Position numbers and translations under genes: made by a program | The notes under the pieces: generated by a model | Database searches by the model: none | What the model saw: only the letters and a program-made list of their open reading frames with translations | What the model was told of the DNA's origin: nothing | Assembly (NCBI GenBank): GCA_025465035.1 | Contig: JAODMH010000042.1 | Coordinates: 149-64,148 of the forward strand | Length of the DNA stretch: 64,000 bases | Source of the DNA: Microbacteriaceae bacterium | GTDB taxonomy: Bacteria > Actinomycetota > Actinomycetes > Actinomycetales > Microbacteriaceae | Direction: 5' to 3' | Shown: positions 1 through 64,000 of the stretch, piece after piece | Layout of the letters: each line of letters begins with the position of its first letter | Numbering within the stretch: position 1 is the first letter of the stretch

Positions 1-3000
1 GTTGTTGGCAAAGGGCGACAGAGTGAGGTTTTGAATGATGGAGCTACCGTTCCACATGTTCACGCCGACGTAACCCGAGGCGTACAGGCTGTTGTGCGTG
101 CTGATCACCGGGGTCGTACCGCCGTTGAGATACACGTTGATCGCGTCGCCAACTGCTGTTACTCGCAAGTGATAGGTCGAGTTCACTGAGATCGGTTCAC
201 TCGCGGTCAGAGTCGTCATTCCTGGACCCCACAGGCTGACGCGTTGCTGGGTGTAGTCGATGTTCGCCGCGTAGAACTGAGTAGCGGCCGAGTTTGCTCG
301 AAAAATGAGCGACGCCGCACCCGCGGTAGTTACCTTGACGTCCGCTTCCAACGACAGGTCCGCGGCCTGTTGGCTATTGAGTCGGAAGCTGTCGCCCGTT
401 GACGTCCCCTGCAAGCCAGACGAGACGTCTGCCCAGGTTCCCGAGATCGTTGTCCAGGCCCCGGTGAGGTTGTTCGCGAATGTGGACACGGGGACCACGA
501 AGTTATCGAGGTTGATATGCCCCCACCCGCCACCGGAGGAGTCAACTGCCTTCAGGTAGACAGTGGAGCCGATCCAGTCTCGGGCATCGAGGATGACCGT
601 CGAGTACGCTTCGGTGTCCTTGCCTGTGGCGCTCATCAGCACCGCGTCGTCTGACGCCCGGCGGAGCTGAAGCGCCTCGTTGGCGATGTCGCTACCTGCA
701 CCGATCATGAAGCTGATCTTCCCATCGCCCCCGAGCAGGAAATTCGGTGTTCGCATGGAACCCTGCGGGGTGTCGCCGCCCGTCCCGGCGAAGCCGAAGT
801 AGTGATAGCTGCCGTGTTGTCCGAACGCGACTCCGTTCTGGGCTGTCTGGGTGGTCACATGCGCGTTATCGAAACCAGATCCCGTGGACGTCCACCCGGC
901 GAGGTTGCCCGACTCGAAGTCCGCGTTGGCGATGTTGGTCGTTGCTCCGGGCGCCGGTGGAATTGGATACCCGGCCCCCGTCGCGATCGTGGACACCTCG
1001 TAGCGGTATTCGTTCCATGCACCGGATGCCGACGTAGGCGTGATGGTGATCTGAACCGAGGACTTTCCTGCGGTGTAGCTCGAGGGAATCGCGAAGTCGC
1101 TCTCTTTCCACGCGCTTGATGTGTTCCCGCCGACTACCCTCCAGGTTCCTACGATTGATCCGTCAACCTTGACCTGCGCCTCCTGGATCGGCACGGATTG
1201 ATCGAATCGTCGCCGGAGCACTATCCCATCGTTTGCGGAGCCGATCGCTGCTGTGAATTGCGAATGACCCGTGATGGCTCGGCCGTCGTCGGAGACGTAC
1301 GCGTCGCTGTAGTCGCCCTCGAAGGCGTTCGTCTCGGTCACCGGCAGAGAACCTCCGACGGTTGTGTAGCCGTGAGCTGACTCCGAGGTGGAGTTGCCTA
1401 CGTCGATGAGGTCCGTTCGGACTGATCGTGGCGTCGGCTTGAAGTAGTAGTACACAAGCGTGCTGAGGGCGGCCATGGGCGTTTCGTCGACAAAACCGTG
1501 TTCCTGACTGATCCGAATGTGATTCTTGAAGTCGATCTTGTCTTCCAGGAACAGTCGGTGCCATGCCATCTGGATCGTCCAGTTGGTGGAGTCGATTTGA
1601 GTGGATTGCAATGACGACATTCCGTGAGTCGGCAGCGAAATGAATCCGTTCTGCCAACCGAATCCGGCGTTCGCTTGGTCTTCGATGCCCGTGCCGTAGT
1701 ACGCCGGGGTGCGATTCCCGTCTGTATAGATCCTCTCGTCGCCCTCGACCCAACCGAAGTAGAAGCCGTTGTGCGGCAATACCGGTGCGTAACCGGGTAC
1801 GGGAGGAAAGTACTCGTTCTGGGACAGCGGACTCGGCACGCCCTTTGCGGACATGACGACGCCGACGACCGCACCCGCACCGTCGCGATCGAGGAGCGTT
1901 GCATCGTGATTGTTCGAAGCATCGACCGATTGCGAACGGTACTCCGTCGTGAAGTAGCCCACGTTGTCGAACGACCCGGGTTGCGATTTCGTCGCAATGG
2001 AATACGTGATCCCGTTGACGGCAGATGGTCCGGTTTCAGACAGCGTTATCTTCGCATGGCTCTGAAACGGCATGGGGAAGTACATATAGAGGTTCTCGGA
2101 TGAATCCATACCCACCATGAGCGTGAGCGGAGCGTTCGAATAGCCGTATTGCCCGATTGCGAAGAAGCTGCCCAGCGGGCTATCGACCGCCGGCGTGGTC
2201 GACCCATCCCAATACATCTTGATCGTGAGTGAGTTCAGGAGTGCCGCGATCGCCGGATCGTCCTGGTAGTAGAAGGTCTGCGTACCGCTGAATGTCTGTC
2301 CGACGATCGAATAACTGTGGGCAGTTTCAGAGGATGAAGTGCCGACATCCACCGAGTCGGTGAGAACCTGGGCGCCGCCGACCGTCGAGTCGACCCAGTA
2401 GTAGAACTCGTTCCAGTCGATGTCCGAGCTGATGAATTTGATCTGCACGGAAATGTGGGACTTTCCGTTGGTCAGTGCCGACGGAATCGTGAACGTACTG
2501 TCACCCCACTTCGTATAGTTGGCGGTTCCGGCTGAGCCCGGATCGAACCACGTTCCAGCGTCGGAGCCGTCCACCCACACCTCCGCCTTCTGATTGGCCA
2601 CACCGTCGTCGTGCCGTCGAGTCAGCGACACCGACGTGTTCGACGAATTGATGGCGACCACAAATGACGACTGGCCGGTTGCTCCATTGAACGCCCGCCC
2701 GTTGTCGGTGAGCGATGTCGTGCGCGAACTGATGCCAGGCACGTGCAGCTTCACGGATGAGACCGAGGCCGGTCCGTTCACGTCGAGCAGCGTCGTCGAC
2801 CCCCCTGCGGGAACGTTCGCAGTTCCGCTGGTGGTCGAGTTGCCCGTAACGCTTTTCGGGTCGGTGCCTACGTTGTTCCAGAGCGCGCGGACCGCCGAGC
2901 TGTCCTGACTTCCCGACTCGGAACTCGTCCAGGTGGAAACCACGGTATCCGAGGTGAACTGCTCGTAGTTGACTTGCAAGTACTCGTTCATGTTGCTGTG

Positions 3001-3501
3001 TTTTTGCAGAGCAACCGTGACCGAGCCGGCGAACAGCATCGGAAGGTATGAAACATATCCCCCGCTCGAAACCGCGGAGTTCATCACGAGCGGGGCTCGG
3101 AACGGCGCGTTTGTGCCCGAGAAGAAATCAGTCGCCGCCATGTCGATGCGAGGCGTCGTTTCCCCGTCGAAATATATATGGATTCGATCCGTAGATTGAA
3201 GGTTCGTGGCCCAGATGCGAGTTATTTCCCCCGGCCCCGCCAGGTCCGCATAAATACGATCGGTCGTCGTCTCGTATTCGAAGCCGGAGTAGTCGTCGTA
3301 TCCACCATTCCGCTGGAAGGTGCTCTGCATGCCGGTCTGCGTCTGAGCATCGAGAACGGGGAGCTGGTCGAGAGCGCTCATCGACGCCAATGCGTGCGGT
3401 GCCGTGCTCGCAGCTTGCGCGGGAGCGCTTGCGCCCAGCACGGACGACACGATGGCGATCAGGGCCAGCGCCGCAACGCGTGGACTTTTCTTGGTAAACA
3501 T
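1..3501 (-). CDS. Secreted multi-domain GH172 (DUF2961) glycoside hydrolase with fructan-enzyme-type accessory beta-sandwich modules; runs off the window edge (at least 1167 aa)
   Basis: Hand translation from ATG 3501 (GGAGAAACC SD) is open to base 1. It shows a signal peptide MFTKKSPRVAALALIAIVSSVLGASAPAQA; DUF2961 motifs ADLAGPGEITRIW, IKMYWDGSTTPAVDSPLGSFF, YFPMPF, WVEGDE, YGTGIED and QEHG; then an NADFESGNLAGW...GGWGHINLDNF module and an LEADVKV..AASLIFR module. Absent from the ORF track because no stop falls in the window. Confidence 0.85.
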   Translation of the reverse strand, partial: MFTKKSPRVAALALIAIVSSVLGASAPAQAASTAPHALASMSALDQLPVLDAQTQTGMQSTFQRNGGYDDYSGFEYETTTDRIYADLAGPGEITRIWATNLQSTDRIHIYFDGETTPRIDMAATDFFSGTNAPFRAPLVMNSAVSSGGYVSYLPMLFAGSVTVALQKHSNMNEYLQVNYEQFTSDTVVSTWTSSESGSQDSSAVRALWNNVGTDPKSVTGNSTTSGTANVPAGGSTTLLDVNGPASVSSVKLHVPGISSRTTSLTDNGRAFNGATGQSSFVVAINSSNTSVSLTRRHDDGVANQKAEVWVDGSDAGTWFDPGSAGTANYTKWGDSTFTIPSALTNGKSHISVQIKFISSDIDWNEFYYWVDSTVGGAQVLTDSVDVGTSSSETAHSYSIVGQTFSGTQTFYYQDDPAIAALLNSLTIKMYWDGSTTPAVDSPLGSFFAIGQYGYSNAPLTLMVGMDSSENLYMYFPMPFQSHAKITLSETGPSAVNGITYSIATKSQPGSFDNVGYFTTEYRSQSVDASNNHDATLLDRDGAGAVVGVVMSAKGVPSPLSQNEYFPPVPGYAPVLPHNGFYFGWVEGDERIYTDGNRTPAYYGTGIEDQANAGFGWQNGFISLPTHGMSSLQSTQIDSTNWTIQMAWHRLFLEDKIDFKNHIRISQEHGFVDETPMAALSTLVYYYFKPTPRSVRTDLIDVGNSTSESAHGYTTVGGSLPVTETNAFEGDYSDAYVSDDGRAITGHSQFTAAIGSANDGIVLRRRFDQSVPIQEAQVKVDGSIVGTWRVVGGNTSSAWKESDFAIPSSYTAGKSSVQITITPTSASGAWNEYRYEVSTIATGAGYPIPPAPGATTNIANADFESGNLAGWTSTGSGFDNAHVTTQTAQNGVAFGQHGSYHYFGFAGTGGDTPQGSMRTPNFLLGGDGKISFMIGAGSDIANEALQLRRASDDAVLMSATGKDTEAYSTVILDARDWIGSTVYLKAVDSSGGGWGHINLDNFVVPVSTFANNLTGAWTTISGTWADVSSGLQGTSTGDSFRLNSQQAADLSLEADVKVTTAGAASLIFRANSAATQFYAANIDYTQQRVSLWGPGMTTLTASEPISVNSTYHLRVTAVGDAINVYLNGGTTPVISTHNSLYASGYVGVNMWNGSSIIQNLTLSPFANN

Positions 3502-3568
3502 GGTTTCTCCATCGAAACGTTCACTCAACAATGCTGGCAATCAGGTCCCGAATCCATGTTCTGTATGA

Positions 3569-3583
3569 TCGAAACGTTTGCGC
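3569..3583. promoter_or_regulatory. LacI-family operator TCGAAACGTTTGCGC (copy 1), upstream of the secreted GH172; a weaker variant ATCGAAACGTTCACT lies at 3511-3525
   Basis: Identical 15-mer at 7230 and, reverse-complemented, at 8485; AAACGTTT core typical of LacI-family sites. Confidence 0.8.
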
Positions 3584-3677
3584 GAAATCATCCTATTGAT
3601 TAGTCCAGCTGGCCACAAGACGCAGTTGCTGGACGGTCGGCCCTGCGACGTCGCTCGGCAGAATCATCCTGACCGGA

Positions 3678-4607
3678 CTATCTGGTTGTCGCGCCGGGTC
3701 TCGACGACGGGACGGCAATCTCGCCAGAGTAGGGCGGAGAAGCGCCATCTCGACCCACAGTGATCGCGGCCGATTCGAGCGCGGTTGCGACGATAGATTC
3801 AGCTGCATCCAGCGAAAGAGTTCGTCCCACGACCGCTTCCCGATTGTGACCGGCCAGACATCCGAACAGCAATCCAGACATGAACGCGTCCCCGGCACCG
3901 ATAGTGTCCGCTATGTCGACTGTGGGCGGCACCAGCTCGAACGAGTGCGTCGGCGTGCGCACTATGCACGCTTGCCCTCCGCGAGTGATGACGAACAGTG
4001 ACACCCCGCGCTCGATGTATTCATCGGCGATCTGCGCATGGCTGCGAGCGGGGTAAAGCCAGGCGGCATCCTCATCGCTCATCTTCAGGACATCGCACAC
4101 CCCAGCCAGCCGCTCTACGCGTTCGACGACCGCGGCCCGACCGCCGATGACGCCTGATCGGATGTTCGGGTCGAAGGAGACGAGCGTGGCGGGATCGGCA
4201 GCCTCGAGCAGTTCGAGCACGCGCCGCGAACCAGGCTCGAGAAGGGCCCCGATCGACCCCGTGTGCAGCACATTGACGGATGCGGGAATGGCCAGCTGCG
4301 GTGACCAACGGATGTCAAAACTGTAGTGAGCCGAACCCGCTTCGTCGATGGTCGCGGTTGCAGTTGACGTGGCGACATCCGCAACGGAGCCGCGCGCGAC
4401 GTTCACGTGCGACTCGGCGAGGTGGCGCGCGACCACACCGCCCAGTCGGTCGGTGCCGAACTGGGTGAAGAGGGTGGTTTCGACCCCGAGGCGCGCAAGT
4501 CCGACCGCAACGTTCATGGGACTTCCGCCGGGGACTTCCCGCACGACACCGTCGGCACCTATTATCCGGTCGACAAGGGACTCGCCGATGACGGCCGCAG
4601 TACTCAT
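3678..4607 (-). CDS. PfkB-family carbohydrate kinase, probable fructokinase
   Basis: IGESLVD, PGGSPMNVAVGLARLG, SFDPNIR, DTIGAGDAF motifs; ATG overlaps the GH32 stop (ATGA). Confidence 0.9.
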   Translation of the reverse strand: MSTAAVIGESLVDRIIGADGVVREVPGGSPMNVAVGLARLGVETTLFTQFGTDRLGGVVARHLAESHVNVARGSVADVATSTATATIDEAGSAHYSFDIRWSPQLAIPASVNVLHTGSIGALLEPGSRRVLELLEAADPATLVSFDPNIRSGVIGGRAAVVERVERLAGVCDVLKMSDEDAAWLYPARSHAQIADEYIERGVSLFVITRGGQACIVRTPTHSFELVPPTVDIADTIGAGDAFMSGLLFGCLAGHNREAVVGRTLSLDAAESIVATALESAAITVGRDGASPPYSGEIAVPSSRPGATTR

Positions 4608-5845
4608 CGTATTAGTTGCCACAGCTGGACCGCCCCGGTCGCAACGAGCTCCACCCAGTCGCTCGACGGGCTGACGGGCATCGCGAACACGCCCGACCCC
4701 GTCGAAATCTCCAGGGCGGGCCCATCCACGATCACCCGCACGGGTCCACCGGAGAAAGGCATTGACCACGAGTCGTCGCCCCGTTGAATCAGGAGCACGT
4801 CACCATCGTGCGTGATGGTTGCGAGGGCCGTAGGGCCGGAGCTGACGGTGAAACGATTGCCGACATTCGGGTTCCAGATGCTGTCGGCAGCGAGGCCGCC
4901 GACCCTTGACGAGTTGACATCTCGACGATAGTTTTCGAGCCCGGCGTGCGGTGAGGCCACGAGCGTGTCTCCCACAAGCGAGAGAGTGTGAGGGACGCTG
5001 TGCGCGCTGGCCCAGCCGGCGTCACGATCCTCGACGTGGCGGAGCCAGAAGGTGAGCGACGGCTTGCCATCAGCATCGCGAAAGAACGAAGGAGCGTAAT
5101 AGCTCGGCCCGTAGCTGAGACGGCCCCACGTCGTCGGAGTGAAGGTGCCGTCGACGTAGTCGCCCACGGCGTAGATCACGTAGTGCAGAACATCCGCGTC
5201 CCACACGGAGGTGACCATCACGTGCCGTCCATCCAATTCAAAGAGCTGAGGGCATTCCCACAGTGCTCCTGTCCAGACCGGCTCCGTCTCAACCGTGGAC
5301 CGCTGCACCGCGATTCCGTCGTATGCCCATTCGGCGAGGTCGCCCGACGAATAGGAGAGGGCCGTCGCGGTGCCGTCGGCGAGGCCCGCGCCGACGAACA
5401 TGCGCCAGGTGTGCCCATCACGGAAGACGAAGGGGTCGCGGTACGCGATGATGTCGAGAGACGATGGCGCTGTCGCTACCACCGCATCCTTGCTCCACGT
5501 GAGCCACGAATCGTCGTCTGGGTGCGCCCGCCGGACTCGACCGACGCCGATGTCGGGCTGCACCACCGAGGTGTAGAAGATGGTGGATTCGCCTGCGTCA
5601 TCAGTGACCAGGGACCCGGTCCAAATTCCATCGTCTCCGTCACCGGGTGCTATTGCAATCGGCTTCGCTGTCCACTCGAACAGGTCCGACCCGATTGCAT
5701 GACCCCAATGGCAATTCGGAGCCCAGACCAGGCTGTCCGGAACGTACTGATAGAACAGGTGATAGTTGCCCTTGTGGAACGTGATGCCATGAGGGTCGTT
5801 GATCCACCCGCGCTGTGCCGTGAAGTGGAACTGCGGCCGCGTCAC
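4604..5845 (-). CDS. Glycoside hydrolase family 32 (beta-fructofuranosidase), cytoplasmic
   Basis: WINDPHG, YRDPFV and WECPQLF catalytic motifs; GTG start overlaps the upstream stop (GTGA). Confidence 0.92.
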   Translation of the reverse strand: MTRPQFHFTAQRGWINDPHGITFHKGNYHLFYQYVPDSLVWAPNCHWGHAIGSDLFEWTAKPIAIAPGDGDDGIWTGSLVTDDAGESTIFYTSVVQPDIGVGRVRRAHPDDDSWLTWSKDAVVATAPSSLDIIAYRDPFVFRDGHTWRMFVGAGLADGTATALSYSSGDLAEWAYDGIAVQRSTVETEPVWTGALWECPQLFELDGRHVMVTSVWDADVLHYVIYAVGDYVDGTFTPTTWGRLSYGPSYYAPSFFRDADGKPSLTFWLRHVEDRDAGWASAHSVPHTLSLVGDTLVASPHAGLENYRRDVNSSRVGGLAADSIWNPNVGNRFTVSSGPTALATITHDGDVLLIQRGDDSWSMPFSGGPVRVIVDGPALEISTGSGVFAMPVSPSSDWVELVATGAVQLWQLIR

Positions 5846-7200
5846 GCCCCAGCCTCCGCATCGAAGCGGGCGCGGATGTCGCGGGCCTGGGTCACGTTGC
5901 CAGACTCCCACTCGTCGATCTCGCCCCGACGCTGCTTCCTCATCGCGTCGCGAGCCTCGATGAAGCGCTCCATCCGCTCGGCAGCGCGGGCTCGGGCGGC
6001 CGTCTGCTCATCACTGAGCTCGGGGAGAGGCGCCTCGACCACGCGATCGATCGGGCGCAGGGGCAGTCGCTGTTCCACGGGCGCGATGGTCAGCGTCGGA
6101 GAGGGCAGGGTCTGATACCAGTACGCCGTCGAGGACCAGTCGTCAGAGAGATGGTTGCCATGGCCATGTTCGAACGTGACCTTGATGCGCTTGGAGAAAC
6201 GGATCGGGTCCGCCATGTGGAAACGATAGCTGTGGTGGAAACCGGGCACATTCTCCTCGTGCACCATGGTGCCGTTGAAAAGGTACGCGTTGTTCTGCAT
6301 GCCCCATGCATGGCCGAAATAGTCTTCCATGCCGGTGCCATGGAGGCTCGGTGGCCACGTGTCGTCATCGATGAAGATCATGTCGTCGCCTTCGCCCCAC
6401 CATGACCCCTGGAAGTGACGCACCGCGAGGTTGCAACCCACGTAGTGCCCGCGTCCCTCGGTCTCGAGGACCACGTAGTTGTCCTCGCCGGTCAGGTTCG
6501 GGATGGTCGTCTCGATGCTGTTCGCCTGAAGGTCGGGACCCCAGCCTTGATTGGGCAGGGCCCGGCGCCAGTGGGCGTGGAAGTATACGGTCTCTTCCGG
6601 CAGGGGCTCGTGAACGAGTTCGTAGTCGATGTAGAAGTACTGGAGATAGGGGATGTCGTTCTGGTTCTCGACCACGATGCGGGCGCGCGAGTTGAACGGC
6701 ATCCTGAAATAGCTGTTGAATGCGGCGCTGCCGCCGAAAGTGTTCAGCTCGGGCTCCTTGGCGGACACCGAGAGCGGCAGTGAGTCGTATGAGCCCGAGA
6801 GCGAATTCATCAATCCGAAGAAGTCTCCGAGCGGTGCGATCACGCTCGGCGTCTCCTGATCGTCCCAGTACATCTTCAGGACGATCTTGCGGTAGTAGTC
6901 CGGGTCATGCACCTCCCAGCTCACTCCGAGCGCGTTATGGATCTCCAGCATCGGGACGCCCACGACGGCCGGGTCGATCTGACCAGGGCCAGGCTGAATA
7001 CGGGATGACTGCGTCATCCAGATGTGGGTGATGAAACCCGGACCCTGGATGTCGGCAAGCACCCGCTCTTCGCCTGGCATCACGATCCAGTTGTCCCGGT
7101 TGCGTCCCGTTTGGTCAAAACTCGAGGCCCGAGCAGTGCGGGAATCGCGACTCACGGTGAGGTCGCCGAGGAGGCCGCTCGGTTGATAAGTGTTGTTCAT
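5842..7200 (-). CDS. Cytoplasmic GH172 (DUF2961); probable alpha-D-fructofuranosidase / difructose dianhydride hydrolase (452 aa)
   Basis: ADIQGPGFITHIWMT, MYWDDQETPSVIAPLGDFF, YFRMPF, WWGEGDD, HGTGMEDYF and FEHGHGNHLSDDWSSTAYWYQ motifs, plus a charged C-terminal helix. Confidence 0.88.
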   Translation of the reverse strand: MNNTYQPSGLLGDLTVSRDSRTARASSFDQTGRNRDNWIVMPGEERVLADIQGPGFITHIWMTQSSRIQPGPGQIDPAVVGVPMLEIHNALGVSWEVHDPDYYRKIVLKMYWDDQETPSVIAPLGDFFGLMNSLSGSYDSLPLSVSAKEPELNTFGGSAAFNSYFRMPFNSRARIVVENQNDIPYLQYFYIDYELVHEPLPEETVYFHAHWRRALPNQGWGPDLQANSIETTIPNLTGEDNYVVLETEGRGHYVGCNLAVRHFQGSWWGEGDDMIFIDDDTWPPSLHGTGMEDYFGHAWGMQNNAYLFNGTMVHEENVPGFHHSYRFHMADPIRFSKRIKVTFEHGHGNHLSDDWSSTAYWYQTLPSPTLTIAPVEQRLPLRPIDRVVEAPLPELSDEQTAARARAAERMERFIEARDAMRKQRRGEIDEWESGNVTQARDIRARFDAEAGA

Positions 7201-7229
7201 CGGGGCTCTTCCTTGAGTATCTAGATTCG

Positions 7230-7244
7230 TCGAAACGTTTGCGC
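7230..7244. promoter_or_regulatory. LacI-family operator TCGAAACGTTTGCGC (copy 2) in the divergent GH172/lacI intergenic region
   Basis: Exact repeat of the 3569 and 8485 sites. Confidence 0.8.
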
Positions 7245-7372
7245 AACAGATGCTAACTGGCATAGTTGATCCTGGCAACTTCGTACGGCACAGAAGCCGA
7301 CGCAGTACATTCCAATGGCGCTGCCGTAGGCGGTGCCACGACCACCCGGCGCGACGAGGAATGAGGAGCGAG

Positions 7373-8386
7373 ATGGCAACGATTGTCGAAGTGGCCGCAC
7401 TTGCAGGTGTGTCGACGTCCACGGTCTCGCATGTGCTCAATGAGACGCGTCACGTCGAGCCCGCTACACGACGGCGTGTGCTCGAGGCAATCGAGAAGAC
7501 GTCGTACCGCCAGGACGCGCTCGCGCGGGCAATGCGACGCTCACGGACCGACAGCATCGGACTGGTGATCCCCGATGCCGGCGAGCCGGCGTTCGCCGAG
7601 ATGGTACACGGCGTAGAACATGCGGCGGCAAAACTCGGGCTCACCCTCCTTCTGTCCAACTCGGCGGAGAGTGCGGAACGCGAGTCGAAGGCCGTGCGCG
7701 TGCTGCTCGAGAGACGAGTCGACGGGCTGATCCTCGCTCGATCCGCGAACTCCTCCCGAGACATCGTTGACGACCTGAGGGGAGAGAACGCAGCGGTAGT
7801 TCTTCTGGACCGCATGTCGCCGGACTCGCCCTTCGATCAGGTGGGAACTGAGAACCGTCAGCCCATGCGTTCATTGGTCTCACACCTCGCAAGCGCGGGA
7901 CATCGACGAATGGTCCTGGTGGCGGGCGACATGCGAGTGCCGACGCTTCGTGAGCGAGCGGATGGCTTTGCGATGGGCATCGTCGAAGCCGGCTTGGACA
8001 TCTCAGAACAGACCGTCATCGCGTCTGATCAGACGGACCCGTCGCTCGCCGAAGCAATAACGCGGGCGGTCTCCGACCCTCGACGGCCGACGGCCTTCAT
8101 CGCGTGCAGCACCGTTCTCGCCGTGGCGACACTCGAACGGGTGAAGGCGGCGGGGAAGGCCATCCCGCGCGACTTCGCGTTCGCCACCTTCGACGGATTC
8201 AGTCACTCCGATCTCTTCGAACCGAGCATCACAACCGTGCGCCAGCCGGCCTTCGAGGTCGGTGTGGCCGCGGTGGACCTCCTCAAGGACCGCCTTGCCG
8301 GGTCCACCTCTCTCCCTCGAACCGTTCACCTCGCGCAAACCATCGAATACCGTGACAGCACTGGTCGCTTTGAACTCGCTCGGTGA
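7373..8386 (+). CDS. LacI-family transcriptional regulator
   Basis: MATIVEVAALAGVSTSTVSHVLN helix-turn-helix and periplasmic-binding-like C-terminus (ITTVRQP). Confidence 0.95.
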   Translation: MATIVEVAALAGVSTSTVSHVLNETRHVEPATRRRVLEAIEKTSYRQDALARAMRRSRTDSIGLVIPDAGEPAFAEMVHGVEHAAAKLGLTLLLSNSAESAERESKAVRVLLERRVDGLILARSANSSRDIVDDLRGENAAVVLLDRMSPDSPFDQVGTENRQPMRSLVSHLASAGHRRMVLVAGDMRVPTLRERADGFAMGIVEAGLDISEQTVIASDQTDPSLAEAITRAVSDPRRPTAFIACSTVLAVATLERVKAAGKAIPRDFAFATFDGFSHSDLFEPSITTVRQPAFEVGVAAVDLLKDRLAGSTSLPRTVHLAQTIEYRDSTGRFELAR

Positions 8387-8484
8387 TTCGGCGACGCGTC
8401 CCGTTCATCCGAACCACTCTTCATCGTTTGGTCGCCCAGCTTGACAAGCCAGAGCAAGCACGTTTACCGTACCTGATGAGAGAC

Positions 8485-8499
8485 GCGCAAACGTTTCGA
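8485..8499. promoter_or_regulatory. LacI-family operator (copy 3, reversed: GCGCAAACGTTTCGA) upstream of the ABC substrate-binding gene
   Basis: Exact reverse complement of the 3569 and 7230 sites. Confidence 0.8.
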
Positions 8500-8551
8500 T
8501 GAAACCGGACCACGGCGGCAAGAACGACCCGCCCCCATCAATGGAGATGAA

Positions 8552-9853
8552 ATGCACAGCACGCACCATCTGAGAAGGCTCACGGCGGCAGTCGCAGTCG
8601 TCGCCGCAGTCGCCCTGTCGATCGCGGGATGCTCGACGGCGTCCTCCGGCGGAGCGACAAAGATCAGCCTCTCGATGCAAAACCCGAACGTGAAGACGGC
8701 GGACCCGGCAACGTGGGCGATCGTCCACGCGTTCGAGAAGAAGAATCCGAACATTACCGTCACAGTCACCGGGCAGCCTGTCGCACAGCACCTACAAAAC
8801 CTCTCGGTCGCCGCGCAGAGCCACACGCTCCCTGACATCTTCTGGATCTACAAGGCGACCGCCGAGCAAATGAACAAGTCCGGCTATCTCATGGATCTTG
8901 CGCCGATGCTCAAGGACCTCGGCCTCACCGACAAGATTTCATCCAGCACTCTCGATAACTTCTCCACGGGCAAGGTCACGTATGGGGTCCCCTATCAGGG
9001 ACTCCTTACGGGCATTTGGTACAACGAGAAGATCCTGAGCGACAACGGCCTCACAGTGCCCAAGACCTTCGATGAGTTCCTTCACGTGGCCGTCACCTTG
9101 CACGCCAAGGGAATCACCACGCTCTCGGACGGCGCCAACCAGTCGTCGTTCTCGGTGTGGTCCTTCCTCGTCGACCTGGATCGATACGGCTGGGAGAGCA
9201 AGTATCAGGCGATACTCGCGGGCAAGGCGAGCTATGACAATCCAGATTTCATCCGGTTCTACGACAGCATCGCAAAGCTCCGGGAGGCGGGCGCATTCCC
9301 CTCGAACGTGACCACCCAGACCTACCAGCAAGCGGTGAATGAGTTCACCAGCGGCAAGGCGGCAATGCTCGACGCCGGCATTTGGGCATCGAGCGCCATC
9401 CAGGATTCCACCGTCGCCCCCGATGCCGGTTTCTGGGCCGGACCAACCTTCTCTGACGGAGTGGGCAAGCAAGACATCGTCATGAATGTCGCCTCGGCCC
9501 CATTCGCGGTGAGCGCGGACGTCAAGAAGGACAGCGCGAAGAGTGCTGCGGTAAAGAAGTTCATCGCGTTCTACTACAGCGATGCGGCTCAGCAGTTGCT
9601 GGTGGACAACGGTCAGCCGCCCGTGACGAACTACACGCCCAAGCTCGACGCCACCAAGCAGAGCGTGCTCAAGGGCGCGCTTGAGGCATCGACCGCGCCG
9701 GGCCTTACAAGCCCGCAGACGCAGCCCGACCTTGTGGTGTCGACCGCCGTTGCGAGCGCCATGTATGACAGCATCTATGGCGTGATCGAGGGGCAGCTCA
9801 CCTCGAAGCAAGCCGTGGACCTGGTCCAGAAAGCGATCGACGCAGGCAAGTAA
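8552..9853 (+). CDS. Sugar ABC transporter substrate-binding lipoprotein
   Basis: Lipobox SIAGC; PDIFW, GVPY, IWYNEKIL and PKTFDEF motifs of CUT1 binding proteins. Confidence 0.9.
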   Translation: MHSTHHLRRLTAAVAVVAAVALSIAGCSTASSGGATKISLSMQNPNVKTADPATWAIVHAFEKKNPNITVTVTGQPVAQHLQNLSVAAQSHTLPDIFWIYKATAEQMNKSGYLMDLAPMLKDLGLTDKISSSTLDNFSTGKVTYGVPYQGLLTGIWYNEKILSDNGLTVPKTFDEFLHVAVTLHAKGITTLSDGANQSSFSVWSFLVDLDRYGWESKYQAILAGKASYDNPDFIRFYDSIAKLREAGAFPSNVTTQTYQQAVNEFTSGKAAMLDAGIWASSAIQDSTVAPDAGFWAGPTFSDGVGKQDIVMNVASAPFAVSADVKKDSAKSAAVKKFIAFYYSDAAQQLLVDNGQPPVTNYTPKLDATKQSVLKGALEASTAPGLTSPQTQPDLVVSTAVASAMYDSIYGVIEGQLTSKQAVDLVQKAIDAGK

Positions 9854-9867
9854 CGTCGTAGCGATAC

Positions 9868-9899
9868 TGATCCGCCGGGCGTTTTCGCCCGGCGGATCA
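9868..9899 (+). terminator. Perfect 14-bp stem with a TTTT loop between the binding-protein and permease genes (attenuating or stabilising hairpin)
   Basis: TGATCCGCCGGGCG-TTTT-CGCCCGGCGGATCA. Confidence 0.7.
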
Positions 9900-9932
9900 T
9901 CCATGACCGAAACATACTGAACGGAGGATGGC

Positions 9933-10802
9933 ATGGTCTGGCTCAGCTCACGCTGGAAGATCGCCATCATGGCCGCACCGGCTCTGATCGTCTTCACAGC
10001 GCTGATCGTGTATCCGGTGATCTACTCCGCCGGCTACAGCCTCACTGACTTCGCCGGCTTCGGCGATCCGGCATTCGTCGGATTGAAGAACTACATCGAC
10101 CTGGGCAACGACCCGTTCTTTTGGTCCTCATTGAGGAACACGATCATTATTCTCGTAGTGAGCCTGGTGATCCTGGTGCCGGGATCGTTCGGCCTTGCGC
10201 TGTTACTTCGTCGACGTTTCCCCGGCGGAGGGGCACTGCGCGCCCTCGTCTTCGCACCGGTCATCATCGCGCCGATCCTGGTTGGACTTATCTGGGTGTT
10301 CATCCTCGACCCCAAGATCGGGCTCCTCGACCGGCTATTCGGTGCGCTCGGGTTGCCCCAGCCCGAGTGGATCGGCGGCAACGTACTGACCCCATACTCG
10401 GTAGCACTCGTTTTCGTCTGGGGCAGCGTGGGTTTCGCCATGACGATCTTCTATGCGGGGCTCCAGCAGCTGCCCACGGACATCCTCGAAGCGAGCTCGC
10501 TTGACGGCGCGAGCGGCTGGAAGCAACTCCTCTACATCACAGTGCCGCTCATGAAAGAGAGCTTCGCGATCGCGACAGTACTTCTCATCACCAACGTGTT
10601 CAAGATCTTCGAGCTCGTCTTCGTTCTCACCAATGGGGGACCGGTACATCGTTCGGAGACGCTCGTCAGCTACATGTACTTCATTACGTTCAACAACCAG
10701 CAATACGGGTCTGGAATGGCGCTTGCCGTCATCATCACCGTCCTGGGGGCGGTTGTATCGCTCGGCTATTTATTGCTCCTGAGAGGCAGGAAATCAGCGT
10801 GA
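9933..10802 (+). CDS. Carbohydrate ABC transporter permease
   Basis: Hydrophobic segments; EAA loop LEASSLDGASGWKQLLYITVPL. Confidence 0.92.
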   Translation: MVWLSSRWKIAIMAAPALIVFTALIVYPVIYSAGYSLTDFAGFGDPAFVGLKNYIDLGNDPFFWSSLRNTIIILVVSLVILVPGSFGLALLLRRRFPGGGALRALVFAPVIIAPILVGLIWVFILDPKIGLLDRLFGALGLPQPEWIGGNVLTPYSVALVFVWGSVGFAMTIFYAGLQQLPTDILEASSLDGASGWKQLLYITVPLMKESFAIATVLLITNVFKIFELVFVLTNGGPVHRSETLVSYMYFITFNNQQYGSGMALAVIITVLGAVVSLGYLLLLRGRKSA

Positions 10803-11662
10803 GTGCCCCCACGTCCCCACTCGGTCGCCGGAGTCGGCGCCGAACCGGAGGCATCGTCGCAGCAATCGCGGCTTACCTCATTACCTTCTTGATCCTCCTT
10901 CCGATCCTGTGGATCGTCCTGCTCTCATTCCAGTCGAGCGAGAAGATCCTCTCGAATCCCCTTGACCTGGGTTCACTCAGCTTGCTCAACTACGTGCACA
11001 CCGTCACGTCGCTCCCGCTGGCTCAGATGTACGGGAACACGATTCTCCTCGCCGTCGTATCCGTGACCATCGGCACCGCGATCTCGTTTATGGTGTCCTT
11101 CGCGTTGACTCGCATGATTTTCAGGCGGCGACGCGTACAGTCCGGGCTGCGGTTCTACATTCTCGCCGGGCTAGCCGTTCCGGTGTACATATTGCTGTTT
11201 CCCGTCTATCGACTGGACCTGGCGCTCGGAGTGTTCGGGTCATATGCCGCGCTGATCATCCCCTACGTCGGAGTGTCAATCCCTTTCAACACCCTCCTAC
11301 TTACTGGATTCCTGCGCGACCTTCCGACGGAAATCGAGGAGGCCGCGATCATCGACGGCGCCGGACTCACGCGACTCATTTGGAGCGTTGTGCTCCCGGT
11401 GATGAGGCCCGTCATCGCGACGGTACTGATTTTCAATGTCGTGTACGTCTTCAACGAATTTCCCTTCGCCTCGATCCTCATCAACAACCCAGACATGACG
11501 ACAGTCTCGCTCGCCGTCTCTCAGTTTCAGGGGCAATACAGCGTCGACTACGGCGGAATGATGGCCGCGGCCACCCTCGTGCTGTTGCCACAGCTGGTGA
11601 TCTACGCAATCTTCCAGAAGCAGGTGATAGCGGGGATGACGATGGGAGCCGTGAAGGGATAG
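10799..11662 (+). CDS. Carbohydrate ABC transporter permease
   Basis: EAA loop IEEAAIIDGAG; GTGA overlap with the previous gene. Confidence 0.92.
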   Translation: MSAPTSPLGRRSRRRTGGIVAAIAAYLITFLILLPILWIVLLSFQSSEKILSNPLDLGSLSLLNYVHTVTSLPLAQMYGNTILLAVVSVTIGTAISFMVSFALTRMIFRRRRVQSGLRFYILAGLAVPVYILLFPVYRLDLALGVFGSYAALIIPYVGVSIPFNTLLLTGFLRDLPTEIEEAAIIDGAGLTRLIWSVVLPVMRPVIATVLIFNVVYVFNEFPFASILINNPDMTTVSLAVSQFQGQYSVDYGGMMAAATLVLLPQLVIYAIFQKQVIAGMTMGAVKG

Positions 11663-11688
11663 CACCCGTCCGCCTGTCCCATCCTTTC

Positions 11689-11730
11689 TCGCGCTACATT
11701 TTGTACGCATTTCGCGCTGCATTCTGTACG
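11689..11730. repeat. Two-copy degenerate tandem repeat, period 23 (TCGCGCTACATTTTGTACG / TCGCGCTGCATTCTGTACG)
   Basis: 17 of 19 positions identical; intergenic. Confidence 0.55.
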
Positions 11731-11876
11731 ACCCCGCGGTGCCGCGAGCCCGAACGCGGCCGAAGCTCTCCGGCCTGGTCGTGAGTGGCGGCGACCGAAT
11801 AGCATAGTTATCTTGTAGGTTAATTAGCCAGTTGGTATATTGGCACCATGACCGCATTGAACCTCGAGATCCCCCG

Positions 11877-12230
11877 GTGACTACCGCGCAACTGGATGCC
11901 ACGTTTCTGGCGTTGGCGGATCCGACCCGGCGAGCGATTATCGGGCGACTGGCGAAGGGGGATGCGACGGTGAACGAATTGGCGGAACCGTTCGACATGA
12001 CGCTTCCCGCCGTCTCGAAGCACTTGAAGGTCTTGGAACGGTGTGGACTGATATCGCGATCGCGGCGAGCCCAGTTCAGGCCCTGTCATCTCGAAGACGA
12101 CGCTCTGCGCCGAGCGGAGACCTGGATCGAGGACAACCGTCGTCTGTGGGCCGAGCGGTTCGACAAGCTCGATGTGCACCTCCGAGACATTCAGCGTCCA
12201 TCATCACCCGAAAATGGAGCCGACAGATGA
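11877..12230 (+). CDS. ArsR/SmtB-family transcriptional regulator
   Basis: LDATFLALADPTRRAIIGRL and AVSKHLKVLERCGLI; GTG start inferred. Confidence 0.9.
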   Translation: MTTAQLDATFLALADPTRRAIIGRLAKGDATVNELAEPFDMTLPAVSKHLKVLERCGLISRSRRAQFRPCHLEDDALRRAETWIEDNRRLWAERFDKLDVHLRDIQRPSSPENGADR

Positions 12231-12703
12231 GCGGCAATGTCACGCAACCGGGGCAGTTGAGTTTCTTCCGTGTCTTCGATGCGCCACGCGATCTCGTCTT
12301 TCGCTGCATGATCGAGCCGGAGCACCTGACTCATTTCTGGGGACCGAATGGCGTGAGCACACCGCTGGATGGCATCGTGGTCGACCCACGCCCTGGCGGG
12401 GCATTCGAAACAACCATGGTCAACAATCGCGACGGCAGTGAATATCGAATGCGCGCCGTCTTTCACGAGGTATCAGAGCCCGAGCGGCTTGTCTGGGCCG
12501 ATGTGGACTCCGGCATGGTCACCACGACGACCTTCAGCGACCTCGGGAACGGACGCACCGAGATCCATATTCATCAGACGAACGTGCCCGAGGCGGTGCT
12601 CGCACCCAAAGCGCAGACGGGCTTCCTGACCTCGCTCGACCGGCTCACCGCCTACATCACCCGGCTTGCTCGCCCCCAGAGTCCACACGAAGGAATGACA
12701 TGA
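12227..12703 (+). CDS. SRPBCC (AHSA1-like) domain protein
   Basis: RVFDAPRDLVF, HFWGP, DPRPGGAF and EPERLVW; ATGA-coupled to the ArsR gene. Confidence 0.88.
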   Translation: MSGNVTQPGQLSFFRVFDAPRDLVFRCMIEPEHLTHFWGPNGVSTPLDGIVVDPRPGGAFETTMVNNRDGSEYRMRAVFHEVSEPERLVWADVDSGMVTTTTFSDLGNGRTEIHIHQTNVPEAVLAPKAQTGFLTSLDRLTAYITRLARPQSPHEGMT

Positions 12704-13470
12704 CCACAGCACACTCGGCAGACGGCACGGAGATTCGCTTCGACCGGTCAGGATCGGGGGAGCCGCTCATCCTGGTTCTCGGAGCATTCAACGAACGCGC
12801 TGCCGGAGAAGCGTTGGCGGCCTACCTGACCGACCATTTCACCGTCGTCAACTACGATCGGCGAGGTCGAGGCGAAAGCGGCGACACGCTTCCGTACGAC
12901 GTCGAGCGTGAGGTCGAAGATCTCGGAGCCGTGATCAACACTGTCGGGGGCGGCGCGGCCGTGGTCGGGTACTCCTCTGGCGCCGTGCTCGCGATGATCG
13001 CGGTCGATCGCGGTCTGCCGATTACGAAGCTCGCCCTGTATGAGCCTCCCTTCCCTCTCGATGGCATGGGCCCAGCATTCTTCACCGGCCTGGCCGAGAA
13101 CCTTCGCGAAGAGGTGAACCGCGGAAGACGCGGAGAGGCCGTGGAGCTCTTCCAGACACGCGCGGTCGGCATCCCTCCCGAGGTGGTTGCGCAAATACGG
13201 CAGGCGCCATTCTGGCCGGCGCTGGAAGAAATGGCCCACACGCTCGAATACGAAGCCCGGATCCTCGCGATCGACTCTGACCTACCGGCCCGGGTCGGTG
13301 TGCCCACTGTCGTAGTCGCCGGCTCCGCCAGCCCGCCCCTCCTCACCAACGCGGCGACAACGCTCGCGGGGAAACTGCCCCAGGGGACGCTGCGCACTCT
13401 TCGTGGGCAGACCCACGATCTCGTGCCGGAATCGGTGGGTCCGGTGCTGATCGAGTTCCTGGAATCGTAA
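12700..13470 (+). CDS. Alpha/beta fold hydrolase
   Basis: YDRRGRGESG, VGYSSGAVLA nucleophile elbow, C-terminal GQTH. Confidence 0.9.
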   Translation: MTTAHSADGTEIRFDRSGSGEPLILVLGAFNERAAGEALAAYLTDHFTVVNYDRRGRGESGDTLPYDVEREVEDLGAVINTVGGGAAVVGYSSGAVLAMIAVDRGLPITKLALYEPPFPLDGMGPAFFTGLAENLREEVNRGRRGEAVELFQTRAVGIPPEVVAQIRQAPFWPALEEMAHTLEYEARILAIDSDLPARVGVPTVVVAGSASPPLLTNAATTLAGKLPQGTLRTLRGQTHDLVPESVGPVLIEFLES

Positions 13471-13513
13471 AAGTGCGAGTTCACCGCCGCGATCTAGCCA
13501 GGCCGACCAGAAG

Positions 13514-14206
13514 TCAGCTCGTCCCAGCGCTGGCTTGAGCCGCCCACAGCTCTGCGAGGGGGCTCGCGTCGAGGTCTGCTAACAGGTCGGCAGCGTCGTC
13601 ATAAACAGCGACGGCGCCCGCGGTGGTGAGGTCGCCAGCGCCGGTGCCGCCCGATAGGAGCCCGATTGCTCTCAGGCCCGCTCTTGCGGCGGCGATGATG
13701 TCCCAGGTGGAATCGCCGACCATGAACGCCGAGCCTGCATCGACACCGCCCTTCTGCAGAGCAACGGTGATGATGTCCGGAGCGGGTTTGGCTTTCGTTA
13801 CATCTTCTGAGCTGGTGACGGCGAACGTATGGTGGCCGATGTCGAGGACTGCTTGCGACTCCTTCAGTTCCTCCTCCGGGGCGGACGTGGCCAACACCAC
13901 CCGCACTCCCCGGGACGCTATCGCTGCCACCAGTTCGCGCGCCTGATTCAGCACCTGGAGGCGAGGAACGAATTCTTGGTAGAACTTCGCGTGCAGCTCC
14001 TTCGCCTGGTCCTTGGCGGAGTCTGACTCGCCGCCGATCAGCAGGTCAAGCAACTCGTCGGAGTCGGCGCCGATGGCACGTTGGATCCGCCAGGACGGAA
14101 CCGTCAGCCTCCTCGCCCAGAATGCCCTGGCCCACGCCTCGACATGGAGGAAGTTGGAGTCGACGAGGGTTCCATCGATGTCGAAGAGAACGGCGGAAGG
14201 AGACAT
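13514..14206 (-). CDS. HAD-family hydrolase
   Basis: LFDIDGTLVDS, KPAPD and MVGDSTWD motifs. Confidence 0.92.
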   Translation of the reverse strand: MSPSAVLFDIDGTLVDSNFLHVEAWARAFWARRLTVPSWRIQRAIGADSDELLDLLIGGESDSAKDQAKELHAKFYQEFVPRLQVLNQARELVAAIASRGVRVVLATSAPEEELKESQAVLDIGHHTFAVTSSEDVTKAKPAPDIITVALQKGGVDAGSAFMVGDSTWDIIAAARAGLRAIGLLSGGTGAGDLTTAGAVAVYDDAADLLADLDASPLAELWAAQASAGTS

Positions 14207-14256
14207 GGAGACAATGCCAATCGGAAGTTGGGTGAGGGATTGGAGGTAGCTGGCCG

Positions 14257-14697
14257 TCACCCCGCGGCTCGCCCCACCGCGAGGTATTCGAGCCGTTTGA
14301 GGGTTTCGCGATTGCGGTAGTAGATGCCTTCGTTGCGGACCAGCCAAGGAACCATCGCGGCCGGGCCAGCCACAGCATCTTCTTGGATGCGGACTTCGCA
14401 TCCTTGCGCCGCGGGCCGAACATCGATCACGACGTACGCCTCGCCCGATGGCCAGGCGCGCGCTTTCAGTTCCAGATGCTCAGACGTGCGATAGTCGAGG
14501 ACCGTGGTGGAGTCGTCGATGAGCAGCGGCCATACGCCGAAGGAATGGCGAATGTTCGAACCCGGATTGGGCCAGTCGGGTTCAACGGCTCTGATCCGCG
14601 ATGCCCCAACCACCCAACCCGGATAGAGCCAGCCATCGGCGAGGATTCGGAAGACGTCACTTGGCCCGCACTTCATCACTCTGTGATTCGTTGTCAT
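14257..14697 (-). CDS. SRPBCC/polyketide cyclase-like protein
   Basis: VFRILADGWLYPGWVVGASRIR, typical of actinobacterial SRPBCC proteins. Confidence 0.8.
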   Translation of the reverse strand: MTTNHRVMKCGPSDVFRILADGWLYPGWVVGASRIRAVEPDWPNPGSNIRHSFGVWPLLIDDSTTVLDYRTSEHLELKARAWPSGEAYVVIDVRPAAQGCEVRIQEDAVAGPAAMVPWLVRNEGIYYRNRETLKRLEYLAVGRAAG

Positions 14698-15048
14698 CAG
14701 ATCCGCGGCTCCATCGGCGGGCATCGGTGAGCGGGGCTCCCACGACTAAGCGCCATTTCTGACCGTGGCGAAGCGCCGTCCCGGGCGGAGTCCGAGCAGA
14801 AACAACGTGTCGGCGTACTTTCCACGGAGAGATGGTGCGTTTGTCATGCTCATCAGGAGCTCCATCTACTAGTTGGTTCCCTCCATCGAAGCCCTCGGCC
14901 TTTCGTTTCGCGAGAGCTTGACCTCAACAAAAACGGGGCGTACCGCGGACGCGTTCCGGAATGCGAAATGGTGCGGCCGCGCATAGTGAGTGCTCCGCTG
15001 GATGGCGGGCTCGATTCCCGTCGCTCCGGTGATCGAAGCGGACCTCGG

Positions 15049-15819
15049 TCAGATGCGGAGGAAGTCCTCGGTGTTGGGCGAGGCGGCGACGGTTGCAGCT
15101 CTCCTGCGTGTTTTGAGTTCGTCGAGTTGTGGCGCGATGATGTCGGCAATATCGCTGGCCCATTTTCGGTAGGTTTGACCGTCGCGCACCCCCAGGGCGT
15201 TTGTCGGTTCGACAGCCGGCAGCGGAACGTAGGTTGCGTTTACGGAACCGCACAGCCGAGCGGTTGCGTTGTTCATCTGCAACGCATGAGCCGCAACGAT
15301 CGCGCCGAGTCTCGAACCGAACCCGGGAATAGTTTCGATCGGCGGAATACCGGTCACGAACGTCCTGGATTGTCCCGACGTCCTCTGGTCGAGGCCGCTG
15401 AGGACCGCGAAAAATCGTTTACTCCATGTCGGCAACGACATCAACTTGACCGCGTCATTTGCGCCGAGAACGACCACGATGACATCGAACCGGGATGTAT
15501 CGATCGCACTCAACACCTGCGGGGCATTGTTGACCGTGATCCGCATGTCCGCGACGAGTTCGACCATCGTCCCCCGTCTCGTCCTGCGGCTCAGTGCTCG
15601 GGCCAGCGACCCGGGCAGGGCGATCTGGTTGGTCAGCACACCCCAACCGACGGCCGGACCGGAACCGAATATCAGTATCCGATCGGCGTTCGGTCCCGCC
15701 GCGAAGGCCTCCGGCGCATCGCTCGGTCGCGGCACTGACTGACCCAGTCTTTGCTGCTGAATCAGCCAGGATCTCGTGAGCGGTGCCACCACAAGGCGGC
15801 GCAGATTATGCCGGTCCAC
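15049..15819 (-). CDS. SGNH/GDSL-fold protein with degenerate catalytic residues
   Basis: ILIFGSGPAVGWG in place of block I, VLGAND block III intact, no DxxH. Confidence 0.7.
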   Translation of the reverse strand: MDRHNLRRLVVAPLTRSWLIQQQRLGQSVPRPSDAPEAFAAGPNADRILIFGSGPAVGWGVLTNQIALPGSLARALSRRTRRGTMVELVADMRITVNNAPQVLSAIDTSRFDVIVVVLGANDAVKLMSLPTWSKRFFAVLSGLDQRTSGQSRTFVTGIPPIETIPGFGSRLGAIVAAHALQMNNATARLCGSVNATYVPLPAVEPTNALGVRDGQTYRKWASDIADIIAPQLDELKTRRRAATVAASPNTEDFLRI

Positions 15820-16150
15820 CTACCGAACCACGTGGTGAACTGCTGGTGAACTTCGGTGTTCTCGGCAGGTCGGATTTCCGCAGCCGGCGGATTGGAGGAG
15901 CAATTCAGTCCCTAAGAGTGGTAGGTCGAAGATCCCGAGTACCGCAAACGCGACTTGATCTAGGTGCACTTTAGCAAACCTCTTGGTTCTTTCACGTGAG
16001 GACGCTCCCATACTCGGCATTGCAGCCGCGCGCTCGCGAACCGGCTCCTGGCCGCACCCGAGTGATGGTCCGAGAAGAAGGCGGCGGAGCCCGAATCACC
16101 AACGTTCTTCGGCCAACTCGGACCGAATTCCCCTTATCCCCTCCTCGGCC

Positions 16151-16159
16151 GAGTGCTAA
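16151..16159. promoter_or_regulatory. Perfect CIRCE right half-site GAGTGCTAA (left arm degenerate)
   Basis: Matches the right arm of TTAGCACTC-N9-GAGTGCTAA; upstream of hsp20. Confidence 0.35.
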
Positions 16160-16170
16160 AATTTTTCATA

Positions 16171-16191
16171 GTTGAGCCAAACAGACTCAAG
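16171..16191. promoter_or_regulatory. HAIR (HspR operator) GTTGAGC-N7-ACTCAAG upstream of hsp20
   Basis: Consensus CTTGAGT-N7-ACTCAAG with 2 mismatches and exact spacing. Confidence 0.75.
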
Positions 16192-16213
16192 TTCAGGAAA
16201 GGGGAATTTCATC

Positions 16214-16645
16214 ATGGCAATGTCCTTCGATCCTTTCAGCGAACTGGATCGTCTAACCGGTAATCTGTTCCAGTTCCGCCCAGGATCCCGCTTCATGCCG
16301 GTCGACCTCTATAGAGACCACGACCAATATGTCCTCAACGCCGACCTGCCCGGTGTCGATCCAGGCTCGGTGGATGTCGACGTGGATGGACAGTTGCTGA
16401 CCGTCCGCGCACAACGCACCGCCGCCACCCGCGACGATGTGAAATGGCTGACCCAGGAACGGCCTAACGGCAGCTACCTGCGGCAATTCAGCCTCGGTGC
16501 GGGTGTCGACGCCGAGAAGATCAGCGCGAGCTACGACAACGGCGTGCTCAGCATCATCATCCCGGTGATGGACCACGCGAAACCGCGCAAAATCGAGGTC
16601 GCGGCCGGCGAGAAGTCGGAGAAACCTCATTCGATCACCGTGTAA
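16214..16645 (+). CDS. Hsp20/alpha-crystallin small heat-shock protein
   Basis: MPVDLYR, ADLPGVDP, QER..G.YLRQFSLG, ASYDNGVL and KPRKIEV motifs. Confidence 0.95.
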   Translation: MAMSFDPFSELDRLTGNLFQFRPGSRFMPVDLYRDHDQYVLNADLPGVDPGSVDVDVDGQLLTVRAQRTAATRDDVKWLTQERPNGSYLRQFSLGAGVDAEKISASYDNGVLSIIIPVMDHAKPRKIEVAAGEKSEKPHSITV

Positions 16646-16676
16646 GGCCACGCTGATCAGTTGCCGACGCTCGACC

Positions 16677-16733
16677 GCGGAGGTTCGGCGCGAGTGCGCC
16701 ATGCGGCGCACAGCGGTCGCGCCAAACCTCCGC
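16677..16733 (+). terminator. Long inverted repeat downstream of hsp20 (17-bp arms, 1 mismatch, nested inner hairpin)
   Basis: GCGGAGGTTCGGCGCGA ... TCGCGCCAAACCTCCGC. Confidence 0.6.
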
Positions 16734-16786
16734 CGTCGACGTTGGAGTCCGGCGGTCCTCCTCGACACCTCGACCGATGAGGATCA

Positions 16787-17824
16787 GTGAGCGCCATCGA
16801 CCTGTTGAGCGGGCCGCGGGGGCGGCGACTCTGCCTGCGGATCGCCACGTCCAGCAGCGCCCAGGCATGGACCGCCATGCGCTACGCGGCGGAGAATCCC
16901 TCGAATACCGCCTTCGTGGACGGGCTGATCAAGACCCTTGACGACCTGGATCTGACCTGGGTCGCTACGACGACCGACGAGCGCGCCCTGCTCGGCCCAC
17001 TCTCCGAATCCGTCAATGCCGCGAGGTACTGGCAACCCCCGGACGAGGAGGATGACCTCCTGACACATCCCGCGATCGTCGACGCTCTGAGGCCCATCGC
17101 CGATGCCGTGGCCACAGCTCCGACCGGCGTGTGGTGGTCGAGCCCTATCGCACTGGCCGAACAGCGGCATGCGGAGTGGCTCGACGACGGACGGAAGACG
17201 CCACCATCGCTGGGCGGAGCTGCGTCAAAACTCGCCGACTGGAAAGCCGCGACACTCCTCAACGAACGGAGATCTCCCTCCCCTCGGCGAAAGGTGTCCG
17301 CACCGCTTAGCGGCCAATGGTGGTCGACGCCCGCCCTGTCACGACTGCCGACCACGACACGTGGCCTGCCCGACCTTGGCGCAGTGCAGCTCATGCTGGT
17401 CGAAGATGGTTTCGGCTGGGAGGACGCCCGCGTCACGCCCCTCGCGGCAAGACCCGGATGCCGCATCTATGAGATCACCGGCCCCGAAGCGTGGGTGGAG
17501 CTGGTCGGCCGCTATCCGCTGGACGTGAGCCGGTCGAAGCGACACGACTGGTGGCGCACAACCGGCCGTGACGGAACCTGGGAGGTCCCGGACTGGCAGG
17601 CCGTCGCCGCCGACTTCGACGGAGTGCATCTCACTGTCTCCGGCTACCTCTGCACGGCAGGTCGTGCGCTGCCCGTCGAGGGAGCCCACACGCTGCTCGC
17701 GGGTTGGGATCCCGACCTGACCTACTGGCTCACCGATGCTCTCTCGAATGGCGGACGCGCGGTGGATTGGCGCCGCGATGACTCCGTCTGGGCGATGCAC
17801 GTGTCTACCTCAGATACGAGTTGA
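16787..17824 (+). CDS. Hypothetical protein, Trp-rich (345 aa)
   Basis: Long ORF with natural composition and motif-like PDWQAVAADFDGVHL...AGWDPDLTYWL; no family recognised. Confidence 0.75.
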   Translation: MSAIDLLSGPRGRRLCLRIATSSSAQAWTAMRYAAENPSNTAFVDGLIKTLDDLDLTWVATTTDERALLGPLSESVNAARYWQPPDEEDDLLTHPAIVDALRPIADAVATAPTGVWWSSPIALAEQRHAEWLDDGRKTPPSLGGAASKLADWKAATLLNERRSPSPRRKVSAPLSGQWWSTPALSRLPTTTRGLPDLGAVQLMLVEDGFGWEDARVTPLAARPGCRIYEITGPEAWVELVGRYPLDVSRSKRHDWWRTTGRDGTWEVPDWQAVAADFDGVHLTVSGYLCTAGRALPVEGAHTLLAGWDPDLTYWLTDALSNGGRAVDWRRDDSVWAMHVSTSDTS

Positions 17825-18884
17825 CGATCAAGTCGCCGCGGATCTCGCGCAGTCGATCCAGCAGACGCTCGATGAGCGCGTCCGAGACACCGGACGTCGC
17901 GAGGTCGTGTCGCCCGAGCGGTTGGAGCTTGCCGCAGCGGATCCGCACCACTTCCCAGCCGACCGCGCGGAGCATCCGGTCCTTCCTGCGGTCGGTGTCC
18001 TCTCGACGACCGACGTGTTCGAGCCCGTCGCGGCCGGTCGTGTCGTACTCGATTGCCACACGAAGTTCCGGCATGACGATGTCCGGCCACACCTCGAGGT
18101 GAGTGAAGAACGGACGAGCGACGCGCACGGCGTTGCATCCGAAGTCCACGTCCAGCCGGGCGGTCAACCTTGCTCGAAGATCCCCCTCCGCGGCGGATGC
18201 CGGCTTCGGCGCCCATGGGCTGTGGAAGGCTTCTCCCAGCGCGAACCGATCCGCTGCCGCACGAGCGTGATAGCAGATTCGACAGCGTCGCCCGTTCAGT
18301 AGCTGCTCGATGCGCGCTTGGTAGCTGCCGTGGCCCACCGGGCAGATCCAGGAGTAACGCCGGCTCACCCCGGTCTCCATCGCAAGGTCGGCCCGCAATC
18401 GCGGCGCGACGATCGCGAGCAGCTCGTCACGGGTGACGGGCGCACCGTCCAGACGACGGCAGAGGTAACAGCGATCATCGTCCGGGTCGAACTCGATGCG
18501 ATCGACGTCCCGCGGATGACCACAGACATGGGGTTCGGCCTCGGTTGCAGCGGTGCGGATGGGGACTCGTCGTCGCACCGCCAGCGCCGCGCACTCCGGG
18601 CACCAGTTCGAACGGCGTCGCGAGCGACCGGGACGCTGCCGCTGCTCCTCGGGCGTGGCGACGAAACGATGTCCCGAGTCGCACTCCCACAGCAGGTAGA
18701 CCTCGGCGACTGGCGGCACCTGACTTAGGCTGACGCCGCCGTTGAGGTCGGGATGGTACTGGCGGATCAGCACCGGATAGCGCTCCCAGTCCGATCGGAA
18801 CCGCCCGACCGGATACGGCACCGCCGTGGCCTTCGACCACTGGCGTCGTGACCACCACTGCTCGACGTTCTCCGGCACGCGCAT
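17805..18884 (-). CDS. Zinc-ribbon repeat protein with a C-terminal DUF559/Vsr-like nuclease-fold domain
   Basis: WECDSGH..WCPEC, CGH..CYLC, WICPVGH..CRIC; WPDIVMPELRVAIEYD...DRRKDRMLRAVGWEVVRIR. Confidence 0.75.
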   Translation of the reverse strand: MRVPENVEQWWSRRQWSKATAVPYPVGRFRSDWERYPVLIRQYHPDLNGGVSLSQVPPVAEVYLLWECDSGHRFVATPEEQRQRPGRSRRRSNWCPECAALAVRRRVPIRTAATEAEPHVCGHPRDVDRIEFDPDDDRCYLCRRLDGAPVTRDELLAIVAPRLRADLAMETGVSRRYSWICPVGHGSYQARIEQLLNGRRCRICYHARAAADRFALGEAFHSPWAPKPASAAEGDLRARLTARLDVDFGCNAVRVARPFFTHLEVWPDIVMPELRVAIEYDTTGRDGLEHVGRREDTDRRKDRMLRAVGWEVVRIRCGKLQPLGRHDLATSGVSDALIERLLDRLREIRGDLIVNSYLR

Positions 18885-18938
18885 CCTCCCTCCCCGGAAT
18901 CTACGACCGGCCACCGACGACGAGTCGGCTGCGTATGG

Positions 18939-19922
18939 CTAATCGGCCGCGATCGGTACGGGGTGTCCAGAAGCGAGCGACTCCCGTGCGGCGAGCGACA
19001 CGGCCAGCGCGAGTATCGCCGAGTCGGTCGGGCAGAATTCGGGATCGCTGCCATTGCGCACACAGTCGAGGAAGTACTCGGCCTGGCGGGCGTATGGGTT
19101 GCCTGTATCAACCAGGCGGTTCTCGTTTCGGTCGGCCGTGACCAGCCGGATGGTGTCGTTGGCGGCTGGCGCCGCGGCTCCGGGCGCACCAGCATAGTGA
19201 TGATCGGCAAGACCGCGACTGCCGAGAAGCTCAAGCGATGAGGCGAAAGAGAAGCCGTCCGGCATCCCCATGAACCCGACCGCCTGCCCCGCCCCGCCGC
19301 CCTCGTAGTCGACGGAGACCTCCATCGGCCCGTCCGGGCGAAGGCGTCTCGCGGACGCCGACCGGGGCCGACCGAGGAACAGGTTCAGTTGATCGAAGTC
19401 GTGGATGCTGAAATCGACGAGCACACCACCAGATTTCGACTCATCGTGCCACCAGCTCGACGGGCCGGGGACAGCGCTGACCCGCTGGGCTCGCGCGCTC
19501 AGAACGGTTCCGACCGCGCCCACCTGCTCGCGAAGAGCGCGGTAGCCGCCGAAGAACCGGACGACGTGGGCCACCATCAGCATCCCGGCGCTCTGCGAAG
19601 CGACATCGCGGATGGCCACCGCATCCCGTATTGTCAGCGCGATCGGCTTCTCGAGCAGCACGTTCTTTCCGGCCATGAGTGATCGTATGCCGATATCGGC
19701 ATGCGTCGGGGTGGGAGTGCAGACCGAGACGATGTCGACATCCGGATCCCGTAGGACGACATCGAGATCGGTCACGAACCGCGCGACCGGTGCGTGCTCG
19801 AGCGGCGACCCTGGCGTCGGAGCGCAGACATATCTGATCGCGCTTCCCAGCCCGATCTCGGTCCAGGCCCGGGCGTGGGCGCGCGCCATGCCGCCCTGCC
19901 CGATGATCGCGATGCTCGACAT
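18939..19922 (-). CDS. Gfo/Idh/MocA-family NAD(P)-dependent oxidoreductase
   Basis: IAIIGQGGMA, VCTPTPTH, VLLEKP and DFSIHDFD motifs. Confidence 0.92.
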   Translation of the reverse strand: MSSIAIIGQGGMARAHARAWTEIGLGSAIRYVCAPTPGSPLEHAPVARFVTDLDVVLRDPDVDIVSVCTPTPTHADIGIRSLMAGKNVLLEKPIALTIRDAVAIRDVASQSAGMLMVAHVVRFFGGYRALREQVGAVGTVLSARAQRVSAVPGPSSWWHDESKSGGVLVDFSIHDFDQLNLFLGRPRSASARRLRPDGPMEVSVDYEGGGAGQAVGFMGMPDGFSFASSLELLGSRGLADHHYAGAPGAAAPAANDTIRLVTADRNENRLVDTGNPYARQAEYFLDCVRNGSDPEFCPTDSAILALAVSLAARESLASGHPVPIAAD

Positions 19923-19925
19923 GCT

Positions 19926-21824
19926 TCACACCTCGTCTTTCATGCTGAACTGATACTCGGCGGGGACCGTCCCGTCGACGACCTCGCGCCACAGTTGTGC
20001 CATGGCGTTCTCCCCCTCACGCAGGTCGGCCACCTCGATCCCGCCCACGAGGATGCTGGCCGCTCCTGCGATATCCCCCGACAGCGCCAATGCCTGCGCC
20101 TCGAGCAGCCTGACTCTCCCCTGCCGGGCGACGCCGACATCCGATCGGGAGATCAGGCTCAGCGCGAGGTCGGCCGCGCCGGCGCGGACCGCGGCTGTCG
20201 CCGCCTCGACGAGGAGGAACGCGTTCCCCGGTTCCAGGACGCACGCCCGTCGGTAGCATTCGAGACGGCCCGCCGTGTCCCTCGACAGCAGTGCGAGGCC
20301 GCGATGGGCGATCGCACTCTGCGCGATCTCGAGGAAGTCGGAATAGAGCGCACCTGCCTCATCGAATGCGCCAGCCGCGTGCTTCATCACGGCACGGTGC
20401 AGGATGGCGTTCGGTTCGTCCGGATGAGCCGCCAGCAGTCCCTCCCAATCGCTCCCGCGGACGAAGGTGGGCGATCCAGCGAAGCTCGCCCCCTCCAGGA
20501 GACCCAGCCACGACTGCTGGTCGGCGGTGATGGTCTCGCGCCCGAACGGCGTGCCGGTCTCGTCGATCCACGGACGATGACGGCGACGGGCAGACTCCAG
20601 CGCTCCCCATCCGGTTCCGGCGAGGACGCTCCGGTACGGAGCCAGATCGGCAAAGGTACGGGCCACCGCATGGGCCGATTCGAGTGTCCGCTCATCGATG
20701 AGGACACCGACGCGCTCGTCGGAGTGTCGCACGGCAGCGTCCCAACTGCGTCCGTGCGCGACCTCCGGATCCACCCGGGCGTTTCCATAGGCCTCGAGCC
20801 ACGACCACTCCGTCGCCGGCGGCATCTCGAGATGCTGGAACTGGGTCTGTGCCAGGCCCGCCTGGATCTCGGCGTAACGCCCGCCGCCTGGGTTCAGCCA
20901 TTCCTGCCAACGGTTGCCACCTGCACCCTGACCCCAGACGAAGAGCTTGCGGCCGTGGAGCTGCGGCGTCGACACCATGGCGAGCCCGTCGCCGTCGGCG
21001 TCCGCGTTCAGGATCCACCGGCGGCGTTCGGCCGGGAGGTCGAAGAAGAAGTCCCGTGCGCGAGAACTCCTGGTCGGCCAGGTGCAATCGACACCATCGT
21101 CGTCGGTCGGAACGACCCGAGAGATCCCGCCATCGTAGTCGCTCGCAAACGCCGTATCGGCCGGCGCAATTATCCGACTCTGCCGGGTCTCGGGCACTGC
21201 GGCATTCGTCCACCAGTACATCGGCACGGAAAAGTCGTTGGGGTTCCTCAGTCGGATCGCGACGAAGAGCGCGTCGGAGTCGTCGGGCAACCAGGCATCG
21301 ATCTGGAACACGACCTCGCGAAGGCGATCGAATTCCCACATCCGCAGAACATCGAGGCCGTCCGGCGTGCGCACCAGTGCCGCGTGCAGCGGACTGCAGG
21401 TGGTCGGCGAGTGCCCTCTCGTTCCGATGTTCCACTCGATGCCTCCGGCGAACCAGGCGTTGCGCAGGGCCAGGTTCGCGAACTGAATGGTGTCGGGAGA
21501 ATGGAGCAGGTGCTTGCCACGCGTCTTGTCGAAGAGCTCCCAGAGTCGCCCACCGAGTTCAGGGAGGAAGACGGCGCGCAGTCGCTCGTTCTCGAGCACG
21601 GCCGTCGTCAGGGTTCGGTCGGAACGGCTTCGCCCGTAGCCGTTCTGTTCCTGATAGGGATAGAGATTCGCCGGATTGCCGTAGAGCGCGCCGTCGATGA
21701 TCTCCTGCGGGATGGCGCCCGTGATGCGATACGGGTCTTCGAGGGGAGCTCCCACCATCGGCAGCGGGTCGTCGCCGCCAAGTTCTGGAAGGCGGAACGT
21801 GCGCGACTCGATCCGCACCGTCAT
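19926..21824 (-). CDS. DUF5107-like domain protein with TPR-like C-terminus
   Basis: VLENERLRAVFLPELGGRLW, NLALRNAWFAGGIEWN, WWTNAAVP, LFVWG and YAEIQAG motifs. Confidence 0.78.
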   Translation of the reverse strand: MTVRIESRTFRLPELGGDDPLPMVGAPLEDPYRITGAIPQEIIDGALYGNPANLYPYQEQNGYGRSRSDRTLTTAVLENERLRAVFLPELGGRLWELFDKTRGKHLLHSPDTIQFANLALRNAWFAGGIEWNIGTRGHSPTTCSPLHAALVRTPDGLDVLRMWEFDRLREVVFQIDAWLPDDSDALFVAIRLRNPNDFSVPMYWWTNAAVPETRQSRIIAPADTAFASDYDGGISRVVPTDDDGVDCTWPTRSSRARDFFFDLPAERRRWILNADADGDGLAMVSTPQLHGRKLFVWGQGAGGNRWQEWLNPGGGRYAEIQAGLAQTQFQHLEMPPATEWSWLEAYGNARVDPEVAHGRSWDAAVRHSDERVGVLIDERTLESAHAVARTFADLAPYRSVLAGTGWGALESARRRHRPWIDETGTPFGRETITADQQSWLGLLEGASFAGSPTFVRGSDWEGLLAAHPDEPNAILHRAVMKHAAGAFDEAGALYSDFLEIAQSAIAHRGLALLSRDTAGRLECYRRACVLEPGNAFLLVEAATAAVRAGAADLALSLISRSDVGVARQGRVRLLEAQALALSGDIAGAASILVGGIEVADLREGENAMAQLWREVVDGTVPAEYQFSMKDEV

Positions 21825-22840
21825 CCGGCCACCGGTCCTTCCGCGGTCGATGAAGGCCGCAACTCCGAGACACCCCGCTGAAGGCGGGAGAACAGCTCGC
21901 TGTCGATAACCACGCCCGCTCGCCGCAGGCCAAGAATGGCCGCGCCCACCACGCCGTCCGGAACCGCGATCAACTCCACGCCACCCGCTGCCGCCGTCAG
22001 CGGCGCCGCGAAGATCGAGGGGGCGACTCGCATTCCGGCGGCGAGCACGCTTCCGCCCAACACGACAGGTCCATTCATGCCAGGGTCCCGTGTGGCAGCA
22101 AGGAGCTGGGCGAGCGACCCGGCCGCCGAGGTCAGAATTTCGCGGGCGACCTCATCCTCCGAGGCGGCGAACGCCAACGGTGCGAATCGGGCGAGGCCGA
22201 TCGGCCGCAGCGCGTAGGTCTCCTCCATCAGCGTGACCAGCGAATGAGGGCGTCCCCGCACGCTGCCGAGTTCCGTCCCGATGTGCAGGGAATCGAGCAC
22301 CAGCCCGGTCAGCGCCGTGTCGGGGCCGAGACCGTCGAGCGACGCGACCACGGCGCGCATGACCTGGTGCCCGATCCAGTACCCCGATCCCCCGTCGCCC
22401 AGCAGCCAGCCGGTGCCTCCGCGCGCGAGCGCCAACCGGCCACCGGTGATGCGCCCGGCGACCGTGCCGGTTCCTGCGATCAGGGCGTAGCCGTCGCTCT
22501 CGAAGGTTCCGGAGAAGTAGGTGCCAAGAAGATCTGGCTCGATGACGGGTTCGCCGCCGAAACCGAGGGCGGCGAATCGCTCCGACAGTCGCTCGATGAG
22601 CAGCGGTGACACGCTGCCAGCCAGGGCGATGATGGCCGCGGATTCGTGATTGGTCGTGGACTCGTCCCCGGCCACGGCGCGTTCGGCGGCCTTGCCGAGT
22701 TCCGTGACCGCGCCATCGACTCCGGATGCCGTTGGATTGCCGCTTCCGGCGCGACCGTAGCCGAAGCATCGTCCGGCCAGATCGAGGACGACGGCTCGCG
22801 TGGACGTGCCTCCGGCGTCAATTGCGAGAATCTTGCGCAT
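21821..22840 (-). CDS. BadF/BadG/BcrA/BcrD-type sugar kinase (N-acetylglucosamine kinase-like)
   Basis: IDAGGTSTRA, IAGTGT, GGTGWLLGDGGSGYWIG, LGGSV. Confidence 0.9.
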   Translation of the reverse strand: MRKILAIDAGGTSTRAVVLDLAGRCFGYGRAGSGNPTASGVDGAVTELGKAAERAVAGDESTTNHESAAIIALAGSVSPLLIERLSERFAALGFGGEPVIEPDLLGTYFSGTFESDGYALIAGTGTVAGRITGGRLALARGGTGWLLGDGGSGYWIGHQVMRAVVASLDGLGPDTALTGLVLDSLHIGTELGSVRGRPHSLVTLMEETYALRPIGLARFAPLAFAASEDEVAREILTSAAGSLAQLLAATRDPGMNGPVVLGGSVLAAGMRVAPSIFAAPLTAAAGGVELIAVPDGVVGAAILGLRRAGVVIDSELFSRLQRGVSELRPSSTAEGPVAG

Positions 22841-22932
22841 TGTGATCTTTTCGAAATCTTATGAGCTCAGGCACACTGTACTGTAAGAATAATTTTCGCA
22901 GCACTTCGATGAAGGAGAAATGGATTCTCATC

Positions 22933-23892
22933 ATGGTGCCATCCAGCGTCACGACATCGGCCGAGCATGACTCCGCGGTAGCCAACCGCATCCAGTCCCG
23001 GCTACCGGAGATGTCGGACGCCATGGCGAAGATCGCCGAGTACCTCCTGGAGCATCCGCAGGCACCTCTCAAGCTGTCCATCGGTCAGTTGGCGGAACAG
23101 GCGGGAACCTCCGCGGCGACGGTCACCCGGTTCTGCCGAATGATCGGATACGCCGGATACGCGCCGTTCCGCGTGAGCATCGCGACCGACTTCGGCCGCA
23201 GCACGGCGCGTGACTCGTGGAAGACGGACATCGGCCGGGCGTTCGGCCCCGACGACTCTCCGGGGGACGTGCTCAGCACCCTGATCAACGCCCATTCGCG
23301 CACCCTGCGCGAGACTGCGGCGGCCATCGACCTGCCGGCCATGAAGGTGATATCGAAGCGGATCGCCGAGAGCCATCACGTCGATATCTATGGCGTCGGC
23401 GGCAGCGCCATGCTGGCGGACGAGATGCAGGCCCGGCTCTATCGGATCGGGATCAATACCCACATGTGGGCCGAGGTGCATTCCGGTCTCACGAGCGCCG
23501 CCATCCAGAACAAGAACTGCGTCGCCATCGGCATCTCGAACACAGGACGCACCGAGGAGACCATCCAGATGCTGCGCCAGGCCGGTCGAGCGGGGGCACT
23601 GACGGTGGCGATCAGCAACAACCCGACGTCGCCGCTCGCAGAAGTCGCCGACCTGCGGATCATCACCTCCGTGTACGAACAGTTCCTGCAGCCAGACGAT
23701 CTCTCCGCCAAGCACGGGCAGCTGCTCGTGCTCGACCTGCTCTACCTCCTCATCGCGCAAGAGAATTTCGACCGGTCGATCGACAATCTCGCCGCATCGG
23801 CACTGGCGGTCTCCACACATCGCCGACCGAGGCGCGCCCCGATCGCCCTCAAACAGAGCCGCGAAGCCCAACCCTCCGCGGAAAACATCTAG
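22933..23892 (+). CDS. MurR/RpiR-family transcriptional regulator
   Basis: IGQLAEQAGTSAATVTRFCRMIGYAGY helix-turn-helix plus SIS domain (ISNTGRT). Confidence 0.92.
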   Translation: MVPSSVTTSAEHDSAVANRIQSRLPEMSDAMAKIAEYLLEHPQAPLKLSIGQLAEQAGTSAATVTRFCRMIGYAGYAPFRVSIATDFGRSTARDSWKTDIGRAFGPDDSPGDVLSTLINAHSRTLRETAAAIDLPAMKVISKRIAESHHVDIYGVGGSAMLADEMQARLYRIGINTHMWAEVHSGLTSAAIQNKNCVAIGISNTGRTEETIQMLRQAGRAGALTVAISNNPTSPLAEVADLRIITSVYEQFLQPDDLSAKHGQLLVLDLLYLLIAQENFDRSIDNLAASALAVSTHRRPRRAPIALKQSREAQPSAENI

Positions 23893-23900
23893 GAGCCGAA

Positions 23901-24674
23901 GTGTCGGAGACCATTACGCAGTCAGAGCTGGTGGACGGCTTCACCGGCGAGGTACTGTCGCGGCTCGGCGAGCTCGCCGCGATCGCGGCCGAGGGGGGCT
24001 TCGACGACGCCATCGACGTTCTCGTGACGGCCATCGAGAGCGGCGGTGTGATCCAGGCCTTTGGAACCGGGCACTCCGAGGCCTTCGCCATGGAGATCGC
24101 GGGGCGAGCGGGCGGGCTCATCCCGACGAACAAGATCGCTCTGCGTGACGTCGTCCTGCGTGGTGATCTCGGCGTCGATGCGCTCAGCGGAGCCAAACTC
24201 GAACGGAATCCCGAGATCGCCGAGCAGCTCTACGCGATCTCCAACGTCGGCCCCAATGACGTCTTCATCATCGCGTCGAACTCCGGCGTCAACGGGTCGA
24301 TCGTCGGGCTCGCTCTGCTGGCCAAATCCAAGGGTCATCCGGTGATCGCCGTCACGAGCCTCGCCCACACCATGGCCGTCGAGCCCAAGCATGCGAGCGG
24401 CAAGCGGTTGCGGGATGTCGCGGATGTCGTCCTCGACAACAGGGCGCCGTTCGGCGACGCCACGCTCGAACTCGCCGGCGGAGTCCCGGTCGGCGCCGTC
24501 TCGTCGATCACTGCCGCATACATCGCGCAGGTGCTCACGATCGGCACGGCACAGCGACTGGCGGCGGCGGGGACGACCCCGCCCCTCTATATTTCGGCGA
24601 ACATCCCGGGCGGCGACGAGCACAACGAGGCGCTCGAAAAGTTGTACCGGAACAGGATCCGGCGCGACGCCTGA
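23901..24674 (+). CDS. SIS-domain sugar isomerase-like protein
   Basis: FGTGHS, GRAGGL, IASNSGVN, AVTSLAH, SANIPGGD; GTG start after AGGAG. Confidence 0.85.
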   Translation: MSETITQSELVDGFTGEVLSRLGELAAIAAEGGFDDAIDVLVTAIESGGVIQAFGTGHSEAFAMEIAGRAGGLIPTNKIALRDVVLRGDLGVDALSGAKLERNPEIAEQLYAISNVGPNDVFIIASNSGVNGSIVGLALLAKSKGHPVIAVTSLAHTMAVEPKHASGKRLRDVADVVLDNRAPFGDATLELAGGVPVGAVSSITAAYIAQVLTIGTAQRLAAAGTTPPLYISANIPGGDEHNEALEKLYRNRIRRDA

Positions 24675-24770
24675 CAGCTCAGTACGACACATACGGAACA
24701 CGAAACAAAAGAAAAGTGGAACCAGATCGAGTAGCACAGCCCGTCAACCACGAATGGAAGGCAGTACACA

Positions 24771-26177
24771 ATGACTATCAAGGAACAGCCGCTTCAGCGG
24801 CGGGACTTTCTCCGCGGTGCACTTCTCACGGCGGTGTTGATACCCGCCGGGGGAATGCTTGCATCCTGCGTCGGCGGTGGTGGTTCGTCCACCTCCCCGG
24901 GCGGCACGGTTACCAAAACAAATCCCTTCGGCATGGCGGACAAGTCGACGGTCGACGCTGTCATCTTCAAGGGTGGATACGGCATCGACTACGCGACCTT
25001 CGCCGGCCAGGTCGTCGACAAGCTGCAGAAGGGCTCGACCGTCAAGGTCACCGCCCAGACCAATATCGCGCAAACCCTGCAGCCGCGCTTTGTCGGTGGT
25101 AATCCGCCGGACGTGATCGACAACAGCGGAGCGAACCTCATCGGCATCAACACTATCCGTGCACAGCTCGAGGACCTCACTTCCGTGATCAACGCGAAGA
25201 ACTACGAGGGCACGACCATCAAGGACACTCTCTACGCGGGCGTCATCAAACCGGGCACCTTCGATGGCAAGTTCGTTCAGCTGAATTACGTGCTGACGGT
25301 CTACGCCCTCTGGTATTCGGCATCATTGTTCGAGACGAACGGCTGGACAGTTCCGAAGACCTGGGATGAGATGCTCGTCCTCGGCGGTAAGGCCAAGTCA
25401 CAGGGCAAGTACCTGTTCGGTTGGGGCAAGGAAGCCGCGACCTACTACCAGACGATGGCGATCGCATCAGCGATCAAGGAGGGTGGCGACGAGGTTCGCC
25501 TGGCGCTGGAGAACCTCAAGGCAGGATGTTGGTCGCTTCAGCCCGTCCAGGACGTCTTCAATGGAATGAAGAAGATCATCGACGCCGGCTACATGCAGCC
25601 CGGTGGCGCCGGCACGCAGTTCACCGCTGCCCAGGCGCAATGGAGCAACGATGAGAAGTTCATCCTGTACCCCTCCGGTGGCTGGATCGAGAATGAGATG
25701 AAGACCCAGACCAAGGCGGGCTTCACGCTGACCGGGGCACCAGAGCCCACCGTCACGAGCGGCTCGAAGCTCCCGTACACGGCGCTGCACTCGACGGCTG
25801 GTGAGGGCTATATCGTGCCGTCGCAGGCCAAGAACGTCGCGGGTGGCAAGGAGTTCCTGCGCGCCATGCTCTCGCACGACGCCGCGGTCAACTTCGCGAA
25901 GACGACCTTCTCGTCGACGATCGTCAAGGGCACAATCCCGGCCGACGGGTTCGGCTCTACGGCGCTCGTGTCGCAGGTCAAGCTGTTGGAGAACGCCGGG
26001 TCCGACGTCTTCTCGTGGAACTTCGTCGACCTGTACGGGCTCAACACCGACCAGCTCGTCGTGTGGAACACGTTCCTGCAGGGTGGCTCGGATGTCGCGG
26101 CCCTGACGTCCGGCCTGCAGAGCATTACCGACAAGGTTCGCAACGACAGCTCCGTGAAAAAGGTCACGGTCACATGA
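24771..26177 (+). CDS. ngcE: NgcE-type N-acetylglucosamine/chitooligosaccharide ABC substrate-binding lipoprotein with twin-arginine signal
   Basis: QRRDFL...LASC; NPFG...VDAVIFKGGYG, LQPRFVGGNPPDVIDNSGA, FIVPS..KN..GGKEFLRAMLS resemble the NgcE family. Confidence 0.75.
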   Translation: MTIKEQPLQRRDFLRGALLTAVLIPAGGMLASCVGGGGSSTSPGGTVTKTNPFGMADKSTVDAVIFKGGYGIDYATFAGQVVDKLQKGSTVKVTAQTNIAQTLQPRFVGGNPPDVIDNSGANLIGINTIRAQLEDLTSVINAKNYEGTTIKDTLYAGVIKPGTFDGKFVQLNYVLTVYALWYSASLFETNGWTVPKTWDEMLVLGGKAKSQGKYLFGWGKEAATYYQTMAIASAIKEGGDEVRLALENLKAGCWSLQPVQDVFNGMKKIIDAGYMQPGGAGTQFTAAQAQWSNDEKFILYPSGGWIENEMKTQTKAGFTLTGAPEPTVTSGSKLPYTALHSTAGEGYIVPSQAKNVAGGKEFLRAMLSHDAAVNFAKTTFSSTIVKGTIPADGFGSTALVSQVKLLENAGSDVFSWNFVDLYGLNTDQLVVWNTFLQGGSDVAALTSGLQSITDKVRNDSSVKKVTVT

Positions 26178-27175
26178 CCGCGGTCGTCCCACCTTCCACC
26201 ACACCGGGCGGCGGCAGAACCACCGCCGCCCGGCGGTGGAGCCGCCGGGACCTGACCTTCGACAAGATCAGCTTCCTGATCGTGTTCCTGGTGGTTCCGG
26301 TGGTCGGCTACGTCATCTTCGTGGTCTCGCCGTTCATCCAGGCGTTCTACTACTCATTGACGGACTGGTCCGGCTTCACGGCCGGCATGAACTTCATCGG
26401 GTTGAGCAACTACGGCAAGTTGTTCGCCGACAACATCTTCATGAGGGCCGTCGGCAACAGCATCGTGCTGGTGCTGGTCCTGCCGATCGTCACGGTCGTG
26501 CTCAGCCTGATCCTCGCATCGTTGGTCACCGTCGGCGGTCCGAGCAACGGCCCGATCAGAGGCTTGCGCAACTCCAGCGTGTATCGGGTGATCTCCTTCT
26601 TCCCATACGTGATTCCGGCTATCGTCATCGGCCTCATCTGGAGCCAGGTCTACGACCCCAGCCACGGCATCCTGAACGGCCTTCTCACGGGAATCGGGCT
26701 TGACCAGTTCCAGTCATTCGCCTGGCTCGGCGAACAGAGGACCGCGATGATCGCGACCATGTTCGTGATCGTCTGGGGGCTGGTCGGGTTCTATATGGTG
26801 CTGTTCGTGGCCGCGATCAAGGGAATCCCGGCGGAGATCTTCGAAGCGGCCAGGATCGATGGGGCAGGACGGTTCCGCACCGCGGTGACCATCACGGTGC
26901 CGATGATCCGGGACAACATCCAGACCGCGTACATCTATATGGGCATCCTGGCGCTCGACGCCTTCGTCTACATGGCGGCGCTGAACCCCGGCGGCGGTCC
27001 TGGTAACTCGACGCTCGTGATGTCGCAGCAACTGTTCACGACGGCGTTCACCAAGGGCCAGTTCGGCCTGGCCTGTGCCATGGGCGTCGTGCTCGCCACT
27101 ATCACCCTCCTGTTCGCGGGAGTCGTCTTTCTGGTGAACAGACTCACCGGCGGAAATAACGACGTGGCCGAATGA
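26174..27175 (+). CDS. Carbohydrate ABC transporter permease (NgcF-like)
   Basis: EAA loop FEAARIDGAG; ATGA overlap. Confidence 0.9.
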   Translation: MTAVVPPSTTPGGGRTTAARRWSRRDLTFDKISFLIVFLVVPVVGYVIFVVSPFIQAFYYSLTDWSGFTAGMNFIGLSNYGKLFADNIFMRAVGNSIVLVLVLPIVTVVLSLILASLVTVGGPSNGPIRGLRNSSVYRVISFFPYVIPAIVIGLIWSQVYDPSHGILNGLLTGIGLDQFQSFAWLGEQRTAMIATMFVIVWGLVGFYMVLFVAAIKGIPAEIFEAARIDGAGRFRTAVTITVPMIRDNIQTAYIYMGILALDAFVYMAALNPGGGPGNSTLVMSQQLFTTAFTKGQFGLACAMGVVLATITLLFAGVVFLVNRLTGGNNDVAE

Positions 27176-28071
27176 CGAACATCAAAGCTCAGGCGCTGGC
27201 CGGCCCGTCGATGTCACTCAGCCGACGCCGGACGAAGTCCACGGCCGGTGACAGAGTGGTCGGCTCGGTGTCGCACGTCATCCTGACCATCTGGTCGCTG
27301 ATCGTGGTACTGCCGCTGCTCTGGACGATCATGTCGTCGTTCAAGACCAGTTCGGAGATCTTCGCGTCGCCGTTCACCCTCCCGTCGCGCTGGAGCTTCG
27401 ACAACTACGTGAACGCGTGGACGACCGCCGGCATCGGAAGCTTCCTCCTCAACACGATCGTGGTCGTCTTCGGCGCGCTCATCGTCACCATGCTGTTCGG
27501 GTCCATGTGTGCGTACGTTCTCGCGCGATTCCAGTTCCCCGGCAGCCGGGCCATCTACTATCTGATGCTCGCAGGCCTGACGTTCCCGATCTTCCTGGCG
27601 ATCGTTCCGTTGTTCTTCGTGCTGAAGAGCATCGCCCTGCTGAACACCCTGCCCGGCCTCATCCTCACCTACGCGGCCTTCGCACTGCCGTTCACGGTGT
27701 TCTTCATGTTCTCGTTCTTCAAGGCGCTGCCGAACTCAATAGCCGAGGCGGCAGCGCTGGATGGCGCGGGCGAATGGCGCACCTTCTTCGAGGTGATGCT
27801 GCCGATGGCGAGGCCCGGGCTGGCAACCGTGGCCATCCTGAACTTCGTCGGGCTCTGGAACCAGTTCCTGTTGCCGGTCGCTTTGAATTCGGACGTCAAG
27901 AACTACGTGCTCACCCAGGGCATGGCGTCGTTCGCCTCCCAGGCGGGATACTCGGTAGACTTCGGCGCGCTGTTCGCGGGCGTCGTCATCACCGTCGTCC
28001 CGGTGCTGATCGTCTATCTGATCTTCCAGCGTCAGCTGCAGGGTTCGGTGTCGCAGGGGACCAACAAGTAG
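27172..28071 (+). CDS. Carbohydrate ABC transporter permease (NgcG-like)
   Basis: EAA loop AEAAALDGAG. Confidence 0.9.
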   Translation: MTNIKAQALAGPSMSLSRRRTKSTAGDRVVGSVSHVILTIWSLIVVLPLLWTIMSSFKTSSEIFASPFTLPSRWSFDNYVNAWTTAGIGSFLLNTIVVVFGALIVTMLFGSMCAYVLARFQFPGSRAIYYLMLAGLTFPIFLAIVPLFFVLKSIALLNTLPGLILTYAAFALPFTVFFMFSFFKALPNSIAEAAALDGAGEWRTFFEVMLPMARPGLATVAILNFVGLWNQFLLPVALNSDVKNYVLTQGMASFASQAGYSVDFGALFAGVVITVVPVLIVYLIFQRQLQGSVSQGTNK

Positions 28072-28135
28072 GTACCTGCGGAGTCGGCGGCTGGCGCCAT
28101 AATTCGGGTAAGCGCTGCACGACGACGGGAGCACG

Positions 28136-28711
28136 ATGGCCGACCAACTCGAGGTTCTGCGATTCGACGCTCCCGATGTATTCCGCGAATGGTTGGCTGA
28201 GCATCAGGACTCCACGCCAGGCCTGTGGGTGACGATCACCAAGAAGGGCTCGCAGGTCGTCAACCTGACCTACGACCAGGCACTGGATGTCGCGCTCGAG
28301 TACGGCTGGATCGACGGCCAGACGCGACGCCTCGACGACGACTCCTACCTGCAACGCTTCACGCCTCGCCGCCCGCAGAGTCCATGGTCGTTGCGCAATC
28401 GCCGGGCGGCCGAGGCGATGATCGCGGAGGGACGGATGACGCCACGAGGCCTCGCCGAGGTGGAGCGGGCGAGGGCCGACGGGCGGTGGGATCGGGCCTA
28501 CGAGGGGTCGAGCACGGCGGAGCCGCATCCGGACTTCCTCGCCGCCCTGGACAGGAATCCGGCGGCCAGCGAGTTCTACGCGACGCTGAACAGCCAGAAC
28601 CGTTTCGCCATCTACTACCGGATCCAGGCGGTGAAGCGCGAGGAGACCAGGGCTCGAAAGATCGAGGCCTTCGTGGAGAAGCTGGCGCGCGGCGAGAAGT
28701 TCTACGAGTGA
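28136..28711 (+). CDS. YdeI/OmdA-family protein
   Basis: FREWLAEH, ALEYGWIDG, QRFTPRRPQSPWS..N, AKREETRARKI. Confidence 0.9.
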   Translation: MADQLEVLRFDAPDVFREWLAEHQDSTPGLWVTITKKGSQVVNLTYDQALDVALEYGWIDGQTRRLDDDSYLQRFTPRRPQSPWSLRNRRAAEAMIAEGRMTPRGLAEVERARADGRWDRAYEGSSTAEPHPDFLAALDRNPAASEFYATLNSQNRFAIYYRIQAVKREETRARKIEAFVEKLARGEKFYE

Positions 28712-28728
28712 CTCGTTAGCGGGATGTC

Positions 28729-29574
28729 ATGGCCACTTCATCTGACGGATACGCCGCCGACTTCCTGCCGATCGACGTCGCCCTGCCCGTGCCCGCCGCG
28801 ACGAAGGTCGTACGCGAGCTGACCTACACGCACTTCACGGTGCTGCTGGACCCGGATCGCCGCTTCGCCGTCTCGACGGGAGTGAACATCGACGGCGCAT
28901 CGCCGCTCGACATCGACCGCACCGACGACTGGCATCTTGACCCGCGCGTGCCAGCCACGGAACAAGCAGGCGAAGGCATCTACCGGTCGAATGATCTCGA
29001 CCGCGGTCACCTCGTGCGGCGCCGCGACCCGGTCTGGGGCGATAGGGCGACCGCTGCGAAGGCCAATGAGCAGACCTTCGTGTACACGAACGCGGCACCG
29101 CAGGCCGGGGACTTCAACCAGGGCAAGGAGCTCTGGTCTGGGCTTGAAGACTTCGTACTCGCCTACTCCCGCGCCTACCGGCAACGCATCAGCGTGTTTA
29201 CGGCGCCGGTGCTCACTGCGGATGACCCGCCATATCGCGGCATCCTGATCCCCCGGCAGTTCTGGAAGATCGCGGCGTGGACCACGGAGAACGACAGTGT
29301 GCTCGCCGCGAGCGGCTACGTGCTCGACCAGACGCCCCAGCTCGACGACATCGACCTTGCTGGGGTGCGGGCCACCGCCGGCGATCCACCGCCGCTCGGC
29401 CCGTACCGCACCTACCAGGCGCCGATCTCGGATATCGCTGGGCTCACCGACCTCGAACTCGAACAGCTCGTCGCCGCGGACAGGTTCGCGACGGGGACGG
29501 CTCCCCACGGCATCACGGATGGCGACCACCCCGCCTGGATCCGGCTTCGGGGACGCGGCGACCTCATCCTGTGA
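28729..29574 (+). CDS. DNA/RNA non-specific endonuclease (NucA/EndoG-like)
   Basis: DRGHLVRR, TFVYTNAAPQ, FNQ..WSGLED and IPRQFWKI motifs. Confidence 0.9.
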   Translation: MATSSDGYAADFLPIDVALPVPAATKVVRELTYTHFTVLLDPDRRFAVSTGVNIDGASPLDIDRTDDWHLDPRVPATEQAGEGIYRSNDLDRGHLVRRRDPVWGDRATAAKANEQTFVYTNAAPQAGDFNQGKELWSGLEDFVLAYSRAYRQRISVFTAPVLTADDPPYRGILIPRQFWKIAAWTTENDSVLAASGYVLDQTPQLDDIDLAGVRATAGDPPPLGPYRTYQAPISDIAGLTDLELEQLVAADRFATGTAPHGITDGDHPAWIRLRGRGDLIL

Positions 29575-29607
29575 CCGCACTTCACAACCCGGGCGGCACT
29601 ATTCCGC

Positions 29608-29670
29608 TCGCGAAAGTCGCCATGTGGCCCTCGTCAGCTGCACGCAAGGGCAATTTGGCGACTTTCGAGA
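29608..29670. repeat. 15-bp inverted repeat between convergent nuclease and lgt genes (REP-like or bidirectional terminator)
   Basis: TCGCGAAAGTCGCCA ... TGGCGACTTTCGAGA, 14 of 15 paired. Confidence 0.6.
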
Positions 29671-29671
29671 C

Positions 29672-30607
29672 TCAGTCGACCCGGGTCTCCTCGACGGCAG
29701 TCGGCTCAGTGGCATCGACCGGGTCGTCCGACTTCGGCGACTTCGCGGTGACGCGCGGACCTCGCCCCTCAACGTAGACGGACGGCTCGAGACCGGGATG
29801 GCGACGGCCCTGCACGACGATGAGCACCACGCCGAGGATGATGGCGACGAACGATGCCCAGATGTTGGCCGGGATTCCGAGGAAGCCGTCGCTCGTCGGG
29901 TCGATGCGAATGGCCTCCAGCCAGCTCCGGCCGAGACCGTACCAGACGAGGTAGACACCGAAGACGCGGCCCCACTGGAGCCTGAACCTGCGCGCGACCA
30001 GGAGCACGATGGCGACGCCGATCAGGTTCCAGATGATCTCGTAGAGGAACAGCGGGTGGAAGAGCGTCCCGGCCGGGAGTCCGGCCGGGAACTTCGGGTT
30101 GGACGCCTCGATCTGCAAGCCCCACGGCAGGGTGGTCGGCAGGCCGAAGAGTTCGTGGTTGAACCAGTTACCGAGGCGCCCGATCGACTGGGCGACGAGC
30201 ATGGCCGGCGCGAGGGCATCCGCAAAACTCCAGAATCGGATGCCCGCGACGCGGCATCCGATGAACGCACCGAGCGCGCCACCCAACAGCGATCCGTAGA
30301 GGGCGTTGCCACCGTCCCAGATCGCGAAGACGTTCCAGAGGTTGGCGCCCTTGTAGAAGTAGTCGCCGACGTGAGTGAACACGTGGTAGAAACGCGCCCC
30401 GACGATGCCGAGCGGAACGGCCCACAGGATGATGTCGAGCACGATCCCGGATTCGGCTCCGCGGTTGCTCAGCCGCCGCTGCGTGATGATGACCGCGGCG
30501 ACGATTCCGACCAGGATGCAGATGGCATAGGTGTGGATGACGAGCGGACCGATGTGGAACTGCGCGAGCGCCGGGTCCGGGCTGGGAATGCTCAAAGGGA
30601 TGCGCAC
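29672..30607 (-). CDS. lgt: Prolipoprotein diacylglyceryl transferase
   Basis: LSIPSP, GIVGARFYHV, AIWDGG, QSIGRLGNWFNHELFG, HPLFLYE. Confidence 0.92.
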   Translation of the reverse strand: MRIPLSIPSPDPALAQFHIGPLVIHTYAICILVGIVAAVIITQRRLSNRGAESGIVLDIILWAVPLGIVGARFYHVFTHVGDYFYKGANLWNVFAIWDGGNALYGSLLGGALGAFIGCRVAGIRFWSFADALAPAMLVAQSIGRLGNWFNHELFGLPTTLPWGLQIEASNPKFPAGLPAGTLFHPLFLYEIIWNLIGVAIVLLVARRFRLQWGRVFGVYLVWYGLGRSWLEAIRIDPTSDGFLGIPANIWASFVAIILGVVLIVVQGRRHPGLEPSVYVEGRGPRVTAKSPKSDDPVDATEPTAVEETRVD

Positions 30608-30642
30608 CGAATATCGTCCTTACGTTGTATTACCGACCGTAC

Positions 30643-30897
30643 TCAGGCGGGCTGGGAGCTGCCATCCGACGTAATGCCGAGCGCGCTCTTGATGCGGTCC
30701 TCGTCCGCGTCGTCCGCCCGAGCGGCCGCCACGTTCGCCTCGGTCACCGCCCGCAGGACCTCTTCGCGCTGGATCTTCACGCCCTTCGGCGCGTCGATGC
30801 CGATGCGGACGCCATCGCCGCGCGCGTCGAGGATGGTGACGACGATATCGTCACCGATGACGATCCGCTCCCCCGCCTTGCGTGTCAGCACCAGCAT
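30643..30897 (-). CDS. csrA: Carbon storage regulator CsrA (RNA-binding translational repressor) with C-terminal extension
   Basis: MLVLTRKAGERIVIGDDI...VRIGIDAPKGVKIQREEV. Confidence 0.96.
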   Translation of the reverse strand: MLVLTRKAGERIVIGDDIVVTILDARGDGVRIGIDAPKGVKIQREEVLRAVTEANVAAARADDADEDRIKSALGITSDGSSQPA

Positions 30898-30901
30898 CAG
30901 A

Positions 30902-31762
30902 TCAGCCTATCGAACCGCTTTCCAACCAGCCGACCTGGAGACCCAGTTCGTGCACGGTTTTCGGCGTTGTAGTGGAATTGCTACCGATGACGGCGACGGC
31001 ATCGACGTGCACGGCGACCTGGACGGCCTTCACCCAACGCGCCGTGTCCTCCGGCTTGCGGCCGGCATCCACGGCGACCCAGACCTGATCGGCCTGCAAG
31101 AAATGGAGGGCGAAAACCGAGTCATCGTCGAGTCCGGAGCGCGGAATCCCCAGCGCCACGAAGACACTGTGGTCCTCACGCACCCCCGCCGCGCGGGCCG
31201 CGAGAGCGCTACGGCGATCGCTCACCCGGAAGAGGCTGTCGTCGGCGATGGTTCCCACGACGCTGAGCGAGCGCGTACCCGCGGCGGCCGACATCTCCCG
31301 CGCTACCTCGAGCGCGTCGTTGCCCAGACCGATCACGGCCACCAGGTCACCCGCCCCGGAGAGCGGCGCCTGCCGGAACACCGTTGGGCCATCCAGCGCC
31401 GGAACGATCTGGGCGGTGTTATAGGTGAGGTCGGCCATGATCGCGTCGAAGTCGACCGAGTTCGTCGAGAGCCTGGGGATGGCGTCGACCAGATGCGCGC
31501 GGGCCTCCTCGGAGTCCGCACCCTCCAGCAGTTGCGCGATTCCGGCCCGTGCCGGGAGGTCGAAATTGTGGGCGTCGCGAGCCGTGCCATCCGGAACGTC
31601 CACCTCGACCTCATAACGGCGGTGCGCGAAGAAGCCCTGGATACCACCGCTGGTCACCGCTTTGATCGCGACGACCTTGGGGTGCGGACCGTGCTCCGCC
31701 AGGATCCTGGCGTTCAGTTCGTCGAGGGAATGGCCCTCAAGCTGAAATCGATTCGGCGACAC
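30902..31762 (-). CDS. FlhF-like protein with degenerate GTPase domain
   Basis: Directly after flhA; N-terminus resembles FlhF (GGIQGFF..RRYEVEV); no GxxGxGKT P-loop. Confidence 0.6.
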   Translation of the reverse strand: MSPNRFQLEGHSLDELNARILAEHGPHPKVVAIKAVTSGGIQGFFAHRRYEVEVDVPDGTARDAHNFDLPARAGIAQLLEGADSEEARAHLVDAIPRLSTNSVDFDAIMADLTYNTAQIVPALDGPTVFRQAPLSGAGDLVAVIGLGNDALEVAREMSAAAGTRSLSVVGTIADDSLFRVSDRRSALAARAAGVREDHSVFVALGIPRSGLDDDSVFALHFLQADQVWVAVDAGRKPEDTARWVKAVQVAVHVDAVAVIGSNSTTTPKTVHELGLQVGWLESGSIG

Positions 31763-33788
31763 GCACCACTCCAACGGTCTCGATGTTCACGTTGGCCGAG
31801 GTGACCTCCTGATAGGAGAGCACCGGGAGCCCGCCGGACTGGGCGGAGACGAGACGACGGATGGCGGGCCGAAGCGCCGGCGCACAGACCAGAACCGCGG
31901 ACTGCCCTGTCGCCTCCACCCGGGAGACGGCGTCGCGCACCGAGGTCAGCACGGCGTCGAGGTTGTCCTGGTCCATGAGGATCTGCGTACCCAGCTCCGA
32001 CGGTCGCAATCCCTCGAGCATCGACTGCTCGAGCAGCGGGTCGATCATGATCACGCGCAGCGTCTGCTCATCGAGGTAGCGCGCGGTGAGCGCCGGACCG
32101 AGCGCCAGTCGGGCGGACTCGATGAGCCCCTCCGGCTCGGTGGAGGCCTTGGCCCGCAGCGACAGCGCCTCGTAGATGCGGGGGAGGTCGTTGATGGGGA
32201 TCTGCTCGACGAGGAGGCCCTGCAAAACCCTTTGCACCTCGGCGAGCGTCAGCAGGTTCGGCACGAGTTCTTCGACGGCGGAGGGGTTGACCTGCTTGAC
32301 ACCCTCGGTGAGCACGCGCACGTCCTCACGCGTGAGCAACCGCGCGGCATTGCTGGTGATGATCGCCGAGAGGTGAGTCACGACCACGGAGACCCTGTCG
32401 ATCACCGTCGCCCCGGCAATCTCGGCGCTGTGGCGCATCTCGCTCGGCACCCACTTCCCGGCGAGGCCGAAGACCGGCTCGATCGTGATGTCACCGGGCA
32501 GTGAGTCGAGGGCGTCGCCGAGAGCAAGCACCTTGCCGGCGGGGGCGACTCCGCGGCCCACCTCGACGCCGGCGATGCGGATGACGTAGGTGGATGATGG
32601 CAGCTCCACGCTGTCCCTTGTCCGCACCGGGGGTACGACGATGCCGAGTTCCATGGCAATCTTGCGGCGCAGAGCACGCACCCGCGCGAGCAGGTCGTCA
32701 GAGGCGTCGGAGACGATGTCCACCAGGTCGGGCGCGAGCAGTATCTCGAGGGCGTGTACGCGCATCTGCTCCATGAGGTGCTCGGTAGTGAGCGTCGTGT
32801 CGTCCGAACCGACGGATGCCGCTTCCGCCGTCTGCTTGCCGGCCGCGGCCGCGCGCGCCCTGATGCGCTGGGCGATGACCAGCAGTGCCGCGCCGACGGC
32901 CACGAACGGGATGATCGGCATACCGGGGATGAACGCCATGAGGATCGCGGCGCAGCCGGCGATGATGAGGGCATTGCGCGACTGGGTGAGCTGGGCGGAC
33001 GCCGTCGTGCCCATGTCGGCTTCGGCGTTCGACCTGGTCACGATCATGCCGGTGGAGACCGCCATGAGCAGTGCGGGAATCTGGCTGACGAGCCCGTCGC
33101 CGATGGTCAGCAGTGTGTACTTACTCACCGCGTCGCCGATCGAGAGGCCGTTTTGGATCATGCCGATGGCGATGCCGCCCACGATGTTGATGAGGATGAT
33201 CACGATGCCCGCAATGGCATCCCCCTTGACGAACTTGGACGCGCCGTCCATCGCGCCGTAGAAGTCCGCCTCCGCAGAGACCTCCGCCCGCCGCTCGCGG
33301 GCCTGGATGTCGGTGATGAGACCGGCATTGAGGTCGGCGTCGATCGCCATCTGCTTTCCGGGCATCGCGTCGAGGGTGAAGCGGGCGCCGACCTCGGCGA
33401 CACGCTCGGCGCCCTTCGTGACGACGACGAACTGGATGACCACGAGGATCAGGAAGATCACGGCGCCGATGATGATGGAGCCACCGACCGCGACATGGCC
33501 GAAGGCCGCAATGACATCTCCGGCGTACCCCTGGCCGAGCACGAGCCTCGTGGAGGCGACATTGAGCCCGAGCCTGAACAGCGTCGCCACGAGCAGAAGG
33601 GACGGGAAGACGGAGAAGTCGAGCGGCTTCTTGACGAACATGGTGGTGAGGAGCACGACCAGCGCGAGCAGGATGTTGATGATGATCAGCACATCGAGCA
33701 CGAACGCCGGGACCGGCACCACGAGCAGCAGCACGATTCCGACGACGCCGACCGGAACGGCCAGCTTCGAGAAATTGCGGTTCTTCAT
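31737..33788 (-). CDS. flhA: Flagellar export gate protein FlhA
   Basis: DFSVFPSLLL, RVAEVGARFTLDAMPGKQMAIDADL, DFYGAMDGASKFVKGDA. Confidence 0.97.
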   Translation of the reverse strand: MKNRNFSKLAVPVGVVGIVLLLVVPVPAFVLDVLIIINILLALVVLLTTMFVKKPLDFSVFPSLLLVATLFRLGLNVASTRLVLGQGYAGDVIAAFGHVAVGGSIIIGAVIFLILVVIQFVVVTKGAERVAEVGARFTLDAMPGKQMAIDADLNAGLITDIQARERRAEVSAEADFYGAMDGASKFVKGDAIAGIVIILINIVGGIAIGMIQNGLSIGDAVSKYTLLTIGDGLVSQIPALLMAVSTGMIVTRSNAEADMGTTASAQLTQSRNALIIAGCAAILMAFIPGMPIIPFVAVGAALLVIAQRIRARAAAAGKQTAEAASVGSDDTTLTTEHLMEQMRVHALEILLAPDLVDIVSDASDDLLARVRALRRKIAMELGIVVPPVRTRDSVELPSSTYVIRIAGVEVGRGVAPAGKVLALGDALDSLPGDITIEPVFGLAGKWVPSEMRHSAEIAGATVIDRVSVVVTHLSAIITSNAARLLTREDVRVLTEGVKQVNPSAVEELVPNLLTLAEVQRVLQGLLVEQIPINDLPRIYEALSLRAKASTEPEGLIESARLALGPALTARYLDEQTLRVIMIDPLLEQSMLEGLRPSELGTQILMDQDNLDAVLTSVRDAVSRVEATGQSAVLVCAPALRPAIRRLVSAQSGGLPVLSYQEVTSANVNIETVGVVRVAESISA

Positions 33789-33789
33789 C

Positions 33790-34890
33790 TCAGATACCTC
33801 CGTGGGCGGGTGTGAGTGCGGTCATGGTGTGGGTCCCCTGCGACGAGCCCCTCTTCTTGAGCGCGAGGACAAACGCGAGCACGCGTGCCACCGCGTTGTA
33901 GAGCTCGACCGGGATCTCCTGGCCGATCTCGCAGCCAGAGTGCAGCGCCCTGGCAAGCGGAATGTCTTTGACGATCGGCACGCGATCGGTCTCTGCCTGC
34001 TCGCGGATGCGCGCGGCGATGACCCCGGCACCCTTGGCGACGACGCGGGGAGCCGACTTGCCCGGCTCATATTTGAGGGCGACGGCGAAGTGGGTCGGAT
34101 TGACGAGAACGACGTCGGCGTCGACGATCGCCGCCATCATGCGGTTGCGGCTCATGGCGAGCTGACGTGACCTGCGCTGCGATTTGATGAGGGGGTCGCC
34201 CTCTGAGCTCTTGTTCTCATCCTTGACCTCTTTTTTGGTCATCCTGGTCCTGGTGCGGTTGCGGCGCATGACCACGAATACGTCGGCGGCGGCGAGGATC
34301 AGGCCGGCCGTGACCGCGGATTGCAGCAGCGCGCCCGTGCCGTCGCCGGCCGCCTTGATGAGCTCTGAGGCCGGAAGTCCGCCCGCGGTCATGAGCACCG
34401 GCATCAGGCCCTGGATGACGATGAGGAGGACGCCGGCGACGACGGCCGTCTTGAGCAGCGCCTTCACCCCCTGCCAGAGCGCCTCAATGCCGAACGTGCG
34501 CTTGACGCCGGCGAGGAGGTTGAACTGCTCGAACTTGCCGGTGAACTTCTTGAAGTGGATGCCGCCCTGGAGCGCCGCGCCGCCGAGAACCGCGATCGTG
34601 GTGACGATGAGCATCGGCAGGACGATGCCGCCGATCGACGCCAGTCCGTCCACGAGGGTCTGCACGGCGAGGGCCGGATCGGGATTCTTGGCGAGGTCAC
34701 CGATGCGGAACACCTGGGCGGAGACCGCATCCGCTCCCGAGGAGATGGTGATCGGGATCATGACGGCCGCGGCGCCGACACCGAGCCAGGCCGTGACATC
34801 CTGCGAGCGTGAAAGCTGCCCGTTGGAGCGCACCTCCCTCATGCGCTTCTCTGTGGCCTGTTCGGTCTTTTCGCCGGAATCGGCAGCCAT
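33790..34890 (-). CDS. flhB: Flagellar export protein FlhB
   Basis: EKTEQAT, MTKKEVKDENKSSEGDP, NPTHFAVAL autocleavage motif. Confidence 0.97.
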   Translation of the reverse strand: MAADSGEKTEQATEKRMREVRSNGQLSRSQDVTAWLGVGAAAVMIPITISSGADAVSAQVFRIGDLAKNPDPALAVQTLVDGLASIGGIVLPMLIVTTIAVLGGAALQGGIHFKKFTGKFEQFNLLAGVKRTFGIEALWQGVKALLKTAVVAGVLLIVIQGLMPVLMTAGGLPASELIKAAGDGTGALLQSAVTAGLILAAADVFVVMRRNRTRTRMTKKEVKDENKSSEGDPLIKSQRRSRQLAMSRNRMMAAIVDADVVLVNPTHFAVALKYEPGKSAPRVVAKGAGVIAARIREQAETDRVPIVKDIPLARALHSGCEIGQEIPVELYNAVARVLAFVLALKKRGSSQGTHTMTALTPAHGGI

Positions 34891-35648
34891 TACTTCACCC
34901 CCATCAGCACGCCAACAGCGTTGCCGGTGATCGATTCGACGATGCGCGGCATCGCGACGAACAGCACGGAACCGAGGACGAGCGTGATCAAGATCTTGAG
35001 TGGGAAGCCGAGGGCGAAGGCGTTGAGCGCGGGTGCGACCCGGGTGATCAGGCCGAGCCCCGCATCCGCGAGGAAGAGAACGACGATGAGCGGACCGGCG
35101 ATCTGCAGTGCGGCGAGGAGCATCTGCCCGACCCCGTCGGTCATGGCCTTCGCCGGAGCGGCGAGGTTCATGCCGCCGGCGAGCGGGAGTGCGGTGAAGG
35201 TGCGGGCCAGGCCGCCGATGATGAGTTGGTAGCCGCCGGAAGCGAAGAGCAGGGCGATCGCCGTCATGTGGAACAGCCGCGCGAACTGTGCGCCGTTGAT
35301 CATCGACTGCGGATCGAATGCCTGGGCGAGCTGGAACCCACCGAACAGGTCGATCAGGTTCCCCGCCGATTGGATCGCGGAGAAGACGAGCATCACGAGG
35401 AAGCCGAGCATGGCGCCGACGACCAGCTCCGTGATGAGGGAGACGACGAAACCCGCGGTGTCTGGCGAGACGTAGCCCTTCGCCACCTGCGGTGAGACGG
35501 CGAGTGCGAGGCCGATCGCGAGCATCCCCTTGATGCGCAATGGGAAGGAGTTGTGCGAGAAGGGCGGCGCGATCACGAGGAAGGCGATCATGCGCACCGA
35601 GGCCAGCAGCACGGCCTCGAGCCACGCGAAGTTCAGGGTGATTGCCAC
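34890..35648 (-). CDS. fliR: Flagellar export protein FliR
   Basis: Hydrophobic; AGNLIDLFGGF, GLITRVAPALNAFALGFP. Confidence 0.94.
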   Translation of the reverse strand: MAITLNFAWLEAVLLASVRMIAFLVIAPPFSHNSFPLRIKGMLAIGLALAVSPQVAKGYVSPDTAGFVVSLITELVVGAMLGFLVMLVFSAIQSAGNLIDLFGGFQLAQAFDPQSMINGAQFARLFHMTAIALLFASGGYQLIIGGLARTFTALPLAGGMNLAAPAKAMTDGVGQMLLAALQIAGPLIVVLFLADAGLGLITRVAPALNAFALGFPLKILITLVLGSVLFVAMPRIVESITGNAVGVLMGVK

Positions 35649-35649
35649 G

Positions 35650-35925
35650 TCAGCCCCCGTTCAGGAGCGAGGGGATCTTCTCGAACATGGCCTGCGTGAA
35701 GGAGACCATCTCGGAGATCATCCAGTGCCCGGAGACGAGCATCGCGAGGGCGACGGCGATGGCCTTGGGCACGAAGGACAGCGTCACCTCCTGGATCTGC
35801 GTGATCGACTGCAGCAGGGAGATCGCGAATCCAACGACCAGGGCGGTGACCAGGATCGGCGCGGCCAGCTTGGCCGCGATGAACAGCCCCTGCAGGCCGA
35901 TGTCGAGAACGGCGTTCGGGTTCAT
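35650..35925 (-). CDS. fliQ: Flagellar export protein FliQ
   Basis: SLLQSITQIQEVTLSFVPK. Confidence 0.96.
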   Translation of the reverse strand: MNPNAVLDIGLQGLFIAAKLAAPILVTALVVGFAISLLQSITQIQEVTLSFVPKAIAVALAMLVSGHWMISEMVSFTQAMFEKIPSLLNGG

Positions 35926-36770
35926 CAGCCCCCCTTGTAACTGGTCACGAGGGTCGTGATGATGAGCCCCCAGCCGTCGACGAGCACGAAGAGCAGAATC
36001 TTGAATGGCAGCGAGATCATCACGGGCGGGAGCATCATCATGCCCATCGACATCAGGGCGGCGGAGACGACCAGGTCGATCACGAGGAATGGCACGAAGA
36101 TCACGAAGCCGATGATGAATGCGGCGCGGAGCTCGGAGACCATGAAGGCCGGGATCACCGTCAGCAGTGAGACCGACTCCAGGTCCTTCGGGTTGGGCTG
36201 CCCAGCCGCCCTGGTCATGAGCGCCAGATCCTCTTGGCGGGTGTGGGCGAGCATGAAATGCCTGAGCGGTCCAGAACCCGCGGTGAGAGCATCCGTGAAG
36301 TTCATCTGTCCGTTGAGGTACGGCTGCACGGCGTGCGTGTTGATGTCACCGAGCACCGGAGCCATGATGAACAGCGAGAGGAAGAGCGCCAGGCCGGCGA
36401 TCACCTGGTTGGGCGGGATCGACTGGAGACCGAGAGCATTGCGGGCCATCGCGAGCACCACGAAGATCTTGGTGAACGACGTCATCATGAGCAGTAACGC
36501 CGGCGCCACGGACAGCAGCGTGATCCCGATGAGGGTGACGATGGATGACGACGGCGCACCGTCAGGACCGTTGATATTCACCGACAGGCCGCCGGTGCCG
36601 TCGGGGGACAACGGATTCGTGGGCGGAGTCGGGGCCGGAACGACGGGAGCTGCATGTCCGGCACTCGCGCTGACGAGCGCGAGTGCCACGGCGGTCACCA
36701 GCGCGAGGAGCACGATCACCGCGATGCGGGGAAGTCTCCCCGACATCCAGTCACGTCTCGCGAGTTTCAT
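35925..36770 (-). CDS. fliP: Flagellar export protein FliP
   Basis: MTSFTKI, PPNQV, PAFMVSELRAAF, GMMMLPPVMISLPFKILLFVLVDGW. Confidence 0.97.
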   Translation of the reverse strand: MKLARRDWMSGRLPRIAVIVLLALVTAVALALVSASAGHAAPVVPAPTPPTNPLSPDGTGGLSVNINGPDGAPSSSIVTLIGITLLSVAPALLLMMTSFTKIFVVLAMARNALGLQSIPPNQVIAGLALFLSLFIMAPVLGDINTHAVQPYLNGQMNFTDALTAGSGPLRHFMLAHTRQEDLALMTRAAGQPNPKDLESVSLLTVIPAFMVSELRAAFIIGFVIFVPFLVIDLVVSAALMSMGMMMLPPVMISLPFKILLFVLVDGWGLIITTLVTSYKGG

Positions 36771-37237
36771 CGGCCGTTGCGCAGCGCCGCAGCCGCACGC
36801 TTCCAGGTGGCGGCCGAGAAGATGGAGCCGTCGAAGGCACCGCTGCGCGGTTGGCCGGTCTTCGGGTCGAAGCTCGTGAAGACGGGGGCCTTCATGGAGA
36901 TGGGGGCCTTCGTGGAGGCCATGATGGTGCCGAAGGCGGCGGCCGAGTCCACCTGCGCCACGACGGGAACCTCGGCCGACTCTGCCGCCGGCAACTCGGT
37001 CGTGTTCAGCACGGTCACCGAATGCTCGGTCACGCCGAGGAGAAAGCGCTGACCTTCGACATCGACGACCACGACCGATGCCTTCTGTGCGATCCCCTGG
37101 CGGGAGACCACCCTGACGAGTTTCGTCGCGCGTGTCGACTTGGCACCCTTCGTGACGCGCCGCTGCACCACCCAGAGCAGGCCGACCACGGCGGCCAGGG
37201 AGAGGATTACGCGCAGCGCGACAAAGAAGGAATCCAC
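36767..37237 (-). CDS. fliO: Flagellar biogenesis protein FliO
   Basis: N-terminal TM, VVVVDVEGQRFLLGVT; between fliN and fliP. Confidence 0.88.
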   Translation of the reverse strand: MDSFFVALRVILSLAAVVGLLWVVQRRVTKGAKSTRATKLVRVVSRQGIAQKASVVVVDVEGQRFLLGVTEHSVTVLNTTELPAAESAEVPVVAQVDSAAAFGTIMASTKAPISMKAPVFTSFDPKTGQPRSGAFDGSIFSAATWKRAAAALRNGR

Positions 37238-37942
37238 TTAGCCGATGCCCTCGGCGACATCGAGGATCTTGGTGATCCGCACCGCATAATCCTGGTCGAT
37301 CACGACGATCTCGCCGTGCGCGATCAGCCTGCCGTTGAGCAGCACGTCGGCGGGGGCACCGGCGGAGCGGTCGAGCTCGATGACAGCTCCCGGTTCGAGG
37401 GCCAGCACGTCGCGCACCGACATCCGGGTTCGTCCGATCTCCACCGTGAGGGCCATTTCGACGCTATTGATGCGCCCGAGCTTGCCGATCATCGATTCCT
37501 CCGAGATCGGGCGGGCGCCAGTGACGACACCGTTCTGCCGCACGCGGATGGCGAACCACCCCGTCGCGACTCCGGCGGCCGAGAGCGTGAACACCTCGGT
37601 GTCGTCGGCGGCGAAGAGCGCGGTCGCGTCGTCGCTCCTGGCGTCCCCGAGAACGCCGGTGCCGAGCTCGAGCGCCGCAGACTCGAGAGCGGGGCGTAAC
37701 ACGTCGACGATGGAGACGAGTGCCGAATCGGTTCCGGATGCCACGGCGAGCGCCGCAGAATCGACCAGGACCACGGCGAGATCGGCCGACACCTCGCCGA
37801 CGAACGATGCGACGATCGCGGATTTCGCGACGACCGAGCCACCGTCGAAGGCGGCGGCGGTGACTTCGGCCGTGCTCGGCAACAGTTTCGCCAGGGCCTG
37901 GGCGGCGGCGGTACGCGGGTCCAGAACGGTGCTCTTCTTCAC
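37238..37942 (-). CDS. fliN: Flagellar motor switch protein FliN (N-terminally extended)
   Basis: LTVEIGRTRMSVRDVLAL..G.VIELDR.AG.PADVLLNGRLIAHGEIVV. Confidence 0.93.
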   Translation of the reverse strand: MKKSTVLDPRTAAAQALAKLLPSTAEVTAAAFDGGSVVAKSAIVASFVGEVSADLAVVLVDSAALAVASGTDSALVSIVDVLRPALESAALELGTGVLGDARSDDATALFAADDTEVFTLSAAGVATGWFAIRVRQNGVVTGARPISEESMIGKLGRINSVEMALTVEIGRTRMSVRDVLALEPGAVIELDRSAGAPADVLLNGRLIAHGEIVVIDQDYAVRITKILDVAEGIG

Positions 37943-38844
37943 GATTTCTCCTCGGTGGTGATGACGACGCAGGCAAGACGGGAGCCGTTGGAACCGACGG
38001 CCGCGCGGGCGATCGCCTGGCCGTCGACCATCACGTCAAGCGGACGATGCTGCGGGTGCGGAATGCGCAGCACGTCCCCGACGACCAGCCCGAGGATCTT
38101 GCTCGGCTTCACGTGGACGGGGGCGAGCTGAAGAGAGACTTCGACGGGAACTCGGCCGATCTGGGCGGACACGAGTTGCTTCGCGTTCGCGACTGTCGTT
38201 GTGGGGTTGGATTCGCCCAGCTGCGGGAGCACCGCCTCCGCGGGGAGGGCCAGGGTGGCGGTGGTCGAGCTGTCGCCGACCCGTATCGCGAACGACGAGA
38301 CGACCATGAGATCGGATGTCGCTGCAGCCTGGGCGAACTGCGAGTTGTACTGGATTGCATCGACAGTGATCGACGCCACTAGCAGTATTCCGAGCGAATA
38401 GCGCAGGTCTTCGAGCGCGTCATCGAAGAGGCGTCGGACGAGCGCCTGCTCGATCTGAGTGAATTTACGCTCCGGCGGCGTCTGGGCCTGATTGCTGCCG
38501 AGCATGTAAGACACCCAGGTCAGTGCGGCGGAGGCGGGAAACTGGATGACGGCCTTGGATTCCATCCCCTCGATGGCGCAGAGCACCATTGCCGTCGTCG
38601 CGGGAAGACTTGCAGCGTACTCGTCATAGGTCTGCATCGCCACCTGTTCGCACGTCACCTGGGAGACCACACGGACTTTGGCGGTCAGCTGAGTGCCCCA
38701 CTGGCGGGCGAAGGTCTCGAATGCGAGCTCGAGCACGCGTGAGTGCTCGCGAGCGAGCGTGGTCGGACGGCGGAAGTCATACGGCTCCACCGCGAAGCTC
38801 TGCTTCGCAGGCACGCCGATAGCAATGTGTTCCTGGACCGTCAC
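37939..38844 (-). CDS. fliM: Flagellar motor switch protein FliM
   Basis: YDFRRP, ERKFTQIE, SpoA-like C-terminus; GTG start inferred. Confidence 0.92.
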   Translation of the reverse strand: MTVQEHIAIGVPAKQSFAVEPYDFRRPTTLAREHSRVLELAFETFARQWGTQLTAKVRVVSQVTCEQVAMQTYDEYAASLPATTAMVLCAIEGMESKAVIQFPASAALTWVSYMLGSNQAQTPPERKFTQIEQALVRRLFDDALEDLRYSLGILLVASITVDAIQYNSQFAQAAATSDLMVVSSFAIRVGDSSTTATLALPAEAVLPQLGESNPTTTVANAKQLVSAQIGRVPVEVSLQLAPVHVKPSKILGLVVGDVLRIPHPQHRPLDVMVDGQAIARAAVGSNGSRLACVVITTEEKS

Positions 38845-38852
38845 GCAGCAAA

Positions 38853-39719
38853 CTATCGGCCGGTGGCGCTCGCAGGTAAGAGAAAGGGGGCGATCTTGTC
38901 TGGGGTCGTCGAGGCACCAGGGGCCACACCCTTGAGCACATCCGGAATGAGTGCGCGCACGGCCTCCGGCGCGTTGGACAGGACGACGATGTCGACGCGG
39001 CGATTCCGGGCCAGTGCCTCCGGCGCCGTGCCGGCTGCGAGAGGACGGGAGGATCCGTATCCGACGGCCCCGATCTTCTCCGGCGACACCCCGCCGGACT
39101 CGACCATGCGGCGCAACACCTGGACGGCGCGTCCGGAGGAGAGTTCCCAGTTGGTCGGGAAGGGACTCTGCGGTTGGCGTAAGTCGGCATGACCCTCGAC
39201 CGAGATGTTGTATGGAGCACTGGCGAGAATCGGGGCGATCGTGTCGAGCACGCTCGGAGCGATCCCGACGAGTGCGGTGCTGTTGGGCGTAAAAAAGGTC
39301 TGGCTGTCGACGAGCCTGATCGTCAGTCCGCGCTCGTCGAGTTGGAACTGCACAGTGCCAGAAAGGCCGTGTACAGCGAGCGCCGCGCTGATGCTCTCCT
39401 GCAGCGCCTTGAGATTCTGCACCTCCTTGATGGCTGCCTGGCCGTTGGCGAAGCTCTGCGACTTGTTGTCGGCCGCGCTCGGCGGGACTATGGTGCCCTG
39501 CGCGACGTCGAGCTTCCCGATATTCGTCACCCCGAAACCGGTGGCGAGCGAGTTGCGAAGCTTGTCGAACTTGTTTTGGTCGATGGTGGACATCGCGAAT
39601 AACACGATGAACATGCACATGAGTACCGTGACCATGTCCATGTAGGACGCCATCCAGCGCTCCGTCGGCTCCTGATGGTGGTCCTCCTCCTCGTCGACGC
39701 GGATTCGACGCCTGGCCAT
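38853..39719 (-). CDS. motB: Flagellar stator protein MotB
   Basis: RWMASYMDMVTVLMCMFIVLFAMS; OmpA-like ISVEGHAD, NWELSSGRA, NRRVDI. Confidence 0.96.
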   Translation of the reverse strand: MARRRIRVDEEEDHHQEPTERWMASYMDMVTVLMCMFIVLFAMSTIDQNKFDKLRNSLATGFGVTNIGKLDVAQGTIVPPSAADNKSQSFANGQAAIKEVQNLKALQESISAALAVHGLSGTVQFQLDERGLTIRLVDSQTFFTPNSTALVGIAPSVLDTIAPILASAPYNISVEGHADLRQPQSPFPTNWELSSGRAVQVLRRMVESGGVSPEKIGAVGYGSSRPLAAGTAPEALARNRRVDIVVLSNAPEAVRALIPDVLKGVAPGASTTPDKIAPFLLPASATGR

Positions 39720-40492
39720 CAGGCGGCCTTCGGCAGTTTTGGCAGTGAGTTCTCCGGCACCATCGCCCGCAGCCGCTCGCCGAGCAGCCGGGGCTGGCTT
39801 CCCGCCTGAACGGCGAGTATGCCCTCCATTACCAACGTCATGCGCTCGTTCTCCAGGTCGGCGAGTCGGCGGAGGCGTGATCCGATCGGAAGCCAGAGGA
39901 AGTTGGCGGAAAGCAAGCCCCACAGGGTGGCGACGAATGCCGAGGCGATGAGCGGGCCGAGCTTGTCCGGCGTGGAGAGGTTCTCGAGCACGTGAGTGAG
40001 AGCGACGACGGTGCCGATGATGCCGATGGTCGGAGCGAAACCGCCGAGGGTGGTGAAGAACTTGCCTGCGATGCGGTCTGATCCAGTGCGCGTGGCGATC
40101 TCGTCTTCGAGCAGTACACGCAGCTCTTCGCCGTCCATGCCGTCGGCCACGTTCTGTAGCGCCCTCTTGAGGAAGGGGTCGTCGACCGCCTCCGCCTCCT
40201 GTTCCAGGGAGAGAAGTCCCTCACGGCGTGCCTTCTCGGCGAGAGCCACGACCTGTTCGATCGTGTCGTGCGGCTTGGCTATCGTTCCGGTGAACGCGTG
40301 CGGTACGGCTTTCATCGCCAGGAAGAAGTCCTTGAGCGTTCCGCTCGCGATACCGACGGCGATCGTAGCCCCGAACACGAGCAGCATCGGTGCGGGAAGC
40401 AGGATGGCGGAGACAGCAGAGCCTTCGAGCGTGAGCATTCCCAGGAGCGCACCGAAGGCCAGCACGATGCCGATAATTGTCGCGGGATCCAT
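39719..40492 (-). CDS. motA: Flagellar stator protein MotA
   Basis: ARREGLLSLE, GGFAPTIGIIGTV, AFVATLWG. Confidence 0.96.
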   Translation of the reverse strand: MDPATIIGIVLAFGALLGMLTLEGSAVSAILLPAPMLLVFGATIAVGIASGTLKDFFLAMKAVPHAFTGTIAKPHDTIEQVVALAEKARREGLLSLEQEAEAVDDPFLKRALQNVADGMDGEELRVLLEDEIATRTGSDRIAGKFFTTLGGFAPTIGIIGTVVALTHVLENLSTPDKLGPLIASAFVATLWGLLSANFLWLPIGSRLRRLADLENERMTLVMEGILAVQAGSQPRLLGERLRAMVPENSLPKLPKAA

Positions 40493-40785
40493 CAGATCTT
40501 TCTGGGACGAAGAGGAGCGGCGTGTTTCGTCTCATCGACGTCGTCGACGAGACCCAGCGAACGAGGGCCGGAGAGGTGGCCGCCCGCCGACAATTCGTGG
40601 GTGAGGGCGATGACGGTGGCCCGGTAACGGGACACGCGGTCGATCACCTCGGCCATCGATTCGGTGACGATGTACTTGGCGCCGTCGACCATCACGATGG
40701 TGGTGTCCGGGTTCGAATGGATGCGCTCAATCAGATCGGGGTTGAGCGCAAACTGGCTGTCGTTCAGCCGCGTTACGACGATCAT
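40492..40785 (-). CDS. flbD: Flagellar FlbD (SwrD) family protein
   Basis: MIVVTRLNDSQFALNPDLIERI..NPDTTI. Confidence 0.92.
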   Translation of the reverse strand: MIVVTRLNDSQFALNPDLIERIHSNPDTTIVMVDGAKYIVTESMAEVIDRVSRYRATVIALTHELSAGGHLSGPRSLGLVDDVDETKHAAPLRPRKI

Positions 40786-40809
40786 GAGCGCATCCCTGCT
40801 TGTTCAAGA

Positions 40810-40826
40810 GGGCCCTTCCTGGGCCC
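40810..40826 (-). promoter_or_regulatory. Putative CsrA-binding hairpin in the flbD-motAB leader (GGGCCC-AGGAA-GGGCCC)
   Basis: Perfect 6-bp stem with GGA in the loop, downstream of a sigma28-type promoter. Confidence 0.55.
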
Positions 40827-40836
40827 TTACACAGCA

Positions 40837-40863
40837 CTATCGGTCACTCGGTCGTCCGCGTAA
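40837..40863 (-). promoter_or_regulatory. Sigma28/FliA-type promoter TTAC-N15-ACCGATAG (flbD-motAB-fliM operon)
   Basis: Matches three other copies with an identical 15-nt spacer. Confidence 0.75.
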
Positions 40864-40901
40864 GTGGTGAGGCGGCATCCGTAGTCCCTGTCCCACCGCA
40901 A

Positions 40902-41063
40902 CCCGCGGCGCCCGGCAGCCCGCGGCGCCCGGCAGCTCGCGGCGGAGAAAAAGCGCCGCGGACGGAGATATACCTCCGTCCGCGAGCACGTTCCTCCGCC
41001 GCTGGTGTCAGTAATTCCGCCGCTGGTAGGTATCCCCACCGTCGTCGGCGATAGCTCCGCCGC
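40902..41063. repeat. GC-rich intergenic repeat cluster: 2x17-bp tandem, a nested palindrome (40939-41002) and recurring TCCGCCGC
   Basis: CCCGCGGCGCCCGGCAG x2; GCGGCGGAG/CTCCGCCGC outer arms around an 11-bp inner hairpin; related copy at about 59072-59133. Confidence 0.7.
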
Positions 41064-41083
41064 GGCAAGCTCCTCGATGGCTG

Positions 41084-42256
41084 CTAGCGCTTGAGGTTGG
41101 TCAGTTCCTGCAGCACCTCGTCTGAGGTGGTGATGATGCGGGCGTTCGCCTGGAAGCCGCGCTGGGCGACGATGAGGTTGGTGAACTCCTGCGAGAGGTC
41201 GACGTTCGACATCTCGAGGGCGCCGCTATTGAGGGCGCCGACGCCTCCCGCCCCCGCGGTACCAACCTGCGCGATGCCGGAGTTGAGGGTCGACTTATAG
41301 GAGGAGGCTCCGGCCTTCTCGAGGCCGCCGGGGTTCAGGAAGCTCGCGAGCACGATCCGCCCGATCGCCTGCGAAGCACCGTTGCTGAACTGGCCGACGA
41401 TCGTACCGTCGGTGCCGATCGAGTAGGTCTCCAGCGATCCCGCGGCTCGGCCGTCCTGGTTGGTGACCGCGACCGAGGTGAGTCCGGCGAATCCGGTCAG
41501 CGTGGTCATGTCGACGGTGATGCCGCCGATCGCGAGAGTTCCGCCGGTAGTGAGCGCCCCGTTGGTGAAGGCCAGCGCGGTGACCCCGGTCGCTCCGTTC
41601 GCGTCGGCACCGGAGACATCCCAACCGGCGGCGGTACGGGTATAGGTGAGTGTGAGCGCCCGCGCCGAACCCGCGCCGTCATAGGCCTGAGCGTCGCGCA
41701 CGAGCGTGGTGCCGAGCGCCGCATCCTCGGGAAGGTTCCCGCCGACAGTGGCCGAGGTCGTGGCGACCGCTGGCACGACCGCGCCCCGCGGGAGCACCAC
41801 GTCTCCGACTGGGCCACCGTTGTTGACGACCCCGTTGGTGGCCGACCAACCCTGCACGATCGAGCCGTCCGGTGCGACCAAGCGACCCCCGGAGTCGAAG
41901 TCGAAGGAACCCGCACGCGTGTAGAGCGTCTGGTTGCCCAGCTGGGTGACGAAGAACCCGTCGCCCGAGATCATGAGGTCGGTCGGCCGGCCGGTCGCCT
42001 GGGTCGAGCCCTGGGCGAAGTTGGTCGAGATCCCCGCGACACGCACACCGAGCCCGACCTGGGCCGGGTTGGTGCCACCTGCCAGGGCCTGCGGGCCGCC
42101 GGCGCTCTGTGTCAACTGAGACAGGGTGTCCTGGAACTGGGTGGAAGACGACTTGAATGCCGTGGTGTTGACGTTGGCGATGTTGTTGCCGGTGACGTCG
42201 AGCATGGTCTGATGCGAACGAAGTCCGGAGATTCCGGAGTACAGAGAACGAAGCAT
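41084..42256 (-). CDS. flgE: Flagellar hook protein FlgE
   Basis: MLRSLYSGISGL, GNNIANVNT, TGRPTDLMISGDGFF, LEMSNVDLSQEFTNLIVAQRGFQAN. Confidence 0.96.
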   Translation of the reverse strand: MLRSLYSGISGLRSHQTMLDVTGNNIANVNTTAFKSSSTQFQDTLSQLTQSAGGPQALAGGTNPAQVGLGVRVAGISTNFAQGSTQATGRPTDLMISGDGFFVTQLGNQTLYTRAGSFDFDSGGRLVAPDGSIVQGWSATNGVVNNGGPVGDVVLPRGAVVPAVATTSATVGGNLPEDAALGTTLVRDAQAYDGAGSARALTLTYTRTAAGWDVSGADANGATGVTALAFTNGALTTGGTLAIGGITVDMTTLTGFAGLTSVAVTNQDGRAAGSLETYSIGTDGTIVGQFSNGASQAIGRIVLASFLNPGGLEKAGASSYKSTLNSGIAQVGTAGAGGVGALNSGALEMSNVDLSQEFTNLIVAQRGFQANARIITTSDEVLQELTNLKR

Positions 42257-42286
42257 TGTGCTGCCTTTCGATTGGTGTGCTGGAAG

Positions 42287-42709
42287 TCAGGCGGATGTGG
42301 TGCTGATGCCGGAGATGAGGTCGAGCGCCACATCGACGCCCCCGACAGTGACCTGGGGAACCGAGCCGGCGAAGGACACGCTCGTCGCGGTGCCGGTCAC
42401 GGGAGTGCCGTCCTTGCCGAGATAGCTGACCTGCTTGCCGACGATGGCGGTCGCCGCGATCCGCATCTGGAGGGAGAAGTCTTCCGTGCTCGTGGTCGAG
42501 AGCTCGGTCATCTTCTCCATCATCGCGAGCTGGGTCGTCTGCGAGATCATCTGATTCGTGTCCATGGGCGAGCTCGGGTCCTGATTGCGCAACTGGGTGA
42601 CCAGCAGCGACATGAAGACTTGCGAATCCATGGTCTGCTTGGGTGCCGGCGCCGTCGGCGCGGTGTAGAGCCCGGCGGTTGTCGTTGATGCCACGGCGCT
42701 GACTGTCAT
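42287..42709 (-). CDS. flgD: Flagellar hook capping protein FlgD
   Basis: FMSLLVTQLRNQDPSSPMD. Confidence 0.94.
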   Translation of the reverse strand: MTVSAVASTTTAGLYTAPTAPAPKQTMDSQVFMSLLVTQLRNQDPSSPMDTNQMISQTTQLAMMEKMTELSTTSTEDFSLQMRIAATAIVGKQVSYLGKDGTPVTGTATSVSFAGSVPQVTVGGVDVALDLISGISTTSA

Positions 42710-42728
42710 TATTCGTGCTCCTCTTTTT

Positions 42729-43925
42729 TCAGACCAGCACGTCGATGGTGGTCGATCGCACGTCGCGTGCCCGGGCGGGCGCTGGCGCGAGGTCGGTCTC
42801 GACGGCGGGGTTCGTGGACGGTTCGGGCAGCTGGACGACGAGACGCTCGCGACGCGATCCATCGAAACCGCGATCATCTGGCTGGTTCTGTGACGACAGG
42901 TCGAGGTTGGCGCTGAGCCCCTGGCCTGCCAGGTCCTTGCGCAGATCGGGAAGGATCGAACGGATGGCGTCACGCCCGGCATCGCTCGGCGCGAAGAGCT
43001 CGACGCGCATGCCGTCCACCCCGACGTGTGCGCGCACGGTGATCGGACCGAGGTTCTCCGGGGTGACCTTGACCGTCACCACGTGCTCGCCCGCCCCGGC
43101 GGATGCAAGGGTGAAGATGGGCTTCGACAGCTGGGCCGTGAAGTGCTGCGCTGACACCGGAGCGGTCGGAGCCGGCGGCGCCGCGGATGCCACGACGGGC
43201 TGGACGGAGACCATGATCGCGGCGGAGGCGGGTGCGTCTTGCGCGACCGCGGCGACGGGTGAGGTCTCAGCCCTGGCCGGTTTCGCCGCCCTGACGACCA
43301 GGATCGCCTCACCGTTGACGGTCACTGCGGCGATGGATGCCAGTGGGATAACCGGCGCCTGCGCGACCGGAGTCTGGGCGATCGGAGTCTGGGCGATCGG
43401 CGCAGCCGGCTCGATCGGCGCAGTGGTCGCCGGTGCGGCAGATTTCGCCTCCATCTTCGTGGTGGGGCGTGCGCCCTGGATCGGCACCGCGGCGAGTTCG
43501 GAGATGCCAGCGGTAGCGACGACGGTCGCCGGAGCCGCGGCGACCGCGGAGATTGTGCGCGACGGCGTAGCGCCGCTCGGAGCGGTCGCGCGTGGCGTCA
43601 GCGGCGGAGTGTCGAGCAGTAGCGCGACGGGCACGAGTGGCGGCACGGCGGCGGTGTCGTCCTTGACAGCGTCATCGGTCGTCGGCGCGGACGTGGGCGC
43701 CGACGCATCCGCTGTCTTGCCGGTGAGCTGTGCGACGAACTGCGCGAGGAGGTCCGCGGCTGGCTGCTCCACTGTCTGCGCCTCTCCCGTCGGAGCAACG
43801 GGAGCGAGGAGGGCCGCCTGGGCATTGAGCATCGCGGTGCCGAATCCGGCGGGGGGCAGGCCACCCACGGAACCAGGGGGCGTTGCCGCCGCGGCGGTGC
43901 CTGTGAAGAGTCCGACGAGAGTCAC
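42729..43925 (-). CDS. fliK: Flagellar hook-length control protein FliK
   Basis: Ala/Pro/Thr-rich N-terminus; C-terminal VTPENLGPITVR..VELFA..LPDLRKDL; precedes flgD. Confidence 0.88.
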   Translation of the reverse strand: MTLVGLFTGTAAAATPPGSVGGLPPAGFGTAMLNAQAALLAPVAPTGEAQTVEQPAADLLAQFVAQLTGKTADASAPTSAPTTDDAVKDDTAAVPPLVPVALLLDTPPLTPRATAPSGATPSRTISAVAAAPATVVATAGISELAAVPIQGARPTTKMEAKSAAPATTAPIEPAAPIAQTPIAQTPVAQAPVIPLASIAAVTVNGEAILVVRAAKPARAETSPVAAVAQDAPASAAIMVSVQPVVASAAPPAPTAPVSAQHFTAQLSKPIFTLASAGAGEHVVTVKVTPENLGPITVRAHVGVDGMRVELFAPSDAGRDAIRSILPDLRKDLAGQGLSANLDLSSQNQPDDRGFDGSRRERLVVQLPEPSTNPAVETDLAPAPARARDVRSTTIDVLV

Positions 43926-44356
43926 TGTGCGCCACCTTCCGCCGCGGGGTGCCAGCGGGCGGACCCGATCTCGTCGAGCCGGGCCTGCTCCGCGCTGAGT
44001 TCGCCGCCCACCACGGTATCGATGTGGCGTCCCTCGAGCTTCTCCAGGCCGACCGAGCGTGCGCGGGCCGCGGTGAATTCGGCGGAGGCCTGATCCCTCA
44101 CCTCGCGGTGTTCGCAGTCGAGAGCCTCGAGTTCGGCGAGCATGCTGCGCGAGGATGCCCGGGCGGCTGCGATCGCATAGAGCACGTTCGTGTCCGTGGC
44201 CTCGTTCGGCATCCCGCCAAGAGCCGTCCGTGCCCTGCGCTGTCGCGCGCCGCTTTCATTGAGGTGGGCATTGGCCACCGCGAGGTCGCTCGCCGCCTGG
44301 TCTTTCTGGATCTGGCGGAGCCGCAGCAGTCCGGCGAGGGGGAAGACGCGCGCCAT
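43922..44356 (-). CDS. fliJ: Flagellar export protein FliJ
   Basis: FPLAGLLRLR, coiled coil, LEKLE; follows fliI. Confidence 0.85.
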   Translation of the reverse strand: MARVFPLAGLLRLRQIQKDQAASDLAVANAHLNESGARQRRARTALGGMPNEATDTNVLYAIAAARASSRSMLAELEALDCEHREVRDQASAEFTAARARSVGLEKLEGRHIDTVVGGELSAEQARLDEIGSARWHPAAEGGAQ

Positions 44357-45672
44357 CAGGCACCTCCGAGAACTGTCGTGAGCCGGTCGAGTTGTTCCCA
44401 GGCGCCGGTTATCGTCGCCTGCTCGTCCATGCGCTGCTGCAGGAATGCGTTGATCTCGGACTCGTGGTCGACGGCCGCGTCGACGAGCGGGTTGGCTCCG
44501 CGCTGGTAGGCGCCGACATCGAGCAGGTCCTGTGCCGCCTTGCGTGCGGCGAGAGTGCGACGCAGTACGCCCGCGACCTGCATCCTTTCGGAGGTGTTCA
44601 CACGTGAGGCGACTCGCGAGATCGATCCGAGTACATCGATCGAGGGAAAGTGCCCGGCGACGGCGAGCTTACGGTCGAGCACGACGTGTCCGTCGAGGAA
44701 CGAGCGCGCGGCGTCCGCGATGGGTTCGTTATGGTCGTCCCCATCGACGAGCACCGTGTAGATGCCGGTGACGGAACCCGACTCGCCGGTGCCGGCGCGC
44801 TCGAGCAGCCGGGCGAGCAGGGAGAAAGTCGACGGCGGGTAACCGCGCGTCGCCGGCGGCTCGCCGGCGGAGAGTCCGATCTCGCGCTGCGCCATCGCGA
44901 CCCGGGTGAGCGAGTCCATCATGAGCATCACGTCGGCGCCCTGGTCGCGGAACGATTCGGCGATGCGCGTCGCGACGAAGGCGGCGCGCACGCGCATCAT
45001 GGCGGGTTCATCCGAGGTGGAGACGACGACGATCGACCGGGCGAGGCCCTCCTCGCCGAGATCGTCCTCGAGGAATTCGCGCACCTCGCGGCCTCGTTCT
45101 CCCACCAGCGCGATCACGGAGACGCCGGCATCCGTTCCCCGCGCGATCATGGAGAGGAGGGAGGATTTGCCGACCCCGGATCCGGCGAACAGTCCGATGC
45201 GCTGACCCTTGCCGACCGTCGTGAGCGTGTCGAGCACCCGGACACCGGTCTGCAGCGGGGTGTCGATGCGCGCCCGCTGCATCGCCGATGGGCTGTCATT
45301 GTCGAGGGAGACCACCGCGCCCGGCCGCAGCGGACCCTTGCCGTCGATGGGCCGGCCGAGACCATCGATGACCCGGCCGAAGAGTTCGGCTCCGGTCGGC
45401 ACGAGCATGGGTATGCCCTTTGACCGGGCGGGTGCGCCCGCGCTGATCCCCGTCATGCGACTGAGCGGCATACAGCGGATGCCGGATCTGGTCGTGGCGA
45501 TCACCTCGGCGTCGACCGTGGTGCGGTCCCCGACCGTTATGAAGTCACCGATCGCGCAGTCGAGCCCGTCGATCTCGAGACCGAGCCCGACGATCGACGA
45601 GACGACGCCGACGCGCTCCGGACGGGCCACGGCGAGCGCGGTCTTCAGTCGGGGAAGAAGGGCGACGCTCAT
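44356..45672 (-). CDS. fliI: Flagellar export ATPase FliI
   Basis: GQRIGLFAGSGVGKSSLL, LVGERGRE, DSLTRVAMAQREIGL, GHFPSIDV. Confidence 0.97.
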   Translation of the reverse strand: MSVALLPRLKTALAVARPERVGVVSSIVGLGLEIDGLDCAIGDFITVGDRTTVDAEVIATTRSGIRCMPLSRMTGISAGAPARSKGIPMLVPTGAELFGRVIDGLGRPIDGKGPLRPGAVVSLDNDSPSAMQRARIDTPLQTGVRVLDTLTTVGKGQRIGLFAGSGVGKSSLLSMIARGTDAGVSVIALVGERGREVREFLEDDLGEEGLARSIVVVSTSDEPAMMRVRAAFVATRIAESFRDQGADVMLMMDSLTRVAMAQREIGLSAGEPPATRGYPPSTFSLLARLLERAGTGESGSVTGIYTVLVDGDDHNEPIADAARSFLDGHVVLDRKLAVAGHFPSIDVLGSISRVASRVNTSERMQVAGVLRRTLAARKAAQDLLDVGAYQRGANPLVDAAVDHESEINAFLQQRMDEQATITGAWEQLDRLTTVLGGA

Positions 45673-46277
45673 GACGCCTGCCCGAGGATGGCGGCCCTGG
45701 CCCTGACGACCGCAGCGCTGATCCTGGCGTCGAGGTAGCCGATGGGGAATTCGGTGATCGCGTCCCCGCGGGCCAAACCCGGGTCGGCGGTGAAACTGAC
45801 GCCGGTAGCGGCGAGTGTCCCCTCATCGAACAGGGCGAGGTCGAGCGGGTTCATCCGGACGGTGTGAATGGGGGAAGCCTCGACGGAGGACAAAGCACGC
45901 TTCATCGCGGCGGCGGCCGAGGTCTCGCCGACCGAGAGTTCGGTGCCGAGGAGCGCTTCTGCGAGCTCCAGCGCGGACTCCGCGATCGCATCGTGAGCCT
46001 CGGTCAGCACGGGCACCGTGCGCTCGTCGAGAGCGCGAGCCGCCGCCGCGAGCAGTCCGATCGCGCGGTCGAGCCTCGCCTGTGCCTGCCGCAGCGCCGC
46101 CTCGTGTTCCGCGTCGAGTCGGGCAACGCGCTCCGACAGCTCCTGGCCGGCGGCGCGAAGCCCCGCGGCATAGCCTGCGGCATGTCCGCTCGCCCGTGCC
46201 TGCACATCCAACGTCTCCTGGTGCTCGCTGCGGAGCGACGGGAAGTCGAGGAACGAGAATTCCGTGTCAAGCGACAT
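45669..46277 (-). CDS. fliH: Flagellar assembly protein FliH
   Basis: GHAAGYAAG repeats, VRMNPLD, IDAR-like end; between fliG and fliI. Confidence 0.88.
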   Translation of the reverse strand: MSLDTEFSFLDFPSLRSEHQETLDVQARASGHAAGYAAGLRAAGQELSERVARLDAEHEAALRQAQARLDRAIGLLAAAARALDERTVPVLTEAHDAIAESALELAEALLGTELSVGETSAAAAMKRALSSVEASPIHTVRMNPLDLALFDEGTLAATGVSFTADPGLARGDAITEFPIGYLDARISAAVVRARAAILGQAS

Positions 46278-47286
46278 ATTCATCCTCGTCGCCTCGCTGG
46301 ACAGTGATCGTGCCCTGCGCCTCGAGGTCGCGGATGGCGCGGACGATCTCGGCCCTGGCCTCCTCGACCTGGATGAGCCGCACAGGACCGAGCGCCTGGA
46401 TCTCGTCTTCCAGAATGTCTCGGTTGCGTTCGGAAATATTGGCCCGGATGACCTCGATGACGGGCTCCGGTGATCCCTTCATCGCCAGCGCCAGCACGCT
46501 GGCGTCTATTCCGCGCAGCACCTGCTGGACATCCTTGCGCTCGAACTTCACGAGATCGGCGAAGGTCAGCATCCTCGACCGCACCTCTTCCGCGAGCTGC
46601 GGGTCTAGCTCGTCGAGGCCATCGAGCAACGCCTTCTCGGTCGACACATCCGAACGGTTGATGATCTCGACCAGCGGTTGCACTCCCCCGACGACATCCT
46701 CGGTGTCGCGAGCGGTGACGACGGCGCTCGCCCGGATCTTGAGCGTCTCGGCGACGACACGCACGGCTTCCGGGGCTGCCGTGCCCATGGTGCCGATGGC
46801 CTGGGCAACGTCGGTGCGGAGAGTTGCGTCGAGACCGGCGAGCACCGGTGAGGCATGCTCGCGGCGCAGATGGGCGAGTACGAGGGCGATCGTCTGAGGA
46901 AGCTCCCCGTCGAGCAGTGTGATGAGCTGACTCGGTTCGGCGCTATCGAGAAACTCGAAAGCCTTTCCCGCCATCGACGAGGCCACGCGGTTCATGACCC
47001 CGGCGGCACGCTCCGTGCCGAACGACGCCTCAAGCAGCAGGGAGGCGGTCTCGCGCCCCCCGCGGGGATTGCGTCCGCCCTTGACCGTCAGTTCGTGGAA
47101 CTCGAGGATCGCCGCCTCGGAGACTGCGCTGTCGACGCGACGCAGGCGGATGATCTCCGCAGCGATCTCCTCGGCCTCCGCATCGCTGAACTGCTTCATG
47201 ACCTCGGCAGCACGCACCTGGTCCATGTTCATCAGGACGACGGCAACCTTCTGAGTGCCGGAGAGCGTGGTCGAGGTGTCGTTCAT
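46267..47286 (-). CDS. fliG: Flagellar motor switch protein FliG
   Basis: QKVAVVL, EL.QTIALVLAHL, MLTFADL, GPVRLIQVEEARAEI. Confidence 0.96.
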   Translation of the reverse strand: MNDTSTTLSGTQKVAVVLMNMDQVRAAEVMKQFSDAEAEEIAAEIIRLRRVDSAVSEAAILEFHELTVKGGRNPRGGRETASLLLEASFGTERAAGVMNRVASSMAGKAFEFLDSAEPSQLITLLDGELPQTIALVLAHLRREHASPVLAGLDATLRTDVAQAIGTMGTAAPEAVRVVAETLKIRASAVVTARDTEDVVGGVQPLVEIINRSDVSTEKALLDGLDELDPQLAEEVRSRMLTFADLVKFERKDVQQVLRGIDASVLALAMKGSPEPVIEVIRANISERNRDILEDEIQALGPVRLIQVEEARAEIVRAIRDLEAQGTITVQRGDEDEYVA

Positions 47287-48893
47287 ACCGACTGCCGATC
47301 ATCCATGAGACCGCGCAGGAACTCCGCCGCGCGCTGCGGATCCGCCGCCGCAAGGGCATCGATCTCCGCACGCTTGCGGTCAGCGTCGCCTGGTTCGACC
47401 GGAGAGAGCTGGGTGTAGTTGAGCGGCGCGGCCGCGGCGGGAGCGGCAAGCGCGATCGGCACGGTCTGGTCGTTCATCATTGCGCGGAGCTCGGCCAGCT
47501 CGCCCAGCTCCTGTGCCTCCTCGAGTTCCTGCCGGAGTCGGCGAGAACGGCGACGGACGAGCACAAAGGCGATCACGAGCGGGATGGCGATGCCGAGGAC
47601 GATGATCACGGTGCGCAGGATTGCCGCGGCGCGATCGGCCGCGGCGGCTGACTCGGCGGCCGCGATCGCCTTGGCCGCATCCACGGCCCCCGCCTGGTTG
47701 AAGGCAACGGATGCCACCGTCACCTGGTCACCGCGCGTTGTGTCGATTCCGGCGGCGGTGGTAACGAGCGACTTGATATTGGCCAGGTTGAGCCCCGCGG
47801 CGACCGTCGAATTGAGAGCCACAGACACCGTCTGGCGCTTGATGGAGCCAGCGGGCATGGTCGTCGACTCTGTGACCTTATTGATCGCGTTGTTCTTGGT
47901 CGACTCTGCCGAGGCGGATGCGCCGTTCGTCGCCGTTCCGCTCGGCACCGCGATGTTGTCGGGACCGAGCACCCCGGTCGATGACGTCCCAACGCCACCG
48001 ATGCCCGTGGACTGTGCCTTCGTCGATTCGCTGAGTGTGGGTGCGCCGGTTGGCGTCGTGAACGTCTCCTGTGTGCGCTGTCCAGAATCGCGACTCACGT
48101 CTGCGGCGACCACGACGGTCGCATTGCCCGGACCGACGACCTTGTCGAGCATGGCCTGCACGGAATTGCGCACGCGCGTCTCGTAGTCCGACGACTGCTG
48201 GTCCACGCTTCCGGCCACACCGGTGCCGACCGCTGAGAGCACGATCCCGGTGGAGTCGATCACGGCGACGTCGTCGGCCTTCATGCCGTCGATCGATGCG
48301 GAGGTCAGGTGCACGATCGCCTGTACCTGACTGTCGTTGAGGGTGACGCCGTTCTGCGTCTCGATGAAAACTGATGCCGTCGGGTCGGTCTTCTGCGACA
48401 CGAAGATGGTGTCCTTGGGGATCGCCAGCCGCACGGAAGCCGTCTTGACGCCCTTCATGGCCTGGATGGTGTTGGCGAGTTCGCCCTCCAGCGCACGCTT
48501 GTAGGTGACCGACTGCTGAAACTCCGAAGCCGTGACGCCCATCTTGTCGAGCAGCGCATAGCCGCCGGTGTTCGACGACGGTAGACCGGCGGCCGCGGCC
48601 TTGAGCCGCTCGTCGTAGACATTCTGTTCCGGAACCAGAATCGTGCCGCCGCCGTCGGTGAGCTGGTATTGCACGCCGTCGGTTCGCAGCTGATCGACGA
48701 TGCTGTTGGCGTCAACGGCGGCAAGGCCCGAGAACAGCGGTGTATAGGAGGGCTTGCTCAGCCACACGGAGAGAGCGGCGATGCCGAGCACCAGCACGGC
48801 CACTCCGATGATGGCGACGGTGCGCTGCGCGATGGTGAACTCGCGGATGCTGCCAGCCAGCCGCCGCAGAATGGTGGTCACCTGCGCTGGCAT
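47283..48893 (-). CDS. fliF: Flagellar MS-ring protein FliF
   Basis: Two TM segments; YTPLFSGL, GYALLDKMG, YKRALEGELA. Confidence 0.96.
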   Translation of the reverse strand: MPAQVTTILRRLAGSIREFTIAQRTVAIIGVAVLVLGIAALSVWLSKPSYTPLFSGLAAVDANSIVDQLRTDGVQYQLTDGGGTILVPEQNVYDERLKAAAAGLPSSNTGGYALLDKMGVTASEFQQSVTYKRALEGELANTIQAMKGVKTASVRLAIPKDTIFVSQKTDPTASVFIETQNGVTLNDSQVQAIVHLTSASIDGMKADDVAVIDSTGIVLSAVGTGVAGSVDQQSSDYETRVRNSVQAMLDKVVGPGNATVVVAADVSRDSGQRTQETFTTPTGAPTLSESTKAQSTGIGGVGTSSTGVLGPDNIAVPSGTATNGASASAESTKNNAINKVTESTTMPAGSIKRQTVSVALNSTVAAGLNLANIKSLVTTAAGIDTTRGDQVTVASVAFNQAGAVDAAKAIAAAESAAAADRAAAILRTVIIVLGIAIPLVIAFVLVRRRSRRLRQELEEAQELGELAELRAMMNDQTVPIALAAPAAAAPLNYTQLSPVEPGDADRKRAEIDALAAADPQRAAEFLRGLMDDRQSV

Positions 48894-49198
48894 CAGGCCT
48901 GCATCCTCATGATCTCGTTGAATGCGTCGACACCCTTATTGCGCACGGCGGCGACCAGTTCGAGCGTCACCTGGGCCCTGGTCGAGGCGATGGTGGCGGC
49001 GTGAATGTCGTCGAGGTTGCCCGTGACGGCCTGGATCGCGAGGTCGTTCGATGTGGACTGCAGCTGCTGCAGGTTGTCGACGGCCCCGCTGAGCTGTGTC
49101 GCGAAACCGGAGTCGCTCGTCGCACTCGTGCCACCGGTCGGCTGGAGGTATCCCGTTCCGGTGACGCCCTGCACGGAGGTGATCGAGGAGATGCTCAT
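48893..49198 (-). CDS. fliE: Flagellar hook-basal body protein FliE
   Basis: VRNKGVDAFNEIMRMQA C-terminus. Confidence 0.93.
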   Translation of the reverse strand: MSISSITSVQGVTGTGYLQPTGGTSATSDSGFATQLSGAVDNLQQLQSTSNDLAIQAVTGNLDDIHAATIASTRAQVTLELVAAVRNKGVDAFNEIMRMQA

Positions 49199-49590
49199 CA
49201 GGAATGTCCAATCTGAAGTGCGGCCTGGTAGGTCTCTTTCGCGCGGTCGACGACTGCCGCGTTGGCCTGGTAGCCGCGCTGCGCCATGATGAGCTGGCCC
49301 ATCTGCGACGCCAGGTCGATATCCGGGTAGCGCACGTAACCCTGCGCATCGGCGATGGGGTTGGTCGGCTCGTAGACCAGCCGCCCGGCGGCGCTTCCGA
49401 AGGCGGCGCCCTTGACGTACACCCCGCTGTTGCCTGCCCCCTCCTGGGCGACGACGTAGCGGGCCTGGAAGGCGGGGCCACTGGTCGGCTTCGCAGTGTT
49501 GATGTTCGCCAGGTTGTCGGAGACCGCATCGAGCCACTTACGGTGCATGGTGAGCCCGGTGCCGGCAATGCCGATCGCGTCGAAGGTCAT
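49198..49590 (-). CDS. flgC: Flagellar basal-body rod protein FlgC
   Basis: SDNLANINT, PIADAQGYVRYPDIDL, AQRGYQAN. Confidence 0.96.
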   Translation of the reverse strand: MTFDAIGIAGTGLTMHRKWLDAVSDNLANINTAKPTSGPAFQARYVVAQEGAGNSGVYVKGAAFGSAAGRLVYEPTNPIADAQGYVRYPDIDLASQMGQLIMAQRGYQANAAVVDRAKETYQAALQIGHS

Positions 49591-49931
49591 CAGCTCGTCC
49601 TCATTGCGGCGCGCACGGCGGAGAATTCACTCCCGGCGGCCTGGGTGGCGAACTGGTACCGCAGCACTGTGTCGATGTTGGAGAGGGTCTCGGTGTCGAG
49701 GTTGACGTTGTTTCCGTTGGGCTGAGTTGGCTCGAGCGATGGGGCGATCTGCGCGGTCACGCGGCCGTCGCCGTTCTGCACCGACGCCGCCAGGGCGTCC
49801 TCGAAGACGACGCGCTTGGCCTGGTAGTTGGGCGTATTGACGTTCGCGATGTTATTGGCGATGGTGCGTTGACGCAGCGCTAGTGCGTCCAGTGCACTGC
49901 CGAGCGCCACAGAGGTGACCGAATCGAGCAC
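49590..49931 (-). CDS. flgB: Flagellar basal-body rod protein FlgB
   Basis: RQRTIANNIANVNTPNY, NGNNVNLD; GTG start inferred. Confidence 0.94.
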   Translation of the reverse strand: MLDSVTSVALGSALDALALRQRTIANNIANVNTPNYQAKRVVFEDALAASVQNGDGRVTAQIAPSLEPTQPNGNNVNLDTETLSNIDTVLRYQFATQAAGSEFSAVRAAMRTS

Positions 49932-49934
49932 AGC

Positions 49935-49999
49935 AATCCGTTTCGTCATCAAAAAGTGATGGCCGATCCGTGGCCTGTCGATGAGCGATCCGTGCTCAC
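49935..49999 (-). promoter_or_regulatory. flgB leader with two hairpins carrying identical ACGGAUC loops plus a third ACGGAU at the RBS (putative CsrA sites)
   Basis: GTGAGC-ACGGATC-GCTCAT (49981-49999), GGCC-ACGGATC-GGCC (49961-49975), ACGGATT (49935-49941). Confidence 0.65.
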
Positions 50000-50005
50000 T
50001 GTTAG

Positions 50006-50032
50006 CTATCGGTCGAGGCTGCGGAAGCGTTA
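50006..50032 (-). promoter_or_regulatory. Sigma28/FliA-type promoter TAAC-N15-ACCGATAG (flgB basal-body operon)
   Basis: Matches the sigma28 consensus TAAA-N15-GCCGATAA and three other copies. Confidence 0.75.
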
Positions 50033-50055
50033 GCCATCTGCCCGATTACCGAAGG

Positions 50056-50376
50056 TCAGCTCGTGACATCGAGGTACACGGAAGAACCCTGCATGCTCGA
50101 CGGAATGGATCGCAGGGCCGTGAGATGGCGGCCGGTGACGTCGCGGCGGCCTTCGAGCCGCCGGATCGTATCGCCCTGCGCACTCAGCAGGCGGGAGGCA
50201 TGGCCGCGCAGCGACGCCGGAAGCGGACCGATCTGGTCGGGGATGATCCACACCACAGCAGGGGCCTCCTCGTCGCCATCCCAGGTCGCGGCATCGTTCG
50301 CGATGGCAAGTCCGGCCTCCATCGCTTCGAGCGCGGCTACCCAACTTTCCCAGTTGGCGGTTCGGAGCTCAGGCAA
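50056..50376 (-). CDS. Hypothetical helical flagellar protein in the FliT position
   Basis: Overlaps the fliS stop; TTG start inferred; amphipathic helices. Confidence 0.6.
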   Translation of the reverse strand: MPELRTANWESWVAALEAMEAGLAIANDAATWDGDEEAPAVVWIIPDQIGPLPASLRGHASRLLSAQGDTIRRLEGRRDVTGRHLTALRSIPSSMQGSSVYLDVTS

Positions 50377-50797
50377 CGCCGAGTTCCCGCGAGCCACCCG
50401 GCTCCGGTCTCCTCTGCACAGAGAGCTGGCCGGCGGCCTCATGCCAGGCCTGGCGCAACGGTTCGAGCAGGTCGATGGCCTCGCGGATGCTGACCGTGTC
50501 CCGTCGCACATTGGCCGTAATCAGCAGACCGTTGCAGTAGTTGTAGAGGGCGAGCAGATTGTCGCCGCCCTCCCACAGTTCGACCTTCAACGATGACCTG
50601 AGTTCGGCGACGATCGCCTGGGCGTGCAAGAGGTTGGACGAGAGCACCGGCCAGTCGTGCCGCGAATGCGCCGACTCCGCACGGTCGAGATCGAGGAGCA
50701 GCCGGTCGTAGAGCATGGTGAGCAGTCGAACAGGCGAAGCCGAGAGTATGGCGTCGTTGTTGTACCGGGAGCGCTGGGCGTTGAGGGTCATCGTCAT
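50369..50797 (-). CDS. fliS: Flagellin chaperone FliS
   Basis: ILSASPVRLLTMLYDR, NLLHAQAIV, NLLALYNY, LRQAWHEA. Confidence 0.94.
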   Translation of the reverse strand: MTMTLNAQRSRYNNDAILSASPVRLLTMLYDRLLLDLDRAESAHSRHDWPVLSSNLLHAQAIVAELRSSLKVELWEGGDNLLALYNYCNGLLITANVRRDTVSIREAIDLLEPLRQAWHEAAGQLSVQRRPEPGGSRELGVA

Positions 50798-50799
50798 GA

Positions 50800-52191
50800 T
50801 CAGTTTCCCGTCGAAGTCGAAGTCGAAGTCGTGAACGATGCGAGTTGCGAGGTGAGATTGGCCTGCTGCGCCTTGAGGTTGCTCAGCGTCACTTCCATAG
50901 CCGAGTAGGTGCGCTGGAGGCTGGATTTGCGGCTGGCAAGCCTGAGATCCCAGTCGGCGACCTGATTGCCCAGGCTCTGTGCCTGGGCCTGACTGCCGGT
51001 AATCTTCGCCGTGAGAGTTCCCGTGTATTTATCGGATGCCTGGGTCGCCACGGCTGCGACGCGCGACGCTATCTCGGTGACGGCCGCGTTCACCGTGGTC
51101 GGATCGGCAACGAGCGCGGCGGCGAACTTGTCTTTGTCGAAGCTGAGGGTGCCATCGCTGGTGATCGAGATGCCGTACTCCGACGGGGAGTGACCGTTGA
51201 CGGGCATCGACGCGGCGCTGAGAATCTTCTGGTTGATGTCGCGCACCGTGCTGTCGCCGGCGAAGATCCCGCTCTTCACCGAGGACTTCCCGTCGGCCCC
51301 GATGCTCGACGCCACCGCCGAGTTCGTGCTGACAAGCGAGAAGACGGACTTGAGCGAATCGACGAGGCTACTCGCGAGCGCGCTGGCCTGTGCCGCATCC
51401 CGCGCGACAGAGACAGTGACCGGATCGACGGAGACGGCAGAAACAGTCACGGACACGCCGGGCAGCAGATCGGCGAAGGTATTGCTCGCCGAGGTGATGA
51501 CCTGCTCGGCCCCCGTCCCGCCCCAGAGGGTGATCCTGGCATCCTGCGCGGTCTTGATCATGGCCGCCCCAGGGGCGGTCAGCACATCGTTGGCGGCGGA
51601 GACGTTCGCGGCGCTTCCCGTATGCACCTCGAAGGAGGAGTTGGCGCCCGTCGTCGTGCTGGAGAACTGGATGCGGTACTGCTGTGCTCCGGAGACGGGA
51701 TCGGTGCCGGCAGCGATCTTCGTCGCGGTCACTCCGGCGGCGGAGCCGTTGATCGCCTTGACGACATCGTCCAGCGAGTTCGAGGTCGGCGTGATCTCGA
51801 GGCGTGTTCCATCGTGCCCGACGATGGTGAGCGTGCCTGGCGACGGCCAGGACGCCATGGCCGCAGAAACTCCGACCTGGGCGGTGGCGAGCGCGCTGAC
51901 CACGACCTGCAGCTCGCCGGTGGCGGCGCCGGTTCCGGCCGTGGCCGTGACGGTGGCCGAACTCGTGGCCGCCTTGTAGAGGTCGAGGGCGCCGGGCTTC
52001 GCCGTCGACGTGGCGAGATCCGCGAGAGAGGCGATCTTCGCATTGAGCGACTGGTAGGCGGAGATCTCGTTGTTGACGGTCGTGATCTGGTTCTTGAGAA
52101 GCGTCTGGGGAACGGCCTCCGCCTGCATCAGGCTCGCGATGAGGGTCGTGGTGTCCAGGCCGCTGGACAGTCCATCGAGTGAGATTCCCAT
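50800..52191 (-). CDS. fliD: Flagellar filament cap protein FliD
   Basis: GLSSGLDTTTLIASLM, AQDA, TSASNTF, LQRTYSAME. Confidence 0.95.
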   Translation of the reverse strand: MGISLDGLSSGLDTTTLIASLMQAEAVPQTLLKNQITTVNNEISAYQSLNAKIASLADLATSTAKPGALDLYKAATSSATVTATAGTGAATGELQVVVSALATAQVGVSAAMASWPSPGTLTIVGHDGTRLEITPTSNSLDDVVKAINGSAAGVTATKIAAGTDPVSGAQQYRIQFSSTTTGANSSFEVHTGSAANVSAANDVLTAPGAAMIKTAQDARITLWGGTGAEQVITSASNTFADLLPGVSVTVSAVSVDPVTVSVARDAAQASALASSLVDSLKSVFSLVSTNSAVASSIGADGKSSVKSGIFAGDSTVRDINQKILSAASMPVNGHSPSEYGISITSDGTLSFDKDKFAAALVADPTTVNAAVTEIASRVAAVATQASDKYTGTLTAKITGSQAQAQSLGNQVADWDLRLASRKSSLQRTYSAMEVTLSNLKAQQANLTSQLASFTTSTSTSTGN

Positions 52192-52238
52192 GTCGTTCTC
52201 CGATCTCGTCACATGGTGTTACGGGTTTGTGGACGGTG

Positions 52239-52298
52239 AACGCCCGGCGGCAATCACGGTGAGAGGTCCAGTTCCCACCTCAGCCGCCGCCGGGCGTT
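52239..52298 (-). terminator. Inverted repeat downstream of fliC (13-bp arms)
   Basis: AACGCCCGGCGGC ... GCCGCCGGGCGTT. Confidence 0.6.
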
Positions 52299-52312
52299 GA
52301 TCGTTGCCCGAA

Positions 52313-53149
52313 CTAGCGGAGGAGGGTGAGAACGCCCTGGTTCGCCTGGTTGGCCTGCGCCAGCATCGCGGTGCCGGCCTGCGACAGGATGTTCGAGCGG
52401 GTGTACTTCACCATCTCGGATGCCATGTCGGTATCGGTGATGCGCGACTTCGCCGCCGTCAGGTTCTCGGTGGTGACACTGAGGTTGCGGATGACGCTCT
52501 CGAACCGGTTCTGCTGTGCACCGAGGCTCGCACGAGCCGTCGACACTGCGCTGATGTTGGTGTCGAGTGAGGCGATCGTGGTGAGCGCGTTGGCGGAGCT
52601 GGAGAAGCCCGTCGCGGCGAGGCCCGAGATCGTGGTTCCGATAGCGGCGACATCCGCGGTGCTGACGCTGATCTGGTCCTCGGCCGCAACCGATCCGCCA
52701 CCGACCTGGAAGGTCAGCGACACGCCGCCGGCGCCCAGCAGCTTCGTGCCGTTGAAGTTGGCCGAAGCACCGATGCGGGTGAGCTCGCTGCCGAGCTGCG
52801 TGACCTCGGTCGCGATCGCCGTACGCGAGTCGGCGTTGTTCGAGTCGTTACCGGCCTGGACCGCCAGGTCGCGAACGCGCTGCAGGATGGTCTGAACCTC
52901 GGAGAGCGAACCTTCAGCCGTCTGAATGACGCTGATGCCGTCCTGCGCGTTGCGGCTGGCGACCGTGAGGCCTCCGACCTGCGACTGCAGTCCCTGGGAG
53001 ATTGCGAGACCAGCTGCGTCATCCGCGGCGTGGTTGATGCGAAGACCACTGGAGAGCTTCTCCAGCGACTTGGCGAGATCGTTCTGCGTGTTGGTGAGGT
53101 TCCGGTAGGAGTTGAGCGCCGAAACGTTGGTGTTGACCTGCATACCCAT
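52313..53149 (-). CDS. fliC: Flagellin (278 aa, short)
   Basis: QVNTNVSAL, LEKLSSGLRINHAADDAAGL, NAQDGIS, FNGTKLL, ITDTDMASEM. Confidence 0.98.
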   Translation of the reverse strand: MGMQVNTNVSALNSYRNLTNTQNDLAKSLEKLSSGLRINHAADDAAGLAISQGLQSQVGGLTVASRNAQDGISVIQTAEGSLSEVQTILQRVRDLAVQAGNDSNNADSRTAIATEVTQLGSELTRIGASANFNGTKLLGAGGVSLTFQVGGGSVAAEDQISVSTADVAAIGTTISGLAATGFSSSANALTTIASLDTNISAVSTARASLGAQQNRFESVIRNLSVTTENLTAAKSRITDTDMASEMVKYTRSNILSQAGTAMLAQANQANQGVLTLLR

Positions 53150-53157
53150 GATGTTTT

Positions 53158-53201
53158 CCTCCGTGATGTGGGTTGTTCTGCCGGCCCATCCGTGGTCCGA
53201 C
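53158..53201 (-). promoter_or_regulatory. fliC leader with putative CsrA sites: hairpin loop ACGGAUG and CACGGAGG overlapping the SD
   Basis: GTCGGACC-ACGGATG-GGCCGGC (53180-53201) and CACGGAGG (53158-53165); same two-site layout as Bacillus hag. Confidence 0.7.
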
Positions 53202-53209
53202 ACCTTGAG

Positions 53210-53236
53210 CTATCGGCAGCGCGCCTCCGCGCGTTA
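53210..53236 (-). promoter_or_regulatory. Sigma28/FliA-type promoter TAAC-N15-GCCGATAG (fliC)
   Basis: Near-consensus sigma28 promoter upstream of flagellin. Confidence 0.8.
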
Positions 53237-53263
53237 GCTGCCGAGCTGAAGCTTTTACATATT

Positions 53264-54079
53264 TCAGGATGCCGCCGCCGCAGTCGGCTGTTGGTGGGCG
53301 ATGTGCGACATCCCGGCGAGGGCGTTGTTGGCTACGCGAGCCAGGTACGCACTGCGTGCCGCGGGAGCGATTCGCGAGATCGGAACGTGGTCGGCCGCCA
53401 AATAATCTGCGTAGTGGATCTCGAGCCCATCGCGGAGAAGGCGGATCGCCTCTGCGCGCTGCTGTGAGACGGCGGAATGGGTGATCCCCAGTTCTTCCGC
53501 GATCTCCTTGACCGAACGATCATCGAAATAGACCTGCGTCACGATGGTGCGCATCCTTTCCGGAAGCGATTCGATAGCGGCAGCGAGGTAGCGGAGACGC
53601 TCGGCAGAAAGGATCGACTCCTCGGGGAGGGCAGTGTCCGCTATGAGGAACTCTGCCGTGGTGTCATCGAGTGCGGAAACGACCCTGGCGGCATCCGCGA
53701 GACCGGCGGCAGCCTCTTCGCGGTCGACGCCCATCGCGGAGGCGATCTCGTCGACGCTCGGCGCCCGGCCGAGACCGGCGGTGAGTGCCTCCTGGACCGC
53801 TGTGGTTTCCTTGATGCGTCGGCGGGCGCCGCGGGTGGCCCAGTCGTTGGAGCGCATCTCGTCGGCGAAGGCGCCGATAATGCGTTTGCGTGCGAAGGCA
53901 CCGAACGGAACGCCGAGGTCCGGGTCATAAGAGTCGGCGGAAGTGATGAGAGCGACGGCGCCCGCCGATGCGAGATCATCTCGTGAGAGATGCGTGGCCT
54001 TCGCCCATACCTCCGACACCAGATAGCCCACCAGCGGGAGATTCTCCACCACCAGGGCGTTGCGGTCTGTCCGATTCAC
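53264..54079 (-). CDS. fliA: FliA/WhiG-family RNA polymerase sigma factor
   Basis: ENLPLV, DDLASAG, FGAFARKRIIGA..DEMRSNDW, LPERMR, KEIAEELGITHSAVSQ. Confidence 0.9.
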   Translation of the reverse strand: MNRTDRNALVVENLPLVGYLVSEVWAKATHLSRDDLASAGAVALITSADSYDPDLGVPFGAFARKRIIGAFADEMRSNDWATRGARRRIKETTAVQEALTAGLGRAPSVDEIASAMGVDREEAAAGLADAARVVSALDDTTAEFLIADTALPEESILSAERLRYLAAAIESLPERMRTIVTQVYFDDRSVKEIAEELGITHSAVSQQRAEAIRLLRDGLEIHYADYLAADHVPISRIAPAARSAYLARVANNALAGMSHIAHQQPTAAAAS

Positions 54080-54384
54080 TTGTCTTGCCCCCGTGCGATC
54101 TCAGCGATCACTTCTCGGTCCACGTCGTTGAGGACGATTGATCAAAATTCGGTCTATCAGGGTAAGAAATTGTGGTGCTTTCGGGCGACCGTGAGAATGG
54201 TGTTCCCGTCGATCTGGTTGGACTCTATAGGTCGGCGGGGGGCCAAAAACCAGGAAATTAAGTGTTATTCGCTCGAATTATGACCCCAGTCCGGGGGCTC
54301 TCGTACCCCAAAAGGGCCAACAAGTCCTCCCTTTTGCGGACAGCGACATGTGGCGGATGCCCAGGAAGCCGCCATCAATCTCAC

Positions 54385-54411
54385 TTACCCACGATGTAGC
54401 CTTGCCGATAG
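54385..54411 (+). promoter_or_regulatory. Sigma28/FliA-type promoter TTAC-N15-GCCGATAG (flgN-flgKL-fliW)
   Basis: Matches three other copies. Confidence 0.75.
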
Positions 54412-54499
54412 TCCTCCATGAGCGAGTTGGAGAGCCATGCAGTCGGTTGCACGATCTGGAGGAACGTCCGCACTAGCCGACGATCGAACTGGAGCAGAC

Positions 54500-54985
54500 A
54501 TGAGCGCGAACGAACTATCGGCGTGTTTGTGGCGCGAGCGCGAACTCCTCGACCTCCTGGCCTTCAAGCTCGAGGAGGAGCAGTTCCTCCTGACCTCCGG
54601 CAAGTCCCGCTGGCTGCAGTACGCCACCCGCGAGGTCGAGCAGGTCATGGAGCGCCTTCGCAGCGCTGGCCTCGCCCGCACCGTCGAGGCCGCTATCGTC
54701 GCCGCCGAATGGGGCGCAGCGGAGAATGTCACCCTGCGTGAGCTCGTCGCCACGGCACCGTCCGGTCCATGGGCCGACATTTTCGCCGCCCATCTCGCCG
54801 CCCTCACCGAGCAGACCAGCCAGATCAAGGAACTTCGCGACCTCAACGAGCACTACCTACGCACGGCCATCCGGTTCATCCAAGAGGCTCAGGTCGACGG
54901 TGGCACGGAGAGCGGCACCTACACCGCCAACGGAGCGCCAGGTGCGACGTCGGCGTCTGCCCAGATGTTCGACTTCACGTTGTGA
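54500..54985 (+). CDS. flgN: Flagellar chaperone FlgN
   Basis: LSACLWRERELLDLLAFKLEEE; precedes flgK. Confidence 0.85.
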   Translation: MSANELSACLWRERELLDLLAFKLEEEQFLLTSGKSRWLQYATREVEQVMERLRSAGLARTVEAAIVAAEWGAAENVTLRELVATAPSGPWADIFAAHLAALTEQTSQIKELRDLNEHYLRTAIRFIQEAQVDGGTESGTYTANGAPGATSASAQMFDFTL

Positions 54986-54995
54986 GCCGTAGCGA

Positions 54996-56420
54996 ATGAG
55001 TACTTTCAGCGGGCTCAACACGGCCTACACCGGGCTGAACGCCGCGAGACAGGGTCTCGACGTCGTCGGGCAGAACATCTCCAACGCCTCCACGACCGGC
55101 TACACCCGCCAGCGCGTGACCACCTCCGCCATCGGCTCCCTCGCGCAGACCGGACTGCTGTCCGGTCGCGCGCAGGTCGGGCAGGGCGTATCCGTCGATG
55201 GGATCGCCCGCCTGGGGGACGCCTATCTCGATGCGAGGGTGCGCACCTCGGCCGCGACATCCGGCAACCTCGCGGTGCGGTCGAATGCGCTCACATCAAT
55301 CCAGACCTCCCTGCACGAGCCGGGGGATAGCGGGATCTCCGCTCAACTGCAGACCTTCTGGGCCTCCTGGCAGGACGTTGCCAATCGGCCAGGCGACTCG
55401 GCTCCCGCCGGCGTGCTGCTCGAGAAGGCGGGCACCCTCGCCTCGCAGATCGCCAGCGGCTACACGGCCGTCAACGACGAATGGTCTCAGGTGCGCAGCA
55501 AGCTCAACGGCATGGCCGCCGAGCTCAACGATGCCGGCGCGCAGGTCGCCGCTCTGAACGGCCAGATCCGTTCGACCCTCGCGGCGGGCGGATCCGTCAA
55601 CGAGCTCCTTGATAAGCGCACCATCCTCACAACCACGATCGCCGCTCTCACGGGAGGCACCGTACGCGAACTCCCGGACGGCACGGCGGAGGTGCTCGTC
55701 GGGGGCAACGCCCTGGTCTCCGGTGACACGTTCCGGGCCGTCACGGTCACCGGAAGCAACACCATGGCCGCCGCCGCCGGCTCTCCGGTCGGCCTGGAAT
55801 GGGCGAATCGGCCGGGTCTCTCCGTGGCGGTCGAGTCAGGTGAGATGGCTGGTTCTATCGCAATGCTCGCCCCGTCCAATGTCGCCGGCACGGGCGGCGC
55901 GATCGCCGAGGCCGCCGCGAGCTACAACGGCTTCGCCAGCTACCTCGCGAATGCTGTCAACGCCGTCCACCAGGCAGGAACCACCAGTACCGGCGCCTCC
56001 GGCCTCGACTTCTTCGCCGTCTCCGCGACCGGCCCTGCAGCCCTCGGGCTCAGTGTCATCCCGACGACGGCCGCGGGGATCGCTACCGGCGCCGCGGGTG
56101 CAGGGAATCTCGACGGATCCAACGCCGACGCGATCGCCGCTCTCGGTGCCGCCAGCAACTCACCTGACTCTGTCTGGTCCGCCTTCGTGATCACGATCGG
56201 CGTTTCGACCAAGGGCGCGCTACAGCAGGCCACGCTCGCCGAATCGGCGGCGACGTCGGCATCCGGCGCTCAGTTGGCAAACTCCTCGGTCGACCTGGAC
56301 CAGGAGAACGTCAACATGATCACCTTCCAGACCGCATACCAGGGTGCAGCCCGCGTGATGACGGCGGTCGATCAGATGCTCGACGTGCTCATCAATCACA
56401 CCGGAATCGTCGGAAGGTAA
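54996..56420 (+). CDS. flgK: Hook-associated protein FlgK
   Basis: GLNTAYTGL, GQNISNASTTGYTRQRV, VDLDQENVNMITFQTAYQGAARV. Confidence 0.96.
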   Translation: MSTFSGLNTAYTGLNAARQGLDVVGQNISNASTTGYTRQRVTTSAIGSLAQTGLLSGRAQVGQGVSVDGIARLGDAYLDARVRTSAATSGNLAVRSNALTSIQTSLHEPGDSGISAQLQTFWASWQDVANRPGDSAPAGVLLEKAGTLASQIASGYTAVNDEWSQVRSKLNGMAAELNDAGAQVAALNGQIRSTLAAGGSVNELLDKRTILTTTIAALTGGTVRELPDGTAEVLVGGNALVSGDTFRAVTVTGSNTMAAAAGSPVGLEWANRPGLSVAVESGEMAGSIAMLAPSNVAGTGGAIAEAAASYNGFASYLANAVNAVHQAGTTSTGASGLDFFAVSATGPAALGLSVIPTTAAGIATGAAGAGNLDGSNADAIAALGAASNSPDSVWSAFVITIGVSTKGALQQATLAESAATSASGAQLANSSVDLDQENVNMITFQTAYQGAARVMTAVDQMLDVLINHTGIVGR

Positions 56421-56423
56421 GCC

Positions 56424-57314
56424 GTGTTCACTCGTGTGACAGCCCAGACCAGAATGACCAACGCTCAGCTCAACCTGCAGGTGAGTGCGGCCCAGCTCGC
56501 GCGCCTGCAAGACACCGCGTCGAGCCTCAAGAAGATCTCGGTTCCCTCCGACGATCCGGCCGCCGCCGCGGATTCCATGCGCGTGCGCGCCGCACAGGCC
56601 GCCACCGCCCAATATGCCCGGAACATCGATGACGGCAACAACTGGCTTACCACCACCGACTCGGCGATGTCGGCCGTCAACGACATCCTCGGCCGCGTAC
56701 GCGACCTCACCGTCCAGGGCGCCAACGACGGAGCCCTGAACTCCGTTTCCAAGGAGGCGATCGCCAAGGAGCTCGAGGGGCTGAAGAGTGATCTCCTCAG
56801 TAAGGCGAACACCACCTACCTCGGGCGCACCGTCTTCGCCGGGAATTCGGATGCCGGGGTCGCCTTCGACGCCACCACCTACAACTTCAGCGGCAGCGGC
56901 AGCGGCAGCGGCGTGCAGCGTCGCATCGACAGCAACACGACTGTGCAGGTGGACGCCAACGGCGCCGCCGTCTTCGGCACCGGTGCGAGTTCGGTCTTCG
57001 CACTCGTCGACAACATAGTCGCCGACCTGCGCGCGGGTGTGAACGTCGGCTCCCGCATCAGCGCCATCGACACCGCCGCGAATGCCGTGCTCAGCGCGCA
57101 GAGCTCGGTCGGCGCGCGCTCCGCGCAGATCACGAAAGCGAAGGACGCGAACTTGCAAACCACCGGAGCGCTCGAAGCGCAGCGATCGGGAATCGAAGAT
57201 GTCGATCTCAGTCAGATCATCATCCAGCTCAAGCAGCAGGAGGTCACCTACCAGGCCGCTCTCGCCGTGACCTCGCGTACGCTCCAGCCGACCCTCATGG
57301 ACTTCCTCCGATGA
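56424..57314 (+). CDS. flgL: Hook-associated protein FlgL
   Basis: PSDDPAAA, QYARNI, ANTTYLGRTVFAG, YQAALAVTSRTLQPTLMDFLR. Confidence 0.95.
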   Translation: MFTRVTAQTRMTNAQLNLQVSAAQLARLQDTASSLKKISVPSDDPAAAADSMRVRAAQAATAQYARNIDDGNNWLTTTDSAMSAVNDILGRVRDLTVQGANDGALNSVSKEAIAKELEGLKSDLLSKANTTYLGRTVFAGNSDAGVAFDATTYNFSGSGSGSGVQRRIDSNTTVQVDANGAAVFGTGASSVFALVDNIVADLRAGVNVGSRISAIDTAANAVLSAQSSVGARSAQITKAKDANLQTTGALEAQRSGIEDVDLSQIIIQLKQQEVTYQAALAVTSRTLQPTLMDFLR

Positions 57315-57694
57315 GCGCCAGCCTGACCTTCGTCACCCCGATCCCCGGGCTTGAGCCACTTCGCAACTTCACGCTCACCGAGATCGAAGGCGTCAACGGT
57401 CTGTACACGCTACGCGCGGTCGACAACGACGGCATCCGTCTCTTCGTGATCGATGCTGCGTTCTACCTGCCCGACTACTCGCCCGAGATCTCCGACGAGC
57501 AGAGCAGCGCGCTCGACGTGCAGCGGCCGGAAGACGCCATGGTGCTCGTGGTCGCGAACCCCGGCGATGGCGGCACGAGTATGAACCTCATGGCACCGAT
57601 CATCGTGAACGCCACGACCGGAGTCTGTGCGCAGATCATCCTGGAGGGCCAGGACTGGCCGCTGCGAGCGGAGCTCTCAACGCGGTCCGCCTGA
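57311..57694 (+). CDS. fliW: Flagellar assembly factor FliW (CsrA antagonist)
   Basis: FVTPIPGL, FVID...YSPEI, MNLMAPIIVN, AQIIL. Confidence 0.92.
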   Translation: MSASLTFVTPIPGLEPLRNFTLTEIEGVNGLYTLRAVDNDGIRLFVIDAAFYLPDYSPEISDEQSSALDVQRPEDAMVLVVANPGDGGTSMNLMAPIIVNATTGVCAQIILEGQDWPLRAELSTRSA

Positions 57695-57766
57695 CCGATT
57701 CCCCGGGGCGTCTTCCTCGGATAGAGTTGCGGCGACGGGACCACATTCGTTCTCGGAAGGGCCATC

Positions 57767-58414
57767 ATGTCCGATCTGGTTGCCATTCCATCGCCGGGAG
57801 TCCCGCTCTACTATGGCGAACCGGGGAACCCGATCGTCGTGCTCGTTCACGACTGGTACGGCCGCCTACCCTGGCTCGAGAACTACGCCAGGGGACTGCA
57901 ACACCAGGGCTATCGCGTGGCGGTGCCCGACCTTTATGGCGGCGTCGCCACGACCGACCAGACGACCGCGGAAGAGTTGATGAACGAACTCGACGTCGCA
58001 ACCGCCCTGGCCTCACTCGACGACGTGATCCAGATCGCACGTATGGAGGGGTCGGAAAGGGTGGGGGCCGTTGGGTTCTCCATGGGCGGATGGCTCGCTC
58101 TGCTGCACGCGCAGGGCGGGGCAGCGGATGCCGTGGTCGCCTACTACGCGACCCTCAGCACCTCGGAGCACGGCGTCATTCCCTGCCCGGTCCTGCTGCA
58201 ATTCGCCGAGACAGACGACTGGGGCGACGGAGAAGATCCGGAGTCCTTCGTGGACCGACTCAAGGACCACGGCACGCCGGTGACCGAGTTCAGCTACCTC
58301 GGTACGGTGCACTCCTTCGCCAACGCGACGATCACCGACACGGCAGACCTCAACGCCGCCGCGCTCGCCTTCGCCCGCACGGCGTCATTCCTCGAGAGAC
58401 ACCTCGTCGAGTGA
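57767..58414 (+). CDS. Dienelactone hydrolase family protein
   Basis: LVHDWYG, AVPDLYGG, VGFSMGG, HSFAN. Confidence 0.9.
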   Translation: MSDLVAIPSPGVPLYYGEPGNPIVVLVHDWYGRLPWLENYARGLQHQGYRVAVPDLYGGVATTDQTTAEELMNELDVATALASLDDVIQIARMEGSERVGAVGFSMGGWLALLHAQGGAADAVVAYYATLSTSEHGVIPCPVLLQFAETDDWGDGEDPESFVDRLKDHGTPVTEFSYLGTVHSFANATITDTADLNAAALAFARTASFLERHLVE

Positions 58415-58936
58415 TGGCCGCCCCCGAACATCCCAGAGGTGGTGCACGGGGTCGTGGATGAAGTACTTCGCAAAGGTCGCGATGGTGAACTGCACACCAT
58501 CGCCGCGCCGTCCGGGGCGGCCCCATGCGTCATCGGGCACCGCATCGAAGGCATCCGCGAGCACCCGGGCGGCTCCGAGAAGCTCGTCCGCGACGACCGC
58601 CGGATCCTGTTCGTTGTAGCGATCGGCGATCGCCGTCGCGTCCTGGTCCCAGTTCGGGTAGAGCGGGTCGTCACGTTCCAGCATGAGGGCCAGGCGCTCC
58701 GCATAGAGCCGCATCACGTCGCGAACGTGGGCTGCGTACTCGAGTGCCGACCAGGTGCTGTCGTCCGGGCGCACCCGCACGTCCGCGCGACCCAGTACTG
58801 CGGGCCAGGCCGCGGCGTTCGCGCGGAGAATGGCCGCGACATCCCTCTCCCCGAAGCCGGATGCGTCGAACCCGCATTCCGGACACGGCCGCTCGATGAC
58901 CCAGGTCCAGTTCTTCGTGTCGGGAATAATCGCCAT
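58385..58936 (-). CDS. DinB-family protein
   Basis: CPECGF, WSALEYAAHVRD, HDPVHHLWD. Confidence 0.88.
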   Translation of the reverse strand: MAIIPDTKNWTWVIERPCPECGFDASGFGERDVAAILRANAAAWPAVLGRADVRVRPDDSTWSALEYAAHVRDVMRLYAERLALMLERDDPLYPNWDQDATAIADRYNEQDPAVVADELLGAARVLADAFDAVPDDAWGRPGRRGDGVQFTIATFAKYFIHDPVHHLWDVRGRPSLDEVSLEE

Positions 58937-59007
58937 TCCCCCATCGTGCGACACCGCGATAGCCGGACGCCGTAGATTTCGTGCCAATTTCCGTCCGAGG
59001 CGGTAAC

Positions 59008-59200
59008 CGCGGCGGAGACGATTCCCGTTGCGGCGGAGAAATCCCCCCGCGGCTGATTCGTTGCCTGTCCTGGCGGAAAAACTGCCTCGCGGAGGTAGGC
59101 GTATCACCCTCCGCGAGCACGTATCTCCGCCGCGGGGCGCGACGGCGACCGCGGGGCGGGACCGCCGCGGGGCGGGACGGCGACGACGGGGGCGGGGATG
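59008..59200. repeat. GC-rich intergenic repeat cluster with a nested palindrome (about 59072-59133) homologous to 40939-41002
   Basis: Shared GGCGGA.AAA...CGCGGA[hairpin]TCCGCGAGCACGTnnCTCCGCCGC; additional GCGGCGGAGA copies. Confidence 0.65.
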
Positions 59201-59216
59201 GCGGCGGTGCCGCTCG

Positions 59217-60515
59217 CTACGCCTCGATGCCGGGAACCGTCGTCGCGCGACTCATGAACCGCTCGACATCCGGATCGACACGGATGTCGCTCGGCCGCAG
59301 CGGCCTGCTGAGATAGAGCCCTTCCAGCTCGGTCAGCCGGCTCAGCGCGACATAGGTCTGTCCGGCGCTGAACGTCCCAGAGCCGAGGTCGACGATGGCG
59401 CGGTCGTAGGTCTTGCCCTGCGACTTGTGGATCGTGACCGCCCAGGCCAGCCGCAGCGGAAACTGCTGGAACTCGGCGACGATATCTTTGCGCAACTGCT
59501 TCGTCGCAGCCGAGTAGGTGTACTTGAATTTCTCCCAGATGGCCGGTTGCACCTCGTGAACCTCGCCGTCTACGTCGACGAAGACCGTCGAAGCGATCTT
59601 CGTGACCGTGCCGACCGTGCCGTTCACCCAGCGCTGGCCGCCATCCGTGCTGGAGTCATTGCGCAGGAACATCACCCGCGCGCCGACCTTGAGTTCGAGC
59701 GATTCGTCGGCCGGAAAGGCACGGCCGCCGAACTCCCCGGTGATCTCCGCCTTCGCCGTGAGAACCCGGCCCGGCAGACGCCCGAGTTCGGCGGCATTGA
59801 TGCGATTGACGGTGTCATTGCGGGTGGCGAGAGTGATCGCGCCATCCGTCGGCGCCGGCCGTGCACCGGTCTCGTTGAGTCTCGCCGCGATCTCTGCCGT
59901 CACATGCCCGTGCCGTACGGCATTGAGCATGTACTTGAACTCGGCCTCGTGCTGCCGGTGGATCGTGGTCAGCTCGAAGATGCGCAGCTCCGTCTCCTGC
60001 CAGACCTTCGCGTCGAAGAACCACATCGAGCGGTACTGGTCGGCGAAGTAGGCGCGCTCGTCGGCGTCTCCTGGCACCGGAGCCAACTGGTACGGATCGC
60101 CGAACAGCACGACCTGTACTCCACCGAAGGCGTCGAAGGGCTTCTGCCGCGCCTGGCGCAGGCTGCGGTCGATGGCATCCACGAGATCGGCGTTGACCAT
60201 CGAGACCTCGTCGATCACCAGAGTGTCGATCGTGTTGAGCAGCTTGCGCAGCTCGCCACTCTGCTCGATCTCGTGATCCGCGATGACGCCGATCGGCAGA
60301 CGGAACAGGGAATGGATGGTCTGGCCGCCGACATTGAGCGCCGCCACCCCGGTGGGTGCGCAGATCACCACCTGCTTGTCGGTGTTCCACGACAGGTGAC
60401 TCAGCAGCGTGGACTTCCCCGTGCCGGCGCGACCGGTGACGAAGATGTTCTCCCTGGTGTTTTCGATGGTCTCGAACACCGCAGCCTGCTCCGCGGAAAG
60501 GGTGACGTCACGCAC
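59217..60515 (-). CDS. Pif1/RecD-like SF1B DNA helicase
   Basis: GRAGTGKS, IDEVSM, FGDPYQLAPV, QFPLRLAWAVTIHKSQGKT, QTYVALSR. Confidence 0.92.
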   Translation of the reverse strand: MRDVTLSAEQAAVFETIENTRENIFVTGRAGTGKSTLLSHLSWNTDKQVVICAPTGVAALNVGGQTIHSLFRLPIGVIADHEIEQSGELRKLLNTIDTLVIDEVSMVNADLVDAIDRSLRQARQKPFDAFGGVQVVLFGDPYQLAPVPGDADERAYFADQYRSMWFFDAKVWQETELRIFELTTIHRQHEAEFKYMLNAVRHGHVTAEIAARLNETGARPAPTDGAITLATRNDTVNRINAAELGRLPGRVLTAKAEITGEFGGRAFPADESLELKVGARVMFLRNDSSTDGGQRWVNGTVGTVTKIASTVFVDVDGEVHEVQPAIWEKFKYTYSAATKQLRKDIVAEFQQFPLRLAWAVTIHKSQGKTYDRAIVDLGSGTFSAGQTYVALSRLTELEGLYLSRPLRPSDIRVDPDVERFMSRATTVPGIEA

Positions 60516-60626
60516 GAGAGTCCTCCACCACGATTGCCGAACGGTCTCTCCAATCTACCGTCGCCCGGGTCGACGGCACGGCGCACGGCGCCATCTGTAG
60601 AGAGGCCCCGAGCTTAGGATGTGGGG

Positions 60627-61595
60627 ATGGAGCGCAGCGTACTCACCCGGTTGCTCGTGCTCACCGGACTCCTCGTCGTCGCCTTCGTCGGCACAATCAC
60701 GACGCTCAACCTCACCCTGTACAGCGCGTCCGGCTTCGTCCATTCCTACCTCGATTCGCTCGCGCGGCACGATGTCGATGGCGTCCTGGCGATGCCAGGG
60801 GTGACTCTGAGCAAGACGGTCTCGACCCGGCTCACCGAGCCCGACGCTCTGGGCGCGTTGTCCGGCATCCGTCTGATGAGCGAGAGAGACAACGGCGACG
60901 GAACGCACAGCGTGAAGTACGGCTACACCATCGACGGCGAGAAGGGCAGCACAATGTTCCGCGTCGAACACAGCGGCTCGAGACTGGGACTGTTCTCGGC
61001 GTGGCGATTCGTCGAGAGCCCGGTCGGGATCCTGCGGGTCACCCCGCTGAACGCCGACGCCTTCGACGCCAACGGCGTTCACCTCGCGGCGAAGTCCGGA
61101 CCGAGTGTCCCCAACGATTTTCTGGTCTTCACGCCATCCTCGATCCGGCTGAGTCATACCTCCACCTACCTCGTCGCCCCGAAGACGACGGCGCTCGTGC
61201 AGGGCATCGGGAGCACGGTGAGCGCGACGATCGACGTCGCGGCGAACAGGGCCTTCGTCGCCGAGGTACAGAAGGAACTGCACAAGTACCTCGCGGACTG
61301 CGTCACACAGAAGGTACTGCTGCCGACGGGATGCCCGATGGGCAAGCAGATCTCGGATCGTGTCCAGAACGACCCGGCCTGGTCGATGGTGAAATACCCG
61401 ACCATTACCATCGTGCCCAGTGGTCAGGCGGGCAGCTGGCAAGTACCGGAGACACCCGGCGTCGCGCATCTGGTGGTGAAGGTGAGGTCGATCTTCGACG
61501 GCACCATCTCCGACTTCAACCAGGACGTCCCGTTCACGGTGCGCTACCTGATCACCTTCCAGCCCAACGGCGGGCCGCTCATCACCGCCCAGTAG
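60627..61595 (+). CDS. Hypothetical membrane-anchored protein
   Basis: N-terminal hydrophobic segment; long ORF; no family recognised. Confidence 0.75.
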   Translation: MERSVLTRLLVLTGLLVVAFVGTITTLNLTLYSASGFVHSYLDSLARHDVDGVLAMPGVTLSKTVSTRLTEPDALGALSGIRLMSERDNGDGTHSVKYGYTIDGEKGSTMFRVEHSGSRLGLFSAWRFVESPVGILRVTPLNADAFDANGVHLAAKSGPSVPNDFLVFTPSSIRLSHTSTYLVAPKTTALVQGIGSTVSATIDVAANRAFVAEVQKELHKYLADCVTQKVLLPTGCPMGKQISDRVQNDPAWSMVKYPTITIVPSGQAGSWQVPETPGVAHLVVKVRSIFDGTISDFNQDVPFTVRYLITFQPNGGPLITAQ

Positions 61596-61611
61596 CGGGC
61601 CAGCAGGTCAC

Positions 61612-63573
61612 CTAGCCGCGCCGCGCCCGGTCGGCGAGCATCCGGTTGTATTCCGCGAGGTCGGCATCGCCGTCCCGGTCTGCCTTGCGATCTAGCCGCT
61701 TCGCGTCGCGCTCGTCACTGCGGCTCCACATGATGGCGACCACGATCGCGAGGATCACGGTGGGGATTTCACCGACACTCCAGGCGATCCCGCCGCCCGT
61801 CTGCTGGTCGACGATGGCGCTCGGCCCCCAGGTGCGGCCCATCGCGCCGAACCAGTTGGCGAGGAGCAGACCGGAACCGGTCATTAGCGACAGCCCGAAG
61901 AAGGCGTGGAATGCCATCGTGGCGAGCAGGATCAGCAGTCGCAGCGGATACGGCGCCCGGCGCGGCACGGGGTCAACACCGATCATCGACTGGACGAACA
62001 GATACCCGGTGACCAAGAAGTGGACGACCATCCAGGTGTGACCGATGTGGTCCGTGGTCGCCCAGCTGAACAGCGGTGTGAAATAGAACACCCAGAGCGA
62101 GCCGGCGAAGAGCACTGCGGCCACGATCGGATTGGTCAGGATGCCTGCCACCCGCGAATGCACGGCGAGCATGATCCACTCACGCGGACCGCGGCTGCCG
62201 TCCGTGCGCTTGACGATCGTTCGGAGGGCGAGCGTGATCGGGCCGGCGGGCACCAGCAGCAGCGGAACCATCATGGCAAGAATCATGTGTCCGAGCATGT
62301 GGGCACTGAAGAGGTATTTTTCGTAAGCGTTCACGCCGCCGTTGGTCACATAGAACAGCAGTGCGAGCCCTGCGAGCCACAGCACTGTGCGATGCCAGGG
62401 CCAGGTGTCGCCCCGCCTGCGTAGGCGCCGGACTCCTGCGAGGTAGAAGAACGCCAAGAATCCGATGACCAGGATCCAGAGCAGATCGAAATTCCAGACG
62501 GTGAAATAGCGCGAGAAGGTGAGCTCAGGGGGAAGCGGCGCCGCGGTGAGGATCCAAGCCGGTGTCGTGGTGACGGCGACCTGCGGGATGAGCGGGTCGG
62601 TTCTGGCCAGAGCCGCGGCGACACCGGAGGCCAGACCCATGAAACCGAGTTCGGCGGCGACCAGCCACCAGAAATAGCCCTTGCCGCCGTTCTCGGAGCG
62701 CTGCATCCGCGCGACCAGGAAGCGCCGCTGGGCGAGGCCGAAGATGCCGAGCGCGCCGAGCGCGAACACCTTGATGAGTACGAGAATGCCGTACGGCTTC
62801 AGCAGGCTCTGCAGGTCGGGCACGCGCAGGGACGCATTGACGATGCCCGAGGCGCCGACCGCGACGAAGCAGATGATCGCGAGGGTCGAGTAGCGCGAGA
62901 GGACCGGGCCGATCCTGCCACGCTCAAGTGTCGTGCGTGCCAGGACGATCGTGACGAGTCCGCCCAGCCAGATGGCGGCAAAGACGAGGTGCAGGCCGAG
63001 CGACGTGACCGCCGCATCGTGTCCTGCCGCATCGGATGAGTGCCCCTGTTGGGCCTGCGGAAGGAGCCCGATGCCGGCGAAGACGGTGACGAAGACGATC
63101 GCGGTGCGGTTGCGAACGGCAAAACACAGTACCGTCACGGCCGCTGGCACCAGGATCGACGCAAGGGCAGCCTGGCCGACAGCCTCCCCCGTGAGAAACT
63201 GCCCGAGCTGGGCACCGAAGGTCGAATCGAGCGTGATCGGCCCACTGTGGTAGTTCATGAACGTCAGGAAGCCGACGAGCACCGCCGCGATGGACCAGAA
63301 GGCCGCCGCGCCGGCCGCTATGTCGAGGGTCCTGTCGAACTCCTTCTCCCGGTCGCTCATGGCGAAACAGACGAGAATCAGTGCACCGATCGTCACGGAT
63401 GCGCCGAGGTTGAAGAGCACGGTTGCCCCGGGAATGCCATAACGCACGACGGGACCGGGGTCGAAGAAGCGGTAGGGATTGGCCGCTCCACCGATCGTCA
63501 ATGCGACGAGCAGGGAGGCGAAAGTGACGACCAGCAACAGGGCTGGGCCGGCGATCCTCACAAGCCTTGGCAC
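61612..63573 (-). CDS. CopD-CtaG fusion (copper resistance D / cytochrome c oxidase assembly factor)
   Basis: Many TMs; GHS...H..LHLVFAAIWLGG (CopD); FSAHMLGHMIL.M..P, H..F...GYLF, QQTGGGIAW..GE (CtaG). Confidence 0.9.
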   Translation of the reverse strand: MPRLVRIAGPALLLVVTFASLLVALTIGGAANPYRFFDPGPVVRYGIPGATVLFNLGASVTIGALILVCFAMSDREKEFDRTLDIAAGAAAFWSIAAVLVGFLTFMNYHSGPITLDSTFGAQLGQFLTGEAVGQAALASILVPAAVTVLCFAVRNRTAIVFVTVFAGIGLLPQAQQGHSSDAAGHDAAVTSLGLHLVFAAIWLGGLVTIVLARTTLERGRIGPVLSRYSTLAIICFVAVGASGIVNASLRVPDLQSLLKPYGILVLIKVFALGALGIFGLAQRRFLVARMQRSENGGKGYFWWLVAAELGFMGLASGVAAALARTDPLIPQVAVTTTPAWILTAAPLPPELTFSRYFTVWNFDLLWILVIGFLAFFYLAGVRRLRRRGDTWPWHRTVLWLAGLALLFYVTNGGVNAYEKYLFSAHMLGHMILAMMVPLLLVPAGPITLALRTIVKRTDGSRGPREWIMLAVHSRVAGILTNPIVAAVLFAGSLWVFYFTPLFSWATTDHIGHTWMVVHFLVTGYLFVQSMIGVDPVPRRAPYPLRLLILLATMAFHAFFGLSLMTGSGLLLANWFGAMGRTWGPSAIVDQQTGGGIAWSVGEIPTVILAIVVAIMWSRSDERDAKRLDRKADRDGDADLAEYNRMLADRARRG

Positions 63574-63614
63574 GGCGTCCAGCCTATTCGAGCCGCCTGG
63601 GCGTTAAAGCAGAT

Positions 63615-63643
63615 GGGGATGTCGACCACCGGCCGACATCCCC
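63615..63643 (-). terminator. Hairpin downstream of the HU gene (probable terminator)
   Basis: GGGGATGTCG-N9-CGACATCCCC. Confidence 0.65.
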
Positions 63644-63664
63644 CTCTGGTTCAAGAAAAGCGAA

Positions 63665-63952
63665 CTACTTTGCAGCAGCCTTGAGCTTGCTGCCGGCGCT
63701 GACCTTCACGCCGTAGCCGGCAGCGATCTGGATCGCCTCGCCGGTCGAAGGGTTGCGGCCCGCACGAGCGGCACGATGCGTGCGCTCGACTGCGAGCCAG
63801 CCCGGAATCGTGACCTTGGTGCCTTCGCCGACCGAAGTCGCGAGGGTACTGAACAGGGCGTCAAGGACGCCGTTGACTGAAGCCTGGCTCTGGCCAGACG
63901 AAGCGGCGACTGCCGCGACGAGCTCGGTACGGTTTAGTGACTTGTCAGCCAT
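63665..63952 (-). CDS. hup: HU-family DNA-binding protein
   Basis: LNRTELVAAVA, RAARAGRNPSTGEAIQI, KVSAGSKLK. Confidence 0.95.
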   Translation of the reverse strand: MADKSLNRTELVAAVAASSGQSQASVNGVLDALFSTLATSVGEGTKVTIPGWLAVERTHRAARAGRNPSTGEAIQIAAGYGVKVSAGSKLKAAAK

Positions 63953-64000
63953 TGAAGTCCTCCTCGGACGTTGTGCTTTTCAGAACAAACATTCCTGCTC

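Follow-up and report, generated by a model that had tools for sequence, protein, structure and literature searches.

Our analysis revealed, in a soil actinobacterium (Microbacteriaceae), a gene for a large modular GH172 protein that is predicted to be secreted and that carries binding modules of the kind found on fructan-degrading enzymes. A putative regulatory site common to both suggests that the gene is expressed in concert with an adjacent operon for the import and breakdown of fructose disaccharides. The fructan-type modules and the apparently co-regulated operon point to a step in fructan utilisation that takes place outside the cell and is uncharacterised. Specifically, we propose that the protein may work outside the cell as a retaining alpha-D-fructofuranosidase or transferase, tethered to fructan and feeding a DFA I/inulobiose pathway; we consider the chances of this reading, with its predicted substrate, to be about even. 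The architecture had originally been predicted to be uncharacterised, and our literature search gave no biochemical description of it.

Gene and domain architecture

The open reading frame starts at an ATG preceded by GGAG and stays open to the first base of the window (the whole 64-kb stretch of DNA analysed). Its 1167 codons include a match to the GH172 profile, in agreement with the original prediction of a modular GH172 of at least 1167 aa. On the source contig (64173 bp) the gene was called as P0107, with no product name in the record; this 1216-aa protein is identical over 1167 aa and then adds 49 aa that enter a second CBM66. A repeat beyond the window edge, suspected earlier from the FANN motifs at nt 469-480 and nt 1-12, was thus borne out. 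The 97% orthologues (P0001; L001, L003) have 1317 aa and end after the second CBM66, which gives ~1317 aa as the full length. Compared with two 97% orthologues the dN/dS was 0.08, and by this measure the gene is under strong purifying selection.

The N-terminus reads directly as MFTKKSPRVAALALIAIVSSVLGASAPAQA followed by AS, with a Lys/Arg n-region, a hydrophobic core and an AQA cleavage motif; neither a Cys lipobox nor twin Arg was present in the signal peptide sequence. With this Sec signal peptide as basis the protein is predicted to be exported, as had been claimed. The layout is signal peptide, GH172-type jelly roll, X1, GH172 catalytic region, X2, mid module and two CBM66:

1..3501, minus strand: large secreted GH172 gene, C-terminus past the window edge
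3412..3501, minus strand: Sec signal peptide, aa 1-30, cleavage predicted between AQA and AS, kept in orthologues
2692..3405, minus strand: first GH172-type jelly roll (Pfam GH172_1st), aa ~33-270
2203..2661, minus strand: X1, inserted beta-sandwich domain, aa ~281-433, X2 paralogue with clade-wide conservation
1444..2235, minus strand: GH172 catalytic region (DUF2961), aa 423-686, from profile match
1762..1836, minus strand: ~23-aa insertion just before the acid/base Glu, in the CBM66-bearing subclade only
1744..1746, minus strand: E586, predicted acid/base, in WVEGDE
1678..1683, minus strand: E607 (predicted nucleophile) and D608, in GTGIED
952..1413, minus strand: X2, CBM6/CBM35-like jelly roll, aa 697-850, from AF2 and Foldseek
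493..951, minus strand: mid module (NADFESG...GGWGHINLDNF), aa 851-1003, CBM-like jelly roll, mostly on GH32 enzymes
13..492, minus strand: CBM66 repeat 1, aa 1004-1163
1..12, minus strand: start of CBM66 repeat 2 (FANN), which continues past the window

The earlier domain map contained the signal peptide, the catalytic region, the NADFESG module and a beta-sandwich module, and its positions for WVEGDE, GTGIED, NADFESG (nt 907-927), GGWGHINLDNF (nt 499-531) and FANN were correct to a few bases, but it omitted the N-terminal jelly roll, X1 and X2. The first jelly roll is homologous to the N-terminal part of alphaFFase1 (BBDE_2040) from Bifidobacterium dentium, the founding member of GH172 (PDB 7V1V; PMC8605356), and shares homology with the initial segment of the DUF2961 profile; precomputed Pfam hits of the orthologues were GH172_1st, GH172_dom and GH172_2nd. 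X1 and X2 are 41% identical over a 95-aa core (E 1e-18), and the X2 model (AF2 pLDDT 94.9) matched CBM35/CBM6 in Foldseek at TM 0.5-0.7.

Catalytic region and active site

On positions 2-234 of the DUF2961 profile (PF11175) the catalytic region scored 189.5 bits, with the cut-off at 27. Its PDB matches were 4kq7, 8ah3, 7v1v and 8ic8 (best E 1e-18), and sequence identity to every characterised GH172 was low. Both catalytic-Glu motifs named in the original prediction were found, WVEGDE at aa 584-589 (nt 1735-1752) and GTGIED at aa 603-608 (nt 1678-1695). Their residues E586, E607 and D608 correspond in the alignment to E270, E291 and D292 of alphaFFase1, at the same 21-residue spacing, and are invariant among 59 clade members. 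By profile match and catalytic Glu/Asp residues the protein belongs to GH172, with a predicted retaining alpha-D-furanosidase activity (alpha-D-Fruf or alpha-D-Araf).

The pocket around these residues differs from that of alphaFFase1: W267 is replaced by Gly and W298 by Phe, the E85 loop is absent, and K147 and Y187 could not be aligned. The +1 subsite, whose residues are supplied in alphaFFase1 by a neighbouring protomer and could not be aligned here, was not recognisably conserved in the large protein, which speaks against the fructan reading. An alphaFFase1-type DFA I synthase/hydrolase was rejected as a candidate since the -1/+1 pocket (W267, W298, Y187', E85' and K147') is not kept, and for the same reason the large protein was not filed as an alphaFFase1 orthologue. 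Relative to the wider large-GH172 clade, the active-site surround of the CBM66 subclade is remodelled.

Fructan-type modules

CBM66 repeat 1 matched the CBM66 of Bacillus subtilis SacC (4azz/4b1l/4b1m) in phmmer at E 3.4e-28 and 101 bits, where aa 1007-1162 aligned with residues 4-163 of crystallised BsCBM66 (172 residues); Pfam gave weak hits to 3keto-disac_hyd and Laminin_G_3. On this homology the last module, previously described as a CBM66-like beta-sandwich, is a genuine CBM66, and fructan binding is predicted.

The mid module had no model in the Pfam copy used. It matched 1855 representative proteins, and 27 of the 35 best-scoring of these were GH32 enzymes, which upholds its earlier designation as a fructan-enzyme-type module. 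It was also found in tandem, and CBM38, the inulin-binding module of a GH32 cycloinulo-oligosaccharide fructanotransferase, is a candidate for its identity. One GH32 protein, P0140, carries two mid modules and two CBM66 that are 43-50% identical to those in the window, which argues for shuffling of the cassette between fructan enzymes. Fructanases are not the sole carriers of the module, because one copy is found on the ExoMA2-like GH116 beside CBM66-less clade members.

Adjacent fructose operon and gene context

Upstream of the large GH172 gene we identified the following genes and copies of an operator-like 15-mer, GCGCAAACGTTTCGA:

3512..3526, minus strand: degenerate 15-mer copy with 3 mismatches, adjoining the ribosome-binding site, alone not significant
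3569..3583, minus strand: 15-mer, 68 bp upstream of the large GH172 ATG
3678..4607, minus strand: PfkB-family sugar kinase, putative fructokinase, directly upstream of the large GH172 on the same strand
4604..5845, minus strand: cytoplasmic GH32 beta-fructofuranosidase, 413 aa, resembling T. maritima invertase
5842..7200, minus strand: small GH172 of 452 aa, orthologous over its full length to the DFA I synthase/hydrolase alphaFFase1
7230..7244, minus strand: 15-mer between the divergent lacI and small-GH172 genes, directly after a sigma-70-like promoter (7278-7250)
7373..8386, plus strand: LacI-family regulator, 337 aa
8485..8499, plus strand: 15-mer ahead of the gene for the ABC solute-binding protein
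8552..11662, plus strand: sugar ABC importer (solute-binding protein 8552-9853; permeases 9933-10802 and 10799-11662)

The small GH172 matched alphaFFase1 over its full length (E 3.7e-157) and keeps all published subsite residues (E85, K147, Y187, W267, E270, E291, D292 and W298). The exact 15-mer has three copies in the 64 kb, without mismatch, all of them intergenic and downstream of -10-like hexamers; the copy ahead of the large GH172 gene stands 6 nt after the hexamer TAGGAT. It is kept in L003 and L008, in L003 at the same three positions. In a Schumannella MAG it precedes the gene of a 51%-identical orthologue. As read from these copies, the locus is a putative LacI-family regulon with a shared operator-like site at all three promoters. 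Of 50 window ORFs selected as likely genes, Pfam scans covered 30, and among these 30 there was no GH91, no GH183, no GH116 and no D-arabinose catabolic gene.

Five other CBM66-bearing relatives share the fructose gene context or the 15-mer, and one does not. An alphaFFase1-like gene with LacI and ABC genes was found in L004, L005/L017 and L077, together with PfkB in L004 and L077; in L078 the gene lies between upstream ABC permeases and a GH32 that follows directly downstream. The divergent subclade members in this synteny comparison had 49-58% identity. Fructan neighbours are absent from the Dactylosporangium orthologue, which counts against the fructan reading. Members of the large-GH172 clade without CBM66 lie in D-arabinan-like loci with no fructan genes alongside, a further point against it, and neighbours in the wider clade include ribose-type ABC genes, a FucI-like isomerase and an ExoMA2-like GH116 exo-beta-D-arabinofuranosidase (8ic6, E 3e-95). 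Such an association with D-arabinan loci was absent in L003, L004, L005, L077 and L078, as judged from precomputed Pfam labels and from tblastn searches that used window queries, and was found in CBM66-less members only. The fusion of GH172 with fructan-type modules is conserved across soil Actinomycetota and Bacillota.

Proposed function and alternatives

In the proposed pathway the LacI-family repressor would hold the three promoters via the shared site until released by a fructose-disaccharide-type inducer. The large GH172, exported by Sec as its signal peptide suggests, would be tethered by its C-terminal cassette to non-reducing fructosyl ends of beta-fructans, e.g. levan or inulin, a role suggested by the homology to BsCBM66 and by the GH32 enzyme with the same cassette. 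Through the retaining mechanism of GH172, in which the conserved E607 and E586 would be nucleophile and acid/base, it would hydrolyse or transglycosylate alpha-D-fructofuranosidic linkages in fructan-derived material, possibly difructose-anhydride-type units or oligomers. Products would enter through the co-regulated ABC importer, the alphaFFase1 orthologue would interconvert DFA I and inulobiose, as homology strongly suggests, and the GH32 would probably yield fructose for the PfkB kinase. The original interpretation was partly supported: predicted secretion, catalytic Glu residues, CBM66, GH32-type module and fructose-pathway context all speak in its favour, its domain map was incomplete, and its alpha-fructofuranoside substrate is a prediction. 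To our knowledge no natural polymeric alpha-D-fructofuranoside is known, which weighs against the fructan reading. It is unlikely, in our view, that the CBM66 subclade represents an unrecognised kind of extracellular fructan processing, either by a fructotransferase releasing DFA I-type products from inulin or levan ends or by a hydrolase of an undescribed natural alpha-D-fructofuranoside polymer.

The protein could instead be an exo-alpha-D-arabinofuranosidase like ExoMA1 and DgGH172a-c that acts on D-arabinan-type glycans, such as those of soil Corynebacteriales cell walls, with modules that recognise D-arabinofuranosyl termini. Every polymer-active GH172 characterised so far has this activity, the wider clade co-occurs with the GH116, isomerase and ribose-type ABC genes described above, the clade-associated GH116 also carries the mid module, the JGI name for P0010 is D-arabinan exo-alpha-arabinofuranosidase, and beta-D-Fruf and beta-D-Araf share the same ring configuration. 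However, none of the scanned window ORFs encoded a GH183, a GH116 or D-arabinose catabolism, and the operator-like 15-mer ties the large GH172 to the alphaFFase1 orthologue, the GH32 and the fructokinase. Four other loci of the subclade have the fructose-type context too, the cassette resembles that of a GH32 and the SacC CBM66, and the active-site surround of the subclade is unlike that of the putative arabinan clade; together these points make an arabinofuranosidase improbable. We give slightly less credence to a catalytic domain with another role or no glycosidase role, i.e. other furanoside specificity, a lectin-like function, or action on small soluble alpha-fructosides only, where the CBMs would merely retain the protein in a fructan-rich matrix. 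The low identity to all characterised GH172 and the non-conserved +1 subsite would fit such a role, and CBM families can switch ligand, but the clade-wide invariance of E586, E607 and D608, the strong purifying selection and the module fusion conserved across two phyla argue against it.

Similarly doubtful is a new fructotransferase that, bound to inulin or levan at the non-reducing end, would free DFA I, or another alpha-linked anhydro-fructobiose, directly from beta-fructan, using the GH172 carboxylates in a single-displacement intramolecular transfer. Such an enzyme would be analogous in function to GH91 inulin fructotransferase, for which no gene was seen among the scanned ORFs, and its product would supply the cytoplasmic alphaFFase1 orthologue. 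It would account for the exo-type fructan-end-binding cassette, for regulation shared with an importer and a DFA I hydrolase, and for the 23-aa insertion adjoining the acid/base Glu in the subclade; in alphaFFase1 itself, DFA I is formed by an intramolecular attack for which E270 is the base. This idea is nevertheless pure inference: GH172 is a retaining family that acts on alpha-linkages with its nucleophile on the beta face, and cleavage of beta-(2,1) or beta-(2,6) bonds would need an unprecedented change of catalytic roles.

A fructan-tethered alpha-D-fructofuranosidase or transferase would bear on the origin of alpha-D-fructofuranosides, which a review by the discoverers of alphaFFase1 calls in its abstract 'not naturally occurring' outside caramel (PMC10941961). 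The alpha-fructofuranosides consumed by alphaFFase1 orthologues are currently viewed as coming from caramel or as GH91 products. GH172 was founded on a cytoplasmic DFA I enzyme and its only known polymer-active members are D-arabinofuranosidases. The secreted GH172 with a fructanase-type binding cassette, the conservation of this fusion and the shared operator-like 15-mer suggest that soil bacteria meet or make alpha-fructofuranosidic linkages extracellularly, on or near fructans. If true, a fructotransferase or a hydrolase of an alpha-fructoside polymer would be a natural origin of these substrates. The protein, its orthologue set and its putative regulon offer a way to probe the natural substrate of the alphaFFase1 pathway, and the protein could provide a new enzyme to make or degrade prebiotic difructose anhydrides. 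Two more units were defined, namely a CBM6/35-like insert present throughout the clade and an uncharacterised GH32-associated family of CBM-like modules, with its 1855 representative proteins.

Comparison with known systems

The large protein shares with alphaFFase1 the family, the acid/base and nucleophile Glu, the following Asp and their spacing, and the locus logic is the same (ABC importer, GH172, GH32), with a true alphaFFase1 orthologue, under the same operator-like 15-mer, only 2.3 kb away. Whereas alphaFFase1 is a cytoplasmic, single-module, hexameric protein of ~450 aa that acts on a disaccharide, the large protein is predicted to be secreted, is ~1317 aa long, and adds to the catalytic region one more jelly roll, a pair of CBM6/35-like domains and, at the C-terminus, three CBM-type modules. 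Over the catalytic region it matches the alphaFFase1 structure at no better than E 7e-12, and it lacks W267 and recognisable +1 residues. ExoMA1 of Microbacterium arabinogalactanolyticum (8IC8) and DgGH172a-c of Dysgonomonas gadei (8AH3) are likewise GH172, exo-acting on polymer and part of multi-enzyme loci (PMC10509167, PMC10115798, bioRxiv 10.64898/2026.08.13.744632), and the wider large-GH172 clade appears to have the same D-arabinan-type context. These enzymes are single-module proteins of ~380 aa found with GH183 and GH116, in contrast to the fructose-pathway context, GH32-type CBMs and subclade-specific active-site insertion of the large GH172.

Fusions of DUF2961 proteins have been surveyed by Krupovic et al. 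2022 (PMC8812541), who, in the sections consulted, describe a double jelly-roll fold forming trimers and report that ~9% of these proteins are fused to jelly-roll CBMs, LamG, ConA, BACON or even GH32. The same sections hold no biochemical or regulon-level analysis and no description of the extra jelly roll with two CBM6/35-like inserts or of the CBM66 subclade. The B. subtilis levanase SacC (GH32-CBM66; 4AZZ/4B1L/4B1M) has a homologous C-terminal CBM66 (E 3e-28) that binds terminal fructosyl residues and confers levan preference; other such enzymes are S. mutans FruA and Anaerostipes AbFEH (PMC12678895), and tandem CBM66 modules as well as an extra beta-sandwich module occur on GH32 enzymes too. 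Unlike SacC, the large protein has a GH172 catalytic module (retaining; alpha-D-Fruf/alpha-D-Araf) in place of the GH32 beta-fructofuranosidase propeller. The 1175-aa P0140 (GH32N, GH32C, mid module x2 and CBM66 x2), itself an uncharacterised GH32, carries the same cassette on a different catalytic domain.

Reading frame and ends of the large GH172 gene

Translation of the reverse complement of window 1-3600 gave a single unbroken frame of 1167 codons for the large GH172, running from an ATG at 3501 down to base 1 on the minus strand, with a GGAG 5 nt upstream of the ATG. The N-terminus, MFTKKSPRVAALALIAIVSSVLGASAPAQA followed by AS, has the tripartite organisation of a Sec signal peptide, as read directly from the sequence and not with a predictor, and contains neither a lipobox Cys nor a twin-arginine motif. 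On the 64173-bp source contig the gene call (P0107, 1216 aa) yields a protein equal to the window ORF plus 49 further residues (LPANWTDLSGSWSEV...), which are the beginning of a second CBM66, and two orthologues with 97% identity, P0001 on locus L001 and the one on the JGI metagenome locus L003, are 1317 aa long and terminate after that second CBM66. It follows from this extension and from the 1317-aa orthologues that another repeat lies past the window edge, as had been foreseen in the original prediction, with nothing after it. Cell-wall anchoring was ruled out, since the orthologue C-terminus (...QGLTVS) is without an LPXTG motif. The JGI call for the L003 orthologue begins 10 codons further upstream (1327 aa; L003 10001-10030 versus window 3502-3531), at a non-ATG codon within a degenerate operator copy; the ATG chosen by NCBI, which follows a GGAG ribosome-binding site and gives 1317 aa, is more likely to be the true start.

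Comparison with the two 97%-identical orthologues revealed approximately 138 synonymous and 37-38 non-synonymous differences (dN/dS ~0.08), and on these substitution counts we regard the gene as real and constrained. A pseudogene or chance ORF was ruled out by this ratio together with a 189-bit domain match. The sequence is nearly confined to soil metagenomes; three metatranscriptomes of the same soil study held no contig matching window 1-12000, which is uninformative. An NCBIfam search gave no match, and automatic names conflict, with one orthologue called a D-arabinan exo-alpha-arabinofuranosidase and fragments of another called sacC.

Domain structure

Motifs and modules of the large GH172 (minus strand; nt, window positions; aa, protein positions)
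nt 1735-1752: WVEGDE
nt 1678-1695: GTGIED
nt 907-927: NADFESG, mid module
nt 499-531: GGWGHINLDNF, mid module
nt 469-480 and nt 1-12: FANN
aa 1-30: signal peptide
aa ~33-270: GH172-type jelly roll (GH172_1st in Pfam on orthologues)
aa ~281-433: X1, paralogue of X2
aa 423-686: DUF2961 (GH172) catalytic region (Pfam 189.5 bits, cut-off 27)
aa 697-850: X2
aa 851-1003 (window 493-951): mid module (NADFESG...GGWGHINLDNF)
aa 1004-1163: CBM66-1
past the window edge: CBM66-2

The motifs cited in the original prediction lie within a few bases of where it had placed them, and its reading of a secreted GH172 agrees with the Sec-type signal peptide and the DUF2961 score. Its likening of the last module to CBM66 was likewise borne out, as phmmer against PDB sequences matched nearly the whole of CBM66-1 to the CBM66 of the Bacillus subtilis levanase SacC (E 3.4e-28). 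All modules it named stand, but its domain map was incomplete, missing an extra N-terminal jelly roll as well as X1 and X2. Pfam gave a second, partial DUF2961 match in the N-terminal part, where the jelly roll aligns to the first 87 positions of the profile and shares 35% identity over 63 aa with the start of the catalytic region. Direct pairwise comparison identified X1 and X2 as paralogues sharing 41% identity over 95 aa (E 1e-18), a duplication that default self-BLAST did not show. The AlphaFold model of X2 (pLDDT 94.9, 59-sequence alignment) resembles CBM35/CBM6 jelly rolls in the PDB (TM 0.5-0.7, ~12-20% identity). Proteins of the GH172/DUF2961 family fold as a double jelly roll and assemble into capsomer-like trimers, their active sites lying where protomers meet (PMC8812541, PMC8605356).

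In alphaFFase1, the DFA I synthase/hydrolase of Bifidobacterium dentium (BBDE_2040, PDB 7V1V), E270 is the acid/base and E291 the nucleophile, with D292, W267, W298 and Y187' in subsite -1 and E85' and K147' in subsite +1 (PMC8605356). A HMMER alignment placed E586, E607 and D608 of the large GH172 on E270, E291 and D292 with an identical 21-residue spacing, and all three are invariant among 59 large-clade members; as aligned, the protein is a GH172 with its catalytic residues intact. W267 and W298 are replaced by Gly and Phe, and the pocket residues that alphaFFase1 receives from the neighbouring protomer were not alignable. Orthology to alphaFFase1 was thus ruled out, because the remaining pocket residues differ or do not align.

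The fructanase-type cassette

No Pfam model in the copy used covers the mid module. A word-indexed protein search with it gave 2 matches only, and 1.84 billion representative proteins were instead searched exhaustively with HMMER. Matches at E <= 1e-3 came to 1855 proteins, 453 of them reaching E <= 1e-10, and tandem runs of 2-10 copies were frequent. Among the 35 best-scoring of the 1855, GH32 N- and C-terminal domains occurred in 27 and a Laminin_G_3-type module in 21, and the cluster names read merely 'GH32 C-terminal domain-containing protein'. Judging by these matches, the mid module is a large family that sits mostly on GH32 enzymes. It is not restricted to them, since a distant copy (28-31% identity) is inserted in the GH116 of Verrucomicrobia-type loci. 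Its AlphaFold model (pLDDT 80.6) is a CBM-type jelly roll with a porphyran-binding CBM (8xmz, E 6.5e-7), gingipain cleaved-adhesin domains and hyaluronan- or galactan-binding modules as nearest PDB folds. The module might correspond to CAZy CBM38, the inulin-binding repeats of the GH32 cycloinulo-oligosaccharide fructanotransferase. One of the matches, the uncharacterised protein P0140, is a secreted GH32 with canonical WMNDPNG, RDP and EC motifs followed by two mid modules and two CBM66s, and identity to the window's modules is 43% for mid and 48-50% for CBM66, so that the same cassette is present on a classical beta-fructofuranosidase.

Gene neighbourhood and putative regulon

Genes next to the large GH172 (window positions)
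3678-4607, minus: PfkB kinase, directly upstream of the large GH172
4604-5845, minus: GH32, 413 aa, resembling T. maritima invertase (E 1e-38)
5842-7200, minus: small GH172, 452 aa, adjacent to the GH32
7373-8386, divergent: LacI-family regulator
8552-11662, divergent: sugar ABC importer

Over its whole length the small GH172 aligns with alphaFFase1 (E 3.7e-157), and it retains all published -1/+1 subsite residues (E85, K147, Y187, W267, E270, E291, D292, W298).

Three intergenic regions have the 15-mer GCGCAAACGTTTCGA in common, read from the sequence, whose palindromic core AAACGTTT is typical of LacI-family sites. One copy precedes the large GH172 by 68 bp, another sits in the gap separating lacI from the small GH172, and the third precedes the solute-binding-protein gene by 53 bp. 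These are the only perfect copies in the whole window, where no other site has fewer than three mismatches, and a given 15-mer is expected by chance ~1e-4 times per 128 kb of two-strand sequence. A -10-like TANNNT hexamer stands just upstream of every copy, and one such promoter (7278-7250) was also picked up by a consensus scan. In the gap between pfkB and the large GH172 the scan detected neither a sigma-70 promoter nor a terminator; reading by eye, we propose TTGTGG-17-TAGGAT as a candidate promoter. All three sites are kept in L003, and in a Schumannella MAG a perfect 15-mer and a variant precede a 51%-identical orthologue, whose upstream ORFs had no Pfam match. Given the three copies and their retention in L003 and Schumannella, there is good evidence, from sequence comparison, that the large GH172 shares one regulon with the importer and the DFA I/inulobiose/fructose genes, and the LacI-family repressor would bind the 15-mer.

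Elsewhere in the window, a second sugar locus (18939-28071) encodes a GFO/IDH/MocA oxidoreductase, a DUF5107 protein, a BadF-type kinase, an RpiR/SIS regulator, an ABC solute-binding protein and two permeases, and shows no link to the fructan locus. A flagellar cluster occupies 31737-56420 (FlhA, FlhB, FliM/N, a hook/rod protein, FliI ATPase, FliF, FliD, FlgK), and the soil Microbacteriaceae source is therefore probably motile. Three high-GC3 ORFs on the plus strand, 29297-31804 (835 aa), 42715-43998 (427 aa) and 16787-17824 (345 aa), had no Pfam match at E <= 1e-5.

Relatives and their gene context

In 185,579 species genomes a pattern scan detected the large core at 71 loci, from Verrucomicrobiota, Planctomycetota, Chloroflexota, Bacteroidota, Myxococcota, Actinomycetota and Bacillota. 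The mid module with one or two CBM66s was found only in a subclade 49-58% identical to the window protein, which includes Microbacteriaceae, Schumannella, Pseudolysinimonas, Dactylosporangium and Bacillota MAGs. All nine members of this subclade shown carry a ~23-residue insertion directly before the acid/base Glu (window 1762-1836, aa ~556-580) and NAGFGWN after the nucleophile, where the clade-wide form is NGGWYF; both features occur in the CBM66-bearing subclade only.

Gene context in the CBM66 subclade
L004: alphaFFase1-like small GH172 (50% identity), ABC, LacI, PfkB
L005/L017: alphaFFase1-like (54%), LacI, ABC, GH32-remnant fusion
L077: PfkB, ABC, LacI, alphaFFase1-like (52%); divergent from the large gene
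L078: ABC permeases upstream; GH32 downstream, overlapping the stop codon

Dactylosporangium is an exception to this fructose context. In the wider clade no fructan genes were found near the large GH172, and neighbour-gene clustering of 68 loci gave no widely conserved partner, which makes the fructan context a property of the subclade and not of the clade.

Beside the alphaFFase1-like genes, in the position of the GH32, we also observed a conserved six-hairpin (alpha/alpha)6-type glycosidase (L004 5934-7973, L077 1158-3899, L005 5937-8804; 41-44% mutual identity). It has no PDB sequence match and weak Pfam matches to GH65C, MGH1-like and rhamnosidase six-hairpin domains, is fused in L005 to DUF4980 and GH32 N/C remnants, and could be a new hydrolase acting in the inulobiose/DFA pathway.

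In a group of Verrucomicrobia and Limnocylindrales loci, a large GH172 without CBM66 adjoins genes for a GH116, an FGE-sulfatase-domain protein, a ribose-type ABC system and an isomerase of the FucI-like kind (L055 6017-9739 and 10001-12322; also L009-L012, L014 and L038). The GH116, which also holds the inserted mid-module copy, has as its top PDB match the exo-beta-D-arabinofuranosidase ExoMA2 (8ic6, E 2.8e-95; beta-glucosidases ~1e-32). These loci resemble the D-arabinan loci from which GH172 exo-alpha-D-arabinofuranosidases were characterised (PMC10509167), and appear to be uncharacterised loci for using D-arabinofuranosides in soil phyla outside the actinobacteria. The ancestral large clade was probably D-arabinofuranoside-directed, and its CBM66-bearing branch appears to have been drawn into fructan metabolism and to have acquired a reshaped pocket.

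Proposed function

The GH172 catalytic residues, the secretion signal, the homology of the cassette, the common operator-like 15-mer and the adjoining DFA I, GH32 and kinase genes are the observations on which we base a function. It appears highly probable that the protein is a secreted GH172 and a member of a regulon for fructan/DFA utilisation. Once exported, it would be tethered to beta-fructan chain ends by its CBM66s and mid module and might attack the alpha-D-fructofuranosidic linkages of fructan-derived material, using the retaining mechanism of GH172. After import of the products, the alphaFFase1 orthologue together with the GH32 and the kinase would turn them into fructose-6-phosphate. 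We give this mechanism as a whole about an even chance. Its main weakness is that we know of no natural extracellular alpha-fructofuranoside polymer.

An exo-alpha-D-arabinofuranosidase would fit the ExoMA2-like neighbours of the wider clade and one of the automatic names; next to the SacC-type CBM66s and the DFA I genes of the window we consider it unlikely. The same modules and genes would also suit a new DFA-forming fructotransferase on beta-fructan, a reading at best just as unlikely. Another catalytic role, or none, would accord with the altered pocket, and with the catalytic residues invariant across the clade it seems rather improbable.

Comparison with known systems

The GH172 family is known, as are CBM66 and the gene cluster for DFA I, and a bioinformatic survey from 2022 catalogues DUF2961 proteins joined to modules of the jelly-roll, LamG or ConA type and in some cases to GH32 (PMC8812541). 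In the literature searched on GH172 and CBM66 we found no characterised secreted GH172 with fructan-type CBMs, no large core with an extra jelly roll and two CBM6/35-like domains, and no regulon link of the large GH172. The pairing of a GH172 catalytic module with a fructan-type CBM would be unexpected to a CAZyme specialist. The window locus has the same layout as the DFA I cluster of B. dentium and adds to it a fructokinase and a secreted enzyme, and with the latter one can test directly what the alphaFFase1 pathway has as its natural substrate.

Follow-up and report, generated by a model that had tools for sequence, protein, structure and literature searches.

A putative second amino-sugar uptake locus in a Microbacteriaceae genome encodes a mutarotase-fold DUF5107 protein that may act on the free imported sugar

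RESULTS AND DISCUSSION

Gene content and organization of the divergent locus

The window, a stretch of 64,000 nucleotides, derives from the genome of a soil-type actinobacterium of the Microbacteriaceae and contains an unusual region that appears to be the second amino-sugar uptake locus of this genome. Eight genes were arranged divergently between positions 18939 and 28071, and their order and couplings were checked on open reading frames and profile matches. The minus-strand operon began with a BadF/BcrAD-family sugar kinase (339 aa; 21821 to 22840; PF01869, 72 bits), followed by a DUF5107 protein with a C-terminal TPR region (632 aa; 19926 to 21824) and, as its last gene, an NAD(P)-dependent oxidoreductase of the Gfo/Idh/MocA type (327 aa; 18939 to 19922; PF01408, PF22725, and PF02894). 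The plus strand encoded a MurR/RpiR-family regulator with HTH_6 (PF01418) and SIS (PF01380) domains (22933 to 23892), a free-standing UPF0309/NagS-family SIS_2 protein (257 aa; 23901 to 24674; NF002805), an NgcE-type ABC substrate-binding lipoprotein (468 aa; 24771 to 26177; TIGR03851), an NgcF-like ABC permease whose start overlaps the stop of the binding-protein gene (26174 to 27175; PF00528), and an NgcG-like ABC permease (27172 to 28071; PF00528, 76 bits). All eight genes named in a preliminary description of this DNA were therefore present in the order given there. The tight coupling of the minus-strand genes was likewise confirmed by reading both junctions directly: the kinase gene ends and the DUF5107 gene begins within a shared ATGA, and the TGA stop of the DUF5107 gene is separated by 3 nt (AGC) from the ATG of the oxidoreductase gene.

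No glycoside hydrolase (GH), nagA, or nagB gene was found within positions 18939 to 28071. This absence, also noted in the preliminary description, holds for the locus but not for the genome, as a canonical cluster on another contig (C153) encodes a substrate-binding protein, a permease, a NagZ-type GH3 enzyme, a ROK kinase, nagB, and nagA. The locus had no ABC ATPase gene, and permease 2 is followed by an unrelated OmdA-like gene. The remaining flanking genes were also unrelated: one flank encodes a zinc-finger/DUF559 protein, and the other, beyond the OmdA-like protein, an endonuclease and FlhA. A sugar-acid lower pathway was not found in the flanks beside the oxidoreductase gene, nor was a close AgaS-like gene found in this genome.

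The importer, kinase, and SIS protein form a widespread core module

The binding protein matched the NgcE equivalog model TIGR03851 with 589 bits (cutoff, 400), and its N-terminus carries a twin-arginine motif and a lipobox (LASC). Together with the two permeases and the lack of an ATPase gene, this resembles the NgcEFG importer for N-acetylglucosamine (GlcNAc) and chitobiose of Streptomyces; in contrast to that system, the binding protein belongs to a sub-clade whose genes adjoin DUF5107 genes. The kinase scored 84 bits against the NagK_SO3507 model, below its cutoff of 370. Its solved relatives include the S. tokodaii hexokinase, the MurNAc/GlcNAc kinase MurK, and human NAGK, the latter two matching at 43 to 48 bits.

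The SIS_2 protein matched NF002805 with 273 bits (cutoff, 135) and belongs to the same UPF0309 family as NagS (SCO4393), the GlcNAc-6-phosphate dehydratase of Streptomyces. It scored 104 bits against the NagS structure (9EOL) and 114 bits against 3CVJ, and it retains the NagS catalytic residues H53, R64, E94, D179, and N228, with S91 replaced by alanine. Orthology to NagS has been defined by at least 58.7% identity and the nagS-dmdR1 synteny of Streptomycetaceae, and homologues of 26 to 36% identity outside this family are reported not to dehydrate GlcNAc-6-phosphate (PMC12680351). As the locus protein is only about one-third identical to NagS and is encoded beside RpiR and NgcE genes rather than dmdR1, it was rejected as a NagS orthologue. 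The locus thereby places a non-NagS member of this newly described family in a widespread actinobacterial module.

A replacement of MurQ by the UPF0309 protein was also considered and rejected. Across 251 Actinomycetales genomes, which include kin that are not independent, MurQ was also present in 32 of the 52 UPF0309-positive genomes, and the association was positive rather than complementary. This genome had no MurQ above the cutoff; the sole match to NF003915 (MurQ) in the locus came from the regulator's SIS domain (32 bits; cutoff, 168), and the stand-alone SIS gene gave no match to this model.

The core module of kinase, RpiR regulator, NagS-like SIS protein, and NgcEFG is widespread in Actinomycetales. 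Of 20 sampled loci, 12 contained it without DUF5107 and without a GH3 or GH20 homologue, including one in a genome of the same family in which the search found no DUF5107. The argument that an importer without a recognizable glycosidase calls for a new one, from which the preliminary description had started, is not upheld by these loci, nor by the canonical NagZ-type GH3 cluster elsewhere in the genome. Related loci attach nagA and nagB or AgaS-like, PfkB, and aldolase genes to the module, which recalls the NagK-NagA-NagB and AgaK-AgaA-AgaS-PfkB-aldolase routes. Unlike these canonical NgcEFG, Nag, and Aga routes, the present locus lacks lower-pathway genes and has the DUF5107 protein and the Gfo/Idh/MocA enzyme in their place.

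Genomic linkage of DUF5107 genes

The expected co-occurrence of DUF5107 with such transporters was found in part. Of 97 loci, 25 had the DUF5107 gene next to an NgcE-type importer or to amino-sugar genes, with several architectures, and the NgcE-linked genes came from three distinct branches when placed on the DUF5107 tree; the other 72 orthologues, however, had none of the amino-sugar markers used here within 9 kb. The kinase/RpiR/SIS/NgcEFG module was present at 22 of the 97 loci in at least four gene orders, and NgcEFG alone, divergent from DUF5107, occurred in 2 further loci. The kinase gene adjoined the DUF5107 gene in 21 related loci, again with varied gene orders. In variant loci, the DUF5107 gene was located between nagA and a gene for an AgaS-like SIS protein, followed by ROK, PfkB, and class II aldolase genes. 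These observations support the view that the DUF5107 gene is a conserved and genuine part of amino-sugar operons. As the module-linked genes belong mostly to one clade, the linkage count largely reflects shared descent.

Among the marker-free orthologues is a Micrococcaceae clade of 52 members; the DUF5107 gene of its one annotated member (L038) was situated between ABC exporter and McrBC genes. No UPF0309 protein was found in three genomes with marker-free orthologues. Aldo-keto reductases flanked DUF5107 in two other genomes, and distant short-form representatives were encoded on short metagenome contigs with little gene context.

In the binding-protein tree, 19 of the 20 DUF5107-adjacent members formed a single sub-clade that cuts across taxonomy and includes the binding protein of this locus. 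The sub-clade takes in a family (f20) whose DUF5107 is of a distant lineage, and it leaves out genomes of the same family without the adjacency. DUF5107 is an optional addition to the core module that is tied to one sub-type of NgcE binding protein.

Fold and conserved residues of the DUF5107 protein

The DUF5107 protein matched PF17128 over residues 50 to 334 with 124.3 bits, compared to a gathering cutoff of 24.4, and TPR profiles over residues 460 to 610. The AF2 model (pLDDT 83.9, pTM 0.87) comprised an N-terminal aldose-1-epimerase-fold beta-sandwich (residues ~1 to 355) and a C-terminal TPR domain (~360 to 615), with the most conserved loop (116 to 141) modeled at a pLDDT below 50. Over its whole length, the model superposed on 5CD6, the structure of BDI_1685 of Parabacteroides distasonis, which has the same sandwich and TPR build (Z 32.7; 532 residues aligned; rmsd 3.5). 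This argues that the TPR domain is a fixed cap rather than a loose adaptor. No signal peptide was found, and the model describes a cytoplasmic protein with an aldose-1-epimerase-fold domain capped by TPR repeats.

The next structural matches were stand-alone aldose-1-epimerases (3MWX, 3OS7, 1L7J, 2CIQ, and 3NRE; Z 17 to 22), and the Foldseek probability of the mutarotase-fold match was 1.00. Matches to GH94, GH38, and GH2 enzymes involved non-catalytic sandwich domains only (Z ~13 to 15), and PL4 and PL26 lyases (Z 13.9 to 15.9) ranked below the mutarotases. No GH or PL Pfam family matched the protein. Structure prediction assigned a mutarotase fold, whose nearest neighbors are true aldose-1-epimerases rather than any catalytic GH domain. 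An ESM Atlas feature search gave only sub-threshold leads, to the mutarotase-clan families DUF4432 and DUF4380.

E. coli K-12 YphG also belongs to PF17128. Although the two proteins share only 25% identity, residues E130, N132, H138, N194, N207, K293, Y317, and E319, as well as G127 and G128, were invariant through to YphG, and H138 is the sole family-wide invariant histidine. Compared to GalM, YeaD, and YphB (PF01263), the protein shares the beta-sandwich fold over ~250 to 290 aligned residues, but it has no PF01263 match at an E value of ≤0.01. The GalM catalytic set is His104, His175, and Glu309 (E. coli numbering). By its position in a Y-x-E-x-Q strand, E319 would sit at the expected place of Glu309 and is a plausible counterpart, and H138 may correspond to one of the histidines. 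No histidine occurs within residues 190 to 220, to which the His175 strand would align and where the family has N207/A208. These residue equivalences come from a low-confidence hhalign alignment of the DUF5107 family with a small GalM/YphB alignment (probability, 31%); with GalM as a single sequence, hhalign found nothing. DUF5107 further differs from GalM in its additional invariant residues E130, K293, and Y317 and in its obligatory TPR cap.

Both the locus protein and YphG are encoded in sugar-import operons with an oxidoreductase. However, the locus protein is a short form (632 aa versus 1093 aa), and its context consists of N-acetylhexosamine genes, in contrast to the ribose-type ABC importer of YphG. 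The yphGFEDCB operon combines DUF5107, this importer, and a Zn-dehydrogenase with a separate canonical mutarotase, YphB, which argues that DUF5107 is not a plain mutarotase.

Proposed role of DUF5107 in amino-sugar catabolism

To our knowledge, no activity has been established for any member of DUF5107, a family of 2612 clusters at 50% identity (E value of ≤0.001), and the papers retrieved for DUF5107 and YphG did not, by their titles and abstracts, seem to include a functional study. On the evidence of gene content, fold, linkage, and residue conservation, we consider it somewhat probable that this genome has here a second amino-sugar locus under RpiR control, in which DUF5107 acts on the free imported sugar at or near the anomeric carbon. 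An amino sugar would be imported by the NgcEFG-type transporter under RpiR control, and the BadF-type kinase would phosphorylate it at position 6. The NagS-family SIS enzyme could then convert the open-chain N-acetylhexosamine-6-phosphate, and the core module would feed a NagA/NagB or an AgaS/PfkB/aldolase (tagatose) branch. DUF5107 may catalyze the first cytoplasmic step, on the unphosphorylated sugar, acting on the anomeric carbon or next to it through E319 with H138 and E130.

Within this proposed role, the single likeliest chemistry, put forward only tentatively, is the splitting of an N-acetylhexosamine glycoside or disaccharide into reducing sugars; noncanonical anomerization or epimerization is a slightly less likely option. 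A broader version of the cleavage proposal is speculative and rather unlikely. It holds that DUF5107 proteins, YphG included, cleave glycosides in the cytoplasm and form an enzyme class not yet described, with a catalytic, mutarotase-derived sandwich and a TPR lid. The enzyme of this locus would split an N-acetylhexosamine disaccharide imported via a dedicated NgcE sub-type and pass one product to the kinase/NagS-like branch and the other to the dedicated oxidoreductase. Glycoside cleavage in a mutarotase fold would, if true, found a new carbohydrate-active enzyme family. The locus is a practical handle on the function of a very large family with an E. coli K-12 member and a solved structure. 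Four features narrow the question: the short 632-aa form, a defined importer sub-type open to ligand screening, a dedicated oxidoreductase partner, and the presence of the same operon in culturable relatives, among them Glaciihabitans, Plantibacter, and Frigoribacterium.

Alternatively, DUF5107 could be an isomerase, i.e., a divergent enzyme that anomerizes or epimerizes the imported N-acetylhexosamine monosaccharide, or the 6-phosphate of this sugar, to make it ready for the kinase, for the SIS enzyme, or for an oxidoreductase specific to one anomer, with no glycosidic bond being cut. We regard this as possible but not very likely. Apart from 5CD6, the top structural matches are all aldose-1-epimerases or hexose-6-phosphate mutarotases (Z 17 to 22), compared to Z scores of ~14 for GH accessory domains, E319 seems by its position to occupy the place expected of the catalytic glutamate, and the core module needs no glycosidase. 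Furthermore, mutarotases are known to be paired with sugar dehydrogenases. However, the missing PF01263 match and the absence of a histidine at the His175 place argue against an isomerase, as does the presence of YphB beside YphG. Operons of NgcEFG and DUF5107 alone would be odd for a helper anomerase, and a permanent TPR cap and a size of 640 to 1100 aa exceed the needs of mutarotation. An isomerase would still constitute an added step in amino-sugar catabolism.

The oxidoreductase as a probable partner of DUF5107

Of 251 Actinomycetales genomes, only 2 gave an orthologue of the oxidoreductase (E value of ≤1e-50), and in both it adjoined DUF5107; the oxidoreductase therefore looks like a dedicated partner of DUF5107 in this clade. 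Its best solved relative was 1,5-anhydro-D-fructose reductase (2GLX; 72 bits), and it scored far below every NCBIfam equivalog cutoff. Homologues of 52 to 55% identity exist without DUF5107; that of Salinibacterium (52%) is encoded with a xylose-isomerase-like TIM-barrel protein, a PIG-L deacetylase, and an ABC importer. A complex prediction for DUF5107 and the oxidoreductase, run without controls, scored 0.00 and counts neither for nor against an interaction.

Gfo/Idh/MocA enzymes are established in redox-assisted glycoside cleavage in other systems. The preliminary description had raised the possibility that DUF5107 and the oxidoreductase together use such (3-keto) chemistry on an imported glycan that contains GlcNAc. 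The partnership is consistent with the exclusive adjacency of the orthologue in the 251-genome sample and with its presence in 13 of the 22 linked loci, and the neighbors of the Salinibacterium homologue are the usual company of keto-sugar pathways. Like the BT_2158/BT_2159-type, levoglucosan (LgdA), and C-glycoside (DgpA) systems, the locus joins an NAD(P) oxidoreductase from this superfamily to an importer and to a partner that processes sugar. The redox-assisted chemistry itself is nevertheless improbable. Against the glycoside, disaccharide, and levoglucosan 3-dehydrogenase models of those families (NF058561, NF058563, and NF052479), the oxidoreductase scored only 18, 30, and 61 bits, with cutoffs of 750, 650, and 650, respectively. 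The oxidoreductase is also dispensable, as 9 of the 22 linked loci have an AgaS/ROK/PfkB/aldolase set in its stead, and its homologues of 52 to 55% identity occur without DUF5107. In addition, the partner enzyme in the known systems has a TIM-barrel lyase fold rather than a mutarotase fold.

TPR domains usually mediate protein contacts, and a non-catalytic DUF5107 that serves as a sugar sensor or scaffold and modulates the transporter, kinase, or regulator through its ligand-binding sandwich and TPR domain would suit the many orthologues found alone, away from sugar genes, and the core modules that lack it; this is very unlikely, however, given the packing of the TPR domain on the sandwich as in the 5CD6 crystal structure, the dense invariant polar residues among 25%-identical members, and operon positions typical of enzymes.

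Regulator and divergent control region

The regulator matched MurR/RpiR and AlsR models at 153 to 163 bits, below their cutoffs. Its open reading frame could formally begin at 22861, but a GGAG motif and the alignment with relatives make the ATG at 22933 the more likely start. With this start, a 92-nt divergent region (22841 to 22932) remains between the two operons, which we infer to be a putative operator/promoter. A scan for sigma-70 promoters and terminators was uninformative, with promoters no better than shuffles. The region contains a palindrome, TTTCGAAA (22849 to 22856), and a conserved block, CTGTACTGTAAGAATAATTTTC (22875 to 22896), and these DNA motifs are kept in approximately 15 related loci.

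Organization of the locus and its control region

All eight genes named in the preliminary description were present in the window, which derives from a Microbacteriaceae genome (92% complete, 229 contigs, ~65% G+C). On the minus strand, the order of transcription is a BadF/BcrAD-type kinase (21821-22840), DUF5107 (19926-21824), and a Gfo/Idh/MocA oxidoreductase (18939-19922). Reading the sequence at the junctions bore out the ATGA overlap of the stop codon of the kinase gene with the start codon of DUF5107, as well as the 3-base spacing between DUF5107 and the oxidoreductase. The plus-strand genes are headed by RpiR and continue with a stand-alone SIS_2 protein (23901-24674), an NgcE-type lipoprotein (TIGR03851, 589 bits; cut-off, 400) with a twin-arginine motif and lipobox at its N terminus, and two permeases. 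No ATPase gene was found in this plus-strand importer set.

When relatives were aligned, conservation over the initial 70 bases of the RpiR reading frame, as nominally assigned, was of the DNA rather than of the protein. Therefore, RpiR probably starts at 22933 and not at the nominal 22861, leaving a 92-nt divergent control region (22841-22932). The same 70 bases contain the palindrome TTTCGAAA and the 22-nt block CTGTACTGTAAGAATAATTTTC, both conserved at the DNA level in about 15 related loci and candidates for the RpiR operator and promoter elements.

The genes flanking the locus are unrelated to it. Directly downstream of the oxidoreductase, a minus-strand gene (17805-18914) encodes a 369-amino-acid protein carrying a pair of DUF4379 treble-clef zinc fingers and a weakly DUF559/REase-like C terminus. 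Elsewhere in the window, a DUF2961 (GH172-type) gene (5842-7440, minus strand) neighbors a LacI regulator (7250-8386), a sugar ABC binding protein, and permeases; this set (5842-11662) looks like a separate oligosaccharide locus.

Association of DUF5107 with the importer module

The module of kinase, RpiR, SIS protein (UPF0309), and NgcEFG does not need DUF5107. Among 20 UPF0309 loci sampled across families as 20-kb segments, 12 had NgcEFG next to the SIS gene together with the kinase, RpiR, or both, and none of these 12 segments contained DUF5107 or a homologue of GH3 or GH20. Same-family genomes account for two of them: G077, in which a search found no DUF5107, carries the complete aldolase-PfkB-ROK-AgaS-like-kinase arm, and G186 has the module at one place and an oxidoreductase-DUF5107 pair at another.

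Linkage of DUF5107 to amino-sugar genes was scored at 97 short-form loci (80 taken from species genomes, 16 from an order-wide sample, and that of the window) by the presence of a chosen set of amino-sugar markers within 9 kb. The module was found at 22 loci, NgcEFG alone, divergent from DUF5107, at two, and the oxidoreductase-DUF5107 pair alone at one; at the remaining 72, none of these markers was detected within 9 kb. Linked architectures included kinase-DUF5107-oxidoreductase as in the window (13 loci); kinase-(nagB)-nagA-DUF5107-AgaS-like SIS-ROK, with PfkB and a class II aldolase coming next at some loci; an arrangement with all genes co-linear; and one in which DUF5107 diverges from SIS-NgcEFG-kinase. 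As neighbors of DUF5107, the oxidoreductase and the AgaS-like set almost excluded each other (oxidoreductase only, 12 loci; AgaS-like set only, 8; both, 1; neither, 1). Sugar genes near unlinked DUF5107 included an ABC importer with GH20 (one locus) and an aldo-keto reductase (two loci), and at the one annotated locus of the Micrococcaceae type, DUF5107 lies between ABC exporter and McrBC genes.

In the DUF5107 tree, module-linked genes fell into one clade of 27 (21 linked), whose sister is an unlinked clade of 52; the two loci with NgcEFG alone and one additional locus with the module branched separately. Of the 20 binding proteins adjacent to DUF5107 in a tree of 32 of the NgcE type (root arbitrary), 19 grouped in a single clade (support, 91). 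This clade takes in the two proteins of family f20, which have a DUF5107 of a distant lineage beside them, and the binding proteins of G077 and G186 fall outside it. On present sampling, DUF5107 thus appears to go with a particular importer, with moderate support and with much of the clade reflecting shared descent.

For two placements in the DUF5107 tree (L050 and L083), contamination or mislabelling of the assemblies or a recent transfer is the likely cause: the DUF5107 of a contig assigned to Sporosarcina beigongshangi (Bacillota) falls inside the Micrococcaceae clade, beside Specibacter, and one labelled Curtobacterium nests within Arthrobacter. In one Microbacteriaceae MAG, a 773-amino-acid fusion of two distinct beta-lactamase-family domains (PF13354 and PF00144; L026:1404-3725) adjoins the permease end of the module.

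A canonical amino-sugar cluster in the source genome

DUF5107 had been proposed to cleave or modify an imported GlcNAc-containing glycan on the grounds that the locus lacks a glycoside hydrolase, nagA, and nagB. The genome itself does not lack a glycosidase, as a canonical amino-sugar cluster lies outside the window on contig C153 (L106:1908-11248), comprising a ROK-type regulator, binding protein, permease, NagZ-type GH3, ROK kinase, nagB, and nagA. The GH3 protein passes the beta-N-acetylhexosaminidase model (217 bits; cut-off, 207); no GH18 or GH20 was found in the genome. Given this canonical cluster, the window locus is a second amino-sugar locus and probably serves a different substrate.

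Fold and possible function of DUF5107

The DUF5107 protein lacks a signal peptide. Its AlphaFold2 model (pLDDT 83.9, pTM 0.87) consists of a beta-sandwich (approximately residues 1 to 355) followed by ~14 helices, with the most conserved loop (residues 116 to 141) poorly modelled. The only solved sequence relative is the structural-genomics protein BDI_1685 (5CD6). Because the model can be superposed on 5CD6 as a whole (Z 32.7, 532 residues), its helical TPR part is a cap fixed to the sandwich. The next structural matches were all genuine aldose-1-epimerases or hexose-6-phosphate mutarotases (Z 17 to 22), which rank above PL26 (Z 15.9) and PL4 (Z 13.9) lyases and above the GH94, GH38, and GH2 matches, the latter being to noncatalytic sandwich domains.

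A profile search gave no match to PF01263. In an alignment extended to E. coli YphG (25% identity), G127, G128, E130, N132, H138, N194, N207, K293, Y317, and E319 are invariant. Profile-profile comparison with a GalM/YphB alignment gave a weak match (31% probability) that placed the GalM His175 strand at residues 200 to 208, where there is no histidine. We infer a mutarotase-like scaffold and, at the level of alignment, a probably noncanonical catalytic set. DUF5107 is probably not a plain mutarotase, because the E. coli yph operon already has YphB, a His175 counterpart is absent, and some operons consist of NgcEFG and DUF5107 only.

Gene content, fold, conserved residues, and linkage patterns are observed; beyond them, we infer that DUF5107 is most likely an enzyme whose substrate is the free sugar brought in by a dedicated NgcE sub-type, working together with an oxidoreductase and widening the range usable by the core module. 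Cleavage of a glycoside or disaccharide is, tentatively, the favored reaction; noncanonical isomerization is only slightly less likely.

The oxidoreductase matched no characterized subfamily (18 to 101 bits; cut-offs, 350 to 750), and its best solved relative was 1,5-anhydro-D-fructose reductase (72 bits). Orthologues (E<=1e-50) were detected in only 2 of 251 genomes, the source genome and G186, both adjacent to DUF5107. Homologues at 52 to 55% identity occupy other contexts, one of them with a TIM-barrel sugar isomerase-like protein, a PIG-L deacetylase, and an ABC importer. Redox-assisted cleavage by DUF5107 with this oxidoreductase, a specific form of the cleavage considered above, is unlikely. 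A noncatalytic DUF5107 seems more improbable still.

The UPF0309 SIS protein

The SIS protein, a member of UPF0309 (NF002805, 273 bits), has roughly one third identity to the GlcNAc-6-phosphate dehydratase NagS of Streptomyces, which was described in 2025 (PMC12680351), and keeps all four essential NagS residues. NagS homologues from outside the Streptomycetaceae (26 to 36% identity) were inactive on GlcNAc-6P, and no sign of a trial with MurNAc-6P was found in that study (PMC12680351). MurQ was not found above the cut-off in the source genome. A role of the SIS protein as a MurQ stand-in is unsupported, as MurQ is also present in 32 of the 52 UPF0309-positive genomes among 251 Actinomycetales genomes. 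Genomes with short-form DUF5107, which as kin are not independent, had UPF0309 in 17 of 20 cases and MurQ in 19 of 20. Several UPF0309 loci (L119, L107, and L122) carry an AgaS-like SIS protein, ROK, PfkB, and a class II aldolase, connecting this SIS family, in some Actinomycetales, with a lower pathway of the tagatose (GalNAc-like) type.

Follow-up and report, generated by a model that had tools for sequence, protein, structure and literature searches.

CsrA and FliW in described flagellar systems

The closest described system is the Hag-FliW-CsrA partner switch of Bacillus subtilis (Yakhnin 2007; Mukherjee 2011; reviewed in PMC7652899). The hag leader is transcribed from a sigma-28-type promoter and presents one GGA in the loop of a hairpin and another where the ribosome's Shine-Dalgarno contact lies, and the CsrA of B. 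subtilis has a C-terminal extension and FliW as its antagonist. A CsrA of this form and a FliW are likewise encoded in the 64,000-nucleotide stretch of Microbacteriaceae DNA analyzed here (the window), in which, as in its relatives, the fliC leader copies the hag layout. The leader that is our subject differs from that of hag in that it precedes flgB, the first rod gene of the basal body, rather than flagellin, in that its hosts are actinobacteria, and in that it has two tandem hairpins with invariant stems at its 5' end, whereas a GGA at the ribosome-binding site is optional. Since flgB and not flagellin lies downstream (fliC has its own BS1 and BS2 sites), we consider it at most an extension of the Hag-FliW-CsrA switch and not a strict member.

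In Campylobacter jejuni the switch also extends past flagellin to structural genes, as CsrA under the control of FliW binds the leaders of flgI, flaG, flaB, flgA, and flgM (Dugar 2016, PMC4894983). However, those secondary sites are of lower affinity and form no conserved tandem-hairpin module, the phylum is a different one with a hierarchy of sigma-54 and sigma-28, and a flgB-leader element of the tandem-hairpin form is not reported there (PMC4894983). CsrA can also activate. On Escherichia coli flhDC its binding blocks 5'-end-dependent attack by RNase E (Yakhnin 2013, in PMC7652899), although E. coli has sRNA antagonists instead of FliW and the product of flhDC is a transcription factor rather than a part of the structure. 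On ymdA and moaA, bound CsrA prevents the formation of RNA structure that hides the initiation region (PMC7492729; PMC7652899). The latter logic resembles a pairing of hairpin loop and start codon described below, which is predicted, heterogeneous among clades and weak in the window.

Among actinobacteria, the motility island of Kineococcus radiotolerans has csrA at the end of the cluster, no FlgM homolog and a predicted BS2-like site in the flagellin transcript; that study considered the flagellin leader only, and hairpins in the flgB leader are undescribed there (PMC2587704). An earlier model-made interpretation of this DNA (hereafter the sequence-only reading) knew of no actinobacterial precedent for such an element, and the literature that we searched held no description of it either. 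Rfam gave zero matches at gathering scores over the whole window and, at E<=10, a chance snoRNA match only within 49800–50150. The element is a well-defined cis-regulatory RNA motif absent from Rfam.

Layout of the flgB leader

On the minus strand, from 50001 to 49929, the leader reads AACA GUGAGC ACGGAUC GCUCAU CGACA GGCC ACGGAUC GGCC AUCACUUUUUGAUGACGAA ACGGAU UGCU GUG. The first hairpin (HP1, 49981–49999, minus strand) is GUGAGC-ACGGAUC-GCUCAU, with a 4-bp GAGC/GCUC core extended by U-A and G.U pairs, and the second (HP2, 49961–49975, minus strand) is GGCC-ACGGAUC-GGCC, with a 4-bp stem; each presents CA-C-GGA-U in a 7-nt loop. A third ACGGAU (49936–49941, minus strand) overlaps the Shine-Dalgarno position, its GGA (49939–49937) ending 5 nt 5' of the GUG start. 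The GGA-to-GGA distances are 22 nt from HP1 to HP2 and 30 nt from HP2 to the third site. The leader sequence thereby agrees with the anatomy first proposed, that of distinct stems, a shared ACGGAUC loop and a third ACGGAU over the ribosome-binding region. We assigned GUG 49931 as the start of flgB (49590–49931, minus strand; 113 aa; Pfam Flg_bb_rod) because most of its homologs have 113 aa and align from M-L-D. The gene heads the minus-strand string flgB-flgC-fliE-fliF-fliG-fliH-fliI-fliJ...flgE, which has a terminator at 40985–40956.

The candidate trans-acting factor and its antagonist are encoded in the same window. CsrA (84 aa; gene at 30643–30897, minus strand) is the product of the last gene of the flagellar string, 3' of flhA, and was identified by Pfam (CsrA, 2.9e-24) and by the NCBIfam csrA equivalog, above its cut-off. 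Among solved structures it is closest to 5DMB_D, a Geobacillus CsrA crystallized with FliW, to which residues 2–73 align, including the C-terminal extension. Based on this similarity, the CsrA of the window appears to be of the FliW-binding type, and fliW itself is present at 57311–57694 on the plus strand as the last gene of flgN-flgK-flgL-fliW (Pfam FliW, 1.2e-26). Homologs of csrA share contigs with flgB in at least six related genomes (L002, L004, L013, L027, L032, and L066), and we presume that the CsrA encoded in the window is the factor that acts on the flgB leader.

Promoter and transcript

A FliA/WhiG (sigma-28)-type promoter is predicted for the flgB operon at 50006–50033 (minus strand), with CTAAC at 50033–50029, a 15-nt spacer and the −10 element ACCGATAG at 50013–50006. 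As a pattern match, TAAC-N15-ACCGATAG (50032–50006) agrees with the sigma-28 layout of a TAAA-like −35 element, a spacer of ~15 nt and a GCCGATAA-like −10 element; the hairpins lie directly 3' of it, as had been claimed. Transcription is predicted to start at ~50000–49998, at or just before HP1, an exact position that we infer from the promoter match. A scan of the promoter region found no sigma-70-like promoter and no terminator. There are five matches of the TAAC-N15-GCCGATAR type in the window, four of which head flagellar operons (flgN, fliC, flgB, and flbD). These promoters are presumably read by a FliA/WhiG-like sigma factor encoded at 53264–54079 (minus strand), which has Pfam sigma-70 regions 2, 3, and 4 and whose best NCBIfam match, the FliA_WhiG subfamily (4.5e-41), is below the curated cut-off.

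RNA contigs of two related species start inside the HP1 loop (L080:5949 and L034:5945) and continue through HP2 into flgB, and none crosses the promoter. The hairpins are therefore co-transcribed with flgB and transcription does not start downstream of HP2, an outcome that the sequence-only reading had named as one that would refute it. The sole RNA contig on the window itself, from a metatranscriptome (49883–50065, depth 2.8), reaches upstream of the predicted promoter and is uninformative on the start. Since this contig passes the promoter and there is no terminator before flgB, read-through from the fliC-to-orf106 genes (50056–53149) is possible. We also considered HP2 with its U-run as a terminator or attenuator and rejected it, as no leader other than those of the window, L001, and L045 has the U-run and no terminator was predicted by the scan.

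Conservation and genomic distribution

Every one of the 81 orthologous flgB leaders from Microbacteriaceae and Micrococcaceae has the promoter, HP1, and HP2, the set being built on the best 80 matches whose loci were cut with 6-kb flanks, fliW and csrA lying beyond reach. Throughout this set the promoter has the TAAC-N15-GCCGATAR layout, the HP1 core GAGC-A.GGA..-GCUC and the HP2 stem GGCC/GGCC are invariant, and the GGA of both loops is invariant, while the N position of the loop varies (C, G, U, and A) and the spacers diverge in sequence. In all relatives HP1 begins 6–10 nt past the −10 element and 7–9 nt separate HP1 from HP2. A lack of loop conservation had been named as a second refuting observation, and it is the opposite that was found. 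A GGA at the ribosome-binding site, 7–13 nt 5' of the start, is present in the window and in 61 of the 81 leaders and is absent from the other 20 and from several distant ones (L204, L207, L208, and L209).

Beyond these families, the element was detected in seven of eight actinomycete lineages from other orders, and it was found in Motilibacter, Vallicoccus, Angustibacter, Sporichthya, and four uncultured lineages. The HP1 core is kept in seven distant lineages, and the HP2 stem there is CGCC/GGCG, GCGCC/GGCGC or GCC/GGC, the fourth pair being swapped from G-C to C-G. Luedemannella has csrA and fliW and lacks the tandem hairpins. An exact-pattern scan of metagenome contigs returned 123 instances, of which eight were at contig ends; of the 115 assessable copies, 110 precede flgB, the remaining five precede fliH and none is elsewhere. 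Within the window neither ACGGATC (11 occurrences vs. 19 ± 4.4 expected) nor GGA-loop hairpins (11 vs. 14 ± 3.7 expected) are enriched, and the case for the element therefore rests on comparative conservation.

CsrA-type sites in the flgB, fliC, and flbD leaders

The CsrA SELEX consensus is RUACARGGAUGU, in hairpins mostly of ≤4 bp (PMC7652899). The HP1 and HP2 loops fit it with C at −3, A at −2, and U at +1, at frequencies of 100, 100, and 96–98%, respectively, although some loop positions are fixed by the extraction pattern, which matched in all 81 leaders. In both, as expected for a CsrA leader, a short stem (4–6 bp) closes a 7-nt loop that contains GGA. A single CsrA dimer reportedly bridges sites ~10–63 nt apart (Mercante 2009), and the flgB-leader spacings of 22 and 30 nt lie inside this range.

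The motif C-A-N-GGA-U is common to HP1 and HP2 and to the fliC BS1 and BS2 sites of the same genomes. In the window the fliC leader (53157–53199, minus strand), our internal reference for this motif, has BS1 as the hairpin CGGACC-ACGGAU-GGGCCG (53199–53182), while its BS2, CACGGAGGA (53165–53157), covers the Shine-Dalgarno sequence, and both sites are present in 69 of 70 orthologous fliC leaders. The BS1 stem covaries, with four pairs changed on both sides and none of 500 shuffles reaching the observed score. As this hairpin is supported by covariation, we conclude that motifs of this class function at the RNA level in these genomes. The claim that the flgB loops resemble CsrA sites is thus upheld, both by the SELEX consensus and by the flagellin leaders.

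The flbD-motA-motB leader (40783–40863, minus strand) is, judged by its sites, a third CsrA-type leader of the cluster. Behind a sigma-28-type promoter (40863–40837) it has the hairpin GGGCCC-AGGAA-GGGCCC (40826–40810) and a second site, CAGGGAUG, on the Shine-Dalgarno sequence (40798–40791, minus strand), with ATG at 40785. The Sporichthya flbD leader has GGCCG-ACGGAU-CGGCC and two more GGA sites.

Folding and covariation

When the 5' 44 nt of the leader were folded alone, exactly HP1 and HP2 were formed (MFE −14.1 kcal/mol, ensemble frequency 0.53, z −1.61). In the fold of the whole window leader a competing MFE structure disrupts HP1, and full-length leaders are predicted to favor alternative folds, the HP2 pairing probability exceeding 0.5 in 1% of leaders. 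Covariation across flgB leaders had been proposed as a check of the hairpins. Their conservation stood (81/81, and 7/8 in distant lineages), but covariation was no higher than in shuffles (65 distinct core sequences among the 81 leaders). Because the core stems never vary, covariation is nearly silent in these close relatives. The sole covariation in HP1 is at one pair, A-U changing to G.U in three sequences and to G-C in one, and the outer fifth and sixth pairs form in fewer than half of the sequences. These A-U/G.U/G-C changes, and the G-C to C-G change in HP2, preserve pairing on the sense RNA strand only. For a plain CsrA hairpin, stems fixed at the level of sequence are out of the ordinary and point to a possible extra constraint.

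Proposed mechanism and direction of control

The flgB leader is a real, conserved and probably CsrA-bound element, and it suggests that actinobacteria couple basal-body synthesis to the CsrA-FliW-flagellin switch. The reading that we favor, and consider likely, is that the leader of this operon (rod, MS-ring, export ATPase, and hook) is a platform for CsrA that represses flgB translation in the window. The FliA/WhiG-type promoter would start the RNA at or just 5' of HP1, so that the nascent RNA would fold first into two 4-bp hairpins. Each would show C-A-N-GGA-U in its 7-nt loop, at a 22-nt spacing that would suit both RNA-binding faces of a CsrA dimer. CsrA would anchor with high affinity at HP1 and HP2, and the same or a second dimer would cover the ACGGAU at the ribosome-binding site and lower flgB translation initiation, a step modeled on CsrA at BS1 and BS2 of hag in B. 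subtilis. As flagellin leaves the cytoplasm, FliW would be freed and CsrA removed. We infer the binding of CsrA, the bridging of sites and especially the direction of control. Several observations speak against this reading. The ribosome-binding-region site, on which the repression step depends, is dispensed with in the 20 close and several distant leaders noted above, and a shutdown of basal-body genes at high free CsrA, ahead of hook-basal-body completion, is awkward physiologically. The invariant stems, the alternative folds of full-length leaders, the lack of tandem hairpins in Luedemannella and the possible read-through into flgB count against it as well. FlgM is reported missing in these actinobacterial classes (PMC10746217, PMC2587704), and that the flgB leader replaces the FlgM checkpoint, as was proposed in the sequence-only reading, is speculation.

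Since the HP2 loop complements the start-codon region in many lineages (in the window not clearly so), CsrA could activate through the same sites rather than repress. Without CsrA, the HP2 loop and in part that of HP1 would pair with an anti-loop box at the flgB start codon or at codons 3–5, shutting the initiation region, and RNase J or RNase E may attack the bare 5' end. With CsrA at the loops, HP1 and HP2 would stay folded, the initiation region would be released and the 5' end would perhaps be protected, much as described for E. coli, where flhDC and also ymdA and moaA are precedents for activation (PMC7652899, PMC7492729). Free CsrA would then favor the basal body and repress fliC and flbD-motAB, and its capture by FliW would reverse both. 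We regard this toggle as a live alternative, though overall a rather unlikely one. It is prompted by the position of both strong sites at the extreme 5' end, distant from the ribosome footprint, with the ribosome-binding-site GGA dispensable, and by a series of complements. In L205, L206, L208, and L209, CACGGACC of the HP2 loop and GGUCCGUG, in which GUG is the start codon, are exactly complementary; elsewhere ACGGACU pairs with AGUCCGU (in L202), CACGGAUU with AAUCCGUG at +7 in Paenarthrobacter, AGGGAUC with GAUCCC in L011 and CACGG(A)CCGGCC with GGCCGGCCGUG in L207. Loop complementarity was significant against a shuffled initiation region (p < 0.05) in 27 of 60 distinct leaders, although the pairing sequences are related and hence not independent, and the position of the anti-loop box differs by clade, precluding a column-wise covariation test. 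Predicted accessibility of −12 to +12 was lower with the native 5' region than with composition-matched shuffles (mean z −1.14; 55% of leaders below −1 and none above +1), but the window itself has an accessibility z of +0.55 and a longest Watson-Crick complement of 4 nt, and whole-region duplex energy between the 5' element and the initiation region was no better than in shuffles (mean z −0.39). Synonymous codon usage at codons 3–6 of flgB is atypical and fixed (GAA 54 vs. GAG 3; GUG 83%; ACU 56%), and the fliH copies of the module retain FlgB-like first codons, GUGCUCGAUCCCGUG; codon bias near starts, however, has alternative explanations.

Actinobacteria lack FlgM (PMC10746217, PMC2587704), and at least four flagellar operons of the window have the same sigma-28-type promoter. 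A CsrA-type element that is invariant in at least two families and recognizable in several orders offers a concrete handle on how they order flagellar assembly. An extension of the toggle, which we hold to be unlikely, is that in actinobacteria without FlgM all flagellar operons depend on one sigma-28-type promoter and one protein orders assembly translationally, free CsrA keeping flgB (in some genomes fliH) on and blocking fliC and flbD-motAB. In the continuation of the same idea, which seems to us equally doubtful, hairpins held by CsrA would stop the pairing of HP2 loop and start codon, and export of flagellin would let FliW capture CsrA and flip both effects. If true, this would be a single-regulator switch from middle to late genes (class 2 to class 3 of enteric bacteria), acting through a cassette of promoter, leader and first codons. 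A real pairing of loop and start codon would add a conserved example of CsrA-dependent activation. Control of flgB by CsrA would also mean that the FliW-CsrA switch serves not flagellin homeostasis alone but the flagellum's structural core too.

Explanations without CsrA

The preferred reading, CsrA-dependent repression of flgB, is also to be weighed against explanations in which CsrA has no part. Stem-loops at the 5' terminus are known stabilizers of mRNA, and as HP1 begins at the predicted +1, the hairpins could serve to slow 5'-end-dependent decay or could be the site of another GGA-loop-binding protein; the invariance of GAGC/GCUC and GGCC/GGCC does exceed the known needs of CsrA recognition. 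A pure stabilizer would leave the loop free, however, and here C-A-N-GGA-U is invariant, varying only at the position that is degenerate in CsrA sites. Moreover, the leaders of fliC and flbD in these genomes have the same loop, and no candidate for another binding protein surfaced, short of a systematic search. We consider such a role improbable.

Least probable is a DNA operator at which a transcription factor binds the direct repeats CACGGATCG, for although these are 22 bp (two helical turns) apart just 3' of the promoter, are conserved in sequence beyond pairing alone, accompany a promoter in the fliH copies too and in many relatives have an inverted copy in the first codons (ATCCGTG at +8 being the motif as read from the opposite strand), each sits between self-complementary arms that differ from one repeat to the other and that a direct-repeat-binding protein would not need, the G.U-type substitutions keep pairing on the sense strand only, and the motif equals the CsrA RNA consensus and recurs in the covarying fliC RNA hairpin and over the fliC Shine-Dalgarno sequence.

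Other motif matches

The fifth sigma-28-type promoter match in the window is at 38879–38853, and its role is unexplained. A second pair of ACGGATC, on the minus strand inside flgK (55565/55591, 26 nt apart), has no flanking stems and falls on unrelated coding-strand peptides, and we attribute it to chance. Other conserved GGA hairpins in the loci of relatives (at +1400, +4800, and similar positions) are within coding sequence and look like codon conservation.

The flgB leader and its transcripts

The flagellar genes around the flgB leader all lie on the minus strand, in the order FliA/WhiG-like sigma gene (53264-54079), fliC (52313-53149), fliD, fliS (50369-50797), an unnamed conserved 106-aa ORF (50056-50376), and then flgB, flgC, fliE, fliF, fliG, fliH, fliI and onward. 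The 106-aa ORF has a TTG start and an overlap with the fliS stop codon. Pfam and NCBIfam gave no match for it, and it may encode a FliT-like chaperone. The flgB start is a GUG at 49931, and its homologs are mostly 113 aa long, with the alignment running from M-L-D. The 124-nt gap upstream holds, on the minus strand, a sigma-28-type promoter (CTAAC-N15-ACCGATAG, 50033-50006) and, 6 nt further on, the tandem GGA-loop hairpins HP1 (GUGAGC-ACGGAUC-GCUCAU, 49999-49981) and HP2 (GGCC-ACGGAUC-GGCC, 49975-49961), separated by a CGACA spacer. A third ACGGAU (49941-49936) follows after 19 nt, with UUGCU directly 5' of the GUG start. The sequence-only reading had described these hairpins, and their coordinates, correctly.

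The isolated 5' 44 nt of the leader folded into exactly HP1 and HP2 (-14.1 kcal/mol, ensemble frequency 0.53). For the full leader of the window the minimum-energy fold competes with the hairpin pair, and folding z-scores were modest (-1.6 to -1.8). A terminator or attenuator reading of the leader was excluded, as there is no conserved U-tract.

RNA evidence is available from two related species (loci L080 and L034), where contigs from an oligo-dT run labelled transcriptomic (soil sample) and from an apparent RNA run begin at 5949 and 5945, respectively. Each contig begins within the HP1 loop and spans HP2 into flgB; the upstream-gene contigs end before the promoter. A transcription start 3' of HP2, which the sequence-only reading had held would count against its proposal, is therefore excluded; the contigs fit a start at HP1, at a resolution coarser than single nucleotides. 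For the organism of the window itself there is a single RNA contig, from a metatranscriptome (49883-50065, depth 2.8), and it spans only the flgB leader and 65 nt 5' of it, promoter included. Read-through is possible because no terminator was found between the 106-aa ORF and flgB; the contig suggests transcription continuing from the upstream operon or else carried-over DNA.

Conservation of the tandem hairpins

Within the window alone the element is not beyond chance, as neither ACGGATC (11 copies vs 19 +/- 4.4 expected) nor A-N-GGA-loop hairpins (11 vs 14 +/- 3.7) are enriched; the comparative evidence is decisive. Two more ACGGATC copies, 26 nt apart and antisense to flgK (55565-55597, minus strand), have no flanking stems and unrelated coding-strand peptides, and we judged them coincidental rather than a second element.

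A protein-guided scan with one genome per species gave the 80 best-matching loci, from Microbacteriaceae and Micrococcaceae. Together with the window, 81/81 leaders have TAAC-N15-GCCGATAR, 6-10 nt, a GAGC/GCUC hairpin with loop A-N-GGA-NN, 7-9 nt, and a GGCC/GGCC hairpin with loop A-N-GGA-NN. Loop conservation in orthologous leaders, on which the earlier proposal had been made to depend, is thus complete for GGA, which is invariant in both hairpins; all four bases occur at the second loop position. In this set, conservation does not extend to the spacers or to the 25-70 nt 5' of the start codon. Covariation in the flgB hairpins, proposed earlier as a check, is almost silent because the stems GAGC/GCUC and GGCC/GGCC are identical in all 81, and what stands of that check is a few changes that keep pairing on the sense RNA strand only: in HP1 an A-U pair becomes G.U (three sequences) or G-C (one sequence), and in HP2 of distant lineages a G-C to C-G swap gives CGCC/GGCG or GCGCC/GGCGC.

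Scanning metagenome contigs for the exact pattern gave 123 instances, 110 directly 5' of flgB, five before fliH and eight at contig ends, with none in another gene context. In 48 of these instances the 106-aa ORF is recognisably kept 5' of the element. One of the eight at contig ends, after fliG, is a sixth fliH-type instance that the contig end cuts. In all six of these contigs (L090, L095, L153, L161, L184, and L185) the whole cassette of sigma-28-type promoter, HP1 and HP2 recurs 5' of fliH. The fliH start is readable in five, and four of these open with FlgB-like codons (MLDP(V/A)(I/M)S three times, VLDSA once; FlgB has MLDSVTS, and the FliH of the window MNMSLDTEF). These copies suggest a joint duplication of the cassette and the first flgB codons, and hint that those codons are part of the functional unit.

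More distant flgB loci, from other orders, were fetched using Motilibacter FlgB as a stepping stone, and the tandem element was found in Motilibacter, Vallicoccus, Angustibacter, Sporichthya, and four uncultured lineages. The flgB leader of Luedemannella flava (L203, Micromonosporaceae; 9877-10000) has no tandem hairpins, only CCGGAC and AUGGAGG. This genome has fliW-csrA after flgL, in a Bacillus-like order, and CsrA-type fliC leaders, so the element is not universal in csrA-positive flagellated actinobacteria.

Relation to flagellin leaders and CsrA

The flagellin (fliC) leaders of the same genomes (n=70) served as an internal reference for the motif. In 69 of the 70 there is a hairpin, BS1, with loop A-N-GGA-Y, and a second site, BS2 ([A/C]UCA[C/U]GGAGGA), over the Shine-Dalgarno sequence, the same layout as in the B. 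subtilis hag leader. The fliC leader of the window (53157-53236, minus strand) has a sigma-28-type promoter, a BS1 loop of ACGGAU, and BS2 as CACGGAGGA on the Shine-Dalgarno. The BS1 stem covaries (four pairs changed on both sides, 87% of cells pairing, and 0/500 shuffles reaching the score). C at -3, A at -2, and GGA are common to HP1, HP2, BS1 and BS2, and U at +1 to the three hairpin classes. As judged from sequence, the motif fits the CsrA SELEX consensus RUACARGGAUGU and the preference for short stems, since selected hairpins mostly had <=4 base pairs (PMC7652899).

The window encodes both presumed protein partners: csrA (30643-30897; Pfam and NCBIfam equivalog matches, with Geobacillus CsrA from a FliW complex as best solved relative) and fliW (57311-57694). 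CsrA homologs share a contig with flgB in at least six related genomes. A 290-aa ORF between flhA and csrA (30902-31774, minus strand), in the place of FlhF or FlhG in other bacteria, had no Pfam or NCBIfam match.

Models of flgB control

The best-supported interpretation is that the 5' element is a CsrA-binding leader. In the window, the third ACGGAU is at the Shine-Dalgarno position, which makes hag-like repression the simplest mechanism: CsrA anchored at HP1 and HP2, whose GGAs are 22 nt apart, would in addition cover the ACGGAU at the ribosome-binding site, with its GGA 30 nt 3' of the HP2 GGA, and FliW would relieve this block. We propose this by analogy and with reservations, because the ribosome-binding-site GGA is optional (missing in 20/81 close leaders and several distant ones), HP2 is seldom predicted to persist in full-length leaders, and in many lineages the HP2 loop shows complementarity to the initiation region.

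This complementarity is the basis of the main rival, activation, in which binding of CsrA would free the initiation region from predicted pairing with the HP2 loop. The complementarity tracks the variable loop positions: CACGGACC could pair with GGUCCGUG, start codon included, in four lineages (L205, L206, L208, and L209), ACGGACU with AGUCCGU in Vallicoccus (L202), CACGGAUU with AAUCCGUG at +7 in Paenarthrobacter, and AGGGAUC with GAUCCC in L011, and L207 has an 11-bp match with one bulge. The complementary box, seen also in L046, lies at or just 3' of the flgB start codon and shifts between clades. Matches were better than to shuffled initiation regions in 27 of 60 distinct leaders (p<0.05), the region -12..+12 is predicted to be less accessible with the native 5' element than with composition-matched shuffles (mean z -1.14, none > +1), and flgB codons 3-6 show unusually fixed synonymous choices. 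CsrA opening the initiation region is the described activation of the ymdA and moaA leaders (PMC7492729; PMC7652899), and the 5' location of the flgB hairpins recalls the flhDC mechanism. However, we rank activation as the main rival and not the lead because the window has only weak complementarity (49931-49915; accessibility z +0.55, longest Watson-Crick match 4 nt) and the whole-region duplex test was not significant.

If the hairpins were instead a CsrA-independent stabiliser, the loop sequence would be left free to vary. A DNA operator is unlikely, as the arms of each repeat differ and are self-complementary, substitutions respect RNA pairing on one strand, and the same loop motif also occurs in an RNA hairpin that covaries and over a Shine-Dalgarno sequence.

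As a CsrA-binding leader, the flgB element would join the CsrA-type regulatory leaders of flagellar genes, in an unusually conserved and modular form; should the activation switch be confirmed, it would be a variant kind of such leaders. Its nearest known counterparts are the B. subtilis hag leader with its partner switch, the C. jejuni CsrA-FliW regulon, in which CsrA binds many flagellar leaders (PMC4894983), and the E. coli flhDC leader. For actinobacteria, the literature searched gave two relevant reports: in 2008, a note on Kineococcus placed a predicted CsrA site in the flagellin transcript (PMC2587704), and in 2023 a survey included csrA and fliW in its list of flagellar genes (PMC10746217). 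Hairpins in the flgB leader appear in neither report, and Rfam has no family for the element, in keeping with the earlier statement that no actinobacterial description was known.

Other flagellar leaders in the window

The flgN-flgK-flgL-fliW leader (54412-54502, plus strand) has three CUGGAG-type GGA motifs and no clear GGA-loop hairpin; it opens with UCCUCCA, for which pairing to a UGGAGGA 40 nt further 3' is predicted. The flbD-motA-motB leader (40783-40863, minus strand) is preceded by a strong intrinsic terminator 3' of flgE (40985-40956) and has its own sigma-28-type promoter, a hairpin GGGCCC-AGGAA-GGGCCC, and CAGGGAUG on the Shine-Dalgarno; the Sporichthya flbD leader is equivalent. 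With this third operon the motif is a feature of the flagellar regulon, as CsrA control would lead one to expect. Since csrA lies downstream in the same gene string, CsrA may regulate its own transcription unit. A fifth promoter match, TTAC-N15-GCCGATAG (38853-38879, minus strand), followed by GGUCCAGGAAC, is located in or beside the motB-region ORFs and may be an internal promoter.
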